Shown here: piece after piece, positions 1-64,000 of the stretch
Position numbering within the stretch: the stretch's first letter is position 1
Layout: each line of letters begins with the position of its first letter
From: Candidatus Eiseniibacteriota bacterium
GTDB taxonomy: Bacteria > Eisenbacteria > RBG-16-71-46
Reading direction: 5' to 3'
Assembly (NCBI GenBank): GCA_044222065.1
Contig: JBGAOA010000004.1
Span: 36,363-100,362, forward strand
DNA length: 64,000 bases
Program-made: the position numbers and the translations under genes
The notes under the pieces: generated by a model
The model's database searches: none
What the model saw: the letters and a program-made list of their open reading frames with translations, nothing else
What the model was told of the DNA's origin: nothing

Positions 1-1
1 G

Positions 2-3000
2 TCCCTCGCTTCGGCGCTCTCGATCGCCGAGATCGTCGCTGCGAGTTCGTCGACCGTTCGTCGCGGTCAAGCCGTCTCGGGCGGCTTCGACTTCGACGGC
101 GACGGCGTCCCGGACGGCGTCGTCGGCCAGCCGCTCGACGACAGCCCGGGGGTGAACTCGGGATCGGCGCTCTGGGGCAAGTACTCGGCGCTCTCTCAAT
201 CGATCGCGTTCACCCTGCTCAATGGCGCCGCCGCGGGCGACAGCCTCGGTTGGTCGGTCGTGATGATGCGCGACTTCAACAACGACGGTTACGCCGACAT
301 CGCCGTCGGCGCGCCGGGCGCAAACAACGCCGCGATCCAGAGCGCGGGCAAGGTGTTCGTGTACTACGGCGGACCCACGGCCGACGGGGTCGCGGACCTG
401 ACGCTGAGCGGCACGCTCGCGGGAGCGAGTTTCGGCTGGGCGCTCGCGAGTGGGGACGTGAACGGAGACGGGGTCAGCGATCTCATCGTCGGAGCACCGG
501 GAGAGGACGCGCTCGGGATCATCTCGGACGCGGGAACGGTCTACGTCTTCCTCGGCAGCTCCTCCCCGAGCATCGCGCCGGCCTTCACGATGAACGGCAC
601 TTCCGCCGGACAACGGATCGGTGACGCACTCGTCTCCGGCGGCGACATCAACCAGGACGGCTTCGACGATCTCGTGATCGGCCGGCCGCTCGCGGACGAC
701 GGCGGCGCGGATTCGGGCGCGCTCGCGGTCCACTACGGCGGAACGAATCTTCCGATCGTGGCGCTCACGATCACCGGCGCCGCGGGCGACCAGCTCGGCG
801 CGTCGCTCGCGCTGCTCGACATGAACGGCGACGGCTACGACGACCTCGCGGTCGGTTCGCCGAACGCCACGACCGGAACGGGACGCGTCACCGTGTACGC
901 GGGCGGCTCCGAGATGAGCGCGACGGCGAGCCTCACGATCGCGGGCGTCGTTGCGAGCGGGAACTTCGGCGCCGCGGTGTGCGGCGGCGACTGGAACGGC
1001 GACGGCTTCGACGACCTCGCCGTGGGCGCGCCCGCCGCGGGACTCCAGACGCACGGTTCGGTGCGCGCCTACTTCGGCGGCGCTGCGTTCAACGGCACGG
1101 TGGACCTGAGCTTCGGCGGCCAGAGCCTGATCTACGCGTTCGGCGCGGCGATCTCGAGCTTCGGCGACATGGACGGTGACGGCCACGACGATCTCGGCGT
1201 GGGCTGCCCGACGAACATCACGACTTCGCAACTCGTGACGTGCTTTCCCTACGCGTTCCGGTTCGTCGAACCGCGCGCAGGCGGAACGCTGTTCGGCGGC
1301 CGCGACGCGACCGTGCGCTGGCAGGGCCGCGACCCGGCCGACCTCGCGCTGTCGCTCGATGGCGGCGCGAGTTGGACGACGCTCGGCGCGAGCATCGGCG
1401 GGCAGGACGAGAACGCGTGGACGTTCACGCCGCCGCTCGTGCCGAGCGAACACGCGCGGCTCAGGCTCACGATCGCGGGGCAGAGCGCGACGCGCGCGAA
1501 CAGCCGCGTGATGGCGGGCGATCTGCGCATCGTGGCGCTGCCCGACGCGCACGCCGTGACGAGCCGCGTGGACCTCGAGTTCGACGGCGCGGCCGGCGCG
1601 CGCAACGGTTTCGGTCTCGCGATCGCCGACGTGAACGGCGACGGCCGCGGAGACCTGTGCGTGGGCGTGCCGAACCCGCCGCCCGGCGCGGTGAGGATCT
1701 ACTTCGGCGCGCAGCACACCGACGGCGTGCCGGACCTGACGCTCACCGGCGTCGGCGGCGGGAACGCGCTCTTCGGCGCGACGATCGCCGACGTCGGCGA
1801 CGTCAACGGCGACGGCTACGGCGACCTGCTCGTCGGCGCGCCCGAGTACACGGGCACGTTCGCGCGCGAAGGGCGCGCGTTCCTGTACTTCGGCGGCCCG
1901 CTCTCCGACGCGACCGCCGACCTCACGATCGCGAACCCGACGCCCGCGGCCGACGACCGCTTCGGCGCCTCGCTCTCCGGCGTCGGCGACTTCAACAACG
2001 ATGGCGGAAACGACTTCGTGATCGGGGCGCCGTTCGACGACGCGAGTTCGGCCGACTGCGGCGTGTTCCAGTTCTACCTGGGCGGCGCGGCGCTGGACGC
2101 CACCTCGGACGGCTTCGACGACGGCGCCGTCGGCGACCGGCTCGGAAGCGCGCTCGCGGGCGTCGGCGACGTGACCGGCGACGGTCTGCCCGACTTCGCG
2201 ATCGGCTCGCCGTTCGCGGACTTCAACGGCGCCGACAGCGGCGAGCTGTTCTTCCAGTCGGGGTCCGTGGCGCTGTCGCTCTTCAATGCGAACGACTTCG
2301 TGTTCGGCGGCTCGCTCGCGGGCGAGCAGCTCGGCTCGGCGCTCGCGACCGGCGACTTCGACGGCGACGGACGCACGGACATCGCGGCACTCGCGGCCGG
2401 CAACCTGCTCGCGCCGCGCGTGTACCTGTGGCTGTCGTACGACGGCGTGATGGAATCGGAGCCCGACGTCGCGCTCACGCCCGCGCTCGGCACGGATCGC
2501 CTGAAGACGCTCGCGGCCGGCGACCTGAACGGCGACGGCGTGGACGACCTCGCGATCGGCGCGATCCAGGATCCCTCGATCGGCACGACGCGCGGACGGG
2601 TCGGCGTGTACTACGGCGGCGGATTGCTGGACGGCGCCGAGGACCTGGACCTCTCGGGCCCCGCGAACGGCGATTCGATGGGGCTCGCGATCGCGGTCGG
2701 CGATCTCGCGGCCGACGGCTTCGCCGACCTGGCGATCGGCATGCCGGGCGTGACGAGCGGCGCGGGCCGCGTGCGCGTGCTCGACTACGGCCGCTACCAC
2801 CTGTCGGCGCCGGCTTCGGGCGTGACGTGGCCCGTCGGCTCGTCGCAGCGCGTCGCGTGGTCGGGCGCGGAGAGTGCCGATCTCGAGCTGTCCGTGGACA
2901 ACGGCGCGACGTGGACGACGCTCGCGAGCGCGGTCGGCGGACGCGACGACAACGAGACGTCGTTGCGCGTGCCGCACCTGCCGACGCGCTTCGCGCGGCT

Positions 3001-3634
3001 GCGCGTCGTGCCGAACGACCGGCTCGTTGGAGGCTTCGATGTGACCGACTCGAGCTTCACGATCCAGACCAGCGTCGCGCTGCTGTCGCTCGCGGCGACA
3101 GCGGGCGAGCAGGGCGTCGAACTCACGTGGCGAAGCGACCCCGCGGTCGGCCCCGAGGGTCTCGCGGGTTATCGCGTGTACCGCATGGACGGCGGTGCGC
3201 TCGGCACGCGGATCGGCTCCGACCTGATCGCCGAGACGCGCTTCGTGGACGCCGCGGGCCGCGCGGGCACGAGCTACCGACTCGCGAGCGTGAACGGCCT
3301 CGGCGAAGAGCTTGAGCTGGGCCGCGTCACGGCCGGCGAACTCGCGGGCCCGCTCGCTGCCTGGCCGACGCCGCTCGTCGCGGGCGACGCGCTGCGCGTG
3401 CGGCTCGCCGCGCCGCTCGCGGCGAACGGGTTCCCGGCGAGCGATCTCGAAGTCGGGCTCTACGACCTGGCGGGCCGCAGGATCGCGCGCTTCGCCGGCT
3501 CGGCGGTCGCCCCGCTCGGCGGTGCGGTGAACCTGGAGTGGCGCGGCGGCGTCGCGCCCGGGCTCTACTTCGTGCGCGCCGCGGCGCCGAGCGCCGGGTA
3601 CCGCGAGGAGCGCCGCGTCGTCGTCGTGAAATAG
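2..3634 (+). CDS. FG-GAP (integrin-alpha-like) repeat secreted protein with C-terminal FlgD-Ig/T9SS-like domain; 5'-truncated by the window edge
   Basis: Many GDxNGDGxxDLxVGAP repeats. Two Asp-box motifs (SLDGGASW, SVDNGATW). C-terminus LYDLAGRRI...PGLYFVRA...RVVVVK. The frame is open from base 2 (FDFDGDGVPD lies upstream of 152). Confidence 0.9.
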   Translation, partial: SLASALSIAEIVAASSSTVRRGQAVSGGFDFDGDGVPDGVVGQPLDDSPGVNSGSALWGKYSALSQSIAFTLLNGAAAGDSLGWSVVMMRDFNNDGYADIAVGAPGANNAAIQSAGKVFVYYGGPTADGVADLTLSGTLAGASFGWALASGDVNGDGVSDLIVGAPGEDALGIISDAGTVYVFLGSSSPSIAPAFTMNGTSAGQRIGDALVSGGDINQDGFDDLVIGRPLADDGGADSGALAVHYGGTNLPIVALTITGAAGDQLGASLALLDMNGDGYDDLAVGSPNATTGTGRVTVYAGGSEMSATASLTIAGVVASGNFGAAVCGGDWNGDGFDDLAVGAPAAGLQTHGSVRAYFGGAAFNGTVDLSFGGQSLIYAFGAAISSFGDMDGDGHDDLGVGCPTNITTSQLVTCFPYAFRFVEPRAGGTLFGGRDATVRWQGRDPADLALSLDGGASWTTLGASIGGQDENAWTFTPPLVPSEHARLRLTIAGQSATRANSRVMAGDLRIVALPDAHAVTSRVDLEFDGAAGARNGFGLAIADVNGDGRGDLCVGVPNPPPGAVRIYFGAQHTDGVPDLTLTGVGGGNALFGATIADVGDVNGDGYGDLLVGAPEYTGTFAREGRAFLYFGGPLSDATADLTIANPTPAADDRFGASLSGVGDFNNDGGNDFVIGAPFDDASSADCGVFQFYLGGAALDATSDGFDDGAVGDRLGSALAGVGDVTGDGLPDFAIGSPFADFNGADSGELFFQSGSVALSLFNANDFVFGGSLAGEQLGSALATGDFDGDGRTDIAALAAGNLLAPRVYLWLSYDGVMESEPDVALTPALGTDRLKTLAAGDLNGDGVDDLAIGAIQDPSIGTTRGRVGVYYGGGLLDGAEDLDLSGPANGDSMGLAIAVGDLAADGFADLAIGMPGVTSGAGRVRVLDYGRYHLSAPASGVTWPVGSSQRVAWSGAESADLELSVDNGATWTTLASAVGGRDDNETSLRVPHLPTRFARLRVVPNDRLVGGFDVTDSSFTIQTSVALLSLAATAGEQGVELTWRSDPAVGPEGLAGYRVYRMDGGALGTRIGSDLIAETRFVDAAGRAGTSYRLASVNGLGEELELGRVTAGELAGPLAAWPTPLVAGDALRVRLAAPLAANGFPASDLEVGLYDLAGRRIARFAGSAVAPLGGAVNLEWRGGVAPGLYFVRAAAPSAGYREERRVVVVK

Positions 3635-3651
3635 CGCCGCCCGCTCGGGGC

Positions 3652-3679
3652 TCAATCCCCGCGCGGAATCGGCCGAAAA
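3652..3679 (+). promoter_or_regulatory. Putative sigma28-type promoter
   Basis: TCAAT-N15-GCCGAAAA, about 70 nt upstream of the lipoprotein ATG. Confidence 0.5.
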
Positions 3680-3750
3680 CTCCCGCGATCCGTCGCGGCG
3701 CCCCGAGGGTCGGGCCGCGTGCCGCGACGGCGAATCGCGGGAGATCGGCG

Positions 3751-4323
3751 ATGAAGCGGATGCGAATTTCGTCACGGCTCGCACTGCTCGCCCTCGCGGC
3801 GGCGCTCGCGAGCGGATGCGGCGCGGGCAGCGGCGCGGGCCTGGAGGCGAGTGCCGCGGAGGCGCGCGCGAAGGCGCAGCGCGACTGGAAGATCCAGGTG
3901 GACTGGGCCGGAGCGAAGACCGACCTCGCGCTCGATCGCATGGACATCTTCCTCGTCGAAGAGGAAGAGAGCGAGCCCGAGATCTTCGAGATCCACGGCG
4001 AAGGCGCGGTGCTCGTCGGCCAGCTGCCGATGGACGTGCACGTCGGCTACGGCGCCGAGTTCGAAAAGCTCGTCGGCAAGACGATCGCGCTCCAGTCGTA
4101 CGGCGGCGATCCGGGGGAGCCGAAGACGTCGTGGGTGAACCTCGGCGGCACGCAGGTGCCGGTGACGGGCGGCAGCCTGACGATCCAGAAGTTCACCGGC
4201 CACTGGGACGGCAGCGAGGGCGACAAGACCTACTGGGGCACGGTCGAGCTGCGCGTGAACGGCGCTTCGGGCGAGCAGACCGTGCGCGGCAAGTTCGCCG
4301 TCAACTGCGTGACGTGGGGATGA
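3751..4323 (+). CDS. Hypothetical lipoprotein
   Basis: MKRMRISSRLALLALAAALASG-C lipobox. GGGAG RBS. Ordinary coding composition. Confidence 0.8.
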   Translation: MKRMRISSRLALLALAAALASGCGAGSGAGLEASAAEARAKAQRDWKIQVDWAGAKTDLALDRMDIFLVEEEESEPEIFEIHGEGAVLVGQLPMDVHVGYGAEFEKLVGKTIALQSYGGDPGEPKTSWVNLGGTQVPVTGGSLTIQKFTGHWDGSEGDKTYWGTVELRVNGASGEQTVRGKFAVNCVTWG

Positions 4324-4371
4324 GCTTCGAGGCGTCGTGAGGCGCGGCGCGCCGGCGACGAGCGAGCGCGC

Positions 4372-4848
4372 CTACGCCGCCTGCTTCCGCTGATACACGA
4401 CGAGCCGGCACGCGACGGGGCCGAGCTTCGCCTCGGCGGCCACGGATTCGTCGTCGCGGCCGACGCTCGCGGCGTTGCGCACGAAGATCGGCAGCCCGAG
4501 CCGGATTGCGCCGTCGCGCGCCGCCATCTTCGACTTCACCTTCCCGGCGAGGATGTTCATCACTTCGCCGACGCCGTCCACGACGTCCGCTTCGCTCAGC
4601 GGCACGTCGGAGCGCACCCCGAGGAATCCGCGCGCGAGCGTGCGGCAGCCGTCGGGCGTCGAGCTGAAGCCGAGGTGCACGGCGTTCGCGTCGCTCAGGA
4701 GCGCGATGAACGCGCCGGGCTCGACCGCGAGTTCGTCGCCCTCGTGGTGTTCGGGGCGGTCGAAGCGGAACGACGACAGCGACACTTCGCTCGCGACCTC
4801 GCGGAACGCCTCGAGCCAGTCTTCGATCGGAATCACCTTCGCGCTCAT
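4372..4848 (-). CDS. cheX: CheX-like chemotaxis phosphatase (alternative in-frame start at 4905)
   Basis: DGVGEVMNILAG (ExxN motif) and LGLP motif. GGAGG RBS. Last gene of the che operon. Confidence 0.7.
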   Translation of the reverse strand: MSAKVIPIEDWLEAFREVASEVSLSSFRFDRPEHHEGDELAVEPGAFIALLSDANAVHLGFSSTPDGCRTLARGFLGVRSDVPLSEADVVDGVGEVMNILAGKVKSKMAARDGAIRLGLPIFVRNAASVGRDDESVAAEAKLGPVACRLVVYQRKQAA

Positions 4849-4901
4849 CGCTTCACCTCCTTCGCGCGCCTTGCGGCGCTTCGGGTCGTCGGTGCGGCGG
4901 C

Positions 4902-5774
4902 TCATGCGGCCTCCGCGAACTTCGGCTGGTAGCCCACCGTGCGGCCGAACGGCACCGCCTCGAACGCGTCGTCGAGCCTGAGCGGCGTCTCGCCGCCGCC
5001 GAGGAACAGCCAGCCGTCGGGCTTGAGGACGCGCCGCAGCTGGCGCAGCACGTCGCGCCGCGTGGCGTCGTCGAAGTACAACAGCACGTTCCGCATCAGC
5101 ACGACGTCCATCGCCGGCAGCGCGGGCCACGGCTGGATCAGGTTCAGCTCGCGGAACTCGACGGCGCGCTTCAGATCGTCGTTCACGCGCCAGTCGGGGC
5201 CGTCCTTTCGGAACCAGCGCACGAGGCAGTGCGCGGGCAGCCCGCGGTTCACCTCGAGCTGGCTGTAGAGCCCTTCGCGCGCGCGGCGCAGCATCGCGTT
5301 CGAGAAGTCGGTCGCGAGGATGCGCACGTTCCAGGCGCCGAGCATCGGGAAGTGCTCGCGCGCGAGCATCGCGACGCTGTAGGGCTCCTGGCCGCTCGCG
5401 CACGCGGCCGACCAGATCGCGAGTTCGCGCTCCTTCGAGCGCCGCGCGATCAGCTCGGGAAGCACGTCGCGCTTCAGCGACTCGAACGGGTGGAGGTCGC
5501 GGAAGAACGACGTCTCGGTGATCGCGAGGCTCTCGACGACGCGGCGGTGGAGCGGCCCCCACGACTCCTCGGTGCGCAGGCTCGCGAGCAGGTCCGAGAC
5601 GCGGTCGAAGCCCTCTTCGACGGCGAGCCAGCCGAGCCGCAGCTCGACGAAGTACTCCTTGCCGGGGTCGATCACGAGTCCGGCGCGCGCGCGCACGAGC
5701 GCGCGCAGCTCGTCGAACTCGGGGCGCGTCACGGCGTGGCGTGGGTCTCGCGGCTTCGGGGCGTCATGCGGCAC
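4902..5774 (-). CDS. cheR: Chemotaxis methyltransferase CheR
   Basis: ITETSFFRD, IWSAACASGQEPYS, ILATD, MRNVLLYFD. Confidence 0.95.
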   Translation of the reverse strand: MPHDAPKPRDPRHAVTRPEFDELRALVRARAGLVIDPGKEYFVELRLGWLAVEEGFDRVSDLLASLRTEESWGPLHRRVVESLAITETSFFRDLHPFESLKRDVLPELIARRSKERELAIWSAACASGQEPYSVAMLAREHFPMLGAWNVRILATDFSNAMLRRAREGLYSQLEVNRGLPAHCLVRWFRKDGPDWRVNDDLKRAVEFRELNLIQPWPALPAMDVVLMRNVLLYFDDATRRDVLRQLRRVLKPDGWLFLGGGETPLRLDDAFEAVPFGRTVGYQPKFAEAA

Positions 5775-6837
5775 GGCGCGACCCTCCGGCGCTCGCGCGC
5801 TCCGCGATCTCGGCCGCGAGTGACTCGGGCGCGAGCGCTGCATCGGCGAGCCCCGCGCGCGCGACGTTGCCCGGCATACCCCACACGACGCTCGTCGCCT
5901 CGTCCTGCACGAGCACGCGGCCGCCGGCCTCGCGCACCGCGCGTGCGCCGTCGAGCCCGTCGCGCCCCATGCCGGTCATCACGACGGCGAGCGCGCCGCC
6001 GCCGAAGGCGTGCGCGAGCGAGCGAAAGAGCGGATCGGCGCTCGGCCGGCACGCGTTCACGGGCGGCGAGTCGTCGAGCGCGAGCCGCCACGCGTCGCCG
6101 CGGCGCGCGAGCACGAGGTGGCGCTCGCCGGGCGCGACCCACACGCGGCCCGCTTCGAGCGGCGCGCCGTCCTCGGCCTCGTCCACGCGCAGGTCGCACT
6201 GCGCGGCGAGACCGTCGGCGAGGTGGCGCGTGAACGTGCGCGGCATGTGCTGCACGACGAGGATCGGCGCGGCGAAATCCGCGGGCAGCTTCGCGAGCAG
6301 CGCGGCGAGCGCGCGCGGGCCGCCGGTGCTCGCGGCGATGCCGACGATCGCGGCGCGAGCGCGCCGCGCGGGCGCGCCGGGCCGTGCGGCCGACGCCGGC
6401 GCCGAGGCCGCGTGCGCGGTCGCCGCGGCGCGCGCCTCGGCGAGCGCCTTGAGCCGCGGCGCGAGTTCCGAGCGCACGTGCGCCGCCGCGCCCTGCGGAT
6501 TCGCGTGCGCGGGCTTCGGCAGGTAGTCGCTCGCGCCGTGCCACAGCGCCTGCAGCGTCGCCTCGGCGCCCATCGTGCTGAACGAGCTGAACACGATCAC
6601 GGGGAGCCGCGGATGGAGTGGGCGCAGCGCCTGCAGGAACTCGTAGCCGTTCATCACCGGCATGTCGAGATCGAGCACGACGACGTCCGGCGGATCGCGC
6701 TTCACCGCGGAGAGCGCGAGCAGTCCGTTCGACGCCTGCGCCGGCGGCGCGAACGCCGGATCGGCGGCGAGCGCCTCGGCGACGAGCCGGCGCAGCGCCG
6801 CGCTGTCGTCCACGAGCAGCACGCGGATCGGCGTCAT
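5764..6837 (-). CDS. cheB: Chemotaxis response regulator methylesterase CheB
   Basis: N-terminal REC domain (VDDS, LDLDMP). ASTGGP, VQHMP, RPSAD, TGMGRDG. Confidence 0.95.
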   Translation of the reverse strand: MTPIRVLLVDDSAALRRLVAEALAADPAFAPPAQASNGLLALSAVKRDPPDVVVLDLDMPVMNGYEFLQALRPLHPRLPVIVFSSFSTMGAEATLQALWHGASDYLPKPAHANPQGAAAHVRSELAPRLKALAEARAAATAHAASAPASAARPGAPARRARAAIVGIAASTGGPRALAALLAKLPADFAAPILVVQHMPRTFTRHLADGLAAQCDLRVDEAEDGAPLEAGRVWVAPGERHLVLARRGDAWRLALDDSPPVNACRPSADPLFRSLAHAFGGGALAVVMTGMGRDGLDGARAVREAGGRVLVQDEATSVVWGMPGNVARAGLADAALAPESLAAEIAERASAGGSRRAA

Positions 6838-6871
6838 GCGGCGCCCGCGGCCCGATGCGCGCGATCGATCG

Positions 6872-7255
6872 TCACGCGGCCTGCTCGCCCGGATCCACGC
6901 CGAGCAGCACGAGCTTCTCGAGCAGGCCCTGCTTGTCGAACGGCTTCATCAGGTACTCGTTCGCTCCGGCCTCGAGCGCGATCACGACCTGCTCCATCTC
7001 GCTCTCGGTCGTGACCATCATCACGGGCACTTCGGCGAACTCGGCCTCGCCACGGATCGTGCGCAGGAACGCGCAGCCGTCCATCTCGGGCATGTTCCAG
7101 TCCACGAGCACGATGTCCACCGAGCGCAGCTTCCGGATCGTGACGAGCGCCTCCATGCCGCTCGCCGCCTCGTGCACTTCGAATCCCAGCTCCTTCAGGA
7201 ACTTGCCGATGATGCTGCGCATCGCGCGCGAATCGTCGATGACGAGCGCTCTCAT
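6872..7255 (-). CDS. cheY: Single-domain response regulator CheY
   Basis: IDDS, VDWNMP, MVTT, YLMKPF. Lies within the che operon. Confidence 0.92.
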   Translation of the reverse strand: MRALVIDDSRAMRSIIGKFLKELGFEVHEAASGMEALVTIRKLRSVDIVLVDWNMPEMDGCAFLRTIRGEAEFAEVPVMMVTTESEMEQVVIALEAGANEYLMKPFDKQGLLEKLVLLGVDPGEQAA

Positions 7256-7282
7256 GTCGGTCCTCCTCGCTCGACGCGCGGC

Positions 7283-8953
7283 TCAGGCGGCCGCGCGCCA
7301 GTGCTCCTCGGCCGCGGCCGGCGCCACGGCGGGTTCCTTGGGCGCGCGCGCGACGCGCGTGCCGGTGTCGGTCGTGAAACGGCGCGTGAGCCGCTGCAGC
7401 TCGGCGGCCATGCCGGCGAGTTCGCCGGCGGCGTTCTGCGTGCGCGCCGAGCCCGCCGCGGTGCTCTTCGCGGCCTGCGCGACGCTCGTGATGCCCTCGC
7501 CGATGTCGGACGCGCCGCGCGCGGCCTCGCTCAGGTTGCGGCCGATCTCGCTCGTCGTCGCGAGCTGCTCGTCCACCGCGCTCGCGATCGAGTTCGAGAT
7601 GTCCTTGATGTGCTGGATCGTCGCGCGGATCTGGTTGACGGCGTTCACCGCCTCGCGCGTGTCGGTCTGGATGGACTGGATCACGACCCGGATCTCTTCG
7701 GTCGCCTGCGCCGTGCTGCGCGCGAGGTCCTTCACTTCGTGGGCGACGACGCTGAAGCCCTTGCCGGCGTCGCCGGCGCGCGCCGCCTCGATCGTGGCGT
7801 TCAAGGCGAGCAGGTTCGTCTGCTCGGCGATCTTGCTGATCAGGTGCACGACGTTGCCGATCGCCATGCCGCTCTGGCCGAGCCGCGCGATCGTCGTGCT
7901 CGCGGTCTGCACTTCGCCCGCGGCCCCCGAGGCGACGCGCGCCGCCTCGTTCGTGTTCTTCGAGATCTCCTGCACGCTCGCGTTCATTTGCTCGACCGCG
8001 ACCGCGACCGTCGCGACGCTGCGGCTCACCTCGTTCGCGCTCGACGCCACGGAGCCCGCCTGGTGCGACGCCTCTTCGGCCGTCGCGGACAGTTCGTAGC
8101 TCACGTTCGACAGGTCCTCGGACGCATCGGCGAGCGTGGACGCCTTGTTCGTCAGGTGGCTCACGACGCCGTGCAGCGACTCGCGCATGCGGTCGAGCGA
8201 TTTCGAGAGTTCGGCGACCTCGTCGCCGCCCGGCACCGAGGCGACGCGCGTGAGGTCGCCCGCGGCCATCGCCTCGGCGCCGCTCTGGAGCGCGGTGAGC
8301 GAGGTGCGGATGCGGCGCGCGAACGCGAGTCCGGCGCCGAGCGTCACGCCGCCGACGAGGAACCACATCAACGTGAGGAGCCCCGTGCGCTGCCGCAGCG
8401 TCGCGAGCGCCGCCGACTCCATGCGCGCGTGCTCGGCGCGCGCGAGCCGCGTCGCTTCGACGGCCGCTTCGCGGTGGCGCGCGTAGGCGAGCCGCAGCGG
8501 CCCGCGCACGAGCGCCTCGACCTTCGCGGCATCGCCCTTCTCGGCCGCGGGCAGCACCTCGTCCCGCAGCAGGCGCGAGAGGCGGTCGGCGCTCGGCATG
8601 AACCGCTTCGCGACCTGCGTGCGGAGCGCGCCGGGCGGAAGACCCGTCTCCCACGTCGAGCGGTGCTCGTCGAACTCGTCGAGCCGCTGGTGCAGTTCGT
8701 CCACGAGCGCCTCGCTTCGCGGAGTGGCGCACTCCCAGGCGAGCGACTGCGCGACGACGCACGCCTCGACGAGGTAGAGCGGCGTCGGCACGACGTCGGC
8801 GACGAACGACTCGGACGCCGTGATGCGTTCGTACGTCTCGCCGCCGATGGACGTGTCGCGCAGCGTGAGGAACGCCGTCAGGCCGCAGGCCGCGAGGCCG
8901 AGCGACGACAGCAGGATCAGGCCGGTGAGCCGGCGCTGGAGGGTGACGTTCAC
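7283..8953 (-). CDS. Methyl-accepting chemotaxis protein (2 TM, HAMP, signalling domain)
   Basis: [37 protein letters not shown] hairpin tip. GTG start with GGAGAG RBS. Confidence 0.95.
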
Positions 8954-9023
8954 GAGAACCTCTCCGGTGCGAGGGAGCGGGACGAGATCCCGGGGTGCGA
9001 GGGAACAAAGGGCGCGCGGACGG

Positions 9024-9455
9024 TCACGGCAGCGCCTCCGCGAGCAGACGATCGAGATCGAGCGCGAGCAGCAGTTCGCGCTCGAGCAGCGCGACGCCGC
9101 GCACGCGGCCGCGCAGGTGCTGGGGCACCGACGCGGGGCAGGGCTCGAGCGGCGCCTCGCCGGCATCGAACACGTCCTCCGCCGCGTCCACGACGAGCGT
9201 GAGCGCTTCCTCGCCGTGGCGGACGACGAGATGCGTGCGCTCGCCGTCGCCTTCGGCGTCGTCGAGTCCGAACACGCGGCGCAGGCTCACGGCCATGAGG
9301 ATCTCGCCGCGCAGGTTCAGCAGCCCGAGCACGCTCGCGGGCGCGAGCGGCACGGGCGTGACGTCGGCGGCGGTCACGACCTCGACCACGCGCTCGACCG
9401 GCACGCCGTAGCGGTTCGCGCCGACGCGGAACGTGCACAACGCGCCGGCGGTCAC
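9024..9455 (-). CDS. cheW: Chemotaxis coupling protein CheW
   Basis: CTFRVG...VTPVPLAP...GLLNLRGEI...LDLDRLL. GTGA overlap with the cheA stop. Confidence 0.92.
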
Positions 9456-11551
9456 GCGGCCTCCGCGAGAGCCGCGAGGTCCACGACCTCGGCGAGCCGC
9501 CCGCCGACGATCGCGCGCGCCGCGCCGTCGGGGTCGAGCGCGAGCACGTCCTCGACGCGCTCGAACGCGAAGCCGACCGTCTTGCCGCGGCACTCGCACA
9601 CGAGCACGGGCACGGTGCCCGCCGCGGCGCTCCACGCCGGATCGCCCGCATCGCCGAGCGCCGTGCCGAGCGGCACGACCGGGAGCAGGCGGCCCTGCCA
9701 CTCGGCCGCCCAGCCGTCGCGGCCGCGCGCGAGTGATCCGGGCGCGAACGACTCGATGCGCGCGACGTGTTCGAGCGGCACGATCGCGAGCCGCTCGCCG
9801 CCGAGCGAGACGAGCAGTCCGCGCGCGCGGTCGTCCGGCGGCGCCGGCGGCGGCGGCGCGGCGGCGCGCGGCGCGGCGGCATCGAAGCCCGCGCGGCGCG
9901 CGAGCCCCGGCAGATCGAGGATCAGCGCGATGCCGCCGTCTCCGAGCAGCGTCGCGCCGGCGTAGGCGCGCAGCGCCCGCAGCGACTGCGCGAGCGGCTT
10001 CACGACGATCTCCTGGGTGTCCACGATGCGCTCGAACACGAGCCCGAGGCGGCGGCCGTCCGCGGTGACGACGGCGATCTGGCCGCGGCGGCGCTCGAGG
10101 CTCTCGGCGCGCGTCGCGAGCCCGAGCGACTCGGCGAGGAACACGAGCGGCAGCAGCGTGCCGCGCAGCCGCATCACGGGCGCTCCCTCGACCTGCTCGA
10201 ACGCGTCGCCGCCGAAGACGTGCAGCGGGACGAGCTCGTCCACGCTGACCTGCGGGATCGCGAAGCGCGCGCCCGCCTCCTCGACGAGCAGCACGGGCAC
10301 GATCGCGAGCGTGAGCGGGATGCGCAGCCGGAACGTCGTGCCGCGCCCGGGGTCGGAGTCCACCTCGATCGAGCCGCCGATGCGTTCGATGCCCGACTTC
10401 ACGACGTCGAGCCCGACGCCGCGCCCCGAGATCGCGGTGACCTCCTTCGCGGTCGTGAAGCCCGGCAGGAACAGGAACTGGAGCCACTGCCGCTCGCTCG
10501 CGCGCTCGGCGTCCTCGCGCGCGAGCAGCCCGCGCTCGAGCGCCGCCTCGCGGATGCGGTCGACGCGGATGCCGCCGCCGTCGTCGGCGACCGTGAGCAG
10601 CACCTGTCCGCCCTCGTGGCGCGCGGCGATGCGCACGACGCCCTCGGCGGGCTTGCCCGCGGCGGCGCGCGCCTCGGGCGACTCGATGCCGTGGTCCACC
10701 GCGTTGCGGACGAGATGGACGAGCGGGTCCTTGAGCGCCTCGATCAAGGCCTTGTCGAGCTCGGTCGAGGTGCCTTCCCTGTCGAGCCGCACGCGCTTGC
10801 CGCACGCGGCGGCGACGTCGTGCACGAGGCGCGGCAGCCGCTGCCACAGCGTCGAGATCGGCTGCATGCGCGTTCGCATGACTTCTTCCTGCAGCCGCGT
10901 CGTCAGGTGGTGCAGGCGCTGGTTCGCGCCCGGCAACTCGGCCCAGTTGCGCGCGGCCGAGTACTGCGCGACCTGGTTGCGCACGAGCACGAGTTCGCTC
11001 GCGAGGTTCATGAGCCGGTCGAGCAGCCCCACGTCCACGCGCAGGTGGTTCGCCTCGGCGGCGCTGGCCGCGGCCGCGGCGTCTTCGCGCTTCCCGCGCA
11101 GGGCGCGCACCGCCTCGCTCGTCGTGTCGGCGGTCGCGCTCGAGCGCGCCGCTCGCTCGGCCGCGCGGCCCGCGAGCGCCTCGGCGCGCAGCACGACGTC
11201 GTCGAACGAGTCGGGGCCCTCGCTGCGGGAGCGCTCGACGTGGCCGAGGATCACGCGCACCGCGTCCACGGTCGCGAGCAGCGCGGCGGTGACGTCGGCG
11301 GACGGCTCGAGCGCGCCGGCGCGCACGCGCGCGAGCAGGTTCTCGCCGGCGTGCGCCACGCGCTCGAGCGCGCGGTAGCCGAGGAACGAGCACGTGCCCT
11401 TGATGGTGTGGAGCGCGCGGAACGCGTCGTCGAGCGCGGGCTTCGCGCCCGGTTCGCGTTCGAGCGCGAGCAGGTCGCGGTCGAGACGGTCGAGCCCCTC
11501 GTGGCTGTCCGCGAGGAACTCCTCGATGATGGCGTCGTCCATCTCGCTCAA
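9452..11551 (-). CDS. cheA: Chemotaxis histidine kinase CheA (Hpt, dimerisation, HATPase, two CheW-like domains)
   Basis: FRALHTIKG, HLVRNAVDHGIE, DDGGGI, SGRGVGLDVVK, IPLTLAI. Confidence 0.96.
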   Translation of the reverse strand: MSEMDDAIIEEFLADSHEGLDRLDRDLLALEREPGAKPALDDAFRALHTIKGTCSFLGYRALERVAHAGENLLARVRAGALEPSADVTAALLATVDAVRVILGHVERSRSEGPDSFDDVVLRAEALAGRAAERAARSSATADTTSEAVRALRGKREDAAAAASAAEANHLRVDVGLLDRLMNLASELVLVRNQVAQYSAARNWAELPGANQRLHHLTTRLQEEVMRTRMQPISTLWQRLPRLVHDVAAACGKRVRLDREGTSTELDKALIEALKDPLVHLVRNAVDHGIESPEARAAAGKPAEGVVRIAARHEGGQVLLTVADDGGGIRVDRIREAALERGLLAREDAERASERQWLQFLFLPGFTTAKEVTAISGRGVGLDVVKSGIERIGGSIEVDSDPGRGTTFRLRIPLTLAIVPVLLVEEAGARFAIPQVSVDELVPLHVFGGDAFEQVEGAPVMRLRGTLLPLVFLAESLGLATRAESLERRRGQIAVVTADGRRLGLVFERIVDTQEIVVKPLAQSLRALRAYAGATLLGDGGIALILDLPGLARRAGFDAAAPRAAAPPPPAPPDDRARGLLVSLGGERLAIVPLEHVARIESFAPGSLARGRDGWAAEWQGRLLPVVPLGTALGDAGDPAWSAAAGTVPVLVCECRGKTVGFAFERVEDVLALDPDGAARAIVGGRLAEVVDLAALAEAA

Positions 11552-11637
11552 CGCGCCGCTCCTCACCCGAATCGAAGCAAACGAAAATGCGCGCTCCCGC
11601 GTCGGACGCGGAGCGCCGGGTCGTGCCTGCGCGGAAG

Positions 11638-11664
11638 TTATCGGCGCTCAGGCGCCGAGCCTGC
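11638..11664 (-). promoter_or_regulatory. Putative sigma28-type promoter of the che operon
   Basis: GCAGG-N14-GCCGATAA on the minus strand (perfect FliA -10 element), about 85 nt upstream of cheA. Confidence 0.6.
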
Positions 11665-11787
11665 ACGGCGGAATGCGGTTGCGGGCGCGAACGGCGCGGC
11701 CGGAACGCGTGTCGGCGGAGAGGCGCGCGCGGGGCGAAACGCCGCGCGCCGGAGGCGCGGCGCGCCTCCGGTCGAGGGGCTCGAGCG

Positions 11788-14223
11788 TCAGCGCAGCGGC
11801 TTGAGCGCGATCGCGAGCTCGAGGTTCGTCGTGCCGAGGCTCACGGCCTCGCGGTGGGTCAGGAACCCTTGCGCGACGACGGACAGCGTGCGGTCGCCGC
11901 TCGGCGCGGCGATGCAGAAGCGCCCGCGCCGGTCGGTGCGCGCGGACAGATCGAGGTCGGCGAGCAGCACGCGCGCGCCGACGACCGGGTGGCCCTCGTC
12001 GTCCACGACCGCGCCGCACAGCAGCGGCCAGTCGGAGGAATCACCGGCCGCCTCGTCGGCCGCGCTCGACGGCGCGGCCTGCGCGGGCGCCGGTGCGGAG
12101 GTCACGTTGGTGCGCGTCGCGGACGTGAAGGCGGGCGGATTCGCAGCCGGAGCGGGCGGCGGCGCGGCATTCGCGCCCGCGGGCGTCGTGCCCGCGGACG
12201 GCTCGCTCGTGCGCGCCGGAGCGGCCGCGGCATTCGTGGGACGCGACGTGGCCGCGACGTTCGGCGAGCGCGGCGAGGTCGCGGCGGCGTCGGAACGCGT
12301 CGCGGGCGCCGCGTTCACGACGGGCTTCGAGGCGGGCGGCGTGCGCTCGGGCGCCGGCGATGCGGTTTCGGCCGGCGCGTTCGCGCGTGCGGGCGGCGTC
12401 GGCGCGGGCGCCGCCGGTTCGAGCGCGGTCGCGGGTACCGCGGGCGCGGGCTCGAGGTTCGCGTTCGGTTCGAGCGCCGGCGCGTCGTGGCGTGCGGCGG
12501 CGGACCCGGGCGTCACGCCCGTCGCGGGCGGTCCCGAGAGCCGGGGCCCGATCCACACGCCGAACGCGAAGAGCATCAGCGCCACGCTCGCGATCGCGAT
12601 CGCCGAGCCGTGCGACGAGCGCTTCGGAGGCGCCGTGTCCATCATGCGCTCGAGTCGCGAGATCGCGGCCTCACGCGCGGCCGCCGCGCGCGCCTCGGCG
12701 CGCTTCGCACGGGCGCGCGCGCGGCGCGGCGACTCGGGCGCGCCGTCGTCGCCGGTCGCGAACGCATCGGCGTCGTCGTCGGCCGCGACCTCGGCGAGGT
12801 CGGCGTCCATCGGCGGCGTATCCGTCTCGCGCGCGAGGCTCGCGCGGTCGTCGTGCGCGTTCGCGGGCGCGTCCGATTCGCGTGCGTCCTTCGCGCGTCG
12901 CTCGTCGCGTCGCGGCGTTTCGGAAGCGGCCGCCGCGGTCGGGGTCGCCGCACCGTCGGCCGGGCGCGAGGCATCGGGCTTCGCGCCGCGCCCGAAGCGG
13001 CCGAGGTCGAGCTGCTGCGGCACGATCGGCCGAGTCGCCTGGTTCGCCGCCGGCGAGATGGACTGGCTCGGCAGGATGAGCGGCGTCGGCCGGCCCGCGG
13101 CTCGATCCGGCGCTTGCGACGCCGGCGACGACGCCGCGTCGCGGCCGCGCGATTCACGCCGCGACTCGCGCGAGCGCTCGGGCGCGACGTCGCGCTTCGG
13201 CGTCTCGGGCTTCGGTGCGGCGACGTTCGTCGGAGCGGCATCGCGCTTCGGTGTCTCGGGCTTCGGCGCGGCGACGTTCGTCGGAGCGGCATCGCGCGTC
13301 GGCGTCTCGGGCTTCGGAGCGGCATCGCGCTCTTTCGCCTCGCGCTTCGGCGCGGCTTCGTTCGCCGTCGCCGCATCGCGCTCTTTCGCCTCGCGCTTCG
13401 TCGCGGCTTCGTTCGCCGTCGCGGCATGGCGCTCTTTCGCCTCGCGCTTCGGCGCGGCTTCGTTCGCCGTCGCGGCATCGCGCTCCTTCGCCTCGCTCTT
13501 CGCCGCAACGTCGCTCGTGGGCTCGGCCCCGCGCTTCGCCGTCTCGCTCTTCGCCGCGGCGTCGGGCTTCGCCACGCCATCGTGCTTCGGCGCTTCCGGC
13601 TTCGCCACGAGGCGCGGAGGCTCGATCGCTCGCGGCGCGGCGGGCGCGGGGCCCTGCGGCTCGAGCGATTCGAGTTCGATCGCCGGCGGCTCGGGCGGCG
13701 GGGGCGGCCCCGCCGACGCGCCCGCGTCGCTCGCCGCAGGGAGCGCCGGAATCGCCGCGGCCGGTTCGTTCGCGATCGGGTCGGCGGGCGCGACGAGTTC
13801 GAGCGGCTCGGGCGCGTCGGCCGCGCGCGCCGCACGCGCCTCGCCGGCGCTCGCCGCGCGGTCCGCGGGCCTGGTCGTCGCCTCGCGGCGTTCGGCGCGC
13901 CGCTCGATCCGCGGGTCCGCGCCCGTCTTCGCGAGGCCGAGGAAGTTCGCGAGCCGAGAACCGCCGCGCTTCGCCCGGGGCGCGCCGCCCGTCGCCTCCG
14001 CTTCGATCTCGGTTTCGAGGCGCGTGGCCGCGTCCTCGAAGAACTCGTCGCCCGGGTCGTGCGCGAGCAGGCGCACGAGCGCCGCGTCCACGCGCGCGAG
14101 CCGCTCGCGGCGCTCGGTGCACGCCTCGCACGCCGACAGGTGCCGACGCACGAGTTCGAGCGAGACGCCGAACAGCGCGTCGTCGAGCGAGGCCGAGAGC
14201 TGCTGGGGCGTGAGGTGCTTCAT
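11788..14223 (-). CDS. ZAS-type (zf-HC2) anti-sigma-like membrane protein with long low-complexity linker and C-terminal carboxypeptidase-regulatory-like domain
   Basis: N-terminal HLSACEAC (HxxxCxxC). One TM segment (IAIASVALMLFAFGVWIG). C-terminal GAVVDDEGHPVVGARV...TDRRGRF. ATGA-coupled to the ECF sigma gene. Confidence 0.75.
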   Translation of the reverse strand: MKHLTPQQLSASLDDALFGVSLELVRRHLSACEACTERRERLARVDAALVRLLAHDPGDEFFEDAATRLETEIEAEATGGAPRAKRGGSRLANFLGLAKTGADPRIERRAERREATTRPADRAASAGEARAARAADAPEPLELVAPADPIANEPAAAIPALPAASDAGASAGPPPPPEPPAIELESLEPQGPAPAAPRAIEPPRLVAKPEAPKHDGVAKPDAAAKSETAKRGAEPTSDVAAKSEAKERDAATANEAAPKREAKERHAATANEAATKREAKERDAATANEAAPKREAKERDAAPKPETPTRDAAPTNVAAPKPETPKRDAAPTNVAAPKPETPKRDVAPERSRESRRESRGRDAASSPASQAPDRAAGRPTPLILPSQSISPAANQATRPIVPQQLDLGRFGRGAKPDASRPADGAATPTAAAASETPRRDERRAKDARESDAPANAHDDRASLARETDTPPMDADLAEVAADDDADAFATGDDGAPESPRRARARAKRAEARAAAAREAAISRLERMMDTAPPKRSSHGSAIAIASVALMLFAFGVWIGPRLSGPPATGVTPGSAAARHDAPALEPNANLEPAPAVPATALEPAAPAPTPPARANAPAETASPAPERTPPASKPVVNAAPATRSDAAATSPRSPNVAATSRPTNAAAAPARTSEPSAGTTPAGANAAPPPAPAANPPAFTSATRTNVTSAPAPAQAAPSSAADEAAGDSSDWPLLCGAVVDDEGHPVVGARVLLADLDLSARTDRRGRFCIAAPSGDRTLSVVAQGFLTHREAVSLGTTNLELAIALKPLR
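13190..13500. repeat. Two adjacent in-frame 51-bp tandem repeat arrays (17-aa units)
   Basis: Units start at 13190/13241/13292 (PKPETPKRDAAPTNVAA) and 13322/13373/13424/13475 (NEAAPKREAKERDAATA). Confidence 0.9.
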
Positions 14224-14810
14224 GCGGCGTCCTCGCGCGGTTCTGCGGGCAGCGCCGTCGCGAGCCGCTCGCGCACGCCCGCGAGCCGGTGCATCACGTG
14301 GCCGACCTGCGTCTCGGTCAGGTTTCCGAGCGCGGCGTAGTGCAGCTGCTCGACGAGCCGGAGCGCGAGCAGCATCTGCTCATCGGGGCCGAGATCGGCG
14401 TACGCGCGCAGCACCGCGGGATCGAGCGTCGCGGCTTCGGGCGGGTACGACGGGTCGTTCCACGCCTCGCCGTTCGGGCGCACGCGCGCGGCGAACGACG
14501 GCTGGTCTCCCGCGCGCCGGCGCTGTCGCGTCACGGCGAGGTTGCGCGCGATGCGCGCGAGCCACGGGAAGAACGGCCGGCCGACCGGCAGGTGGCGCAG
14601 CCCGCGCCACGCGTGAAGGGCGGACTCGTGCGCGAGATTCGCCGCGGCCGAGTGCTCGCGCGTGAACGCGAAGCACAGCCGGTAGAGCGGACGCTGGTAC
14701 TCGCGCAGCAGCTCGAAGAACGCCGGACGGTCGCCCTTCTGCGCCAGCAGCACGAGACCCGCTTCTCGACCGGACTCCATCCAGGGTCCGGGGTTCACCG
14801 GAGCGTCCAT
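14220..14810 (-). CDS. ECF RNA polymerase sigma factor (divergent)
   Basis: AQKGDRPAFFELLREYQRPLY...PWLARIARN (region 2) and a C-terminal HTH-like region 4. Coupled to the ZAS protein. Confidence 0.8.
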   Translation of the reverse strand: MDAPVNPGPWMESGREAGLVLLAQKGDRPAFFELLREYQRPLYRLCFAFTREHSAAANLAHESALHAWRGLRHLPVGRPFFPWLARIARNLAVTRQRRRAGDQPSFAARVRPNGEAWNDPSYPPEAATLDPAVLRAYADLGPDEQMLLALRLVEQLHYAALGNLTETQVGHVMHRLAGVRERLATALPAEPREDAA

Positions 14811-14894
14811 ATTCCGGGTTCCTCTCCACGCCTTTCGCCGCACGCTCGAACACCCCACGGGCCGAGACCCGCGGGCGGAGACCTGCCGAGATCG

Positions 14895-14921
14895 TTTTCG
14901 GCCGCGCGGGCCGAGGCTTAG
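14895..14921 (-). promoter_or_regulatory. Putative sigma28-type promoter
   Basis: CTAAG-N14-GCCGAAAA upstream of the ECF sigma gene. Confidence 0.5.
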
Positions 14922-15294
14922 AGGGGGAATTGCCGCCCCGCCCCGGCCGCCGCCGGTGCCGGGTCATTTCGTCCCGGCCACCGGCGACCCGTAACCCCTG
15001 TGCGCCCCGGCCGGTTTTCGCGTTTAGGGAAGTGAGAGGGGGCCGGAACGGGTCGCGCACCGAGGGCGCGTGATCTTTTCGACGGGCACCTTGTCGAAGG
15101 GGACTCAGGGAGTCCCGCCGCGTCGGAGGGCGGGGCCCGGGCCTCCCCCCGGCAGGCGGAGCGAAGGCTCCGCCGCCGCGCCGACGGCATGGGCCGGCGC
15201 GGACGGAACGAGGCGCGGCCCTCTCGAATGTTGCGCCGGTAGCGAGGTGCGTTGCCCGCGGTGGGGCGGGCGACGCCCTCCGCCGGCGCAGCTG

Positions 15295-18200
15295 CTATTG
15301 CACGCGGACCTGGAACGTCACGCTGCCCGAGCCGCCCGGAAGCAGCGTGCCCGAGAGCGTCCACTGGACGACGCCCGTTCCGCCCGGCGCCGGCGCCGCC
15401 GAGACCACGCAGCCCGTGAGTCCGCCGCCGAGCGCGCCGCAGCCCGCGCCGAGGAACACGGTGTAGGCGGGGGTCGCGTCCTGGACCACGATCGCGGACA
15501 GCGGCTCGGGCCCGGGATTCGTGTAGGTGATCGTGTAGGTGAGCGCATCGCCCGGCAGCGCGGACGCGCTGCTCACGGACTTCGTCAGCTGGAGTCCGCC
15601 CGAGGTCGCGATCGTCGTCTGATCGAGCAGCACCGCGTCGGCCGAGAGCGGCGGCGCCGCGCCCGAATAGTCGAAGCTCGCCCGCACCGTGAGCTGCTCG
15701 CCCGCGCCCGCGGTCGCGCCTGCCGGGCTCTGGTGGCGCACGATCACGCACACGCTCTGGCCCGCGAGCAGCGCGAGCGGCGCCGTGATCTCGGGCTCGC
15801 CGGGCTCGAGCACGCCGTCGCAGTCGAGATCGCGCCACACGCTCGCCGACCAGCCCGGGATCGCCGGCACCGGCGCGCCGCTCGTCGAGAAGGCGAGCGT
15901 CCCCGCCGAGCCGGCCGCGAACACGTGCGGGTAGTCGGCGAAGGCGCCGGGGAACACCGCGCGCGCGCCCGCGGCGGCGAAGCCGCTCGCGGGCACGTCG
16001 CCGAAGCCGAGACCCGAGTACACGACGCCGCTCGCGAGCGTGAACGCGAACGCGTCGGAGGCGCGCGCGTACGTGCCGCCCGTGGTGCCGGCGGCGCCGC
16101 CCGTCGAGAGCCATCCCGAAGGCGTCGATTCGGCGATCGTCACCGCGCCCGCGGCCGTGAACGGCAGCCACAGCGCGAAGCCGCCGGCCGGATCGGTGAG
16201 CACGCTGTCGCACGCGCCGCCCGGGCACGCGGCCGACAGCGCGCGCACGCGCGCGCCGGCGACGCCAGCTTCGGCCGGCTGCGCCACGCCGTCGTTCGCG
16301 CCGCCGCCGCCCGCGCCGTCGTCGCGGAACACGCGGCCTTCGACGCGGCTGCCGTGGTAGAAGCCGAAGTTCTGGTCCACGAGGTTCGCGGCCGACACCG
16401 TGACGGTCGTGCGCACGCCGCCCGCGGCCTCGGTGCCGATCCAGCCCGCGGGTGTGGCGGGCGTCACGTCGGAGGCGACGCCGTTGTCGTCGAGCACGAT
16501 CGAGTACGTGCCGGCGGCGACGAAGCCGAAGCCGTAGGCCCCGGTGATGCCGTCCACCGACACGATCTGCTGCGCCGAGCCGGGCAGCGCGTTCGACACG
16601 AGCTTCGCGAACAGCGGCTGGCCGGTGCCGTTCTCGCCCGCATCGCGCGTGAGGTCGTGGTTCGCGTCGTGGTACGCCCAGCCGCTCACCGACACGCCGC
16701 TCGTCACGGTCGCGAGCCCCGAGAACTCGCTCGTCGCCGAGGCGAGCGTCGCCGTCGCCGTGAGCCGCACGCCGGGCGAGACCGCGCCCGGGGTCGGAAC
16801 CGTGAAGCGGAAGCGGTTCGTGAGGTCGGTGCCCTGGTTCACACCGTTCACGAGCCCCGAATAGGTGCTCGCGCCGGCGTCGAGGTCCGAGGCCGAGCCT
16901 TCGACGAGCGTCGTCACGTACGTGCGGCCCTCGCCGAAGCCCGAGGGATCGGGCTCGGCCACGAACAGCTCGATCGTCGAGCCCGGCCGCGCCCAGCCCG
17001 TCACGGTGAAGCTGCCGTTCGCCGTGACCGCGGTTTCGAGCACGGGGAAGTTCGGCAGTCCGTTCGCGCCGGCGTCGGCGTCGGCGAGATCGTTGCGCGT
17101 GAAGAACGGGCTCGTGCCGCGCGCTTCGTTCTGGCCGCTCGCGAGCAGGTCGATGCCGATCTGCCCGCTCGCGACACCGCCGCCGAGCGGTGCGACGGTG
17201 CCGTTGTCGTACATCGAATTGCGCGTGAGCGTGCTCGTCGAAGCGGTCGGGCAGGCGAGCACGCCCGCGCCGACGTTCTGCGCGAGCACGCAGCGATCGA
17301 CGCGGTTGCCGGCGCCGTCGAGCCGCACGCCCGGCGTCTCGGACGTCGCGCCCGCGCCGAGCCCGTTGCGCGTCACGGTGAGGTTCGTGAACGTCGAGCC
17401 GCCGGTGCCGGTGCGCGTGTCGAGGCCCGGCCCCTCGTGCTGCGTCACGAGCGCGTTGCGCACGACGAGCGTCCCGCCCCCTTCGAGCGACACGCCGTCG
17501 CGCGTCGGGTTCCCGATCGCGTTCCCGCGGATCTCGGCGCCGTCCACCGTCCAGCCGTTCGAGCCCGCGACGAACGCGAGACCCGAGCCCGCGCCGAAGC
17601 CCGCGAGCACGTTCGTCACCGCGCCGTTGTCGCCGCCGACGGCGCGCAGGTGGTCGCCGCCCGAGCGCAGGCTCGCGCCGGGATCGGCGAACGCGCGCGC
17701 GGACGTGCCGAGCACGGCGGCCGTGAGCGCGAACGCGTTCGCCGTCGCGCCGACGCGCACGTCGGCGTTCGCGTCCGAGCCGGCGGCGTTCCCGAAGCCG
17801 AACACGGCGAGACGCGCGAGCACGACGTTCGCGGCCTGCACGTCGAGGCCGATCGCGACCGACAGGCTGTCGCGCAGTTCGACCTCGGGCGCGGCGACGG
17901 TCGCGAGCGCGACGCCGTCCACGCCGACGGTGCCGCCCGCGCCGAGCGCGCCGGGATTCGTGTCGCCGACGTTCGCGGTCTGCGTCGCGCCGTCCACGCG
18001 CACGGCCTCCGTGATCGCGGGCAGCGCGCTCGTCACGCGCACGGACACGACGCCGCTCACGAGCAGGTTCGCGAGTCCCGCGCGCAGGCCCGGGTGCGCG
18101 GCGCCGTCGGTGACGAGGAACAGCGCGTTCTCGGTGCCGGGCGTGAAGCCGGACTGGGCGAGCCCGGTGTTCGAGAGCGCGTTCGCGTTCACGAGGAACT

Positions 18201-20226
18201 GGCGCAGGCTGCCTGCGCCTGAGTCGTTCGCGTTCACGATCGTGTCGAAGTTGAAGCCGAAGTCGAGCCCGCCGAGGTCGGCCGTGCCCGCGAACGCGAC
18301 GGGCGCGAGCGACTGCGCGGTCGTCGTCGCGGTCGTGAGCGAGGCGAGCGTCTGGCTCGTCAGGTTCGCCGCGGCGTCCGCGCGCGCCGGGTTCTCGCCG
18401 CCGACGCGGTTCGCGTCCGCGACCGCCGCGCCGCCCGAGGCGTCGGTGCGGAACGTCTGCACGGGGAGCAGCGTCGCGACGGCGCCCGCGCGCGACGAGG
18501 TGACGGTCGCGTTCACGACGCGCACGGTGTAGCTGCCGCCGACGAAGCCGTCGAACACGTAGAGCCCCGCGGCATCCGTCGTGTCGGCCGCGAGCCACGC
18601 GCCCGAGGCGTCGTACAGCTCGACGCGCACGTTCGGCCGCGCGACGCCGCCCGACGCGGCGAGCGAGCGGCCCGCGCCGCCGCCGTAGTTCACGTCCTCG
18701 AACACGGTGCCCGTGAAGCGGTAGCCCGTCACCGTGACGTCGGTGCGCTGGACCCCGGGCGTCACGGCGTCGCCGTCCGAGAGCGCCGCGAGCGGTGTGC
18801 CCGACTGGGCGCCGATGCAGTCGAGCGCGGCCTGGTTCGACACGACGGTGCCGGTCGGCGCGGGCGCGTTCACCGTGACGCGGAAGCGCACGCTCGAGGA
18901 CGCCCCGGGCGCGATCGAGCCGCCGGCGCCGGCGGTCGCGCCGCTCCCGAGCCGGAACGTCACGCGCCGGCTCGCCGCGTCGTACTCGGCCTGGTCGTCG
19001 CCCGCGGCGTCGGACTTCGTGCCCGCGTTCGGGCCGCTCGCGACGACGAGGCTGCCGGCCACGTACGTCGCGTTCGCGGGCAGCGTGTCGCGCACGACGA
19101 CCGCGTTCGCGCCGTCGTTGCCGTCGTTGCGCAGCGTGACGAGGTACTCGAGCACGTCGCCCGGACGCACGACGCCGCCGTTCACGTCGGTCACGGTCTT
19201 CGTATAGCCGGTCGCGTTGAAGATCGGCTGGTACAGCTCGGTCGCGAACGTCAGCAGGCCCGGCAGGATGCGGTCGCCCGTCGAGACGACCGTGATCGTC
19301 GCGCTCGTCGCGCCGTTCGGCAGCACGCCGTTCGCGGTGATCAGATCCACGTCCCAGCCGAGCTGGTTCTGGTAGTTCGGGTTCTTCGCCGTGAAGTTGG
19401 CGCCGAACTGCGTGATCGTGCTGTTGAAGAAGTTGTCCACCGGGTTCAGCGCGTCGGACAGGTTCGTGCCGTTCAGCTGGAACGCGTCGCCGGTGAGGCC
19501 GCGGTCGCCCTCGCCCGCGACGACGCCGAGCCGCGTGTTCACGGCGCCCGCGGGCGGCGTGACGAAGCCGCTCGTCGTCGTCGTGACCGTCGCGCCCGGC
19601 TCGACGCGCGCGAAGCCGTCGAACACGACCAGGTTGCGCGGCGGCTGGCTCGCGAGCGCGTACACGACGACGAGCGCCCAGCCCGCGTGATGGTTCGCGC
19701 TGCCCGTGGTCGAGTAGACGTTCGCGCACCAGTACGTGCCGCTGCCGCCGGCCTGAACGAGCGCCGTCACGTCGCGGAAGCCCTGGTAGTAGGGCGACGA
19801 CACGTCGAGCTGCGTCGCGATGATGTTCTGGTAGCCGACGGCCGGGGTCGAGAAGCGGCACGTGTTGCGCGCGGCGTTCGTGGACTCGCCCTGCCAGTAG
19901 AGCCCGGCCCACAGGACCGTCGCGCCCGCGGGCACGGTGAGCGTCGCGCTGCTCGACGAGAACGTCGTGCCGTCGGCGTCGGCGTTCACGTACGTCATCG
20001 TGAAGTCGTTGTTGTCCACGTTGCCGCCCGTGCCGTTGCGGCCGTTCGTGCAGCCGCCGCCGCCGTTGCACGACAGGATCGTGTTTCCGACGAGCGTGAT
20101 GTCGCCGCTCTGGTTGGTCGTGAAGCGCGGCGTGAACGTGCGCACGACCTGAGCCGCCGCGGGCGCGGCGGCGAGCGCGAGCGCGAGCGATGCGAAGACG
20201 AGCGGGCGGAGCGTGCGCGCGCTCAT
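15295..20226 (-). CDS. Large secreted DUF11/SdrD-B/beta-helix surface protein (putative tip adhesin)
   Basis: Signal peptide ending PAAA-Q. Complete internal DUF11 (YTKTV...PGDVLEY...RDTLP...VSNQA). SdrD-B-like GxVFxDxN repeats. Beta-helix-like region. Truncated C-terminal DUF11 (LTKSV...QDATP...FQVRVQ*). Confidence 0.85.
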   Translation of the reverse strand: MSARTLRPLVFASLALALAAAPAAAQVVRTFTPRFTTNQSGDITLVGNTILSCNGGGGCTNGRNGTGGNVDNNDFTMTYVNADADGTTFSSSSATLTVPAGATVLWAGLYWQGESTNAARNTCRFSTPAVGYQNIIATQLDVSSPYYQGFRDVTALVQAGGSGTYWCANVYSTTGSANHHAGWALVVVYALASQPPRNLVVFDGFARVEPGATVTTTTSGFVTPPAGAVNTRLGVVAGEGDRGLTGDAFQLNGTNLSDALNPVDNFFNSTITQFGANFTAKNPNYQNQLGWDVDLITANGVLPNGATSATITVVSTGDRILPGLLTFATELYQPIFNATGYTKTVTDVNGGVVRPGDVLEYLVTLRNDGNDGANAVVVRDTLPANATYVAGSLVVASGPNAGTKSDAAGDDQAEYDAASRRVTFRLGSGATAGAGGSIAPGASSSVRFRVTVNAPAPTGTVVSNQAALDCIGAQSGTPLAALSDGDAVTPGVQRTDVTVTGYRFTGTVFEDVNYGGGAGRSLAASGGVARPNVRVELYDASGAWLAADTTDAAGLYVFDGFVGGSYTVRVVNATVTSSRAGAVATLLPVQTFRTDASGGAAVADANRVGGENPARADAAANLTSQTLASLTTATTTAQSLAPVAFAGTADLGGLDFGFNFDTIVNANDSGAGSLRQFLVNANALSNTGLAQSGFTPGTENALFLVTDGAAHPGLRAGLANLLVSGVVSVRVTSALPAITEAVRVDGATQTANVGDTNPGALGAGGTVGVDGVALATVAAPEVELRDSLSVAIGLDVQAANVVLARLAVFGFGNAAGSDANADVRVGATANAFALTAAVLGTSARAFADPGASLRSGGDHLRAVGGDNGAVTNVLAGFGAGSGLAFVAGSNGWTVDGAEIRGNAIGNPTRDGVSLEGGGTLVVRNALVTQHEGPGLDTRTGTGGSTFTNLTVTRNGLGAGATSETPGVRLDGAGNRVDRCVLAQNVGAGVLACPTASTSTLTRNSMYDNGTVAPLGGGVASGQIGIDLLASGQNEARGTSPFFTRNDLADADAGANGLPNFPVLETAVTANGSFTVTGWARPGSTIELFVAEPDPSGFGEGRTYVTTLVEGSASDLDAGASTYSGLVNGVNQGTDLTNRFRFTVPTPGAVSPGVRLTATATLASATSEFSGLATVTSGVSVSGWAYHDANHDLTRDAGENGTGQPLFAKLVSNALPGSAQQIVSVDGITGAYGFGFVAAGTYSIVLDDNGVASDVTPATPAGWIGTEAAGGVRTTVTVSAANLVDQNFGFYHGSRVEGRVFRDDGAGGGGANDGVAQPAEAGVAGARVRALSAACPGGACDSVLTDPAGGFALWLPFTAAGAVTIAESTPSGWLSTGGAAGTTGGTYARASDAFAFTLASGVVYSGLGFGDVPASGFAAAGARAVFPGAFADYPHVFAAGSAGTLAFSTSGAPVPAIPGWSASVWRDLDCDGVLEPGEPEITAPLALLAGQSVCVIVRHQSPAGATAGAGEQLTVRASFDYSGAAPPLSADAVLLDQTTIATSGGLQLTKSVSSASALPGDALTYTITYTNPGPEPLSAIVVQDATPAYTVFLGAGCGALGGGLTGCVVSAAPAPGGTGVVQWTLSGTLLPGGSGSVTFQVRVQ

Positions 20227-23200
20227 CGGCGGCCTCGCGCGGGGCGCAGCAGTTCGTCGTCGAAGCGCGCGCGGATGCGCAGGAAGCCGCCCTCGCGCGT
20301 CCAGTCGGTCCCTGCGAGTTCGTCGTCCTCGTAGCCGAAGCGGTTCCAGCCCGCGCTCAGCCACACGCCCGCGCCGAGCTGGCGTCCGATCTCGGCGCCG
20401 AGCGCGTCGCGGCGCTGGCGGAGCGTGCGGCCTACGACGGCGCTCGCGGCGACGCTCGCGTCCCAGTCGCGTCCGAACGCGATCGAGGCGCGCGCCGATC
20501 CGCGCTGCGCGCCCGTCACGCCGCGGAAGCCGTCGGCGCGTTCGCTCGCGACCTTGCCGGCCCAGCCGAGCGTGGCCTCGAGCGCGCCGCCGACCGGGCC
20601 CGTGCTCTGGAGCGCGAGCACGTGCGCGAGCCGGCGGTGCGGGAACGGCGAGCCGCCCGTGTCGCGGTCGTAGCGGAACTCGTAGCGCGTGAGCGCGTCC
20701 CACGCCTCGTGGGTCGCGTCGCGATACGCCGCGCCGAGCTGGAAGCGCAGCCGCGCGTGCGTGCCGCTCGCTCGCGCGTCCTCGAACGACAGCTGGTGGC
20801 GGCCGAGCATCGTCCACGACGAGTCCACGCGGCACGCCGCGGCCATCGTCGCGAGGAAGCCGTCCGAGGCGCGGCTCGTGCGCACTTCGACGCGCGTCGA
20901 GCCCTTCCAGCGTTCGCCCTCGGCGTACTCGATCGAGCCCGTCACGGCGGTCGCGGGCCCGGTCGTCGCGCCGGCGAGCGGGCTCACGCGCTCGAACGAC
21001 GTGCCGATGCGCATCACGCCGTCCACCGTCCACAGGTTCCGCAGGCCGAGCGCCGCCTCGCCCTCGCGGCCCGAGAGCCCGTCGCCGAGCCGGTACTCGC
21101 TGAAGACGCGCGTGTCGGGCCGCACGTCGGTGTCCACGCCGAGCACGGTCGAGAGCCGGCGCTGCGATTCGCGCAGCGCCCACTCGCCCGCGAGGCTCGA
21201 CACGAGTTCGTGACGCGCGTACACGCGGCCGCGCCCCGCGAGCCGGTACTCGCCGCCGACGGCGACGAGCCGGCGCGCGTCCATCACGCTCTGCTCGTAC
21301 TCGGCGAAGCCCGTGACGTCGGGCCGCCCGGGCGCCTGCGCCTGGAGCCGAGCGCGCAGCGCGTAGCTCGTCGGTTCCTCGAAGCCGGTGCGGCGGTCCT
21401 CGCCCGCGACGCGCACGCCGAGTTCGCCCTGCACGCCGCGCGCGAGCACGCGGTCCACGCCGACGAGCACGCCGCCGCGCTGGTCGCGCGCGAACGCGTC
21501 CGCGCTGTAGAGCGCCTCGAGCCGCAGGCTCGTGCGCGGGTCCACGCGCCCGGTGAGCCGCGCGCCCGCCTCGGTGCGGCCCGCGCCGAAGCCCGCGCCG
21601 GGATTGTCGAAGTCGGCGCCCGTGGCCGAGCCGAACGCGTAGCCCTGCACGGCGCCGCTCTCGTGATGCAGGTCGAAGCGCGCGCCGTCGCCGCGGCTGC
21701 CCCCGATGCGCTGCGTCACGGCCCACTCGGCCTCGAGCGTCGTCTTCGGCGAGAGCTTCGCCGCGATCGAGAGGCTGCGCAGCTCGGAGGGCTTCTCGGG
21801 ATCGTGGTCGTCCACGTACGAGCCGCCGGCCTCGAGCCGCGGCGTGAGCTTCACGCGCGCCTCGGCGCCCGACACCCAGAACGGCTCGCCGTCCGACTCC
21901 ACTTCATAGCCCACGCGGACGTAGACCGGGTTCAGGTCCGCGTCCACGCTCGGCACCGGCTGCTTGAAGACGATGCGGCCTTCGAACGGATCGATCTCGT
22001 AGTCGGTGAAGCGCGAGCGCGCGTTCGCGCTCAGCACGACCGCCGGCTGGTTGCGATCGCGCACGATCACCTCGACGCGCTCCGAGTTCTCGACGATCGG
22101 CGCGCCCGGCAGCACGTAGGGGCCCGAGACGCCGAGGCCGGGCAGCTCGTCCACGCGGCGGCGCGTGCGTTCGCGGCTCGTGAACGCGTCCACGCGCACG
22201 CGCTCGTCTTCATAGTGGTGCTGGACGCCCGTGAGGCTGCGCTGGTAGCCGGCGAGGCTGCGGACGCTGCCGCTGCCGCGCGTGACGAAGTCGCCGTACA
22301 GCAGCGAGGCCGCGCCCCGGTCGGCGCGCGCGTACAGCCGGCCGGTGGACTGCGCCTCGTAGCCGCGCACCGACGCGTCGCCGTAGACGGGGTAGAACGC
22401 CTCGGGCTGGATGTCGCGGAAGCGGCGCAGGCCCTCGGGCTTGTCGGTCGCGTAGCCGAGCGTGAGCAGCACGTCCTCGAACACGCGGCCCTTCACGAAC
22501 AGCGCGCCGCGCGCGACGGCGCTCGCGTCGCCGTCGCGGCGCTCGCTGCGGAACTGCGACGCCCACGACTCGAAGCCGGTCTCGGGGTGGAGCGGCGCGT
22601 TCGGCCCGCGGTGCAGCTTGCCGAACGACACCGTGCCTTCGAGCGAGCCGAGCGCGAGCAGCGGGCGGAGGTCGGGGCCGAAGTCCACGACGGATGCCGC
22701 GCGCAGCGCGCCTGCCGCGGCGCCGAGGCGCGCGCGCCCCGGCGTCGCCGGCGCGACGAGCGCGAGTTCGGCGAGTCCGCCCTCGACCGCAACCTGCACG
22801 CCCGGCGCGGCGGGATCGAGGTCGGGAGCGGTGAACGCGCCGAGCGTGGTCTCGAGCGTGACGATCGTGCGCGCGCCGACCGGGACGCCCTTCGCGTCGG
22901 TGAGGCGGATCGCGAGCGGCGCCGGCGTGCGGCCGTCGGCGATCGGGCGGCGCGGCGTCTCGAGCGCGACGTGCGCGAGCGGGCCGGGCGCCACGACGCG
23001 CAGCGCGACGCGGCCGACCGAACGCGGCGGCGCGACCTCGAGCACGTTCACGCCGGGCTCGAGTTCGACGCCGAGGTACTCCCACGCTTCGACGTTCGCG
23101 GCGTGCGCGACGACGCGGCGGCCGACGCGCGTCTCGGGCAGCGGCCGGCCGTTCACGCGCAGGCGGAGCGTCGTGCCGGGGCGCCCCTTCACGCGCACCG

Positions 23201-25650
23201 CGAGCTGCGTCACGCCGACCGTGTCGTAGTCGGCGAGGCCGACGAAGCCGAGGTCGAGCGACGGCGCGAGCTGCTCGAGCGAGGCGACCGGCAGCGCGTG
23301 GTGCGCGGACGACGGCGCCGAGGCGAGCGCGGCGTCGGCGAACAGCGGCAGGCGCGACTCGCCGCTCGTCACGGCCGACGTCGCCGCGCGCGCGCATCGC
23401 CCGGCAGGGTCGCGGGCTCGTCCATCGCGGACGGCCGCGCGAGGCCGCGCGCGAGTTCGCTGCCGAAGGCGCCCGGCGTCTCGCGGCGCGCGCGCCGCCG
23501 CGACGGCGGCGGTGTCGGCGCCGAAGTGCGTGCTGTCGGGCGCGAGCGGGAAGTCCGCGCGCGAGTTCTCCGCGGTGCAGGTCCACGAGCCTCAGGCCCG
23601 GCGTGCCGAGGTCGCGGCGGTCGCGCGCGACCGGCTTCGTCACCGCGGGCACCGTCGTGCGGTCGAGCTTCACCGCGGTCGCGCGCGGATCGAGGCCGTA
23701 CAGGCTGTACGCGCCGTCGCGGTCGGTGATCGCGAACGTGCCGTCCAGGTACAGCCGCACGCCCGGCACGCCGGGCTCGCCGGCCGAGCGGCGGCGGTCG
23801 CCGTCGAGGTCCACCCACACCGTGCCGACGAGCGTCGCTTCGTCGGCGAACGCGCCGCCCGTCACGACGACGCGCGCGGTCGCGACGTTCGACAACACGC
23901 TGTCCGCGACGGCCCAGGCGCGGTTGATGCCGTCGCCGTCGGGCGCGCCGGGGCTCACGCGCACGCGGTAGCGCAGCGTCGCGCTCGCGTGGGCGGGAAG
24001 CGCGCCGAAGTCGAACGTCAGCGACGGGCCGCGGCCGCCGGCGGGGTCCGCGAGCCGCGAGGTGTCGCGGCGCGCGGTGCCGGCGACGTACGCGAAGCCG
24101 AACGGCAGCCGGTCCTCGATTGCGACGCGGTCGAGCAGGCTGTCGGTGCGGCTCTCGATCCGGACCGCGAACTCGAGCTCGTCGCCGATCTCGACCGCGG
24201 CGCGCGAGGCGGACTTCTCGGCGAAGAGCCGCACCGCCGCGCGCGCGTCGAGCGGCACGTCCCAGCTCACGGGCGACAGCGCGGCGGTGGCGGCGAACGG
24301 CGCGCCGTAGGAGGCGACGGCGTCCACGCTGCGGAACGCCGGGAACGACGCGGCGGGAAGCCCCGAGGGGAAGCGGTGGGTCGCGGGCGGGAACACGTCG
24401 AGCCGGTACGTGCTCGGCGGCACGAGCGGGAACGCGTACGCGCCGCTCGCGTCGGTGACGAGTGCTGCCGGCGCGGGCGTCACGCCGTCCGCGGCGAACA
24501 CGCGCGCGGGGCCGCCCGCGAGCCCGCCGTTGCCGGCGCCCGTGACGTCGGTGAGCTGCACGCGCACGTTCGCGACCGGCAGCCCGGTGCGCGCGTCGAA
24601 CACGACGCCCGCCGGCGCGATCCACACCTCGGCCTCGGTGCGCGTCGCGCCGCAGCCGAGGAGCGTCGCGCGCACGGCGTCGTTGCGAGTGACCTCGACG
24701 ACGCCGGTGCGCGTCGCGGCGAACGTGCCGGTCGCGTCGAACGTCGGCACGTTCGGCTCGATGCGGAACCGGCCGGTCGAAGGGCCGGTCTCGGCCGCGC
24801 GGTAGGACTCGGAGTCGCCCGCGCGCGTCGTCGCGATCGAGATCGTCACGGTGTCGGCGAGCGCCGGGTCGAGGTCGCACTGCGGGGCGACCGCCTCGAG
24901 CCAGAGCGGCGCGCTGACCGTGCTCACGCGCGTCGGCGTCGCGTACGACGGCCCGGCGTAGAACGCGAGCGTCGGCGGCACGAGCGGCGGCGTGGCGGTG
25001 ACCGAGTCGCGGTTCGCGGCCGTGACCCCGGAGGCGAGCCCGGTCGCGCGCAGCTCGAGGCGCGCGAACGCGCCGTTCGGCGCGGTGAGCGGGCTCGTCG
25101 CCGAGACGATCAGCGCGACCGAGTCGCCGGGAGCGAGCGTGATCGTGCCGCCCGGCGCGAGCGCGACGTCGCCCGGGCCGACGAGGCCGTCGCGGTCGAC
25201 GTCGCGGGCGAGCGCGAGGCTCGCGAAGTCCCAGCCGTCGCCCGCGAGGTTCGCGAGGTCGAGCCGGTAGGTCGCCGTCGCGTTCCCGAGGTGCCGCAGC
25301 TCGTGCACGAACGCCGTCGTCGCGCCGGCGGGCGCGATCGCGCCCTGGTCGCGCGTGAGCGACAGCGCCTCGATCGCCGAGACGATCGTGCGCACGGGGT
25401 TCGAGTCCACGAGCAGCGCGCCCGAACCCGCGGTCGTGGCCGTCGCGCGGGCGACGTTGTCGATCGGCGTTCCCGGTGCCGGGCCCGCCTGCGCGCGCGC
25501 GTATACAAAAACCAGCGTCCCGATCGCGACGCCGAGGCGCACGGCGGCCGCGCGCGCGACGCTCGCGAGCGAGCGCGCGGCGAGACCGGCCGCGTTCGCG
25601 AACGGCGAACGCGGGTGCGGAGACCCCGGATGGCGACGGGACGTGGGCAC
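20223..25650 (-). CDS. Large DUF11/SdrD-B protein with C-terminal outer-membrane beta-barrel-like region; interrupted by about 3 frameshifts at 23380-23560
   Basis: N-terminal part in ORF 22210..25785, middle in 23369..24880 (FGSELARG...DARAR), C-terminal part in 20223..23372 with amphipathic strands ending GGFLRIRARF. Start codon uncertain. Confidence 0.75.
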
Positions 25651-25842
25651 GGTGCGAACTCCCGGCGTCCCGCTCCGGCGCGCCAGCTTCTGTCTGAGAC
25701 GTCCGATTGCTGCGTTACTCGCTCGCTTCTCGCTGCGGAGCATCTTGCAGATGCGCCTCGCTCGTCGCTTGCTCGTGCCTTGCACTCGGACTTCTCAGAC
25801 AGAACCCAGAGTCGCGCCGGATGCGGAACACCCAGAGGGGGA

Positions 25843-25872
25843 CGCGGCGGGCCCGAAGGGAGGCCCGCCGCG
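25843..25872 (-). terminator. GC-rich hairpin just after the major DUF11 gene (terminator or mRNA stabiliser)
   Basis: CGCGGCGGGCC-N8-GGCCCGCCGCG, a perfect 11-bp stem. No clear U-tract. Confidence 0.5.
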
Positions 25873-25881
25873 CGGAGCCGG

Positions 25882-28494
25882 CTAGGGATCGATGCGGACG
25901 CCGAACTCGACCACGGTCGTGTTGCCCGGTCCCAGCGTCGGGATCGTGACCGTGATCGTTCCGGCAGCGCCCGCGGCCGGAGCGGCCGTGACGCTGCCGG
26001 CCCCGCTCACGACCGCGGCGGGGACCGTCGCCGAGTAGGTCGTGAAGGGCGGCGTCGCATCGCTCACCACCACGTTCGTGACACTCGACGTGCCGACGTT
26101 CGTGATCGTGAGCCGGTAGCGCAGGCAGTTGCCGGGCACCTGCGTCAGGTTGACCGTCGTGTACGCGCCGTCGGCCACGCCGTCGCAGGTGTTGTCGAGC
26201 ACCTGCTCCTTGAGGACCGTGACCTGGCCGTTGATGACGGTGCTGTTGTCCGTCGCGGTCACGATCGGCGGCGCGATGCTCACGTAGCCGAGGTTCGACG
26301 TCGAGGCGTCGAACGTCGTGACGTTGACCTGGCCGAGCGGGGCGCCGGCCGGAGCGAACACCTGCACGAACAGGCGGATCGAGGTGAGCGGAGCGATGCC
26401 GCCGATCGTCGAGAGGTCGTTGATCGCGACGTCGCCGGCGTCGAACACGCCGCTGTTGTTCGTATCGTGGTAGATCACCGACGACCATCCGGCCTGGTTG
26501 TCGGCGGTCGTGAGCGCCACGAGGCTGCCGGTGCCGTCGCCTTCGACGACGTTCCCGTTGTTGAACAGCAGGTGCGTGTACACGACCGTGCCGCCCGGGA
26601 CGATCTGCGCGTTGTTGTTGGGCACGAGCGTGAGCTGGCGCAGCGGGTTCACGGTCACGGCGTCGTGGATGCGGTCCGCGGCGCCCGTCGTCGGCGACAG
26701 CGAGCGGAAGTACACGTCCGTCGTGCCCGGCGTCGCGGCCGCGGGGACCGTGACGTCGGCGTACACGAGCACGCCGCTCCACGGACCGACGGCGACCGTG
26801 CCCGCGATCGGGGTGAGCGTCGCGTCGAGGAACTGCACGCTCCAGCCCGCCGGCAGCGTGAGGGCGCCGAACGAGCCGTCCGTGCTGGCCGCGAGGTTGT
26901 AGGCGTCCGCGACGCCGGCGGTGTTGTTGACGTACAGCGTGAAGCGCGTCGTCGTGCCGGGGTTCGTCGCGTTCGTGACGACCGCGCCCGCTTCGGGGCC
27001 GGCGCCGACGCCGAGTCCGCCGGGGAACGCGGCGTTGTTCGTGAGGTCCACGCGGTTCGGACGGATGCCGTTCAGGATGTCGGTCGCAGTGGCGTTCGTA
27101 CCGTTCGTGATCGAGGTCGCGGTCTTCTGGACCTGGAACCCGCCACCCGTGGCGTTCGGCGGCAACTGCACGCGCAGCACGACGGTGGTCGTGGCGCCTG
27201 CGGCGACCGGGCCCGTGTCGGGCGTGCCGTTGAAGTTCGTGTCCGTGAGCGGCGTCACGCCGTCCGCCTGGTAGAGCGCGTACGTCGTGCCCGGCGGGAA
27301 CGTGGACACGCCGATCGTCACGTCGAAGCGGTCGGTGCCGTTGCCGTTGTTGACGAGCGTGTTCGCGTACGACAGCGCCGCGCCCTGGTTCACCGAGTCG
27401 ATCGTCGTGCCGGTGAACGTGAAGGCCACCGACTGGAGCACCGTGAACGGCGCCTGGTTCGTGAAGAACGGACCGGCGTTCGCCGCGCCGTCGAAGTAGG
27501 CGTAGCGCGACGAGTTGTTGAGGACCTGCGGCGCGAGGCCCGGATCCACGTTCACACCGAACGTGATCGTTCCGGACGAGCCCGCCGGCACCTGGTTCAG
27601 GATCGCGGTGACGGTGCGGCTCGGCCCGTCGTAGATCCACTGCACCGTGTTCGGCGACACGCCCTGCGCGTCGGTCGAATCGGCGTCGGTGAGCACGACG
27701 GCGCCCGTCGCGCTCCAGCGGCCGCTGCCCGGCACGTACGTCATGCCGACCGGGACGACGTCGGTGAAGCGCACGCCGGTCGCCGTCGCGTTTCCGCTGT
27801 TCGTGTACGTCATCGTGTACGTGTACGGGCCGCTCGGCGAGTTGCCCGACGGCACGTTGATGCCCTTCGTCACGGCCACGACGGCGTTGCCCGTGACGTT
27901 CACGCGGTCGGTGTTGAACGCGGTCTGGGCGTTGTCGAACACGCTCGTCGCGGTGATACGCAGCTGCGCGAAGTCGCCGCCCACCTGCGTGCCGGGCACG
28001 GCGGCCACGACCACGAAGTGGAACACGGCGCCCGCCGCGATCGGACCGGTGCTCGCGATCGGCGTGAAGTTGTCGGGCACGCCGTTGCCGTCCGCGTCGG
28101 GGAGGATCTGGATGCTGGCGAAGTCGAAGTTGTCGCCTCCGAGATCCGCGGCGGTGAGGTTGAAGTCGTCCGTGCCGTTGCCCGTGTTGGTCAGCACGTG
28201 CGGGAACACGGCCGAGCCGCCCGGGGCGGACGGCAGGGTTCCGTCGGCGGTCAGCGTGAAGCTCGCCACCTGGAGCACGATCGTGGTGACGAGGTTCGAG
28301 GGCACGCTGCGGCTCGTGCCCGAGGCGTCGAGGTACGTCGCGGACGCCTGATTACCGATCGAGGTGCCCGCGGGCGGCGCGGCGTGCGCGGCCGTGGCCG
28401 TCCACGCGAACGCCGCGGCCGTCACGAGCGCGAGGACGCCGTGACGCAACGTCGCGAGCCGGCGGAACGCGCCGGTCGTGTGCGAGGGAGACAT
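25882..28494 (-). CDS. Secreted DUF11 repeat protein (putative major shaft subunit)
   Basis: AAGGAG RBS. Signal peptide ending AHA. Mature N-terminus APPAGTSIGNQASATY. Repeated NxGN-x-D Ig modules. C-terminal truncated DUF11 ending FGVRIDP*. Confidence 0.88.
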   Translation of the reverse strand: MSPSHTTGAFRRLATLRHGVLALVTAAAFAWTATAAHAAPPAGTSIGNQASATYLDASGTSRSVPSNLVTTIVLQVASFTLTADGTLPSAPGGSAVFPHVLTNTGNGTDDFNLTAADLGGDNFDFASIQILPDADGNGVPDNFTPIASTGPIAAGAVFHFVVVAAVPGTQVGGDFAQLRITATSVFDNAQTAFNTDRVNVTGNAVVAVTKGINVPSGNSPSGPYTYTMTYTNSGNATATGVRFTDVVPVGMTYVPGSGRWSATGAVVLTDADSTDAQGVSPNTVQWIYDGPSRTVTAILNQVPAGSSGTITFGVNVDPGLAPQVLNNSSRYAYFDGAANAGPFFTNQAPFTVLQSVAFTFTGTTIDSVNQGAALSYANTLVNNGNGTDRFDVTIGVSTFPPGTTYALYQADGVTPLTDTNFNGTPDTGPVAAGATTTVVLRVQLPPNATGGGFQVQKTATSITNGTNATATDILNGIRPNRVDLTNNAAFPGGLGVGAGPEAGAVVTNATNPGTTTRFTLYVNNTAGVADAYNLAASTDGSFGALTLPAGWSVQFLDATLTPIAGTVAVGPWSGVLVYADVTVPAAATPGTTDVYFRSLSPTTGAADRIHDAVTVNPLRQLTLVPNNNAQIVPGGTVVYTHLLFNNGNVVEGDGTGSLVALTTADNQAGWSSVIYHDTNNSGVFDAGDVAINDLSTIGGIAPLTSIRLFVQVFAPAGAPLGQVNVTTFDASTSNLGYVSIAPPIVTATDNSTVINGQVTVLKEQVLDNTCDGVADGAYTTVNLTQVPGNCLRYRLTITNVGTSSVTNVVVSDATPPFTTYSATVPAAVVSGAGSVTAAPAAGAAGTITVTIPTLGPGNTTVVEFGVRIDP

Positions 28495-28584
28495 GTCCAC
28501 ACTCCTTGTGCTTGCGAGGTGCGGACACGGAAAACGGCGAACGTGGGCGCCGGTTCCGTGCCGCGTCCGAGACGGGATCCGGAA

Positions 28585-29091
28585 CTAGCGCGTGAGCGCG
28601 GCGACGGCGATCGGCGCGACGCGGACGCGCGCCTTCACGACGCGGTCGCTCTTCGCTTCGAGCGCGGGGATGGACCAGCGCAGCCAGCGGTACTCGGAGG
28701 CAGGAACCTCTCGGACCGCGGTGCGCCCGTCGGCGAGCCGCACCTTGCGCTTGAGCGGCACGGCCTCGAACGTCTTGCCGTCGAGGCTCGCGAGCACCGG
28801 CGCGGGCGAAGCCGAGCCGGCGAGGTACTCCATGCCCTGCGGCACCGGAAGGGTGGCCGCGAGCTGGCGCACGCGCGCGCCGCTCGAGTTCGTGTACGTC
28901 GCGCGGTATTCGAGGACGTCGCCCGGATGGGCCTGGTCCCCGGGGACGAGCGTCTCCTTGCCGTTCGCGTTCGTCTGCACCCGGTGCGCCGTGAGCTGCA
29001 CCGAGACGTCGCCCTCGGCCCACGCCGCCGAAGCGAACGTGACGAGCGCGAGCAGCGCGACCGCGAGGCAGCGCTTCATCGACTGATGCAT
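28585..29091 (-). CDS. Small secreted single DUF11-like domain protein (putative chaperone)
   Basis: AAGGAG RBS. Signal peptide ending AWA. PGDVLEYRATYTN...LPVPQGMEYLAGS...LRW...ARVRV. Confidence 0.85.
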   Translation of the reverse strand: MHQSMKRCLAVALLALVTFASAAWAEGDVSVQLTAHRVQTNANGKETLVPGDQAHPGDVLEYRATYTNSSGARVRQLAATLPVPQGMEYLAGSASPAPVLASLDGKTFEAVPLKRKVRLADGRTAVREVPASEYRWLRWSIPALEAKSDRVVKARVRVAPIAVAALTR

Positions 29092-29241
29092 CGCCGTCTC
29101 CTTCCCTGGTTTCCTCACCACCGTGGAGCGCTGGAGCGGAGTGCTCCCACACGATCCACAAAGCACGCTCCCGCCCGGCAAAGCCGGAGCGGCCACCGCG
29201 GGTGCCTGCCAGCACCGCGAGGGAGTGCCTGCCGCGGGAAG

Positions 29242-29269
29242 AGATCGGACCCCGAACCGGAAGACTTGA
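29242..29269 (-). promoter_or_regulatory. Putative sigma28-type promoter of the DUF11 operon
   Basis: TCAAG-N15-TCCGATCT on the minus strand, about 150 nt upstream of the first gene. Confidence 0.4.
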
Positions 29270-29424
29270 GCGGGAAGTTGCAAGTTGCAGCGGCAAGTTC
29301 TTCTTTCGCGCGGCACGTCCTGCCGCTGCGCCGAATGCCCCGCTGCGTTTCGAAGCGGCGCCGGAGGGCGCGCCGCGCGCGGCGGCTTCGCCGCGGCGGG
29401 ACGCGCGGCTACGATGCCGGCCCC

Positions 29425-31479
29425 ATGACGCGACGCGATCGGGATCGGAAGGCGGCGGCGCCCGCTCGGCGACCGCGCCACGCGCAGCCGCGCGGGCGCT
29501 GGCTCACGCGCGAGCGCGCGTGGATGCTCGCGCTGGTCGCGGCCGCGTTCCTCGTGCGGCTGCCCGGGATCGGGGCCGGCCTGCCGGCGATCTACGAGGA
29601 GGCCTATCCCTACAAGCGCGCGTGGATGATGTGGGGTTTCGATCGCGGCGGCGGCTTCGATCCGAACCCGCACTTCTTCCGCTACCCGAGCCTCGTCCTT
29701 TACCTGCAGCTCGCGGGGCAGGCGCTCACGCGCGCGTGGCTCGACCTGACGGGCGCCGCGCGCTCGGTCCTGGAGCTGCAGGCGCTCGCGATCGCCGATC
29801 CGACGCCGTTCGTGCTCGTGGGCCGCGGGCTCATCGCGCTCGCGGGGGCGCTGGCCGCGTGGACGACGTGGCGCGCGGCGCGCGCGGCGAAGCTCGGTGC
29901 GGGCGCGTGGGTCGCGGGCGTCGTCGTGGCGATGAACGCGGCGCTGATCGCGAAGTCGAAGCTCATCGAGGTGGACGTGCCGCTCGCGCTGTTCGTCGCG
30001 TGGGCGCTCGAACGCGCGATCGCGCTGCGCGAATCGCGCACGATCCGGAACGCCGCGCTCGCGGGCGTCGCCGTGGGGCTCGCGACCTCGGCGAAGTACA
30101 CGGGGGCGGCGGCGTTCCTCGCGCCGCTGCTCGCGTGCTTCGTTCCGCGCCGCGCGGCCGCCGACGGCGCGCGACGCCGGGACCTCGCCCCGCTCGCGGC
30201 GCTCGGCGTCGCGCTCCTGGCCGCCGCGCTCGCGTTCGCGCTCACGTCGCCTTACGTGCTGCTCGATGCGAAGTCCGCGCTCGCCGACCTCGCGGCCGAG
30301 CGCCAGCACCAGCAGTTGGGGCACTTCGGCGATGCGGGCAACGCGGCGCTCTACTTCGTGCGCTCCTGGTTCACCGACGTGGCCGGCTGGCCGCTCGCCC
30401 TCGCGGCGCTCGCGGGGCTGCTCCTCGCCGCGTCACGCGCGATCGGCAACTGGGCGTGGGTCGCCTTCGGCGTGCCGGTCGGGTTCGTCGCGGCGCTCTC
30501 GAGCACGCGCGTCGAGGCGGACCGTTACCTGCTGCCGCTCGTGCCGGTCGCCGCCGTGTACTCCGGCGCGCTCGTGGACGCGCTGCTCGGCACGCCGCGG
30601 CTCGCGGCGCTCGCGCCGCGCTCGCGCGTCCTGCTCGCGGCCGCGTGTGCGGCCGTGCTCGCCGCGCCGTCCGTGCCCGCGCTCGCGAAGAGCCTCGCGG
30701 GCCGCGGGACCGATCCGCGTACCGAGGCGAAGCGCTGGATCGAATCACACGTGCCGTCGGGTTCGATGATCGTGAGCGAGGCGTACGGACCGCCGCTCGT
30801 CGGCGCGGTGGACCTGATCGAGTACGACGAGTCGCTGCGGCGCGCGCTCGTCGCGAAGGGCTACGGCCGGCTCGTCTACGCGCGCCAGACGCTGCCTTCG
30901 TTCCAGGTGCTGCCGCGGCGCTCGGCGCGCTTCTACGACGCGCGACTGTGGCGCGACGCCGACGCGTTCGTCGTCACCGAGTCCGTACGCTCGCGCTATG
31001 CCGCCGAGCCCGATTCGTTCGGGCCGCAGCTCGCGTTCTACGACACGATCGCCGCGCGCTTCCCCGTGAAGCAGGAGTTCCGCGCGCCCGACGGCTCGCT
31101 CGTGCTCACGCTCCACTGGCACGGACGCGCGGACGACCGCTTCGCCGACCGCGAGCCCGCAGGTCCGGACTCGACGCTGCTCGCGCTCGGGAACGCGACG
31201 GGCGGCGAGGCGTACACGTGCTTCACGTGGGGCGCGAACTACGAGGCGTTCCGCAAGTGGGCGGCCGCCTCGCGCGCCTACCAGATGTGCCTGCGCTATC
31301 CCGCCACGCCCGAGCGCTACCACACGCAGTCGGTCGTGCGGCTCGCGAGCCTGCTCCTGAAGGCGGGACGCCCGGGCGATGCGGCGGGGTTCCTCGACGA
31401 GGTGATCGCGCGGCCCGTGGACGAGGGCGAGGCGGCCGCGCTCGCGCGGATGCGCGCGCAGATCGCGGCGCCGCGCTGA
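29425..31479 (+). CDS. GT-C fold membrane glycosyltransferase (PMT/ArnT-like) with C-terminal TPR-like helices
   Basis: Multiple TM segments. YEE acidic loop motif, PHFFRYPSL, GLATSAKY, RYLLPLVP. Confidence 0.8.
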   Translation: MTRRDRDRKAAAPARRPRHAQPRGRWLTRERAWMLALVAAAFLVRLPGIGAGLPAIYEEAYPYKRAWMMWGFDRGGGFDPNPHFFRYPSLVLYLQLAGQALTRAWLDLTGAARSVLELQALAIADPTPFVLVGRGLIALAGALAAWTTWRAARAAKLGAGAWVAGVVVAMNAALIAKSKLIEVDVPLALFVAWALERAIALRESRTIRNAALAGVAVGLATSAKYTGAAAFLAPLLACFVPRRAAADGARRRDLAPLAALGVALLAAALAFALTSPYVLLDAKSALADLAAERQHQQLGHFGDAGNAALYFVRSWFTDVAGWPLALAALAGLLLAASRAIGNWAWVAFGVPVGFVAALSSTRVEADRYLLPLVPVAAVYSGALVDALLGTPRLAALAPRSRVLLAAACAAVLAAPSVPALAKSLAGRGTDPRTEAKRWIESHVPSGSMIVSEAYGPPLVGAVDLIEYDESLRRALVAKGYGRLVYARQTLPSFQVLPRRSARFYDARLWRDADAFVVTESVRSRYAAEPDSFGPQLAFYDTIAARFPVKQEFRAPDGSLVLTLHWHGRADDRFADREPAGPDSTLLALGNATGGEAYTCFTWGANYEAFRKWAAASRAYQMCLRYPATPERYHTQSVVRLASLLLKAGRPGDAAGFLDEVIARPVDEGEAAALARMRAQIAAPR

Positions 31480-31572
31480 TCCGGCGGCGGCGCGCCGTGG
31501 CGCACGACGTCTGCGCCTCGCGCCGCATCGCGTGCGGCGCGCGTGCCGCTCCGTGTGCCGCCCGGGCCGCGC

Positions 31573-32202
31573 TTACGCCGCTCGGCGCGCCGCGACCTCG
31601 ACGACTTCGCGCCGCGAGATGCCGCGGCCCTTGAGCCACGCGACGTACTCGGCGTACGCCTCTTCGAGATCGCGCACGGCGTTCTCGACGCGCGCGGGGC
31701 GCTGGCCCGTGATGCGGCGCTCGCGCCGCGCCGCCTCGGCGATGACGCTCGGCGAGACGCCCGGCAGGTTCACGACGCGCGCGTTCTCGCGCGGCTGGAT
31801 GCCTGTCGGGCCCTTCGTCGTGTGCGTGACCGAGCCGCCGTCGTCGTAGCGGCTCCACGCCTCGTAGAACACGCCCGCGACCGGATGGTCGTAGACGGAC
31901 GCGTAGAGGCCGTTCGCCGAGTCCGCGAGCAGCTGGATGCCCATGCCGTGGAGTTCCGGGATGCGGAACGTGCCGGCCGACACGAACCCCGCGCTTTCGA
32001 ACTCGCGCGCGATCGCGGCGACGGGCGCGGCGTTGTCGAGCGTCGTGGCGTCGGCGGGCTCGAGGTGGATGCGGTCCGCGGTGCGCGCGAGCGCGGCGTC
32101 GCCGATCGCGCGGCTGAAGAGCGCGGCGAGCACGAGGCGCGGAAGCGGCGTGAAGAACAGCACGATCACGAGCGCGATGGCGACGAGCAGGACGGCGTTC
32201 AT
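31573..32202 (-). CDS. Hypothetical membrane-anchored protein
   Basis: MNAVLLVAIALVIVLFF N-terminal hydrophobic segment followed by a globular domain. Confidence 0.7.
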   Translation of the reverse strand: MNAVLLVAIALVIVLFFTPLPRLVLAALFSRAIGDAALARTADRIHLEPADATTLDNAAPVAAIAREFESAGFVSAGTFRIPELHGMGIQLLADSANGLYASVYDHPVAGVFYEAWSRYDDGGSVTHTTKGPTGIQPRENARVVNLPGVSPSVIAEAARRERRITGQRPARVENAVRDLEEAYAEYVAWLKGRGISRREVVEVAARRAA

Positions 32203-32264
32203 GGCGGGCCCCCGGAGTGGTCGGCGAGGTTCGCTCCGGTATCGGCCATCCGGCCGGTGCGGCT

Positions 32265-33537
32265 TCAGCGCGGAGTGGCGGCGAGCGCCTCGATCGCGTC
32301 GGCCGCCGCCTCGGCGCCGCGCCGGCCCGGATCGCGGCGCTCGCGCGCGCGGCGCTCGCCGCCGCCTCGGGCGAGCCGAAGCAGGGCGCGCAACGCGGCC
32401 TCGGCCCGTGCCGCGTTCCAGCGCGGGCGAGGCACCACGCGCGCGAGGCCGAGGGCTCCGCGCGCGCGGCGTTGTCCGGCTGGTCGTGCGAGTAGGGGAC
32501 GACGAGCATCGGGCGCCTGAGCGCAGCGCCTCGGCCGTCGTGCCCATGCCGCCCTGGTGCACGATCGCCGCCGCGCGCGGGAACAGCGCCGCGTAGCTCG
32601 CCCACTCGGCGACGTGCACGTCGCCGCCCGCGGGGACGCGGACGCCCGTGTCGCGCCCGACGAGCAGCAGCGCGCGGCGCCCGAGCGCGCGCGCCGCCGC
32701 GAGTCCGTCGTCGTAAAACGCGCCCGCCGCGTGGACCGCGCTGCTCCCGAGCGTGAACACGACGGGCGGCTCGCCCGCGGCGAGGAACGCCTCGATCGCC
32801 GACGTGAGTGCTGCGGGTGCGCCGCCGTCGTAGAACGGGAAACCCGTTGCGAGCGAGGGCCGAGGCCAGTCGGGCTGCGGCGGACCGAAGACGGGCGAGA
32901 ACAGCGCGAGATGGAGGTGCGGCGAGAAGCCGCCTTCAAACAGCGGGTGCGCGCGGTCCGCGAGGCCGAGACGACGGCGCAGCGCGCGAATCGGCGCGAT
33001 CCAGCGCGCCGTCGAGAGCCGGCCGAGCGCGTGGAGCAGGCGCTGCGGGTGCGGCGCGAACCGTCGCAGCGCGGCGAACGACTCGCTGCCGGGATAGAGG
33101 CTCGGGTCGGTCTCGGAGAACATCGAGAGCGGCGCGAGGGCCGCCGAGGCCCACGGCCGTCGCGCGATCTCGGCCGCGGCGACGGCGCCGAAGGCGAGCG
33201 GATGCGTGAGCAGCGCGTCGTGCGCGCGGGCGAGCGACAGCGTCTCGTCGAAGGCGCGCTCGACGAACGGCACGAACAGTTCGGTGACGACGCGTTCCGA
33301 GCCGCGCGGTCCGTCCATGTAGCGGTGCATGTCGGCGCGTCCGCTCGAGAACAGGTCCACGAAGTCCGGACCGATGGAGCCGAACGCGAGTCCGGCGCGC
33401 GCGACGTCGGCTGCGAAGTGCGGGTGCGTCGCGACCGTGACCGCGTGCCCGCGCGCGACGAGCGAGCGCCCGATCGCGAGATAGGGGTGCAGGTCGCCGT
33501 GCGAGCCGAAGGTCGTGAGGAGGAGGCGGTGGGGCAT
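32265..33537 (-). CDS. GT1/GT28-family (UDP-glycosyltransferase/rhamnosyltransferase-like) glycosyltransferase; C-terminal frameshifts
   Basis: GSHGDLHPY, FTLGS, HQGGMGTT. PYSHDQPDNA continues in another frame near 32515. Confidence 0.85.
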
Positions 33538-33693
33538 CGAGAACCAGCGCAGCGGGGAGAACGGTTTGGTGGCGCGGCGCTCAAGCTCGCATCGGGGCCG
33601 TGGTCGCCGCGCGCATTCGCGCCGACCCCGGGGACGAAGCGAGCTTCGTCCCCGGGGCGGGCACGGCGCGACTCGGTGGCGTTCGTTCCGGGA

Positions 33694-33909
33694 TCAGCGC
33701 TTCGGGAACATGTAGAGCCCGCCGACGGCGAAGAACAGGCTCGCGAACATCGCTCCGAGAATCCGATCCCTATCGCTCATTCGACTCGAGCTGAACAGGG
33801 CCGGGACGAGAGTCATCGTCATCAGCGGAACGTAGGTGTCGCGAGTGATTCCCCACCAGATCAATGCGAGGAGCACGGCGGCGGCGAGTGCCTTCAAGAA
33901 CGGTCTCAT
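33694..33909 (-). CDS. Small hydrophobic membrane protein
   Basis: 71 aa with 2-3 hydrophobic segments. GAAGG RBS-like site. Lower-GC region. Confidence 0.55.
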   Translation of the reverse strand: MRPFLKALAAAVLLALIWWGITRDTYVPLMTMTLVPALFSSSRMSDRDRILGAMFASLFFAVGGLYMFPKR

Positions 33910-33969
33910 GTCAGTGCCTTCGATATTGAGCACGGAGATCGGCGGCGCGAGGCAAGTTGTCGTCCCCCG

Positions 33970-34605
33970 CTACTTCGCCGATCTGCGCTCCCCGAGCCGC
34001 GAGATCTTCACGATGCAACTGTCTCCTGACTGCTTCCAGGTGAGCCGCCAGCGTTGCGGCTTGCCGGGCGTGACCAGCGTCGAAGTCGTGTCGCGGCGCG
34101 CGCGGATCCCTATCCCCTCCGCCCTGAGGGACAGCGTTACGGCGCCTGCGTTGATCGGAACGAGCCGCAGTTCGCAACCACCCTGCTCGATCAGGCTCTG
34201 CGATCCTCCGGCGCGGTAGTTCATGTCGTTGCCAATCGAGAAGGAGTGCCAAGTCGGCGGCGGGCTTGACGCGGCGTAGATCGAGTCCTGCCGCTGCGCC
34301 TCCTCCCATGCCGCCACGTCGGCGCTATCGGAGTCTTCCGGGCGGGGGTTGGGAATGCCATCCTCCCAGCCGGATTGACCGATGCATCCATTGATCTGTT
34401 CGATCGCTCCTTCGCGCGTCCACCCCGACCGCCGCCCATCTCGGTCGATGAGCACGGCCTCGACCGCCCAGCCATGAACGCTCACGTTGACCCGGGTGAA
34501 CTTCGTCGGCGTGGTCGTCGACACGCTGCCGATCGACGCACACGCCGCGGCGCCAAGGAGCCCAAGAACCATCATCCACGCCCCAACGCGAGTCTTCAGC
34601 GACAT
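33970..34605 (-). CDS. Hypothetical lipoprotein
   Basis: GAGG RBS. LGLLGAAA-C lipobox. Starts 8 nt after the upstream stop. Confidence 0.7.
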   Translation of the reverse strand: MSLKTRVGAWMMVLGLLGAAACASIGSVSTTTPTKFTRVNVSVHGWAVEAVLIDRDGRRSGWTREGAIEQINGCIGQSGWEDGIPNPRPEDSDSADVAAWEEAQRQDSIYAASSPPPTWHSFSIGNDMNYRAGGSQSLIEQGGCELRLVPINAGAVTLSLRAEGIGIRARRDTTSTLVTPGKPQRWRLTWKQSGDSCIVKISRLGERRSAK

Positions 34606-34613
34606 GCCACACC

Positions 34614-36975
34614 TCACCGGAGGATGACGAACCGCACGACTTCCGAGCCACTTCGCAACCGCGCCAGGTACACGCCGGCCCGGTGTGACCCTTCGCGCCA
34701 GTCCCAACGCACCACCCGATCCCCGGGCGCCACCTGTGCCACGCCCACCCGCCTCCCGCCCGGGTCGAACACCACGATCGCGTCCCCGGCGCCCGCCGGC
34801 GCGGCGAGCACGAACTCCACCGGACCGGTCGCTGGATTGCGGCGCACTGCGAGGCGGATGCGATGCGCTGGCGTGACCGGGGGCTCGACGCCGAGCGGGC
34901 CGAGGTAGCTCACCGCGACCGTCCGCGCCGCTGCCGAGTAGTGGAGATCGTAGGCGGCGCCCACCGGCACCACCGCCGTGTCCCCGGCCGCGTCGGTCGA
35001 GAACACCCCGGCATCGTCGTGGGCCGAGACGTTCAGCGCATGACCCGCGTCCGCGTAGACGCGCAGCAGGTAGTGCCCGTCCAGCGCCTCCGCAACGTCC
35101 AGATCGTAGCCTGTCTGCCGGTCCTCCCAGTCGTCGCCGTCGTCGTGCTCCGAGCCCACATCCATGACCCAGGCGTCGGGGATCTCCGTAATGTCCTCGT
35201 CTGTGCCGGCGTCGCGCAGCAGGCGCCGACCCAGCGGATCCACGAGCTCCACCCGCCGCGTCCCGTTCGTGAGCACCGACAGGCTTGGCGTGCCGGTGCC
35301 GGCCACGGCGGTGGCCCCCGACGGCTCAGGTCCGGGTGCCGGCTCGACCCAGCGCGCCAGGCGAAACCGGTTGTCGTAGTTGGCGAGCTTGCCAGTGATT
35401 CTCCGGGACTCGATCAGCCGCGTGAAGTTCCGAGGGTCGTAGGGGTCCTTGATTGAGTAAGTCCCCCGCGCCGAGCCGTCCGGCCGGAACGATGGCATCC
35501 AGCCGTCGGCGACCACGAAGTGGCCGTGGCTGGCGAGGTTGAGCTGCACGGGGATGTTCCTCACCAGCAGGCTATCGACGTGAGCCGCCAGCCCCGGCGA
35601 GTCAACGACCTGCTTGCTTACAAGGCGCGGGCTCTGCGGCAGCCTTCCGGTAGATCATTCTCCAGTACACGCGCCCCCTGTCACCCTCGACCACCGGCGT
35701 CGTTGGATTGTGCCGTGACGGGACCAGCACCGCCAAACGGAGGGACGTGTCCCTGACCACGAAAGTCGCCAGCGGATTGACGTAGTTGCCGCGCTCGACG
35801 AGGAAGCGGTCCCCGACCTTGAGCCGAGTGTCGTCCTCGGTGTAGGGCCGATACCGGACCGTGTCCCCGGTCGGGGACACCCACTTGACGATGCACACCT
35901 CTGACGCCTTGTACCCCTTACTCCGCTGCAGGTGCGCGTTGAGGCTGTCCACCGTGCAAGGGAACCCTGCGTACGTGTAGCACATCGCCATCGACGCCAC
36001 CTGACACGCCGTCCCGTCCGTGAGCCGTCGCGTGCCCACCGGCTGGCTGCCGAACAGGTAGCCGCCGTGGTCCGTGCCCGTGACCTGCGATATCCGCTCG
36101 AGCGTGTCCCCCTGCGCGTTCTTGACCTTGAACTGCGGCCACAACACGAGCCCGCTGACGAGTCCGGTCGCGCTCGTGATGTGCGTGCTGTCGAATGCCG
36201 TCGTGTGCGAGGCGAACGTCACGCTTTGCAGCGCCGCGTCGCGCAGCGTGTCGGGGATGCTGAAGGTCTGGACGTCGCTGAAGACGTTGCCGACCCCGCC
36301 GTTGCTCGCCTGTGCGCAGAGTGGGAAGACGCCGGCTGTCGCGGGTTGCGCGACGAAGAAGGGATCTCCAGGCACGACCTGGTCCGACCAGTTGCGGACG
36401 CGGTACCAGAGGTCGAACGGATAGCCACCGCCTGAACTGACGTCGTAAAGGGTTCCCGTTCCCCACGTCCTTCCATCGCCGAAGGTGAATGAGGCCGTGA
36501 GCACCGCGAAGCCTGCATCCTCTCCATCGGTCCAGTCGTTGGCCGTGACGATCGCGCCGACGCGGTTGGCGAAGGTCTTTGGCGGCAGCGTGTAGGTCAC
36601 CGAGCCGTTGAGGCCGATGGAGACGCCCTGCGACCGAGTGCTCCTGATGAGAATGCTGTCGGTGCCGCCGATGGCGCGGACGAGCAGCCCGTCGAGGAAG
36701 GTCGGCCATGTGGTGTGTCCGCCGGCGGCGTAGCCGGTGCCTCCGCTCGGGGACAACAAGGGAACCTGCTTGAAGGCCGACGCGGCGTTCGACGGCGTCG
36801 CGGCGAACGTCGGGCGCGCTTGGCCGCACAATCCGATCGCCCCGACGACGATGATCGCGATGGCTCGATGAGTGAAGGGCCGCGGCGTGCGAAGGCGGCG
36901 AGGATCGGGACTGCCGTCAGCGGCATTCGAAGTTGAGCGTTCGCGAGAGCGAGAAGGAGCGTTGGAGGGAATCAT
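34614..36975 (-). CDS. Secreted C39-like cysteine peptidase-domain protein with FlgD-Ig/T9SS-like C-terminus; one frameshift near 35640
   Basis: ACQVASMAM (Cys) lies in the upstream frame. GHFVV and IKDP (His, Asp) lie in the downstream frame, which is open back through SPRLVSKQVVDSPG. C-terminus FDPGGRRV...AGVYLARL. Confidence 0.65.
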
Positions 36976-37136
36976 CGAGGGCCTCCAGGAGAGAGGGGTG
37001 AGGCCGGTGGCGCGCGTCCGACGCTCGAACGCGACGCGGTGACTCCTGGTCGCGCGAGCGCAAGGGTCAGACGGAATGCGGGTGATGTCGAATGCGATTC
37101 GAGGCATCCGCAAACCCGACGGAAGTTCCTTCCGAG

Positions 37137-38990
37137 TCAGTGCAGCGGCGTTCGATCCGCGGCGGGCGGCGCCTGCAAGTCGTCCGCCGCCTGTCCCGTG
37201 ATCGCGACGCGCAGCGAGTCCGCGGGGGGCAGCGCGTCCGGCGCGAGCCAGCCCTTCGCGATCATCGCGCGCCCGATGAAGTGCATCTGCGCGCGCTCGA
37301 ACGGGCGCAGCGCGCCGTCCGCGTCGAGCCGGTACGTCCACTTGTTCGGCGACGGGATCACGGTGGTGAGGAACAGCGCCTGCTCGATCGTGAGGCGTTC
37401 GGGTGTCGTGCCGAAGTAGTACGCGGCCGCTTCGCCCGCGCCGTGGATGCCCGGGCCCCACTCGATGATGTTGAGATAGATCTCGAGCAGCCGCTCCTTC
37501 GTCACGCCGGTCAGGTGCTCGAGCACCCACGCGAGCACGACCTCCTGACCCTTGCGCGACAGCGTGCGTTCGTGGCCGAGGTACAGGTTGCGCGCGAGCT
37601 GCATCGTCACCGTGCCGGCGCCGCGCGCGTAGGCGCCCTGCCGCAGGTTGTGCGCGATCGCGAGTCGCACGGCCTCGGTGTTGAACCCGCGGTGGCGGAA
37701 GAAGCCGCCGTCCTCGTTCGCGAGCACGGCGTGCACGAGGTTCGAGTCGATCGCGGCGAGCGGACGGTAGTAGGGATTCGAGCCGTCGAGGACGCGCGTC
37801 ACGACGTAGTGGCGCGGCAGGTGGATCCGCGCTTCGAACGGTTCGTCGAGCGTGGCGAGCCGGAGCTGCGTGCGCGCGCCGTCGAGCTGGAGACCGTGCG
37901 GCACGACGCGGGTGTTGAAGGTCGCCGAGTCGGGCTCGGCAAGATTCACGGCCGCCTCGAGCGCGTAGTCCCACGTGCCCGTCACGCCGACCTCGAGCAG
38001 GGGGCCGAGCACGGCGCTCGGCAGGCTCGACTTGAAGCGCCGCTCGTCGAGTCCGTCCGCGGCGAGCCGGAAGCGGAACGCCGGGCCGTCGCGGCGGACC
38101 TCGCCCGAAAGCGCCCAGCGCATCTCGCCGACGTGGAAGTGCGTCGAGTCGGCGAGCCGCACGACACCCGCGCGCCGGTCCTGGTGGAGCGCGCCTTCGA
38201 GGCCGAGCCGCAACGTGTCGGTGCGCGCGGCGTCGAGCGCGGGCAGTGTGACGCGGCCGCGGGCCGTGAGCCGGTCGTCGTGCGTCCACTCGAGGCGGCC
38301 GTCGAAGCCGAGCGGCTGCTCGCCGTCGTAGCGGCCGTTCGCGGTCAGCGTCACGGCGTCCGCGGCCGGCTCGAAGAGGAGCTGGTGGAGGAGCAGCTTC
38401 CGCGGCGGCGTCGCGAGCGCGCCGCGGCGCGGCGACGACTCGGAGTCGGGCGCGAAGGCGACCTCGAGGTTCGTGATCCGCACCGACGGCATCGCGCGCG
38501 CGGGAAGCAGCATCGTGTGCACGAGGGATTCCGCCGCGCGGCGCACCTTCGGCGCCGCGGGGCCCGACTCACGCCGGCCTGCGGGCCGCTCGTTCGCCTC
38601 GCCGAGCGGGTCCTCGTCGGATCGGCGCCGCGCCGCCACGACGATGCGCGCGTCGTAGAGCTCGACCTCGGAGGGCTCGATCCGCCCGGCGAAGAGCGGC
38701 AGCAGCTTCACGCCGACCGACAGCTGATTCACCGTGACGAGCGGTTCGCCGCCCGCGAGCGGCGTGGCCGCGAGCGCGCGCACATACACTTCGCCGTCGA
38801 GGCCGAAGCGAAGCGCGCTCCACGAGACCGCGAGTCCGCGCTCGGCGGCGCGTTCGCGCAGGACGCGTGTGGCGAGCGCGGGAACGAGCGCGTTCGCGAC
38901 GACGAGGAACACGAGGAACGCGCCGAACACCGCGGCCGCGGCCCACAACAGCCGCCGCGCCGTGCGATCGCGTTCGGCCGCGCCGCTCAT
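37137..38990 (-). CDS. Monofunctional peptidoglycan transglycosylase (GT51) with extended N-terminal region
   Basis: NEDGGFFRHRG, GAGTVTMQLARN, RKGQE, YLNIIEWG. N-terminal TM anchor. Confidence 0.88.
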   Translation of the reverse strand: MSGAAERDRTARRLLWAAAAVFGAFLVFLVVANALVPALATRVLRERAAERGLAVSWSALRFGLDGEVYVRALAATPLAGGEPLVTVNQLSVGVKLLPLFAGRIEPSEVELYDARIVVAARRRSDEDPLGEANERPAGRRESGPAAPKVRRAAESLVHTMLLPARAMPSVRITNLEVAFAPDSESSPRRGALATPPRKLLLHQLLFEPAADAVTLTANGRYDGEQPLGFDGRLEWTHDDRLTARGRVTLPALDAARTDTLRLGLEGALHQDRRAGVVRLADSTHFHVGEMRWALSGEVRRDGPAFRFRLAADGLDERRFKSSLPSAVLGPLLEVGVTGTWDYALEAAVNLAEPDSATFNTRVVPHGLQLDGARTQLRLATLDEPFEARIHLPRHYVVTRVLDGSNPYYRPLAAIDSNLVHAVLANEDGGFFRHRGFNTEAVRLAIAHNLRQGAYARGAGTVTMQLARNLYLGHERTLSRKGQEVVLAWVLEHLTGVTKERLLEIYLNIIEWGPGIHGAGEAAAYYFGTTPERLTIEQALFLTTVIPSPNKWTYRLDADGALRPFERAQMHFIGRAMIAKGWLAPDALPPADSLRVAITGQAADDLQAPPAADRTPLH

Positions 38991-39087
38991 CGTCGAGGTC
39001 TCCCGGCGCGTGCCGTGGCGGAGCCGAAACGCCGAGCCCGGCGAAGTGCCGGGCTCGGTGAGGATCGGCGCGGGGCGTCCGCGCCGC

Positions 39088-40002
39088 TCAGCCGACCGTG
39101 GCCTTCTGCCCCGTCTGCCATTCGCGGTAGATCGCTTCGACGTCGTTCACGAACGACGTGTGGCGCGGCACCCAGCCGAGTTCGCGGCGCGCCTTGCCCG
39201 CGTTCGGTCGCTGGCTCACGAGCAGCGCTTCGCCGTAGTGGCCGAGCGCAGCGACGATTTCCTCGCGCGGCCACGGCTTCGCCGTCGCGCCGGTGACGCG
39301 CGCGATCGCGGCCGCGATGTCCTTCACCGTGTGCGCCGAATCGTCCGACAGGATGTAGCGCTCGCCGCCCTTGCCGTGTTCGAGCGCGAGCGCGTAGCCC
39401 TCGGCGACGTCCTCGACGTGCACCATGCCCCACACCTGCGAGCCATCGCCCGCGTACGTCACGGTGCCGTGCTGCTTCGCCTCGGCGAACATCGCGCCGA
39501 GGATGCCGCGCGATCCGCCGTACACGATGGACGGGCGCAGCACGACGGTCGAGACCTCGAACTCGGCGAGGTCGAGCGCCACGTCTTCGTGGGCCGCGCG
39601 CCACTTCACGAGTTCGATCGGCTGGAGCGCCGCGGTCTCGTCCACCGGCGCGCCGTGCGTGTCGCCGTGCACCCACAGTCCGCTCGTGTAGAGCAGCCGG
39701 CGCACGCGGCCGTCCTGCGCGCCCGCGCGGATCGTCTCGAGCGCGAGCTGGTCGGCGCCGGGCGTGTCGCCGCCGTCCACCGCGGCGTGCACGACCGCGT
39801 CGCAGTTCTTGAGGTCGCCGAGCACGATGTCGGAAGAGTGAAGGTCGCCGACGAAGGCGCGCGCGCCGAGTGCGCGCACGATCGCCGCGCCCTCTTCGGT
39901 GCGCGTCAGGCCGTGGACTTCGTGTCCGGCCCGGACGAGGCGCGCGGTGATCGCCGCGCCGAGATAGCCGGTCGCTCCGGTGATGAAGATGCGCTGAGGC
40001 AT
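39088..40002 (-). CDS. NAD-dependent epimerase/dehydratase family (atypical SDR)
   Basis: ITGATGYLG, YTSG, RPSIVYG, VHVEDVA. Confidence 0.9.
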   Translation of the reverse strand: MPQRIFITGATGYLGAAITARLVRAGHEVHGLTRTEEGAAIVRALGARAFVGDLHSSDIVLGDLKNCDAVVHAAVDGGDTPGADQLALETIRAGAQDGRVRRLLYTSGLWVHGDTHGAPVDETAALQPIELVKWRAAHEDVALDLAEFEVSTVVLRPSIVYGGSRGILGAMFAEAKQHGTVTYAGDGSQVWGMVHVEDVAEGYALALEHGKGGERYILSDDSAHTVKDIAAAIARVTGATAKPWPREEIVAALGHYGEALLVSQRPNAGKARRELGWVPRHTSFVNDVEAIYREWQTGQKATVG

Positions 40003-40118
40003 TCGGGCTCTCCGTCGCGAGGGGAGGTGGCGAGCGAGTGGTCGCGGCCCTCGTTCGCGGGATTAGATAGCACGGCGGCGCGCGGGGTGCGAACCGCGCC
40101 GCGCCGGCGTGCGGGGGC

Positions 40119-40535
40119 TCAGGCGCGGCGCGGGCGCAGGGGGGCGCGTTCGCTCGCCGAGGCGGCGCCGGCGAGCCATGCGTCCGCCTCGGCGCGGTCG
40201 CGGAACACGCGGACGGACCGGAACTGGGACTCGGCGAACACCGCGAACATGCGCACGAGCCCGAACATCGCGTTGCGGGTCGCGACGATCGCGCAGTGCC
40301 GGAGCGGCGTCTTCGGCTTGAGCCGCTGGATCAAGCCGACGACTTCGTGCAATTCGGTGATCTTGGGGAGCGTTCCGAGCTCGCTCATGTCGAGCAGCAC
40401 GTCGGGCTCGCGCGGCAGGGCCGGGTCGCGCTCGAGCGACTCGAAGTGACCGACGACGTCGGCGAACGTGCAGTCGCCGAAGCAGCGGGTGCGGATGAGG
40501 GCGCGCGAGGCGTCGATCTCGTAGGCGACGGGCAC
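40119..40535 (-). CDS. Hypothetical protein (SpoIIAA/STAS-SEC14-like)
   Basis: LLDMS...AIVA...FGLVRMF...VFRDRAEADAWL pattern. Confidence 0.65.
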   Translation of the reverse strand: MPVAYEIDASRALIRTRCFGDCTFADVVGHFESLERDPALPREPDVLLDMSELGTLPKITELHEVVGLIQRLKPKTPLRHCAIVATRNAMFGLVRMFAVFAESQFRSVRVFRDRAEADAWLAGAASASERAPLRPRRA

Positions 40536-40562
40536 GGAGGTCTTTCGGCGCGGAGGGCCGGG

Positions 40563-40928
40563 TCAGGCCCCGCGATACGTACAGCGCGCGGTGCAGGTCT
40601 CGTGGACGGTGATCTCGGAGAGCCGCGGGAGCATCGGCGCGAGCCGGCGCCACAGCCACACGCACAAGATCTCGGACGTCGGGTTCTCGAGGCCCGCGAC
40701 GTCGTTGAGCGTGCGGTGGTCGAGTTCGCCCTTGAGCAGCGGCTCGACGACGGCGGTGATGTCGCCGAAGTCCTGGAGCCAGCCGAGCGCCGGGTCGATC
40801 TCGCCCGCGATGCACACTTCGACGCGGTACGAGTGGCCGTGGAGCCGCGCGCACTTGTGCTCGGGCGGCACCATCGGCAGCCGGTGCGCCGCTTCGAAGC
40901 GGTATTCCTTGCGGAGTTCGACGTGCAT
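40563..40928 (-). CDS. queD: 6-carboxy-5,6,7,8-tetrahydropterin synthase
   Basis: FEAAHRL, CARLHGHSY, LDHRTLN, ENPTSE. Confidence 0.95.
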   Translation of the reverse strand: MHVELRKEYRFEAAHRLPMVPPEHKCARLHGHSYRVEVCIAGEIDPALGWLQDFGDITAVVEPLLKGELDHRTLNDVAGLENPTSEILCVWLWRRLAPMLPRLSEITVHETCTARCTYRGA

Positions 40929-40984
40929 GTCCGGTTCGTTGGAGGTGTCGTTCGCGGCGCGGCGACGCGCGTGCCGCCGCGTCG

Positions 40985-41680
40985 TCAGGGCGCCGCCGCG
41001 CGGGCGTAGCGCGTGGGATCCGAGACGCCGGCCTCGCGGAAGCCCTTCTTCCGGAGCAGGCAGGAGTCGCAGTGGCCGCAGGCGCCGCCGTCCGCGGCGG
41101 GATCGTAGCACGAGTGCGTGAGCGCGTAGTCCACGCCGAGCGAGGTTCCGAGCCGGATGATGCCGGCCTTGTCGAGCGTCATGAGCGGCGTGTGGACCGT
41201 GAAGCGCGCGCCGCCGTCGCCCGCGCGCGTCGCGAGGTTCGCGAGCGATTCGAACGCGCGCACGAACTCGGGACGGCAGTCGGGATAGCCCGAGTAGTCC
41301 ACGGCGTTCATGCCGGCGACGAGGTCGCTCGCGCCGAGCGTCTCGGCGAGGCCGAGCGCGATCGCGAGGAAGACCGTGTTGCGCGCCGGCACGTACGTGA
41401 CCGGGATGCCGCGTCCCATCGCGGCCTCGTCGCGGTCCTTCGGCACCTCGATCGCGTCGGTGAGCGCCGAGCCGCCGATCGCGCGCAGGTCCACGCGCAC
41501 GCAGCGGTGGCGCGCGGCGCCGAGTGAGTCCGCGACGCGCTCGGCGGCGGCGAGCTCGTGCGCGTGCCGCTGGCCGTAGTCGAACGCGAGCGTGTGGCAC
41601 TCGAAGCCGCGGCCGCGCGCCCACGCGAGGCACGTCGCGGAATCGAGCCCGCCCGAAAGCAGAACGACGGCGCGGTTCAC
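40985..41680 (-). CDS. queC: 7-cyano-7-deazaguanine synthase
   Basis: [30 protein letters not shown]. Confidence 0.96.
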
Positions 41681-42348
41681 ACGCCCCTCCGCGCGCCCCA
41701 CATCCAGACGTGCAGGCGCGGCCCGAGCCGCACGCCGAGCCGCTGGCAGGCGGGCGCGAGGACGCGCGCGCGCGCCTTGAGCGCTTCGTCGGTCAGCCCC
41801 TCGGGCATGAGCAGCGTGCGCGCCGGCGGGACCGCGTGACGCGCGAGCAGGCGCTCGGCGTCGGCGAGGTCGGGATCGTCGCCGACCACGACCTTGAAGA
41901 CGGCGTTCGGCTCGGCGATCCACGCCGCGGCGTGCCGCCAGGTCTCGTCCGCGCGCGGCGTCGCCGACGGCAGCTTGGGCGAGACGTTCCAGTGGAGCCG
42001 CGCGTGCGAGAGCGGCGGCGGCAGCACGCCGCTCGTCTCGACTTCGACGCGCGGCCAGCGTTCGAGTGCGGCGGCGAGCAGCGCGCCGATGCCGGCGTGT
42101 TCGAGCGGCTCGCCACCCGTCACGACGACGAGCGGTGCGCGGCCGAGCGCTTCGGCGCGCGCGAACGCCGCGTCGAGTCCGAGCGCTTCGCCGCCCGCGG
42201 CGTCCCACGTGTAGCGCGAGTCGCACCACCGGCAGCCGACCGTGCAGCCCTGCACGCGCACGAAGTGCGCGGGCGTTCCGGCGGACGGGCCCTCGCCCTG
42301 CACGGAGAAGAAGATCTCGCTGATGCGGTACGGCGGCGCCGACGTCAC
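41677..42348 (-). CDS. queE: 7-carboxy-7-deazaguanine synthase (radical SAM)
   Basis: [28 protein letters not shown]. Adjacent to queC. Confidence 0.93.
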
Positions 42349-43118
42349 GGAGCGTCGAACTCTCCGGGCCGGAATTCGCGCACGGTTTCGATCGCGTTCG
42401 TGAACACGTTCACGCGGTCGCGCTTGTGGGCGGTCGGGAACCACAGCCCGTCGTGCTCTTCCCAGCCTTCCCACGTGTACGCGACGGGCGGCGGCGAATC
42501 GCCCTGCAGCACCATGCGCCAGCCTTGGACGCGGTGCGTCTTGCGATCCACGTCCACCCAGTAGTGGTCGCCCGGCGTCTCGCCGACCTGCTCGAAGCTC
42601 AGCGCGAGCACGTCACAGCGGCCGCTCGAGTCGCGGCCCGCGCTCTCGAGCGTCACGCCCGGGTCGCGCAGCTTGTACGGCATGAGCATCCAGTACGTGT
42701 CGTTGATCCACAGCGAGGTCGCGCGCGCGATCAGCTTCTGGAGCGAGTCGCCCTCGATCGCGACGCCGTTCATCCACGCCTTGCCCTGTTTCGTGTTCAG
42801 GTTGTGGAGGATCACGAACGCGTCGCCCGCGCGCGTCTTGCCCTCGACGCGGTGCCAGCCCGTGTGCTTGTTCCACGCGTGGCGGCGCGAGCTGCGCACG
42901 GTGTCGCCGACCGACGAGCCGAACGACCAGCGCAGTCCGGGCAGCGCGTCCCAGCGCTCGCGCCCGCCGAGCGAACGCATCACGGCGTCGGCGAGCTTCA
43001 CGGCCGCCGGGTCCGAGGGCTTCGCCGCCGCGCGCGACGCCGCGGGCGCGAAGCCGAGGCAGAGAACGAGCGTCGCGAGGGCGAGCGCGGCGCCGGAGCG
43101 AGTCGGTCGCCGGGTCAT
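42345..43118 (-). CDS. Hypothetical secreted protein
   Basis: Signal peptide. [36 protein letters not shown] conserved-looking blocks. Confidence 0.75.
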
Positions 43119-43125
43119 GCGCGCC

Positions 43126-43302
43126 TCAGTGCCCGCCGCCGGGCGGGCGAAGGTCGAATTCCTTGTGGCAGTTGAAGCACTTCCAGTGGAACGTCGGGGC
43201 GCCGGCCGGCCACGACACCCAGTCGTTGCGGCCGCAGCCGGGGCACGAGATGCGCGTGCGCGGAGCGGCGCCGGCGTTCGCGGGCGAGGTCGATTCGGAC
43301 AT
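43126..43302 (-). CDS. Small zinc-ribbon protein (58 aa; not in the ORF track)
   Basis: MSESTSPANAGAAPRTRISCPGCGRNDWVSWPAGAPTFHWKCFNCHKEFDLRPPGGGH*. GGAG RBS. Two CxxC motifs. Confidence 0.75.
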   Translation of the reverse strand: MSESTSPANAGAAPRTRISCPGCGRNDWVSWPAGAPTFHWKCFNCHKEFDLRPPGGGH

Positions 43303-43393
43303 GCGGGACTCCGGGAATTGAGGTGCGCGGAACGAACGCGGCGCAGTATAGCGGCTCGATCCCCGGGGTGCGCGGGGGTGCGAGCGCAGCGCC

Positions 43394-43741
43394 TCAGGCG
43401 CCGCCGAGGATCTCGGGCAGCCGGGTCGAGAACGCCGAGCGCGGCATCACCTCGTCGGTTCCGGCGCGGCGCGCGCGCTCGCGCAGTTCCAGGTCCACGT
43501 GCGAGTGGAACCCGATGATGCGGATCCCGCGGGTCTCGTCGTTGGCCTTGAGCACGCGCACGACTTCGAGCGGATCGCCGTCGCCGTGCAGGTCCACGAG
43601 CAGCAGGTCCGGCGGTTCGTTGCGGCACGCCGTGATCGCGCGGTTCGGCCGCAGCTCCTCGACGACGACGCCGAGCTGCGACGCGACCGCTCCGATCCGG
43701 GACATGAAGAAGAGGTCGGGGACGAGGGCGTAGACGCGCAT
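43394..43741 (-). CDS. Atypical single-domain receiver (REC-like) protein
   Basis: PDLFF, PPDLLLVDL, IIGFHSHVD, AG-D-V-PRS. The conserved Lys is replaced by Arg. Confidence 0.7.
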   Translation of the reverse strand: MRVYALVPDLFFMSRIGAVASQLGVVVEELRPNRAITACRNEPPDLLLVDLHGDGDPLEVVRVLKANDETRGIRIIGFHSHVDLELRERARRAGTDEVMPRSAFSTRLPEILGGA

Positions 43742-43863
43742 GAGGGATGCCGCGAGCGGGGGTGGGCCCGAACGCGAAGGCGGGAGACTAAGAGCAGGCC
43801 TGCTCGAATGCCAGTGATTCCGGCATCTCGGACGCGTGCGCGCTCGCGCGCGGTGTCCCCTGT

Positions 43864-45065
43864 TCAGCCACGCGCGCCCTCTTCCTTGAGCGTCTCGGGT
43901 TCGATCCCGCGCACGGCCGGCAGGCGCAGCGCCGCACGAAATCCGACGAGGCTCAGGCCCCCGCACAGCGCGAACACGACGGCGGGACCGAATGCGTCCA
44001 CGAGCGCCCCGCCCGCGAGCGGCAGCAGCGTCGCGACGCCGAGGAACGTGTTCATGAGGCTCACGAACGTCTGCCGCCGGTTCACGGGAGCGAGTTCGAT
44101 CACGAGGCTGCCGTACGCGACGAGCATGCCGCTGTGCGCGACGCCGCCGAAGAACGCGATGCCTTCGAGCAGCGGAATGGCGGCCGACGGCGGCAGCGCG
44201 CTCGTCGCGAACCCGAACGCCTCGGCGCCGTGGGCGAACAGCGCGACGAGGCTCGCGAGGATCGCGACGCACGCTCCGGTGAAGGTCGCGACGCGCATCA
44301 CGGCGCCGTTGCCGCGCTTCGCAGAGAGTCGCGTCCACACGAGGTTCGCGAGCACGAAGCCCGCCGCACGCCTTCGCGCAGCACCGCGAGCGGATGCTCG
44401 GCCGACGGCGCGGGCGGCAGGTCGGGTTCCTGGATGCTGCCGAAGAGCGCGTAGGCGACCGACACGATGACGGCGGCGAGCGCGAACAGCAGGCCGAAGC
44501 GCAGCGCGAAGTCCGGGAGCTTGAGGATCTCGCGCACGACGAGGCCGACGAGCGCCGTGAGCGTTCCGCCCCAGAAGAGCCGCGCCGAGAAGTACGCCCC
44601 GAGCTTGCGGCGCGGCACGGTGCGGCCGACGACCTCCATGAACGGCAGCGCGCCGACGCCGGCCCCGAAGCAGTAGACGCCGTAGCACGCGAAGAACGCG
44701 GCGAGCAGCGCGCCCGGGCGGTCGCGCAGCACCCAGATGAGCGCCGCGAACGCCACGAGCGCCGCGCCGCGCACCACGGCCGCGCGGCGATAGAGCGGCA
44801 GCACGCGGCGCTGCTTCGTGACGTACGGCGTGAGCAGGAACTGCGGGCTCAGCCAGCCGATGTCGCCGAGCGCCGTCGCGAGCCCGATCAGGGCGCTCGA
44901 ACTCGTGAGCCCCGAGAGGAACACGGGGATCACGGTGCCCGCGTCCATGAAGCCCTCGCCCGACTGGTAGAGCGCGCCGTTCGCGACGCCGAGACGGTAG
45001 TTGCGCTTCGCGATCCGCGCCGGGTCGTCGGCGTCCGCCGGGGCCGCCCCGCGCGCGCCGCTCAT
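43864..45065 (-). CDS. MFS transporter; frameshift/internal deletion near 44365
   Basis: N-half TMs in ORF 44298..45635, C-half TMs in ORF 43864..44688. The junction LREGVRR/AAGFVLANL appears to lack about one helix pair. Confidence 0.75.
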
Positions 45066-45760
45066 CGGCGCTTCCGCGCGAGGCCGAGGTACGTGACGCG
45101 CGTGCTGCGCGTGAGCACGGGCGCCGGCCGCCACGCGATACCGGACTGGGCGACGACGCGAGCGCCGCGGCGGCGGAGCTTCGCCGCGAGTTCGTCCGGG
45201 CGGATGAAGCGATGGAAGTCGTGCCGGCCGCGCGCCGTGCGGCGCTCGACGTACTCCCACCGCCAGACGATGCGCTCGAACGCCTCGAGCGTGGCGTTGT
45301 GCGTGAGGTAGCCGAACGAGCCGCCCGGCGCGAGTGCGCCGAGGCAGGCGTCGAGCGTGGCGTCGAGGTCGTTCACGTGTTCGAGCACGTCCACCGCGAA
45401 GACGACGTCGAAGCGAGCGCGCGCGCGGAAGGTCTCGGCGAAGCCGACGCGGTAGTCGATCGCGAGGGCGAGTTCGCGCGCGTGCGCGCGCGCGACGCGG
45501 ATCGTCTCCGCCGATGGATCGAGCGCCACGACGCGCGCGCCGGCGCGCGCGAGGTCCTCGGCGAGGATGCCGCCGCCGCAGCCGACGTCGAGCACGCGCA
45601 GGCCTTCGAGGGGCGGCAGCCGGCGCCGGAACCACGGGAAGCGGATGCGCTCGAGGCGCTGGAGACCGCTGTCGGGCCGGTACCAGTGCCCGGGGTCGTC
45701 GCGCGACAGCTCGTCGTACTTCGCGTGTTCGGGCAGGTGGCGCTGGTCGCGTTGCGGCAT
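45062..45760 (-). CDS. SAM-dependent methyltransferase, UbiG-like
   Basis: VLDVGCGGGILAE, FDVV...VLEHV, H-F-RFIRPDEL. Confidence 0.85.
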   Translation of the reverse strand: MPQRDQRHLPEHAKYDELSRDDPGHWYRPDSGLQRLERIRFPWFRRRLPPLEGLRVLDVGCGGGILAEDLARAGARVVALDPSAETIRVARAHARELALAIDYRVGFAETFRARARFDVVFAVDVLEHVNDLDATLDACLGALAPGGSFGYLTHNATLEAFERIVWRWEYVERRTARGRHDFHRFIRPDELAAKLRRRGARVVAQSGIAWRPAPVLTRSTRVTYLGLARKRR

Positions 45761-45863
45761 GGGTCGCGCAGTCTATCGGGCCGCGTTGCGTGCGTCGACG
45801 CGTGGCGCAAACGAATCGCCCGGCGCCGGAAGCGTCGGCGCCGGGCGATCGATGTACGGACGA

Positions 45864-46607
45864 CTAGCGGTAGAGCGACTTCAGCTTGCCCCAGGTCGCG
45901 CGCGTCGCGGCAGTCGACGGCGGCGAATCCCACTTGCCGTTCGGATGAGCGCTGTAACCCGTCGGCGTGCAGCCGCCGACGCGAACGCACCAGTTCCCGC
46001 TGAAGTTGGCTTCGGCGTTGCCCATCGCGGCGAACAGCGTGCCGCCCGTGAAGTGATAGCGGGCGACGAACGAGCCGTTGGGCTGGAGCGAGCCGGTCTG
46101 CGACACCGACGTGGTGAAGCCGCAGAGCTGGCCCGTGAGGAGCGCCGTGCCGTCCTGGAAGTAGCCCGGGACCGCCGGGCCGCCCGGCAGCGGCATCGCG
46201 CCCGCGAGCGGGGCGTTCTCCGGCGAACCTTCGTAGATCGCGAAGGCGCCGCCGTTGTAGTTGGTCGTGTAGAACGTCGTCGGACCGGACGGCGTCGCAA
46301 CCGTGCCCACCGACACGAGCCCCGAGATCACGAACGTGTACTCCTTCGTGGGATCGCTGGGCGTGAGGAAGGCGAGCGGCGACTGGAACTGGTCGATGAT
46401 GCCGACGATCGTCAGGTTGCTCCCGGCGGACGAGTTGAAGCCGACCGGGTTGTAGTTCGTCTCGTACGCGAACGCGTTCGCGTCGAAGTTGATCATCGGG
46501 CTGCTCGGGCTGCCGAGCGGGGGGCACTGGGCCGAGGCCGAGGCGGCGAACGCGCCCGCCGTCAGCACGGCCAGGACCGCCGCAACCCCGATCTTGCGCT
46601 TCAGCAT
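45864..46607 (-). CDS. Secreted protein with C-terminal TWGKLKSLYR tail
   Basis: GGAGG RBS. Signal peptide ending ASA. Beta-rich body. Confidence 0.85.
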   Translation of the reverse strand: MLKRKIGVAAVLAVLTAGAFAASASAQCPPLGSPSSPMINFDANAFAYETNYNPVGFNSSAGSNLTIVGIIDQFQSPLAFLTPSDPTKEYTFVISGLVSVGTVATPSGPTTFYTTNYNGGAFAIYEGSPENAPLAGAMPLPGGPAVPGYFQDGTALLTGQLCGFTTSVSQTGSLQPNGSFVARYHFTGGTLFAAMGNAEANFSGNWCVRVGGCTPTGYSAHPNGKWDSPPSTAATRATWGKLKSLYR

Positions 46608-46656
46608 GAGGACCTCCATGGCGTCACGGTCGCGAGGACCGCGTCAGGGTTGTGGG

Positions 46657-47361
46657 TCAGCGGTAGAGCGCCTTCACGGCACCCCAGGTCTTGTGCGTCG
46701 TCGGCGTCTTGCCCGGGATGCGGCACTCGCCTTCGACCTGGTGGTCGTAGCCGGCGGGAATGGACGGATTGGGACCCGCGATGCCGCCGAGGATCCAGCC
46801 CGCGCGCTGACCGACCGGCACGTAGATCAGGTCCGGACCTTCGTCGAGCGTCATGTCGCCCGAGAAGTTCCCGGTGCCCGAGCCGAAATCGAACACGAGC
46901 ACGAAGTTGTCGAGGTCCCCGCCGAGCCGCATCGAACCGTCGATGAACGTCGAGGGCGAGGTGGCGTTCGGCGGGTTCACGCCGTAGGTCGCCGCGGTGT
47001 AGCCGCTGCCGCTGTAGTCGTCCGCGTAGTAACGGCCGCGCGCGTTGTTCGCGAACTGCACCGTCAGGAACGGCGACGAGAAGAAGCGCGACTGCACCGA
47101 CGCGTTGAAGACGTGGAACGTGTACTCGAAGCTCCCGAAGTCGATCCACGGCGCGATGATCGGTCCGGCGCTCGTCACCATGCCGACCACCTTGTAGCCC
47201 TCGCCGATGTCCAGGTACGTGCCCGGATTCGTGTCGGGATCTTCGTAGTCGAAGCCCGTGAAGCCGATGAGCAGCACATCGGGGTCGTTCGCGAACACGG
47301 GGCTCGCGAGCGTGAGCGAGGACAGCAGCGCACAAACGAGTAGCAAGGCCTTACGCTTCAT
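46657..47361 (-). CDS. Secreted protein with C-terminal TWGAVKALYR tail (distant paralog of the neighbour)
   Basis: AGGAGG RBS. Signal peptide ending VFA. Shares EYTF, FxDG and P-GY blocks with 45864..46607. Confidence 0.85.
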   Translation of the reverse strand: MKRKALLLVCALLSSLTLASPVFANDPDVLLIGFTGFDYEDPDTNPGTYLDIGEGYKVVGMVTSAGPIIAPWIDFGSFEYTFHVFNASVQSRFFSSPFLTVQFANNARGRYYADDYSGSGYTAATYGVNPPNATSPSTFIDGSMRLGGDLDNFVLVFDFGSGTGNFSGDMTLDEGPDLIYVPVGQRAGWILGGIAGPNPSIPAGYDHQVEGECRIPGKTPTTHKTWGAVKALYR

Positions 47362-47565
47362 CGGCCACCTCCTGGGGGGCTCAGGTGCAGAGCTGGATGC
47401 GAGTCTCGCGGCAGCCTCGCCTGATGCGCCCGTGGCGACCCCCGATCAACACGGCCGGATGATCGGGGAGAAGGGGAAATAGAACACGCCCCGTGGGGTA
47501 CCGGAGCGTCGTTCCTCATGACACGGTTCCTCGACCGCTGCCTACGGTCGATTCGAACGCACGCG

Positions 47566-47594
47566 AGTATCCCCGCGCCCGGAACGCCTTTCAA
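47566..47594 (-). promoter_or_regulatory. Putative sigma70 promoter for the TWG-tail genes
   Basis: TTGAAA-N17-GATACT. Confidence 0.45.
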
Positions 47595-47643
47595 GGCCCA
47601 ATCGCCTTGCCGATCATCGAACTTCGCGTTGCCGGAGAATGGT

Positions 47644-49229
47644 TTAGCCGCGCCTACCGCGCACGAGGACTCGAAGCGTTCCGAACCAGGCGACGAACCC
47701 GATCCCGGCCGCCGCGGCGAGGGCGATGGGGCGGAGCGGCAGGCCGAGTCCCCGGGCGCCCGACCCGAGTTCGACGAGGAGCCAGCTCGTGACCTGGGCC
47801 AGCATGAGCCCTGAAGCCGTGAGCCGGCCGGCGAGGGTGAGCATGCGCCGCGGGTTGGTCCACCGGAGGTCTCCGAACGCCGCTCCGGCCCAGAGGCCGA
47901 GCAAGGTCGAGAGCGCGAGGGCGGGAATCGCCCCGCCGAGCGATTCGAGCCAGCCCCGGAGGCCGAGCCGCCCGGCAAACGCGAGGACCACCGACACCGT
48001 GAGGAGCAGCCCCCCCGCGAGCAGCGTGGCCGAGGCGAGCTTGGCCGCGAGCCAGCGCCCGGGCCGGACCGGGGCGAGGCGCGACCACGTGAGCCCCGCG
48101 CGTTCGAACGGGATGCTGCGCGCCGCGATCTCGTAGCCGAGCCCGACCGCGAGCGTGACGAGCATGATGCGCGCGAGTTCGCCGCCGCGCGCGACCAGGA
48201 GCGCGCCGCTCGCGAGCGGGAGCAGCGTCCAGAGCAGCGTGGCGACGACGACGTCGCCGAGCACCGTCCACTCGCGCGTGAAGAGCCGCCGGTCGCGCGC
48301 GAGCGTCGCGCGCACGAGCCCCGCGGGCCCCGCGCCGGGAGGCGCTGCCGGCACGCTCGGCGCCGTGCGCCGGTCGCCGCGCGCGCGTGCCGGCCGGCAG
48401 CGCGCGCGCGAGCGTGCCACGCGAGCGCGGTCGCGGCGAGGAGTGCTGCGCCGCAGGCCGCGGCCGCCGCGACGTCGCCCCGGCCGAGCGCCGCGAACCC
48501 GTTCGCGGTCCACGCGCCGGGCGACCAGGCGATCGCGCCGCGCGCGCGGTCGGGGTACGCGAGCGCCGCCTCGAGCGGGCGCTCGCCCAGGTCGCCGAGG
48601 CGCGGCACGAACAGCACGTTCGCGATCCACACGACCGTGAACGCGAGCGTGCTCAGGAACGCGAGCAGCTCGCGCGCGCGCCGGGCCGGCAGCAGCGCGA
48701 GCAGCGGCGAAGCGGCCGCGACCCCGGTCGCGAGCGACACCGCCCAGAGCAGCAGCAGCGCCGGCGGCACGAGCAGCACCGCGAACGCCGGTTGTCCCGG
48801 CAGGCGCGCGAACACGGCGAGCGCCGGGAGCGCGATCACGAGCAGCGGTCCGAACGTGCGCGGCAGCGCGTCGAGCAGCTTGAGCGCGACGAGCGCTCGC
48901 GGGCGCACGGGCGCGCGGCGCAGCAGCTCGAGGTCGCGGTCGAGCAGCAGCGTGCCGACGGCGCCGTCGAGGTCCGACAGGAGCATCGAGACGAGCGCGC
49001 TCGTCAGCACGAGGCCGAGCGCGGTCGCGAGCGCCGCGGAGCTCGCGCCCGCGGCCACGAGCGTCGCGAACACCGTGCGGAATCCGAACCAGGACAGCGC
49101 CGTCATCACGCCGAGCAGCACGAGCACGAACAGCGATGCGCGTCCGCGGCGCGCGACGCCGGCGCGGCCGCCGGCGAGGGCGTGACGCGCGAGCGCGACG
49201 CGTCCGCGCAGCACGCCGCCGACGTTCAC
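47644..49229 (-). CDS. ABC transporter permease (ABC-2-like); frameshift near 48380-48420
   Basis: Many TM segments. DLELLRRAPV and FERAGLTWSRLAPV motifs. GTGA-coupled to the ATPase. Confidence 0.75.
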
Positions 49230-49954
49230 GCGCCGGCCGTGAGCTCGAGGAACACGTCCTCGAGTGTCGCGTCGCCGCGTGCGCCGCGCAGCTCGGCGAG
49301 CGTTCCCGAAGCGAGCACGCGGCCGCGCTCGAGGATCACGACGCGGTCGCACAGCCGCTCGGCGACGTCGAGCAGGTGCGTCGAGACGAGCACGCCGAGC
49401 CCGCGCGCCGTGCGCTCGCGCAGCAGGTCCTTGAGCGCGCGCGCGCCGCGCGGATCGAGACCGCCGAGCGGCTCGTCGAGCATCAGGAGCGGAGGATCGT
49501 GGAGCAGCGCCGCGATCACGGACACCTTCTGGCGCATGCCGAGCGAGTACGACTCGAGCAGCTGGTTCGCGGCATCGCCGAGTTCGAGCCGCTCGAGCAG
49601 CGCGCGAGCGCGCTCGCGGGCGAGGGGCGCCGGCACCTCGTAGAGCGCGGCGATGAAGTCCAGGAACTCCTCGGCGCTCAACAGTTCGTAGAGGAACGGA
49701 TCGTCGGGCACGAAGCCGAGCCGGGCCCGGGCTTCGAGCGGCCGATCGAGGAGCGGCGCGCCCGCGATCTCGATCGCCCCGGCGGCGGGCCGGAGCAGGC
49801 CCGCGCACGCGCGCAGCGTGCTCGTCTTGCCGGCGCCGTTCGGGCCGAGGAACCCGACGATCTCGCCCGCGCGGACTTCGAGCGACACGCCGTCCACGGC
49901 CGTGAAGGCGCCGTAGCGGCACACGAGATCGCGGACGACGAGCGGGGCGGACAT
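49226..49954 (-). CDS. ABC transporter ATP-binding protein
   Basis: GPNGAGKTS, YSLGMRQK, LDEP, STH. Confidence 0.95.
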   Translation of the reverse strand: MSAPLVVRDLVCRYGAFTAVDGVSLEVRAGEIVGFLGPNGAGKTSTLRACAGLLRPAAGAIEIAGAPLLDRPLEARARLGFVPDDPFLYELLSAEEFLDFIAALYEVPAPLARERARALLERLELGDAANQLLESYSLGMRQKVSVIAALLHDPPLLMLDEPLGGLDPRGARALKDLLRERTARGLGVLVSTHLLDVAERLCDRVVILERGRVLASGTLAELRGARGDATLEDVFLELTAGA

Positions 49955-50169
49955 CGGACGGTCCTCCGGGGCGGGATCGGGGTCGGCGGGGGCGCAGCAT
50001 AGCAACCGCGTGCGGAGGCGGCGGCCCTTCCTCCGCAGGTTCGTCCGCAGAAGCTGCGGAGATCCGCGCCCGGCCGCGGGCGCCGCGTTGCGTCGGCGCC
50101 GGCGCGAATCACGCGCGGAGCCGCGATCCACGCGGTCGAAACGCGTGCCGGGCGCGCGCGGGCCCCCGG

Positions 50170-50185
50170 TGGCACGGCCACTGCT
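50170..50185 (+). promoter_or_regulatory. Putative sigma54 -24/-12 promoter
   Basis: TGGCACG-GCCA-CTGCT, with canonical GG-N10-GC spacing. Confidence 0.65.
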
Positions 50186-50195
50186 CTACCGATCC

Positions 50196-50445
50196 CACGT
50201 CGAACACAACGCAACCTCGGACGCTCCGGTCCGCGGCAGGCTTCGAGCAAGGGGACTGCGCCGAAAGGCCGGAAGGAAGAGAGGTCGGCCGCGGATCCGA
50301 GCCTCCGAGGTTACTGAAGAATAGAGGTCGAAGCGGGCAGGTCAGGAAGAAGCGATCGAAGTTCCCCCGGTGCAAGCAGTGCCTCCGCAGCAGAGTCCTC
50401 CAGGACGAACGAACCCTCGAGCCGGCAGGCTCGGGGGTTCTTCGT
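50196..50445 (+). ncRNA. Candidate sigma54-dependent small RNA
   Basis: Lies between the sigma54 motif and a terminator. No credible ORF. Long stem 50213-50312 (AACCTCGGA/TCCGAGGTT, GCTC/GAGC, TCCGCGGC/GCCGCGGA). Several GGA motifs. Confidence 0.45.
50405..50445. terminator. Intrinsic terminator-like hairpin between the candidate sRNA and the convergent activator gene
   Basis: GAACCCTCGAGCC-GGCA-GGCTCGGGGGTTC followed by TTCGT. Confidence 0.65.
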
Positions 50446-50462
50446 CACCCGGGCGTCGCGCG

Positions 50463-52283
<1,821 letters not shown>

Positions 52284-52364
52284 CGCGTCCTCGTCGGCGT
52301 TCGGGTGGCGGCGGACGTTAGCAGAGGGGCGGCGGTCCGGACAGACCTTCCGCGCCGCCCGGCC

Positions 52365-52625
52365 TCAGGCTCCGAGCGCCGTCGCGAGCTTCGGGAGCGA
52401 GACGTCGTAACGGTACCCGACGTTCATGTGGCCGTCGTCGAACTCCTCGTAGTCGTGGGCGATCCCGAGCGCTTCGAGCCGCTTCGCGAACAGGCGCGCA
52501 CCGTGCTGCAGGTGGAACTCGTCCCTCGTGCCGCAGTCCACGTGAAGCAGCGCGAGCGAGCGCAGCGATTCGGCGTGCCGCTCGAGCAGGTTGAGCGGGT
52601 CGTGTTCGAGCCAGCAGCGCCAGTT
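52365..52625 (-). pseudogene. Orphan 3' fragment of the esterase gene (duplicate)
   Basis: Encodes WRCWLEHDPLNLLERHAESLRSLALLHVDCGTRDEFHL...LATALGA*. 52365-52541 is nearly identical to 54140-54316. Confidence 0.8.
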
Positions 52626-52845
52626 CGCGCTCGGCGAGCTCGCGGTGACGCGCTCGATCTGCTCTAAGCCTTCTTGCGCTTCGGCTTGCGTGGTATCGCG
52701 CCCCTGCCGAGTGCGCCGTCGGCGCGGTGGGCGAAGCGCGGCGGAGGGCCGCGGAGCGATGCGGGGTCCGTGACGCTCGTGATTCTGGAATGGACAGCCT
52801 GTCTAACCTCCAGGAAGGCCGCACCACACCTATCGGGGGACCGCC

Positions 52846-53784
52846 ATGACCACCTCGCCGCTGAAGCACCTGTTGTCACTGATCGCCACCCTGCTGCCGT
52901 TGCTGGGCGCCGTCACGTCCCGGGCCGACTTCGTGGTCGCGGACTCGAACTTCGCGGCGACGGACTGGTTGGCGACCATCTACTTTTCCAGCGGCGCACC
53001 CCCATCACATATCGAATTGGCCTCGGGAAGCGGAGGCAATCCGGGCGCCTTCCGGAGGATGACTCACGGGCTCTTGACGTCATCGTCGGTCGGGATCTTT
53101 CACGAGTTCCTGCCCGCTTCCTACGACCCGTCCATCTCGGGCCCCCTCGACTCGCTCACCTATCGGGAGGATCGCGTCGAGTTCTCGCCTCCATTCCCCG
53201 GAGCTGCCATCGGAGCCAATCCGGCGCTGATCCAGGGCGGCGTGCACTACTTCGGACCCAACATCACGTTCACCAACACCCTCTGGCAGACGAGCGAGAG
53301 CCGAGGGCTGACGGCGACGAGCTTCACATCGGCGGCCGCAACGCACCCGGACTTCGGCAGCACCGGGGGGCCGCTCCGATTCGGCTTCGCGCGAAGCAAC
53401 ACGAGCACGGCCTCCTCAGGACTCGGCACGACGCACGGGATCGACAACTGGTCGTACACGCTTCACACAGCTGCATCGGTCGGCGCGCCGGAGAGTGACC
53501 CCCCGACGCGCCGAGGCATGCGAATCCTCGGGCCGAATCCCGGCTCCGGACGGATCGCGGTGCAGCTGTCGTGCGTCGCGGCCAACCGATCCACTGTGAC
53601 CGTGCATGATCTGTCAGGCCGGCGGATCCGCACGCTCGCCGATCGCGAATTCCCGGCGGGCACGAGCGAGCTCGCATGGGACGCTCGCGACGAGCGGGGC
53701 GGCCGGGTGATCAGCGGTGTCTATTTCGTCGTGGTGCGGTCCGATGGCGAAATGGACGCCGCCCGGGTGGTGGTCGCGCACTAG
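52846..53784 (+). CDS. Secreted protein with C-terminal FlgD-Ig/T9SS-like domain
   Basis: Signal peptide. PNP...VHDLSGRRIRTL...WDARDERG...SGVYFV. Confidence 0.85.
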   Translation: MTTSPLKHLLSLIATLLPLLGAVTSRADFVVADSNFAATDWLATIYFSSGAPPSHIELASGSGGNPGAFRRMTHGLLTSSSVGIFHEFLPASYDPSISGPLDSLTYREDRVEFSPPFPGAAIGANPALIQGGVHYFGPNITFTNTLWQTSESRGLTATSFTSAAATHPDFGSTGGPLRFGFARSNTSTASSGLGTTHGIDNWSYTLHTAASVGAPESDPPTRRGMRILGPNPGSGRIAVQLSCVAANRSTVTVHDLSGRRIRTLADREFPAGTSELAWDARDERGGRVISGVYFVVVRSDGEMDAARVVVAH

Positions 53785-54140
53785 GCTCCGTTTGGAGACT
53801 GCACGCGGAAGCAGCTCTCGATGAAGGCGAGCTGAGTCATCGCCAGGAAGTTGACGGCCAGCTTCTCAAAGGGTGTGGCGATCCTCCGGCGCTCTTTGAG
53901 CCAGTCGTTGCACTGCTCGACGGTGCTGCGCTTGCGATGAGCCTCGCGATCGAAGCGGACACGGCGATCGTCCGGGCGGCGAGGCCGGCCCGTCGCCGCT
54001 GTTGGAGGAAGAAACCGTTCGATGATTGCCCACTCGTCATCCGTGAGTTCGTAGCGCCGCGTCGGTCCTGCCTTCCCAACCCCGCCATCCGTAGCGAGGT
54101 GCGGGCCACGTACCCCTTGCGGCAGTCTTCGAACGGAGCC
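53784..54140 (-). mobile_element. Internally deleted IS5-family element (MITE-like, 357 bp)
   Basis: TIRs GGCTCCGTTTGGAGACT and GGCTCCGTTCGAAGACT (15/17). TA duplication inside CTAG. Residual frame RRYELTDDEWAIIERFLP...GRPR fused to ...RSTVEQCNDWLKERRRIATPFEKLAVNFLAM. Start codon reads ACG. Confidence 0.85.
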
Positions 54141-55035
54141 TAGGCCCCGAGCGCCGCCGCGAGCTTCGGGAGCGACACGTCGTAACGGTACCCGACGTTC
54201 ATGTGGCCGTCGTCGAACTCCTCGTAGTCGTGGGCGATCCCGAGCGCTTCGAGCCGCTTCGCGAACAGGCGCGCACCGTGCTGCAGGTGGAACTCGTCCC
54301 TCGTGCCGCAGTCCACAGGTCGCACGGCAGATCGACGCCGAACGGCGGCGTGGCCGGGTTCGGCGAGTAGCTCGCCGCCATGCCGAGCACGTTCAGCACG
54401 GTGAAGTCGTCGTGCTTCTTCTGGAGCTTGCGTTCGAACGCCTCGAGCCACGGGCCGACGCCGCCCGCGCGCTGGATCGCAGTGCAGAACGCGGGCACGT
54501 CTCCGCGGTAGCAGTAGTCGAAGTAGAGATCGCCGCTGTGGCAGGCGACCGCGCCGAACACGTCCGGATGGCGCATGCCGAGCACGAGCGCGCCGTAGCC
54601 GCCCGAGGACTTGCCGGCCACGCCCCGGTGTTCGCGCGCGGCGCGCGTGCGGAACGTGCGGTCCGCCCACGGCACGAGTTCCTCGATCACGTGGTCCTCG
54701 TAGCGGCCGGTCGCGCTCGAGTTGAGGTACTGGGAGCCGCCGTAGCGCGTGAAGCAGTCGGGCATCACGAGGATCGTCTCGCCCGCGCGGCCGGCCGCGA
54801 TCAGCGCGTCCATGCGGTCGTTCAGGGCGGGGGACCAGGGGCCGTCGTTGAGCAGCATCCGGCCGCGGCCCATGAATCCCGTCAGCACGAAGACGACCGG
54901 ATAGCGCCGTGCGGGTTCGGCGTCGTAGGAGGGCGGCAGGTAGACCGGGACCTTGCGCGTCGCCGGATCGCCCGCGCGGTTGCCGCGCAGCGCTTCGCTC
55001 TCGAACGTCTCGATGACCACCCGGCCGCTCTTCAT
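54140..55035 (-). CDS. Putative esterase (alpha/beta hydrolase, Fes-like); internal deletion/frameshift near 54317
   Basis: VYLPPSY, GGSQYLNS, GKSSGG nucleophile elbow, DCG..DE, FDDGH. The segment between DLPCDL and VDCG is missing. Confidence 0.8.
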
Positions 55036-55148
55036 GGGGTACCCCCGCGCCTGCCGTCCCGGGGCCGGAGGCTCCGGCCGGGCCGCAGTGTGCCGCCCCG
55101 GGCCGCCGCGGACAACGCCTCGCGCGGGCCCCGCGGCGCACCGATGCC

Positions 55149-55176
55149 TCAGGTCGGCCGGCCGGCCCGCCGATAA
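55149..55176 (+). promoter_or_regulatory. Putative sigma28-type promoter
   Basis: TCAGG-N15-GCCGATAA upstream of the histidine kinase. Confidence 0.6.
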
Positions 55177-55212
55177 CCCGCGATACCCCGCTCTTCTCAG
55201 AAGGACTCGAGC

Positions 55213-56775
55213 ATGGATCGCCCGGATGGCAACGTACAGACCCTGACCACGCGCAGCCGCGTGCTCTGGAGTCTGGTCATTCTCATGGTGGCCGCGTTCG
55301 CGCTGGCCGTGCCGCTGCTGTTCCTGCCGCTCCTCTCCGACGGCGGCGGCGGCGCCGCGTTCTCGGAACGGAAGAACCAGCTCTACTACGCGCTCTCCGG
55401 GCTCGCCGCCGCCGTCGCGATCCTGTGCTTCGTCACGCTCGTCCGGCAGCGTTCGCTCCAGCACCTGCGCGACACGATCGAGGCGCAGGAGCGCGAGCGC
55501 GACCTGATCCGCTCACGGCTCAACGAACTCACCGCCCTGTTCCAGGTGTCCACGTCGCTGAACCTCCAGCTGCGGCTCGACCTGATCCTCGAACTCATCG
55601 TGCGGCGCGTCGTCTCGACGCTGCGCGCCCAGCAGGCCTCGGTGATGCTGCTCAATCCCGAAACCGGGATCCTCGAGACGCGCGCGTCCTACGGGCTCGA
55701 GTCCGAGTTCGCGAAGAACGCCAAGGCGCGGCTCGGCGAGGGCATCGCGGGCTGGGTCGCGGAGCGGCGCGAACCGCTCATCCTGCAGGGCTCGCGCGAC
55801 TCGAACCCGCACGGGGCGCACTACAAGACCGACCGCAACATCACGTCGGCGCTGTCGCTGCCGCTGCGCGTCGGCGAGCGCGTGATCGGCGTGCTGAACG
55901 TGAACCGCATCCACCATCCCGAGCCGTTCCAGGTGCACCATCGCGACGTGCTCGGACTGTTCGCCGAACACGTCGGCGCCGTCATCGAGCGCGCCGAGGC
56001 GATCGAGCGCATGAGCAGCCGCGCCCGCGAACTCGAGGCCGACAACCTGCGCCTCGCCGAGGCGAACCAGCTGAAGGACGTGTTCCTCTCGACCGCGAGC
56101 CACGAGCTGAAGACGCCGCTCGCGTCGGTGATCGCCTACGCCGAGCTGCTCGAGGAGAACGAATCGGAACTGCAGCCGGCGCAGCGCGAGGAGTTCGTGA
56201 AGCGCCTGAAGGGCGAAGCGAGCCGGCTCATGCGCCTGATCGAGGACCTGCTCGAACTGTCGCGCCTCGAGTCGGGGAAGATCGTGCTCCACCGTCGCGA
56301 GCTCGCGTTGAACGAGATCGTCACGACCGCGCTCGAGACGCTGAAGCCGCAGGCGGCGCGCCAGCACGTCACGCTCGTGACGCAGCTCGCCTCCGACCTG
56401 CCGCGCCTCTCGCTCGACGAGGTGAAGATGCGGCAGGTGGTCGTGAACCTGGTCGGGAACGCGATCAAGTTCAGCCCGATCCGCTCGGAGGTGACGGTCC
56501 GCACGCACGTCGAGCCCCGCTGGGTCGTGATCGAAGTGCGTGACCAGGGCCCGGGCATCCTGCCCGAGGAGACGGCGCACGTGTTCGAACTCTTCGGCCA
56601 CCGCTCGAAGGGGCTGCGCGGCGAGGAGGGGCTCGGTATCGGCCTGCACCTCGTCAAGCGCATCAGCGAACTGCACGGCGCGCACGTCGGCGTGAAGAGC
56701 GAGCCGGGTCGCGGCAGCACGTTCTGGGTGCGGCTGCCGCTCGCCGAAGACGCCGCGCTCCCGAACGCCGCCTGA
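55213..56775 (+). CDS. Membrane GAF-domain sensor histidine kinase
   Basis: 2 TM, GAF, SHELKTPL, NLVGNAIKFS, DQGPGI, GLGIGL. Confidence 0.93.
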   Translation: MDRPDGNVQTLTTRSRVLWSLVILMVAAFALAVPLLFLPLLSDGGGGAAFSERKNQLYYALSGLAAAVAILCFVTLVRQRSLQHLRDTIEAQERERDLIRSRLNELTALFQVSTSLNLQLRLDLILELIVRRVVSTLRAQQASVMLLNPETGILETRASYGLESEFAKNAKARLGEGIAGWVAERREPLILQGSRDSNPHGAHYKTDRNITSALSLPLRVGERVIGVLNVNRIHHPEPFQVHHRDVLGLFAEHVGAVIERAEAIERMSSRARELEADNLRLAEANQLKDVFLSTASHELKTPLASVIAYAELLEENESELQPAQREEFVKRLKGEASRLMRLIEDLLELSRLESGKIVLHRRELALNEIVTTALETLKPQAARQHVTLVTQLASDLPRLSLDEVKMRQVVVNLVGNAIKFSPIRSEVTVRTHVEPRWVVIEVRDQGPGILPEETAHVFELFGHRSKGLRGEEGLGIGLHLVKRISELHGAHVGVKSEPGRGSTFWVRLPLAEDAALPNAA

Positions 56776-56809
56776 GCCCTCCGCGCGTCCACCGCGGCGG
56801 ACGCCCGCC

Positions 56810-58420
56810 TCACGCCGCCGGCTCGGACTCCTCGGGCATCTCGGGATAGTCCTCCGCGCGGAGCGCGCGCACGATGTGCATCGTCGCCGGCAGCGGCTGG
56901 AGATCCTCGCGCTCCTCGGGGCCCATTCGCCGGCGGTCGGCGCGAGCGATGATGCGCACGTTCGGACGTTCGAGGTCCTCGGAGTTCGGCGCGATGACGA
57001 GCGCGATGCGGCCGTCCTGGATCTCGACGAGCTGGCCGGGCGGGTAGAGGCCGACCGCCTGGACGAGCGCCCACAGCGCGTACGGGTGGAAGCTCGAGCG
57101 CAGCGGGCCGAGCACCATGCCGAGCGCCTGGAACGGCGTCACGTTCGCGCCGTGACGGCTGCGATACGCCTGCAGCGACACGTAGGCGTCGGCGACGCTC
57201 ACGATCTGGGACAGCACGCTCGGCGTCCAGCCCTCGAGCGACGGATAGCCGCGTCCGCTCGCCACCATGTGGTGTTCGAGCGACACGCGCATGCAGCGCA
57301 TCGTCGTGGGGTTGAGCGACGTCGAGCGGGCGAGCAGCTTCACGCCCTCGATCGGATGGCGGCGCGCGGCCGCGGTCTCGGCGTCGGTGAAATCCTCGAA
57401 CGAATTCGTGATCTCGTCCGCCACGGCGCTCTTGCCGACATCGTGCAGGAGTGCGGCGACGCCGAGGTCGGCGAGCGCGCGGCGGTCGAGTCCGAGCGCG
57501 TGGCCCATCGTGACCGAGACGAGCGTCACGTTCACCGCGTGCGCGTACGTGTACTCGTCGTGGTGTCCGAGCGACGAGAGCCCGACGATCACCGGCTCCT
57601 TGGCGAACGCACCGTCCACGAGCGGCTGCACGACGCGCTTCGCGATGCGCATTTCGAGCGGCTGCTGGAGCGCCGTCGGCGCGAGCAGCGATCGCATGCC
57701 CTGCACCGCCATGCGGTAGCTCTTGCGGGCGGCGCCCTTCGGGGCGCGGCCCGGCAGCACGTTGACGCCTTCCTTGCGGTCCTCGTCGTGCTCGAGCGGG
57801 TCGCGGGGCGCGGGCGCGCTCCCTTCGATCGGCTCGGGCATGTGGATGCCGAGCGGTGCGAAGTCGTCGTCGGGCGAGACCGAAGAGGCGTGCACCGCGG
57901 GCTGGACCTTGTCGCAGCCGACCGCGAGGCAGGCCTCGAGCAGCGAGGCGCCCGCATGATCCTCGGGGCTCATGAGCACCTCGAAGAACTTGAGCAGCTC
58001 CGCCGGCTCGACGCCGCGCTCGGCGCGCAGGCCGGCGATCTGGCGCATGGCGAACTGCTCGACGAGGAACTTGTGGAATTTCACGTTCGCCGAGCGCACC
58101 GGGATGCGGTGACCGTTCAGGAACAGGTCGCCGTCGAGCGACACGAGCACGACGTCGTCCGCGACGCCGAGCACCGCGTTCACCGCCTCGACGAGCATGT
58201 CGAACTGCGACTGGAACACGCTGTTGTTCGTCTTGTACGCGCGCCCGATGCGGATCGCGCCGGCGAGACGGATGACGAGCTGGAGCCCGAGTTCGCGCAG
58301 GCGGAGGTCGATCGGCGCCATGGGCTGGCCGACTTCGCCCGGGATCGCGCGGCGGCGCGGCAGGCCCTCCACGTCGCGCGGGCCGAGCGCGTTCGGCGGG
58401 TTGCGGTCGGGCTCGCTCAT
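56810..58420 (-). CDS. HD-GYP domain protein (putative cyclic dinucleotide phosphodiesterase)
   Basis: DEYTYAHAVNV, LLHDVGK, EHH...GRGYP, VSVADAY. The RPYR motif is degenerate (YRSRH). Confidence 0.85.
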   Translation of the reverse strand: MSEPDRNPPNALGPRDVEGLPRRRAIPGEVGQPMAPIDLRLRELGLQLVIRLAGAIRIGRAYKTNNSVFQSQFDMLVEAVNAVLGVADDVVLVSLDGDLFLNGHRIPVRSANVKFHKFLVEQFAMRQIAGLRAERGVEPAELLKFFEVLMSPEDHAGASLLEACLAVGCDKVQPAVHASSVSPDDDFAPLGIHMPEPIEGSAPAPRDPLEHDEDRKEGVNVLPGRAPKGAARKSYRMAVQGMRSLLAPTALQQPLEMRIAKRVVQPLVDGAFAKEPVIVGLSSLGHHDEYTYAHAVNVTLVSVTMGHALGLDRRALADLGVAALLHDVGKSAVADEITNSFEDFTDAETAAARRHPIEGVKLLARSTSLNPTTMRCMRVSLEHHMVASGRGYPSLEGWTPSVLSQIVSVADAYVSLQAYRSRHGANVTPFQALGMVLGPLRSSFHPYALWALVQAVGLYPPGQLVEIQDGRIALVIAPNSEDLERPNVRIIARADRRRMGPEEREDLQPLPATMHIVRALRAEDYPEMPEESEPAA

Positions 58421-60210
58421 GCCGCCGCCTTTCCGGAGCCGAGCGCCACGAGACACGCGGCGCGGACCGGCTCGGACTTGGAGTGGACGCCGCTCTGGAG
58501 GATCTCCATCGCCCGTTCGGTGCCGATCTTGAACAGCGTGCGGGCGGCGGCCTCGCGCCACAGCGTGCGGCGCGCGAACAGGCCGGAGAGCTTGAACAGC
58601 AGCCGCTCGAGCGCCGGAATCATGCTCTCTTCGGCGATGTCGAGCAGCGTGCTCAGGAACGCGCGCTGGGCTTCCTCGGGCAGGCTGTCGAACTCGTCGT
58701 TCGCGATGCGGGCGAGGATCGCGGCGTGCACGCGCTCGTTCTTCTCGCGCGTCAGCATGTGGAGCGTCGCGGCGAGCAGCTGCGGGTCGCGCGACGTCAG
58801 CTGCTGGATGAGGATCGGCGTGCGTTCCGCGCGCGAGACGCCGCCGAGCGCGCGCACGAGTTCGCGGCGCACGCGCAGTTCGGGGTGCTGCGACACCGAG
58901 CGCAGCAGGTCCACGACCTCGCTGCCGCCGATCTGCCCGAGCACGAACACGACGTTGCGCACGACGAACCAGCGCATGTCCTCGAGCAGCGGCGCGAGCA
59001 GGCGCGGTTCGTCGGCGCACACGTAGGTCAGGGCCGAGACGGCGGCGGCGCGGGGGCGGGCGCGCGTACACATCGTCATGATGTCGACGCCGAGCACGAT
59101 GGCCGGCTCGCCGAGCGCGGCGATCAGGCCGGCGAAGCGTGCGTGGTCGTCGTGGTTCGCCTCGTCGAGCGCCTCGGCGATCGGCTCCGTTTCGAGGTCG
59201 GCGAGCAGCGCCGCGACGCGCGAGCGCGTTGCGGTGAGATCGGGATCCAGCTCGCGGAGCAGGCCGAGCGCGCCCGTCGCTTCCTCCCACTCGGAGCGCT
59301 GGATCGCGTCCGCGAGCCACGTGGACACGGCGAGCGCGAGCGAGCGGCGCGTGTCGTCGGCGGGCAGCTGATCGATCACGTGCCGGAACATCGGGCCGAC
59401 GAGTTCCGTCCACTGGATCTCGCGTTCGCGCGCCCACGTCGCCTCGAACCCGGCTCGCGACTCGTCGATGTGCGGCAGCAGCGCCTGGTACGCCTGGACG
59501 CTGTTCGACACGACGTCCGGGAGCCGCCAGTCGTCGAACGTGTCGCGATGGAGCCCCTGCGGCCCCTCGAGGGCGCCGAGGCTGCCGCGGATCTCGGAGC
59601 CGCTCGGGTTGATGACGAACGTCTGGCCGCGGAATCCGCGCCGCTCGTGCTGCGTGGGACGGCGCGACGAGAGGTAGATCGTCTGCTCGAGCGGGACCGA
59701 GTCCACGACGAGGTTCTCGAGGTTCGCCTGCCACAGGATCGTGACGAGGTCGTCCTGCGTGCTCACGCCGTGGCCGACGGCGACGAGGGCGTCGAACAGC
59801 GCGTCGTACTCGCGCTGGCTGACCTTCGGCAGGAAGGTGAGACCACGCACGCCGTCGCGATAGAACAGGAACGGCAGGACCTCTTCGGGCCCGGGGATCG
59901 CGCCGCCCTCGAGCTGTTCGCGGGGGGTTTGGCGGACCACGACCTCGTCTTCGAGCAGGATGTCGGTGGCGGTGATCTTGAGATCCCACCGCCCGTTGTC
60001 CTGCAGGATGCGGGTCAGCTGTTCCCAGACCATCTGCCGCGACTCGGCCCCGGCAGCCGACTGGCCCTGGTAGAGGCGGCTGGTCTTGACCGCACGCGCG
60101 AAGAACCGCAGCCACAGCGCGCAGTGCTGCGCGATGGGCGACAGTTCGCGTCCGAGCCCGCCGCGAACGAGCGGCTGGTTCGGATTCTGCGGTTCGGGAC
60201 TCGTGGTCAT
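58417..60210 (-). CDS. HEAT-repeat protein
   Basis: [49 protein letters not shown]-coupled to the HD-GYP gene. Confidence 0.85.
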
Positions 60211-60317
60211 GTGCGATCGGCCCGGAGTGCAAAACGACGCGTCGCACGGTCCGGCCGAGCCGGCCCGCGGCGCACGATCGAACCGGAGGCGCCTGCCGGC
60301 CCGCCGGTTCACACCGG

Positions 60318-60345
60318 TTATCGGCCGAGACCGCCGGCGATCTGA
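60318..60345 (-). promoter_or_regulatory. Putative sigma28-type promoter
   Basis: TCAGA-N15-GCCGATAA upstream of the HEAT/HD-GYP operon. Confidence 0.6.
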
Positions 60346-60483
60346 CCCCGATCCGGACGCCGGATCGCCCGTCGAGGCGGCCCGTCAGAGTTGTCGAAAT
60401 GGGGCCGGAGCGGCTCGAGATGCCGGCCGGGTGGCGACGAGCGGCCGGGGCGCACGGAGGCGGCGGCGATCGCGGCTCGAAGC

Positions 60484-60513
60484 TTGACCGGTCGCGAGGG
60501 CCTCACGTAGTCT
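60484..60513 (+). promoter_or_regulatory. Putative sigma70 promoter of rpmH
   Basis: TTGACC-N18-TAGTCT. Confidence 0.55.
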
Positions 60514-60563
60514 GCCCCGTCCTTTTCGCACCCAACCTCCCTTCCGAACGGAAGATTGGACCC

Positions 60564-60698
60564 ATGAAGCGAACGTTCCAGCCCCGCAATCGCCATCGCG
60601 CCAAGACGCACGGTTTCCGCTCGCGCATGGCCAAGAAGGGCGGCCGCAAGATTCTCTCGGCGCGCCGCAAGCGCGGCCGCAAGCGCCTCGTCGTCTAG
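60564..60698 (+). CDS. rpmH: 50S ribosomal protein L34
   Basis: [22 protein letters not shown]...RRKRGRKRL. Confidence 0.98.
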
Positions 60699-60798
60699 TT
60701 CGCGGCGGCAACCCTTGCTGCCGTGTTCCTCGCTCGCGGTCGGGCTCGTCCCGGCCCGGCTCGCCTCGTCGGCGGTCCACGACCTTCGGTGGAACAGC

Positions 60799-61185
60799 AT
60801 GACCGCCCGGCATCCCGAACGACTCTCGCCGCTGCACCGCATGCGCACGGCCCGGGACTTCACCGCGGTGAAATCCTCCGGCACGGCGTTCCGCGGCCGC
60901 GGATGCGTGCTGCTCGCGCTCACCCGTCCGGGTGAGCCGACGCGCTTCGGCGTGATCGCGAGCAAGCGCAGCGTCGGGAATGCGCCGCAACGCAATCGCG
61001 CTCGGCGCCGGCTCAAGGAGATCGTGCGCCGCCGCTGGCCGCGCGTTCCGCACAACGGCTTCCTGCTCGTGCTCATCGCTTCGCGCGGAACGCTCTCGGC
61101 CGAACACCAGGCGCTCGCGAGCGAGGTCGAACGACTGCTCGCGGCCGCGGGCGCGCTCGATCCCGTGACGCCGGCGGTGTCGTGA
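60799..61185 (+). CDS. rnpA: Ribonuclease P protein component
   Basis: [26 protein letters not shown] (RNR motif). Synteny with rpmH. Confidence 0.93.
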
Positions 61186-61391
61186 TGCGCACGCTCGCCC
61201 TCGGCCTGATCCGCCTGTACCAGCTCGCTCTCTCGCCCTACACGCGCGGCGCCTGCCGCTTCCACCCGTCGTGCTCGGAGTACGCGCGCCAGGCGATCGA
61301 ACGCCACGGCTGGCGCGGACTCGGACTCGCGATGCGCCGACTCTCCCGCTGCCATCCGCTCGGCTCGAGCGGATTCGACCCGGTGCCCTGA
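61185..61391 (+). CDS. yidD: Membrane protein insertion efficiency factor
   Basis: [21 protein letters not shown]...GFDPVP. Confidence 0.95.
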
Positions 61392-63203
61392 ATGGATCGT
61401 CGTACGCTCGTTCTCGTCGTCGTGCTGATCCTGCTGTTCGTCTTCTACCAGCCGCTGCTGCGACTCGCCGGGCTCGGCAAATACCTCGACGCCCCGCGCC
61501 CGTCCGCGACCCAGACCACGCCCGCGCCCGCGGATTCCGCGACGCCCGCGGCTCCGGCGCCCGCCCCCGCGGCGACCGCGGGCGGCGGACCGGGAGCGAC
61601 GCTCGGCGTCACGCCGGTCGCGGCGAACTCCGGCGCGCTCGAACGCACGCTTCATCTCGAGACGCCGCTCTACGACGCGGTGTTCTCGTCGCGCGGCGCG
61701 CGGCTCGTCTCGCTCACGCTCAAGCGTTACGCCTCGCCGCACGGCGTGACGGGCCGCGCGGGTCAGCGCGTCACGGTCAAGCCCGGCGCCGACGTGCCGC
61801 CGGGCGATCGGGTCACGCTCGCCTCGGCGCCGGTGTTCGGCGTGGATCTCGGATCGGGCGCGAACCTGCGCTCGCTCGCCGACGTCGTGTACGAGGTCGA
61901 AGAGCGAAGCGGCGCCGACGGCACGGTCAACGCGCTCGTCTTCAGCGCCCGGGATTCGGCGGGTCTCGAGGTGCGCCAGACGTTCGCCGTCCGGGCGGAC
62001 GACTACGCGCTCGACGTCGCCGTCGAGCTGCGCGGCGTGCCCGCGGCCTGGCGCCTCGCGGACTGGTCGCTCACGACGCGCTCGTGGCCGCTCTTCACCG
62101 AATCCGACCTGAGCGCCGACCACCGGCAGTTGCGCGCGTCGAGCCTCGTCGGCAAGGACGTGTCGCGAAAGGGCTCGGGCGAACTCGCGAAGGGCTTCAC
62201 GAAACCGCTCGAGGGCAACGCGCGCTGGGCCGCGGTGCAGAGCCGCTACTTCGTGAACGCGGTCGCGGTGAAGGACGGGTCCGCGCGCGGCACTCAGCCC
62301 GGCGGCGGCTGGCGCCGGCTCACCGACGACGAGCGCAAGATCCTCGGCCCGAAGGCCAAGGCCGACCAGGAGTACGCGACGAACGCGCTCGTGATGGCGA
62401 TGCCGAGCGAGGTGTCGCCCGCGAACCGCTTCGTGTTGTACGTCGGCCCGCTCGATCACGACCGGCTCGCGAAGCTCGACCTCGAGCTCGAGCACGTCGT
62501 GGACCTCGGACCGAACTGGATGGTCCCGGTGAGCGCGCCGCTGCTCAAGCTGCTCGTGTGGCTCCACGGGCTCGTGCGCAACTACGGACTCGCGATCATC
62601 CTGCTCGCGACGCTCGTGCGCCTCGTGCTCCACCCGCTCAACGTGACGAGCATCAAGAGCATGCGCGCGCTGCAGCGCATCCAGCCGGAACTCGAGCGCC
62701 TGCGCGCCAAGTACAAGAACGACCCGCAGGCGATGAACACGGCGATGATGGCGCTCTACAAGGAGCACAAGGTCAATCCGGCCGGCGGCTGCCTGCCGAT
62801 GCTCGTGCAGATGCCGATCTTCTTCGCGCTGTTCGCGGTGCTGTTCAACGCGATCGAGCTGCGCCAGGCGCCGTTCGTGGGCTGGCTCCACGACCTGTCC
62901 GCGCCCGACGTGCTCATGCAGGTCGCGGGCTTCCCGATCCGCCTGCTGCCCGTGATGATGACGCTGTCGGGGCTGATGCTGCAGCGGATGACGCCGACGA
63001 ACCCCGATCAGGCCCCGACGATGTACATGATGAACGTGTTCATGCTGGTCCTCCTGTACAACAGTCCGTCCGGACTGGTTCTGTACTGGACCGTGCTCAA
63101 CCTGCTGACCGCGCTTCAGCAGTGGCTCGTGATCCGGCAGGACGGCGCTCCGATGCCCGTGCCGGCCGCGAGCGGAGGAAACGCTTCGAAGCGCCGGCCG
63201 TAG
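61392..63203 (+). CDS. yidC: Membrane protein insertase YidC
   Basis: NYGLAIILL, GGCLPMLVQMPIF, PSGLVLYW. Confidence 0.97.
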   Translation: MDRRTLVLVVVLILLFVFYQPLLRLAGLGKYLDAPRPSATQTTPAPADSATPAAPAPAPAATAGGGPGATLGVTPVAANSGALERTLHLETPLYDAVFSSRGARLVSLTLKRYASPHGVTGRAGQRVTVKPGADVPPGDRVTLASAPVFGVDLGSGANLRSLADVVYEVEERSGADGTVNALVFSARDSAGLEVRQTFAVRADDYALDVAVELRGVPAAWRLADWSLTTRSWPLFTESDLSADHRQLRASSLVGKDVSRKGSGELAKGFTKPLEGNARWAAVQSRYFVNAVAVKDGSARGTQPGGGWRRLTDDERKILGPKAKADQEYATNALVMAMPSEVSPANRFVLYVGPLDHDRLAKLDLELEHVVDLGPNWMVPVSAPLLKLLVWLHGLVRNYGLAIILLATLVRLVLHPLNVTSIKSMRALQRIQPELERLRAKYKNDPQAMNTAMMALYKEHKVNPAGGCLPMLVQMPIFFALFAVLFNAIELRQAPFVGWLHDLSAPDVLMQVAGFPIRLLPVMMTLSGLMLQRMTPTNPDQAPTMYMMNVFMLVLLYNSPSGLVLYWTVLNLLTALQQWLVIRQDGAPMPVPAASGGNASKRRP

Positions 63204-63224
63204 CGCCCGGCGGCGATTCCGCCC

Positions 63225-63253
63225 GTGACCTGACCCGGCACGGGCATTAGACT
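63225..63253 (+). promoter_or_regulatory. Putative sigma70 promoter of jag
   Basis: GTGACC-N17-TAGACT. Confidence 0.4.
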
Positions 63254-63430
63254 GGCGCCACCCAACACGGGTGCGCCGCGCCCTCGCGCCCCGGACGCCT
63301 CGTCCGGAACGCCAAGGTCGCGAGACGCGCGCGCCGCGTGCCCGACATCACACCGTGGTTCGCATTCACCGCGCCCAGGGGGAGCACTCGCTCGCACGCT
63401 GGCTTCCCTGCGCGGACGCAGGAGAGACAC

Positions 63431-64000
63431 ATGGGGCCTCAGGGCCAGATCTTCGAGGGCAAGACCCTCGATGAGGCGGTGCGCAAGGGACTCGATTCGC
63501 TCGGTCTGACGCGCGCGGAAGCAATGATCACCATGCTCGAGGAAGGCTCGGGCGGATTCCTCGGATTCGGCGCGCGGCCGTACCGCGTTCGCGTGGTGCC
63601 GCGCCCGGGCGGCGCGATGCGCGAACCGCTCGAGGATCGCGGCGATCGCGATCGCGGCGGGCGCGGACGTCGCGACCGGGATCGCGGACGCGACCGTGGC
63701 CGCGAACGCGGTCGCGGTGGCCGCGACGATCGTCCGAGCGCCGGCGGTCGGCGCGACGAGCGCGGTTCCGGCGAGGATCGGGGACGCGGGGACGACCGCG
63801 GACGCCGCGAGGGCGGACGTGACGACCGCGGCCGCGGCGATCGGCCGCGCCGCGAGGGCGCCGAAGTCGGCGCGGCGCGCGACGACCGTGGTCGCGAGGA
63901 TCGCGGTCCGCGCCGCGACGATCGTCCACGCGACGATCGGGGCCGTGACGATCGTGGTCGCGAAGATCGCGGACCGCGCCGAGAGGATCGCGGGCGCGAC
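63431..64000 (+). CDS. jag: Jag/KhpB (EloR) RNA-binding protein, 3'-truncated by the window edge
   Basis: GKTLDEAVRKGL...EEGSGGFLGFG (Jag_N), then an R/D/G low-complexity linker. Follows yidC. AGGAG RBS. Confidence 0.9.
   Translation, partial: MGPQGQIFEGKTLDEAVRKGLDSLGLTRAEAMITMLEEGSGGFLGFGARPYRVRVVPRPGGAMREPLEDRGDRDRGGRGRRDRDRGRDRGRERGRGGRDDRPSAGGRRDERGSGEDRGRGDDRGRREGGRDDRGRGDRPRREGAEVGAARDDRGREDRGPRRDDRPRDDRGRDDRGREDRGPRREDRGRD

Follow-up and report, generated by a model that had tools for sequence, protein, structure and literature searches.

Gene organization of the locus

The window, that is, the whole stretch of DNA that was analysed, comprises 64,000 nucleotides from an uncultured bacterium found in wastewater. 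It carries four adjoining genes, all on the minus strand, with secreted products (hereafter P1 to P4).

28585..29091, minus strand: P1, 168 aa, secreted, a single DUF11-like domain
25882..28494, minus strand: P2, 870 aa, candidate shaft subunit
20223..25650, minus strand: P3, ~1800 aa, candidate base subunit; start codon uncertain
15295..20226, minus strand: P4, 1643 aa, tip-type protein

The start of P4 overlaps the stop of P3. Judging from their signal peptides, P1 to P4 would be exported by the Sec pathway. A promoter scan gave 0 sites, and the 7 terminator-like sites were no excess over shuffled sequences (4.8, sd 2.5). An earlier note on this DNA had described the genes as a donor-strand-complemented pilus operon. 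The sequence features that it named were all found in their places when the translations were checked.

In P2, the signal peptide is followed by a donor hairpin and about six beta-sandwich domains, and the protein closes with a truncated DUF11/CLIPPER domain. The AF2 model of P2 is all beta (pLDDT 86.8), and a Foldseek search with the whole protein returned tandem Ig arrays only. The best 120 of the 2135 relatives of P2 are all 846-894 aa long, and P2 orthologues end at the same residue. P4 consists of a signal peptide, an N-terminal region without a recognised family, a complete isopeptide-type DUF11 domain, an SdrD_B domain, a right-handed beta-helix and a truncated DUF11 domain. For its internal domain a match to TIGR04226 (RrgB-type isopeptide domain) was obtained. 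No donor hairpin was found in P4 by the donor-profile search of the genome.

P3 begins with a signal peptide and a donor hairpin, continues with an Ig-like array, which includes one complete DUF11 domain and an SdrD_B domain, and two Big-like domains, and ends with a giant barrel. The region 20223..25650 had been taken as one gene frame, and this had to be corrected: its 5428 bases are not a single open frame in this assembly. Its N-terminal part runs to ~23557 in one frame, its C-terminal part starts at 23372 in another, and the change falls in a linker:

23378..23557, minus strand: frame-change linker of P3, poorly conserved

Of the 10 related loci in which both halves occur, 8 have them in a single frame. 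In the linker, independent metagenome contigs have additional bases compared with the window (+1 near 23382-23384, +2 at 23490 and +2 at 23555).

Truncated end domains and donor hairpins

P2, P3 and P4 match DUF11 (PF01345) with scores of 29.5, 30.2 and 49.9 bits, respectively, all above the curated cut-off of 24.6 bits. The internal DUF11 domain of P3 covers positions 5-106 of the 114 in the Pfam profile. At the end of P2 only positions 10-79 are covered, and the last residues of P4 cover positions 2-84 only. P2 terminates with ...VVEFGVRIDP and P4 with ...VTFQVRVQ, each stopping after strand block 5-7 of the DUF11/CLIPPER domain. Only these two DUF11-like domains have a stop at most one residue away; all others lie more than 500 residues from a stop. 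The end domains of P4 and P2 are related to each other (hhalign, 98.8%).

The mature N-terminus of P2 is APPAGTSIGNQASATY...SNLVTTIV (after AHA) and that of P3 is GPAPGTPIDNVARATA...SNPVRTIV (after AQA). These donors correspond to the two missing strands and stand directly behind the signal peptides. The donor and acceptor segments are as follows.

28267..28377, minus strand: P2 donor hairpin, residues 40-76, after the AHA cleavage motif; invariant N48 and N67
25369..25485, minus strand: P3 donor hairpin, GPAPGTPIDNVA...DSNPVRTIV; donor-profile match E 1.4e-7
25885..26232, minus strand: P2 terminal acceptor, residues 755-870; strands 1-7 only; invariant K762 and D812
15298..15657, minus strand: P4 terminal acceptor; conserved Lys (LQLTK) and Asp (VVQDATP)

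In the 4.2-Mb assembly the hairpin profiles matched these two N-termini only (E 9e-13 and 1.4e-7; next 1.7). The whole genome thus has a donor count of two, matched by two acceptors next to a stop, and a single P1. When 32 hairpins were compared with 32 complete internal domains by hhalign, hairpin columns 6-42 aligned to the last 37 columns of the complete domain (88.4%, E 2.8e-6). Pfam gave no match to the 41-aa hairpins alone, and a profile of the internal tail of P2 alone, searched in the genome, matched itself only and none of the hairpins. The homology of hairpins to tails appears probable on a single hhalign result of 88%. The claim that the acceptors stop before the missing strands and that the hairpins are those strands agrees with both the Pfam coverage and this alignment. 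As read from the sequences, the end domains of P4 and P2 are without their last two strands, and the N-termini of P2 and P3 are those strands. Since one domain is cut between proteins, the proteins probably plug together head to tail.

Distribution of the isopeptide triad

The split domain is a CLIPPER isopeptide domain, a point overlooked in the earlier note. According to the portion of PMC12617251 available to us, K715 and N806 are bonded in the CLIPPER structure, with D748 as the third residue. The CLIPPER entry 9IFR was not reached when the PDB was searched by sequence with the end-domain profile or the internal domain of P4, and the triad was therefore mapped by spacing, against the numbering in that portion of PMC12617251 and the canonical repeats of this genome. 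Complete internal copies carry the CLIPPER pattern of Lys, Asp and Asn, with K210, D245 and N327 nearly invariant. The terminal copies of P2 and P4 have no full triad within one domain, as the stop precedes the Asn: Lys and Asp stay in the acceptors, and Asn travels with the hairpins.

Both retained residues are kept in all 98 acceptors, with K and D each in 54/54 relatives of the P2 type and 44/44 of the P4 type. In the donors, Asn is found in 70/71 and 100/105 sequences. Because Lys and Asp are in the acceptor and Asn is in the hairpin, the joints are probably covalent, each closed by a self-catalysed Lys-Asn bond; this reading draws on residue conservation and the solved CLIPPER domain. Homology points to N48 as the bonding Asn, and the lowest-error contacts of K762 in the predicted complex described below are S66 and N67.

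These counts bear on an explanation in which there is no assembly at all. P1 to P4 would then be independent secreted or surface proteins, their end domains would fold alone, and the N-terminal motif would have another use. A conserved motif behind a signal peptide could be a targeting signal, for example for sorting to the barrel, and the hairpin profiles do not match the internal domain tails. The missing part, however, holds the isopeptide Asn. Because Lys and Asp are kept in 98/98 acceptors while the part with Asn is absent, a permanently incomplete domain would make no sense. In addition, the hairpin aligns to the missing strands and is predicted to dock there. We therefore regard this explanation as highly improbable.

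Conservation of the donor and acceptor pattern

Eleven related loci share the gene order P1-P2-P3-P4. All 11 have the P2 hairpin, the P2 end is the same in 11/11 copies, and the P4 end is the same in 8/8 complete copies. The wider survey covered 52 loci of many phyla with at least 9 kb upstream. A P1-like gene was found in 52/52 of them, and 47/52 have an intact P2 that starts with a donor and whose acceptor reaches the last residue. At least three of the other five loci (L044, L080 and L087) have a donor-bearing ORF beside an acceptor-bearing ORF. Among 48 relatives of P3, 39 matched the donor profile and 9 did not, and none (0/48) had a terminal acceptor. A downstream P4 with a terminal acceptor was present in 35/52 loci, with a donor in 0/35. 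In 10 further loci a long, unassigned downstream ORF runs off the end of the locus, and in 7/52 P4 was not found.

The pattern proposed earlier, with donor and acceptor in P2, donor and barrel in P3, acceptor only in P4 and a lone acceptor in P1, is thus real and conserved, and the distribution is kept both in the 11 related loci and across phyla. The system was traced in at least 595 species records. The carriers include Variovorax, Curvibacter, Xenophilus, Aquincola, Acinetobacter nectaris and Alkanindiges, as well as Geobacteraceae, Nitrospira, Acidobacteriota, Verrucomicrobiota and Abditibacteriaceae.

Predicted docking of the hairpin on the acceptor

The complex of P2 residues 745-870 with P2 residues 40-205 was predicted with a score of 0.88 (runs 0.89, 0.87 and 0.88), and the best of three controls scored 0.09. 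At the same mark, a benchmark gave 116/157 solved complexes and 2/215 mismatched pairs, counts that are only approximate here because a custom alignment was used. The runs share at least 92% of their contacts, and the pLDDT of the partner is at least 92. In the predicted interface, hairpin 40-76 lies against strands 755-764, 780-797, 803-818 and 866-869, and K762, D812, N48 and N67 are included. The multimer check suggested earlier for the tail and head of P2 therefore came out well above its controls, as a prediction. It is worth noting that the prediction does not distinguish trans from cis pairing and that it also accepts near relatives of the real partner. The docking score may reflect only the recognition of two pieces of one solved fold.

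Closure in cis has to be considered in this context. The P2 hairpin would complete the last domain of its own chain, as in a circular permutation, to give a closed loop, and pairing in trans would be confined to P3 and P4. In the monomer model the pLDDT of the P2 hairpin is 84-90, so the hairpin is docked somewhere in that model. Monomer predictions of strand-complemented pilins often self-complement, and the complex test is blind to the difference. On the other hand, P3 has a donor without an acceptor (0/48) and P4 an acceptor without a donor (0/35), and trans pairing must exist because these proteins are donor-only and acceptor-only. About six rigid-looking tandem domains would need to be bent into a ring. 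The hairpin also runs straight into domain 1, like the junction between domains of a tandem array. Closure of P2 on itself is in our view very unlikely.

Another explanation is a three-piece adhesin of fixed length, with one P3, one P2 and one P4, or P3 joined directly to P4, and with no P2-P2 joint. The split domains would serve only to join parts of an adhesin that are exported separately. The sequences give no stoichiometry. Because the acceptors of P2 and P4 resemble each other (98.8%) and the donors of P2 and P3 are likewise related, more than one choice of partner is conceivable, and the complex test also passes close cousins of the true partner. P2 alone, with its roughly six domains, is already a long rod. 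Against this, P2 has both halves and its P2-P2 pair scored 0.88 versus 0.09, and no sequence feature was seen that would block self-joining. A protein with both donor and acceptor is kept in 47/52 loci, as a repeating unit requires. The fixed-length adhesin as a whole, including the purely joining role of its split domains, seems to us unlikely, and polymerisation of P2 beyond one copy is what we infer instead.

The predicted C-terminal barrel of P3

The C-terminal module of P3 had been described as a beta-barrel of the outer membrane, and the models bear this out as a prediction of a very large one.

20262..22658, minus strand: P3 barrel module, spanning residues 239-1037 in the C-terminal part; ~40 long strands predicted

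The AF2 model of the barrel has a pLDDT of 77.8 and a pTM of 0.63, with strands assigned by DSSP and a small beta domain inserted at ~412-480. The top match by VIA-align was the FimD translocation domain (Z 14.6, rmsd 6.9, 318 aligned), but many other barrels of outer membranes are on a par with it (Z 12-13.5), and unrelated barrels come within ~1 Z. Foldseek matched LptD, MtrB and SlpA, and a porin profile matched weakly (E 0.0024). The module occurs in 2834 representative clusters and is nearly always terminal in proteins of 1500-2500 aa. In 1 of 10 cases the cluster look-up returned a label, and a generic one, 'uncharacterized repeat protein (TIGR01451 family)'. By a strict text pattern, the hairpin was found in 77 of 129 long representatives of the P3 family. 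Many of the sequences missed by this pattern visibly carry variants of it or are without their N-terminus. Export through the P3 barrel may be possible.

The small protein P1

P1 stops at the strand where the truncated acceptors also stop. It aligned to the terminal domain of P4 with its ends in register (hhalign, 95%, E 3e-8); the alignment with the end domain of P2 was weak (hhalign, 4.6%, E 0.009). TIGR01451 matched weakly at residues 53-95, and the neighbours of P1 in the atlas are small TIGR01451/DUF11 proteins. At the position of the catalytic Asp of the acceptors P1 has Ala, and its strand 1 is without the Lys. In its relatives the Asp position is A, P, V or G in 57/57 (Asp in 0/57), and the Lys position is Leu in 53/57.

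The earlier note had cast P1 as a chaperone. Such a role may be supposed, with the reservation that P1 would accept strands and PapD/FimC give one. From its sequence, P1 might be a non-covalent receiver of hairpins, either a keeper or a cap; this is the weakest assignment made in this report.

Proposed assembly

On balance we favour, with some reservation, a self-contained surface fibre of a diderm bacterium that is complemented by donor hairpins and probably ligates itself, with P4 at the tip, P2 as the shaft, P3 at the base and P1 as a non-covalent keeper. A first P2 would place its hairpin in the terminal domain of the distal adhesin, P4. Further P2 hairpins would then enter the end domain of the preceding P2, and the chain would be closed by the hairpin of P3, which has no acceptor. 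Each joint would be sealed by the self-catalysed Lys-Asn bond. The barrel of about 40 strands would fix the fibre to the outer membrane, and it may also be the exit pore. P1, a version of the truncated domain that has neither Lys nor Asp, would bind hairpins reversibly in the periplasm or act as a cap.

Comparison with known systems

Chaperone-usher pili polymerise by donor-strand complementation. In type 1 and P pili, as proposed here, each incomplete Ig-like domain receives the N-terminal segment of the following subunit and so becomes whole. The division of parts is also alike: the tip (FimH/PapG) has an adhesin part and an acceptor only, the rod subunit (FimA/PapA) has donor and acceptor, the last subunit (PapH) gives but cannot receive, and the operon contains an outer-membrane barrel (FimD/PapC). 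There are differences, however. Two strands would be donated here and one there, and the subunits here are multi-domain rods of 870-1800 aa. Here the barrel, with about 40 strands predicted, is part of the terminating subunit; the usher (PF00577) has a barrel of 24 strands and a plug. The small accessory protein would receive strands, whereas FimC/PapD gives one. Finally, the joints here are probably covalent.

Pfam found no sortase, PapD-like chaperone, usher or fimbrial family in the five proteins searched, in line with the earlier note as regards sortase, usher and chaperone. A PapD-like chaperone (PF00345/PF02753) was matched in P1-P4 by neither Pfam nor NCBIfam. Pfam matched no usher (PF00577) in the operon proteins and no fimbrial pilin (PF00419), the subunits here being DUF11/Ig arrays without two strands. 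Sortase pili of Gram-positive bacteria resemble the present system in their covalent Ig-like isopeptide subunits and their tip, shaft and base proteins, but the host here has an outer membrane. Neither a sortase nor LPXTG was found in the operon proteins by Pfam and NCBIfam, and the C-termini are RIDP and VRVQ. Pfam also gave no match to the 12-strand barrel of classical (type Va) autotransporters (PF03797); the P3 module has ~800 aa and ~40 strands. Type V pili (FimA/Mfa1), with lipoprotein precursors that mature by proteolysis and a C-terminal donor, were rejected: here the cleavage motif is AxA, there is no lipobox Cys at that site and the donors are N-terminal.

SpyTag/SpyCatcher is an engineered split of CnaB2, in which a single strand, bearing one of the reactive residues, becomes self-ligated to the remainder of the domain. 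In contrast to that man-made, CnaB-type pair, the split here would be natural, in a CnaA-type domain, and would serve to build a fibre. The CLIPPER domain of fibrillar adhesins (DUF11, PF01345; PDB 9IFR; PMC12617251) belongs to the same family as the domains of P2, P3 and P4. It is an intramolecular domain in the available part of PMC12617251, where split copies are not mentioned, whereas the bond here would link two proteins.

Donor-strand exchange and lock is described for BsaA of Clostridium perfringens, of the TasA family, in the accessible text of 10.1101/2024.11.04.621531. In BsaA, too, an N-terminal segment completes the sheet of the next monomer. The donor Asn bonds the receiver Lys, aided by an acid of the receiver, and the triad is thus divided in the same way (10.1101/2024.11.04.621531). 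Unlike the present proteins, BsaA is, in the text at hand, a Gram-positive matrix protein of another fold, with one strand and a single small subunit, and that text has neither tip nor base proteins, nor an outer-membrane barrel. The thread Saci_0406 of Sulfolobus acidocaldarius is likewise a head-to-tail donor-strand fibre with proposed covalent links and no known chaperone or usher, as far as the consulted sections of PMC9715654 go. There, by contrast, an Asn is joined to the N-terminal amino group two subunits along, and the thread is archaeal, made of a single small subunit and without homology to the present proteins (PMC9715654, same sections).

The Acinetobacter fil operon encodes FilA-FilF of 289, 279, 398, 556, 430 and 641 aa and includes a C39 peptidase-like gene (PMC4751259). 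It was ruled out, as its genes are of other kinds and other sizes than those here, which encode 168, 870, ~1800 and 1643 aa. Papers that combine 'DUF11' with 'donor strand' concern DUF1102 tafi and F-ENA, which is another matter. The papers on Litorilinea GhlA and on DUF11 in Synechococcus do not describe split domains.

Significance

The layout is widespread and apparently undescribed, as no published description of it was found in the literature searched. We put forward tentatively, and with less confidence than the assembly scheme itself, that it represents a new class of diderm fibre. In such a class a naturally split CLIPPER domain would be completed and then covalently ligated. Export would take place through a barrel that is used only once. 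This barrel, of about 40 strands and part of the terminating subunit, would in the end be both plugged and anchored by it, and P1, a catalytically dead copy of the acceptor, would keep the hairpins.

The system can be tested directly, both in cultured carriers and in vitro. If the proposal is true, the genes would provide a natural self-ligating pair of tag and catcher together with an inert competitor, P1. The barrel of P3 would be among the largest single-chain outer-membrane barrels and a candidate exit for folded multi-domain proteins. Many diderm bacteria would then make a covalent, modular pilus without any known pilus machinery, and the few pathways by which bacteria are known to assemble fibres would gain a further class.

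Organization of the operon

The G+C content of the window is approximately 73%, and its proteins have relatives that bear the label Candidatus Eisenbacteria or Eiseniibacteriota. A signal peptide was found at the start of each of the four operon proteins, P1 to P4 (4/4).

Genes of the operon and its neighbourhood
28585-29091, minus strand: P1, small lone acceptor-like protein, 168 aa, signal peptide
25882-28494, minus strand: P2, proposed shaft, 870 aa, signal peptide
20223-25650, minus strand: P3, proposed barrel-bearing base, signal peptide
15295-20226, minus strand: P4, proposed tip, 1643 aa, signal peptide; start overlaps the P3 stop
14220-14858, minus strand: ECF-type sigma factor-like gene (Sigma70_r2), directly downstream of P4
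11788-14223, minus strand: ORF of 811 aa whose C-terminus carries a CarboxypepD_reg domain, downstream of P4
29602-31479, plus strand: divergent upstream gene for a PMT-like (protein mannosyltransferase-like) membrane protein; Pfam score of 22.6 against a cut-off of 22.7 bits
28535-28552, minus strand: terminator-like hairpin and T run between P1 and P2; such sites are not above chance in this region

The sigma factor-like gene and the CarboxypepD_reg ORF may form a regulatory pair. In the operon proteins, Pfam and NCBIfam matched DUF11/TIGR01451, SdrD_B, beta-helix and RrgB-type isopeptide domain families. Neither collection matched a sortase, PapD-like chaperone, usher or fimbrial family, in agreement with the earlier note, which had recognized no sortase or classical usher/chaperone gene.

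Split of the DUF11 domain

The DUF11 domain is split in this operon. In P4 the last DUF11 domain runs from position 2 to 84 of the 114 in the Pfam profile and reaches the final residue of the protein; in P2 it covers positions 10-79 of 114, and the internal domain of P3 covers positions 5-106. The claim that the C-terminal domains of P2 and P4 stop before their last strands was thus borne out. Mature P2 and mature P3 start with a segment of the type AP(P)AGT.IGN.A.A.Y...SN.V..IV, the two-strand hairpin or donor, which had been proposed to be the missing strands. Short single profiles detected no likeness between these hairpins and the two strands that close a complete domain. In a profile-profile comparison of 32 hairpins with 32 complete internal domains, however, hairpin columns 6-42 aligned with the last 37 columns of the complete domain (88.4%, E 2.8e-6), which confirms the proposal.

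The hairpin profiles matched only the N-termini of P2 and P3 in the whole assembly (94% complete), and only the DUF11-like domains of P2 and P4 end at a stop. The end domains of P2 and P4 aligned with each other in profile-profile comparison (98.8%). P1 aligned with the P4 end domain to the very end (95%) and weakly with that of P2 (4.6%).

Elsewhere in the assembly (contig C102, 5443-10737, minus strand), 14 complete tandem DUF11 repeats are encoded in an open frame that spans 3297 aa or more. All 14 have the usual K/D/N pattern, and none lies near a stop. The product looks like a conventional fibrillar adhesin.

Predicted docking of the P2 hairpin

The earlier note had proposed a multimer prediction, which was performed for the P2 C-terminal domain (residues 745-870) and the P2 N-terminus (40-205), each represented by 63 aligned orthologues. 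The docking score was 0.88 (0.89, 0.87 and 0.88 in three runs), while the best of three controls reached 0.09. Among solved complexes 116 of 157 passed the docking mark, as did 2 of 215 mismatched pairs; these counts are rough here since a custom alignment was used. Contacts were shared by the runs to 92% or more, and the partner had a pLDDT of at least 92. In the predicted interface, hairpin 40-76 lies against residues 755-764, 780-797, 803-818 and 866-869. This prediction, which may borrow from solved complete domains, supports the idea that the P2 tail and the hairpin make up one domain.

It is worth noting that the score is blind to trans versus cis pairing. A P2 molecule closed in cis, its hairpin completing its own tail, is therefore a rival explanation. 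The model of the P2 monomer (pLDDT 86.8, pTM 0.42) is a string of approximately six beta-sandwich domains, and its structural matches were tandem Ig arrays only.

The isopeptide triad

DUF11 is the CLIPPER domain, which is CnaA-like and has a Lys715-Asn806 isopeptide bond with Asp748 nearby (PDB 9IFR; PMC12617251). We mapped the triad by spacing and motif, guided by the canonical repeats of the assembly: Lys in strand 1 (..l.v.K), Asp in v.D.(l/t)P and Asn in v.N.A. In the complete internal P2 domain, K210, D245 and N327 are each present in at least 90% of orthologues. In the split terminal domain K762 and D812 are invariant, and in the hairpin N48, which aligns with N327, and N67 are both invariant. 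In the predicted complex, K762 makes its lowest-error contacts with S66 and N67; the reacting Asn may be either N48 or N67.

The same residue pattern is found in distant loci. Lys and Asp are each kept in 54/54 P2-type and 44/44 P4-type acceptors, and Asn in 70/71 and 100/105 donors. In P1 the Lys place is Leu in 53/57, and the Asp place is Ala, Pro, Val or Gly (Asp 0/57). Since the incomplete domain retains both of its catalytic residues and is short of only the Asn that the partner would supply, these residues argue for ligation between molecules at the acceptor-donor joints. The loss of both Lys and Asp argues for P1 as a non-covalent receiver.

The reading frame and predicted barrel of P3

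P3 had been read as a single open frame at 20223-25650. This did not hold for the window, where the frame changes. Intact relatives match it in two frames, 25527-23557 and then 23378-20256, with conserved residues between them in the third frame. The change falls within a poorly conserved linker (23378-23557), and 8 of the 10 related loci holding both parts have P3 in a single frame. Near-identical contigs from four public sludge/wastewater runs, of low depth with one or two contigs each, carry extra bases relative to the window (+1 near 23382-23384, +2 at 23490 and +2 at 23555). An assembly fault could thus explain the break, as could a real lesion of this strain. Outside the linker, in-frame insertions (+6 at 23253, +3 at 23741) are present in all four runs. 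DNA near-identical to 22900-24100 occurs in 20 public runs from 13 studies, mostly labelled as activated sludge, wastewater, bioreactor or biofilm metagenomes.

The C-terminal part of P3 (1049 aa), modelled from an alignment of 66 (pLDDT 77.8, pTM 0.63), has two Big-like domains at 42-232, approximately 40 long strands from 239 to 1037 and a small beta domain inserted near 412-480. No Pfam or NCBIfam family covers this module, and its profile matched porin weakly. The top VIA-align match was the FimD translocation domain (Z 14.6, rmsd 6.9, 318 aligned); many outer-membrane barrels came some 1-2 Z behind, among them SprA (12.8) and SlpA (11.8). Foldseek gave LptD, MtrB and SlpA at low TM. Because many barrels rank close behind FimD, only "large outer-membrane barrel" seems a safe assignment for the predicted module.

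Conservation of the operon

A match was found in 20 of 41 related genomes, a count that includes the present assembly and one unpublished genome, which entered the count alone and supplied no sequence. The split is conserved in the 11 loci that were fetched, all of which have the genes in the order P1-P2-P3-P4; in 11/11 the P2 hairpin directly follows the cleavage site and P2 ends in ...[FV][GS][VIL][RH]I.(F)P. P4 ends in ...[FY].V.V(Q/E/D/ETP) in 8/8 complete copies. The P4 orthologue of one close relative (L001:9068-11896) lacks the middle (query approximately 569-1147, including the beta-helix) and keeps both ends, so the central part of P4 seems exchangeable. P4 residues 26-340 matched no Pfam family; in the Atlas their neighbours are Bacillota proteins labelled "cell surface proteins" (0.96), and DUF3344 is a weak lead (15-16% of members, scores below 0.9).

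At E up to 0.001 the P3 C-terminal module is found in 2834 representative clusters (1235 at 1e-30), nearly always at the end of proteins of 1500-2500 aa, and a genome scan gave at least 595 species records. Among the matches listed, cultured carriers include Variovorax, Curvibacter, Xenophilus, Aquincola, Acinetobacter nectaris and Alkanindiges, and MAG carriers include Geobacteraceae, Nitrospira, Acidobacteriota, Verrucomicrobiota and Abditibacteriaceae.

Eighty distant loci were kept, and the 52 with at least 9 kb upstream were used for counts. A P1-like gene is present in 52/52, and an intact P2, with N-terminal donor and acceptor at the last residues, in 47/52; at least three of the other five (L044, L080, L087) have a donor-bearing ORF beside an acceptor-bearing one. 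P3 has its passenger in frame in 48/52, with a donor match in 39/48 and a terminal acceptor in 0/48. In 35/52 a P4-like ORF with a terminal acceptor lies downstream, with a donor in 0/35; in 10/52 a long downstream ORF of untyped identity runs past the locus end, and 7/52 gave no P4-like ORF. The donor/acceptor distribution on which the earlier note relied is thus kept across the surveyed neighbourhoods.

P3 and P4 are separated in several proteobacterial and Geobacteraceae loci by one or two genes of the OmpA family (peptidoglycan-binding, approximately 380 aa), some apparently with a lipoprotein-type signal. No such gene occurs in the operon of the window.

OmpA-family genes between P3 and P4
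L021:13267-14433
L076:13212-14375
L057:13141-14268
L030:13093-15344

In Alkanindiges illinoisensis (L089:1-3492), an acceptor-ending ORF (…VRFCVQVP) lies upstream of P1, not downstream of P3. In Acinetobacter nectaris (L084), the 10 kb downstream yielded no P4-like ORF.

Proposed assembly

The best reading of these data is a fibre P4-P2(n)-P3, in which P2 would polymerize between the tip and the base. Subunits would pair in trans by two-strand complementation, probably also with Lys-Asn bonds, and export would proceed through the barrel. P1 would keep or cap the hairpins. Besides closure of P2 in cis, the same donors and acceptors could be read as a fixed three-piece adhesin, or as proteins with no assembly at all.

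The polarity of the proposed fibre is like that of chaperone-usher pili, with the donor toward the tip. Precedents for the principle are these pili, an archaeal thread (PMC9715654) and BsaA of C. perfringens, where "exchange and lock" splits an N-E-K triad in the same way (preprint). A literature search, with most subscription journals outside its reach, turned up no account of split DUF11 domains or the P1-P4 operon. We place the P1-P4 system outside the chaperone-usher, archaeal-thread and BsaA families.
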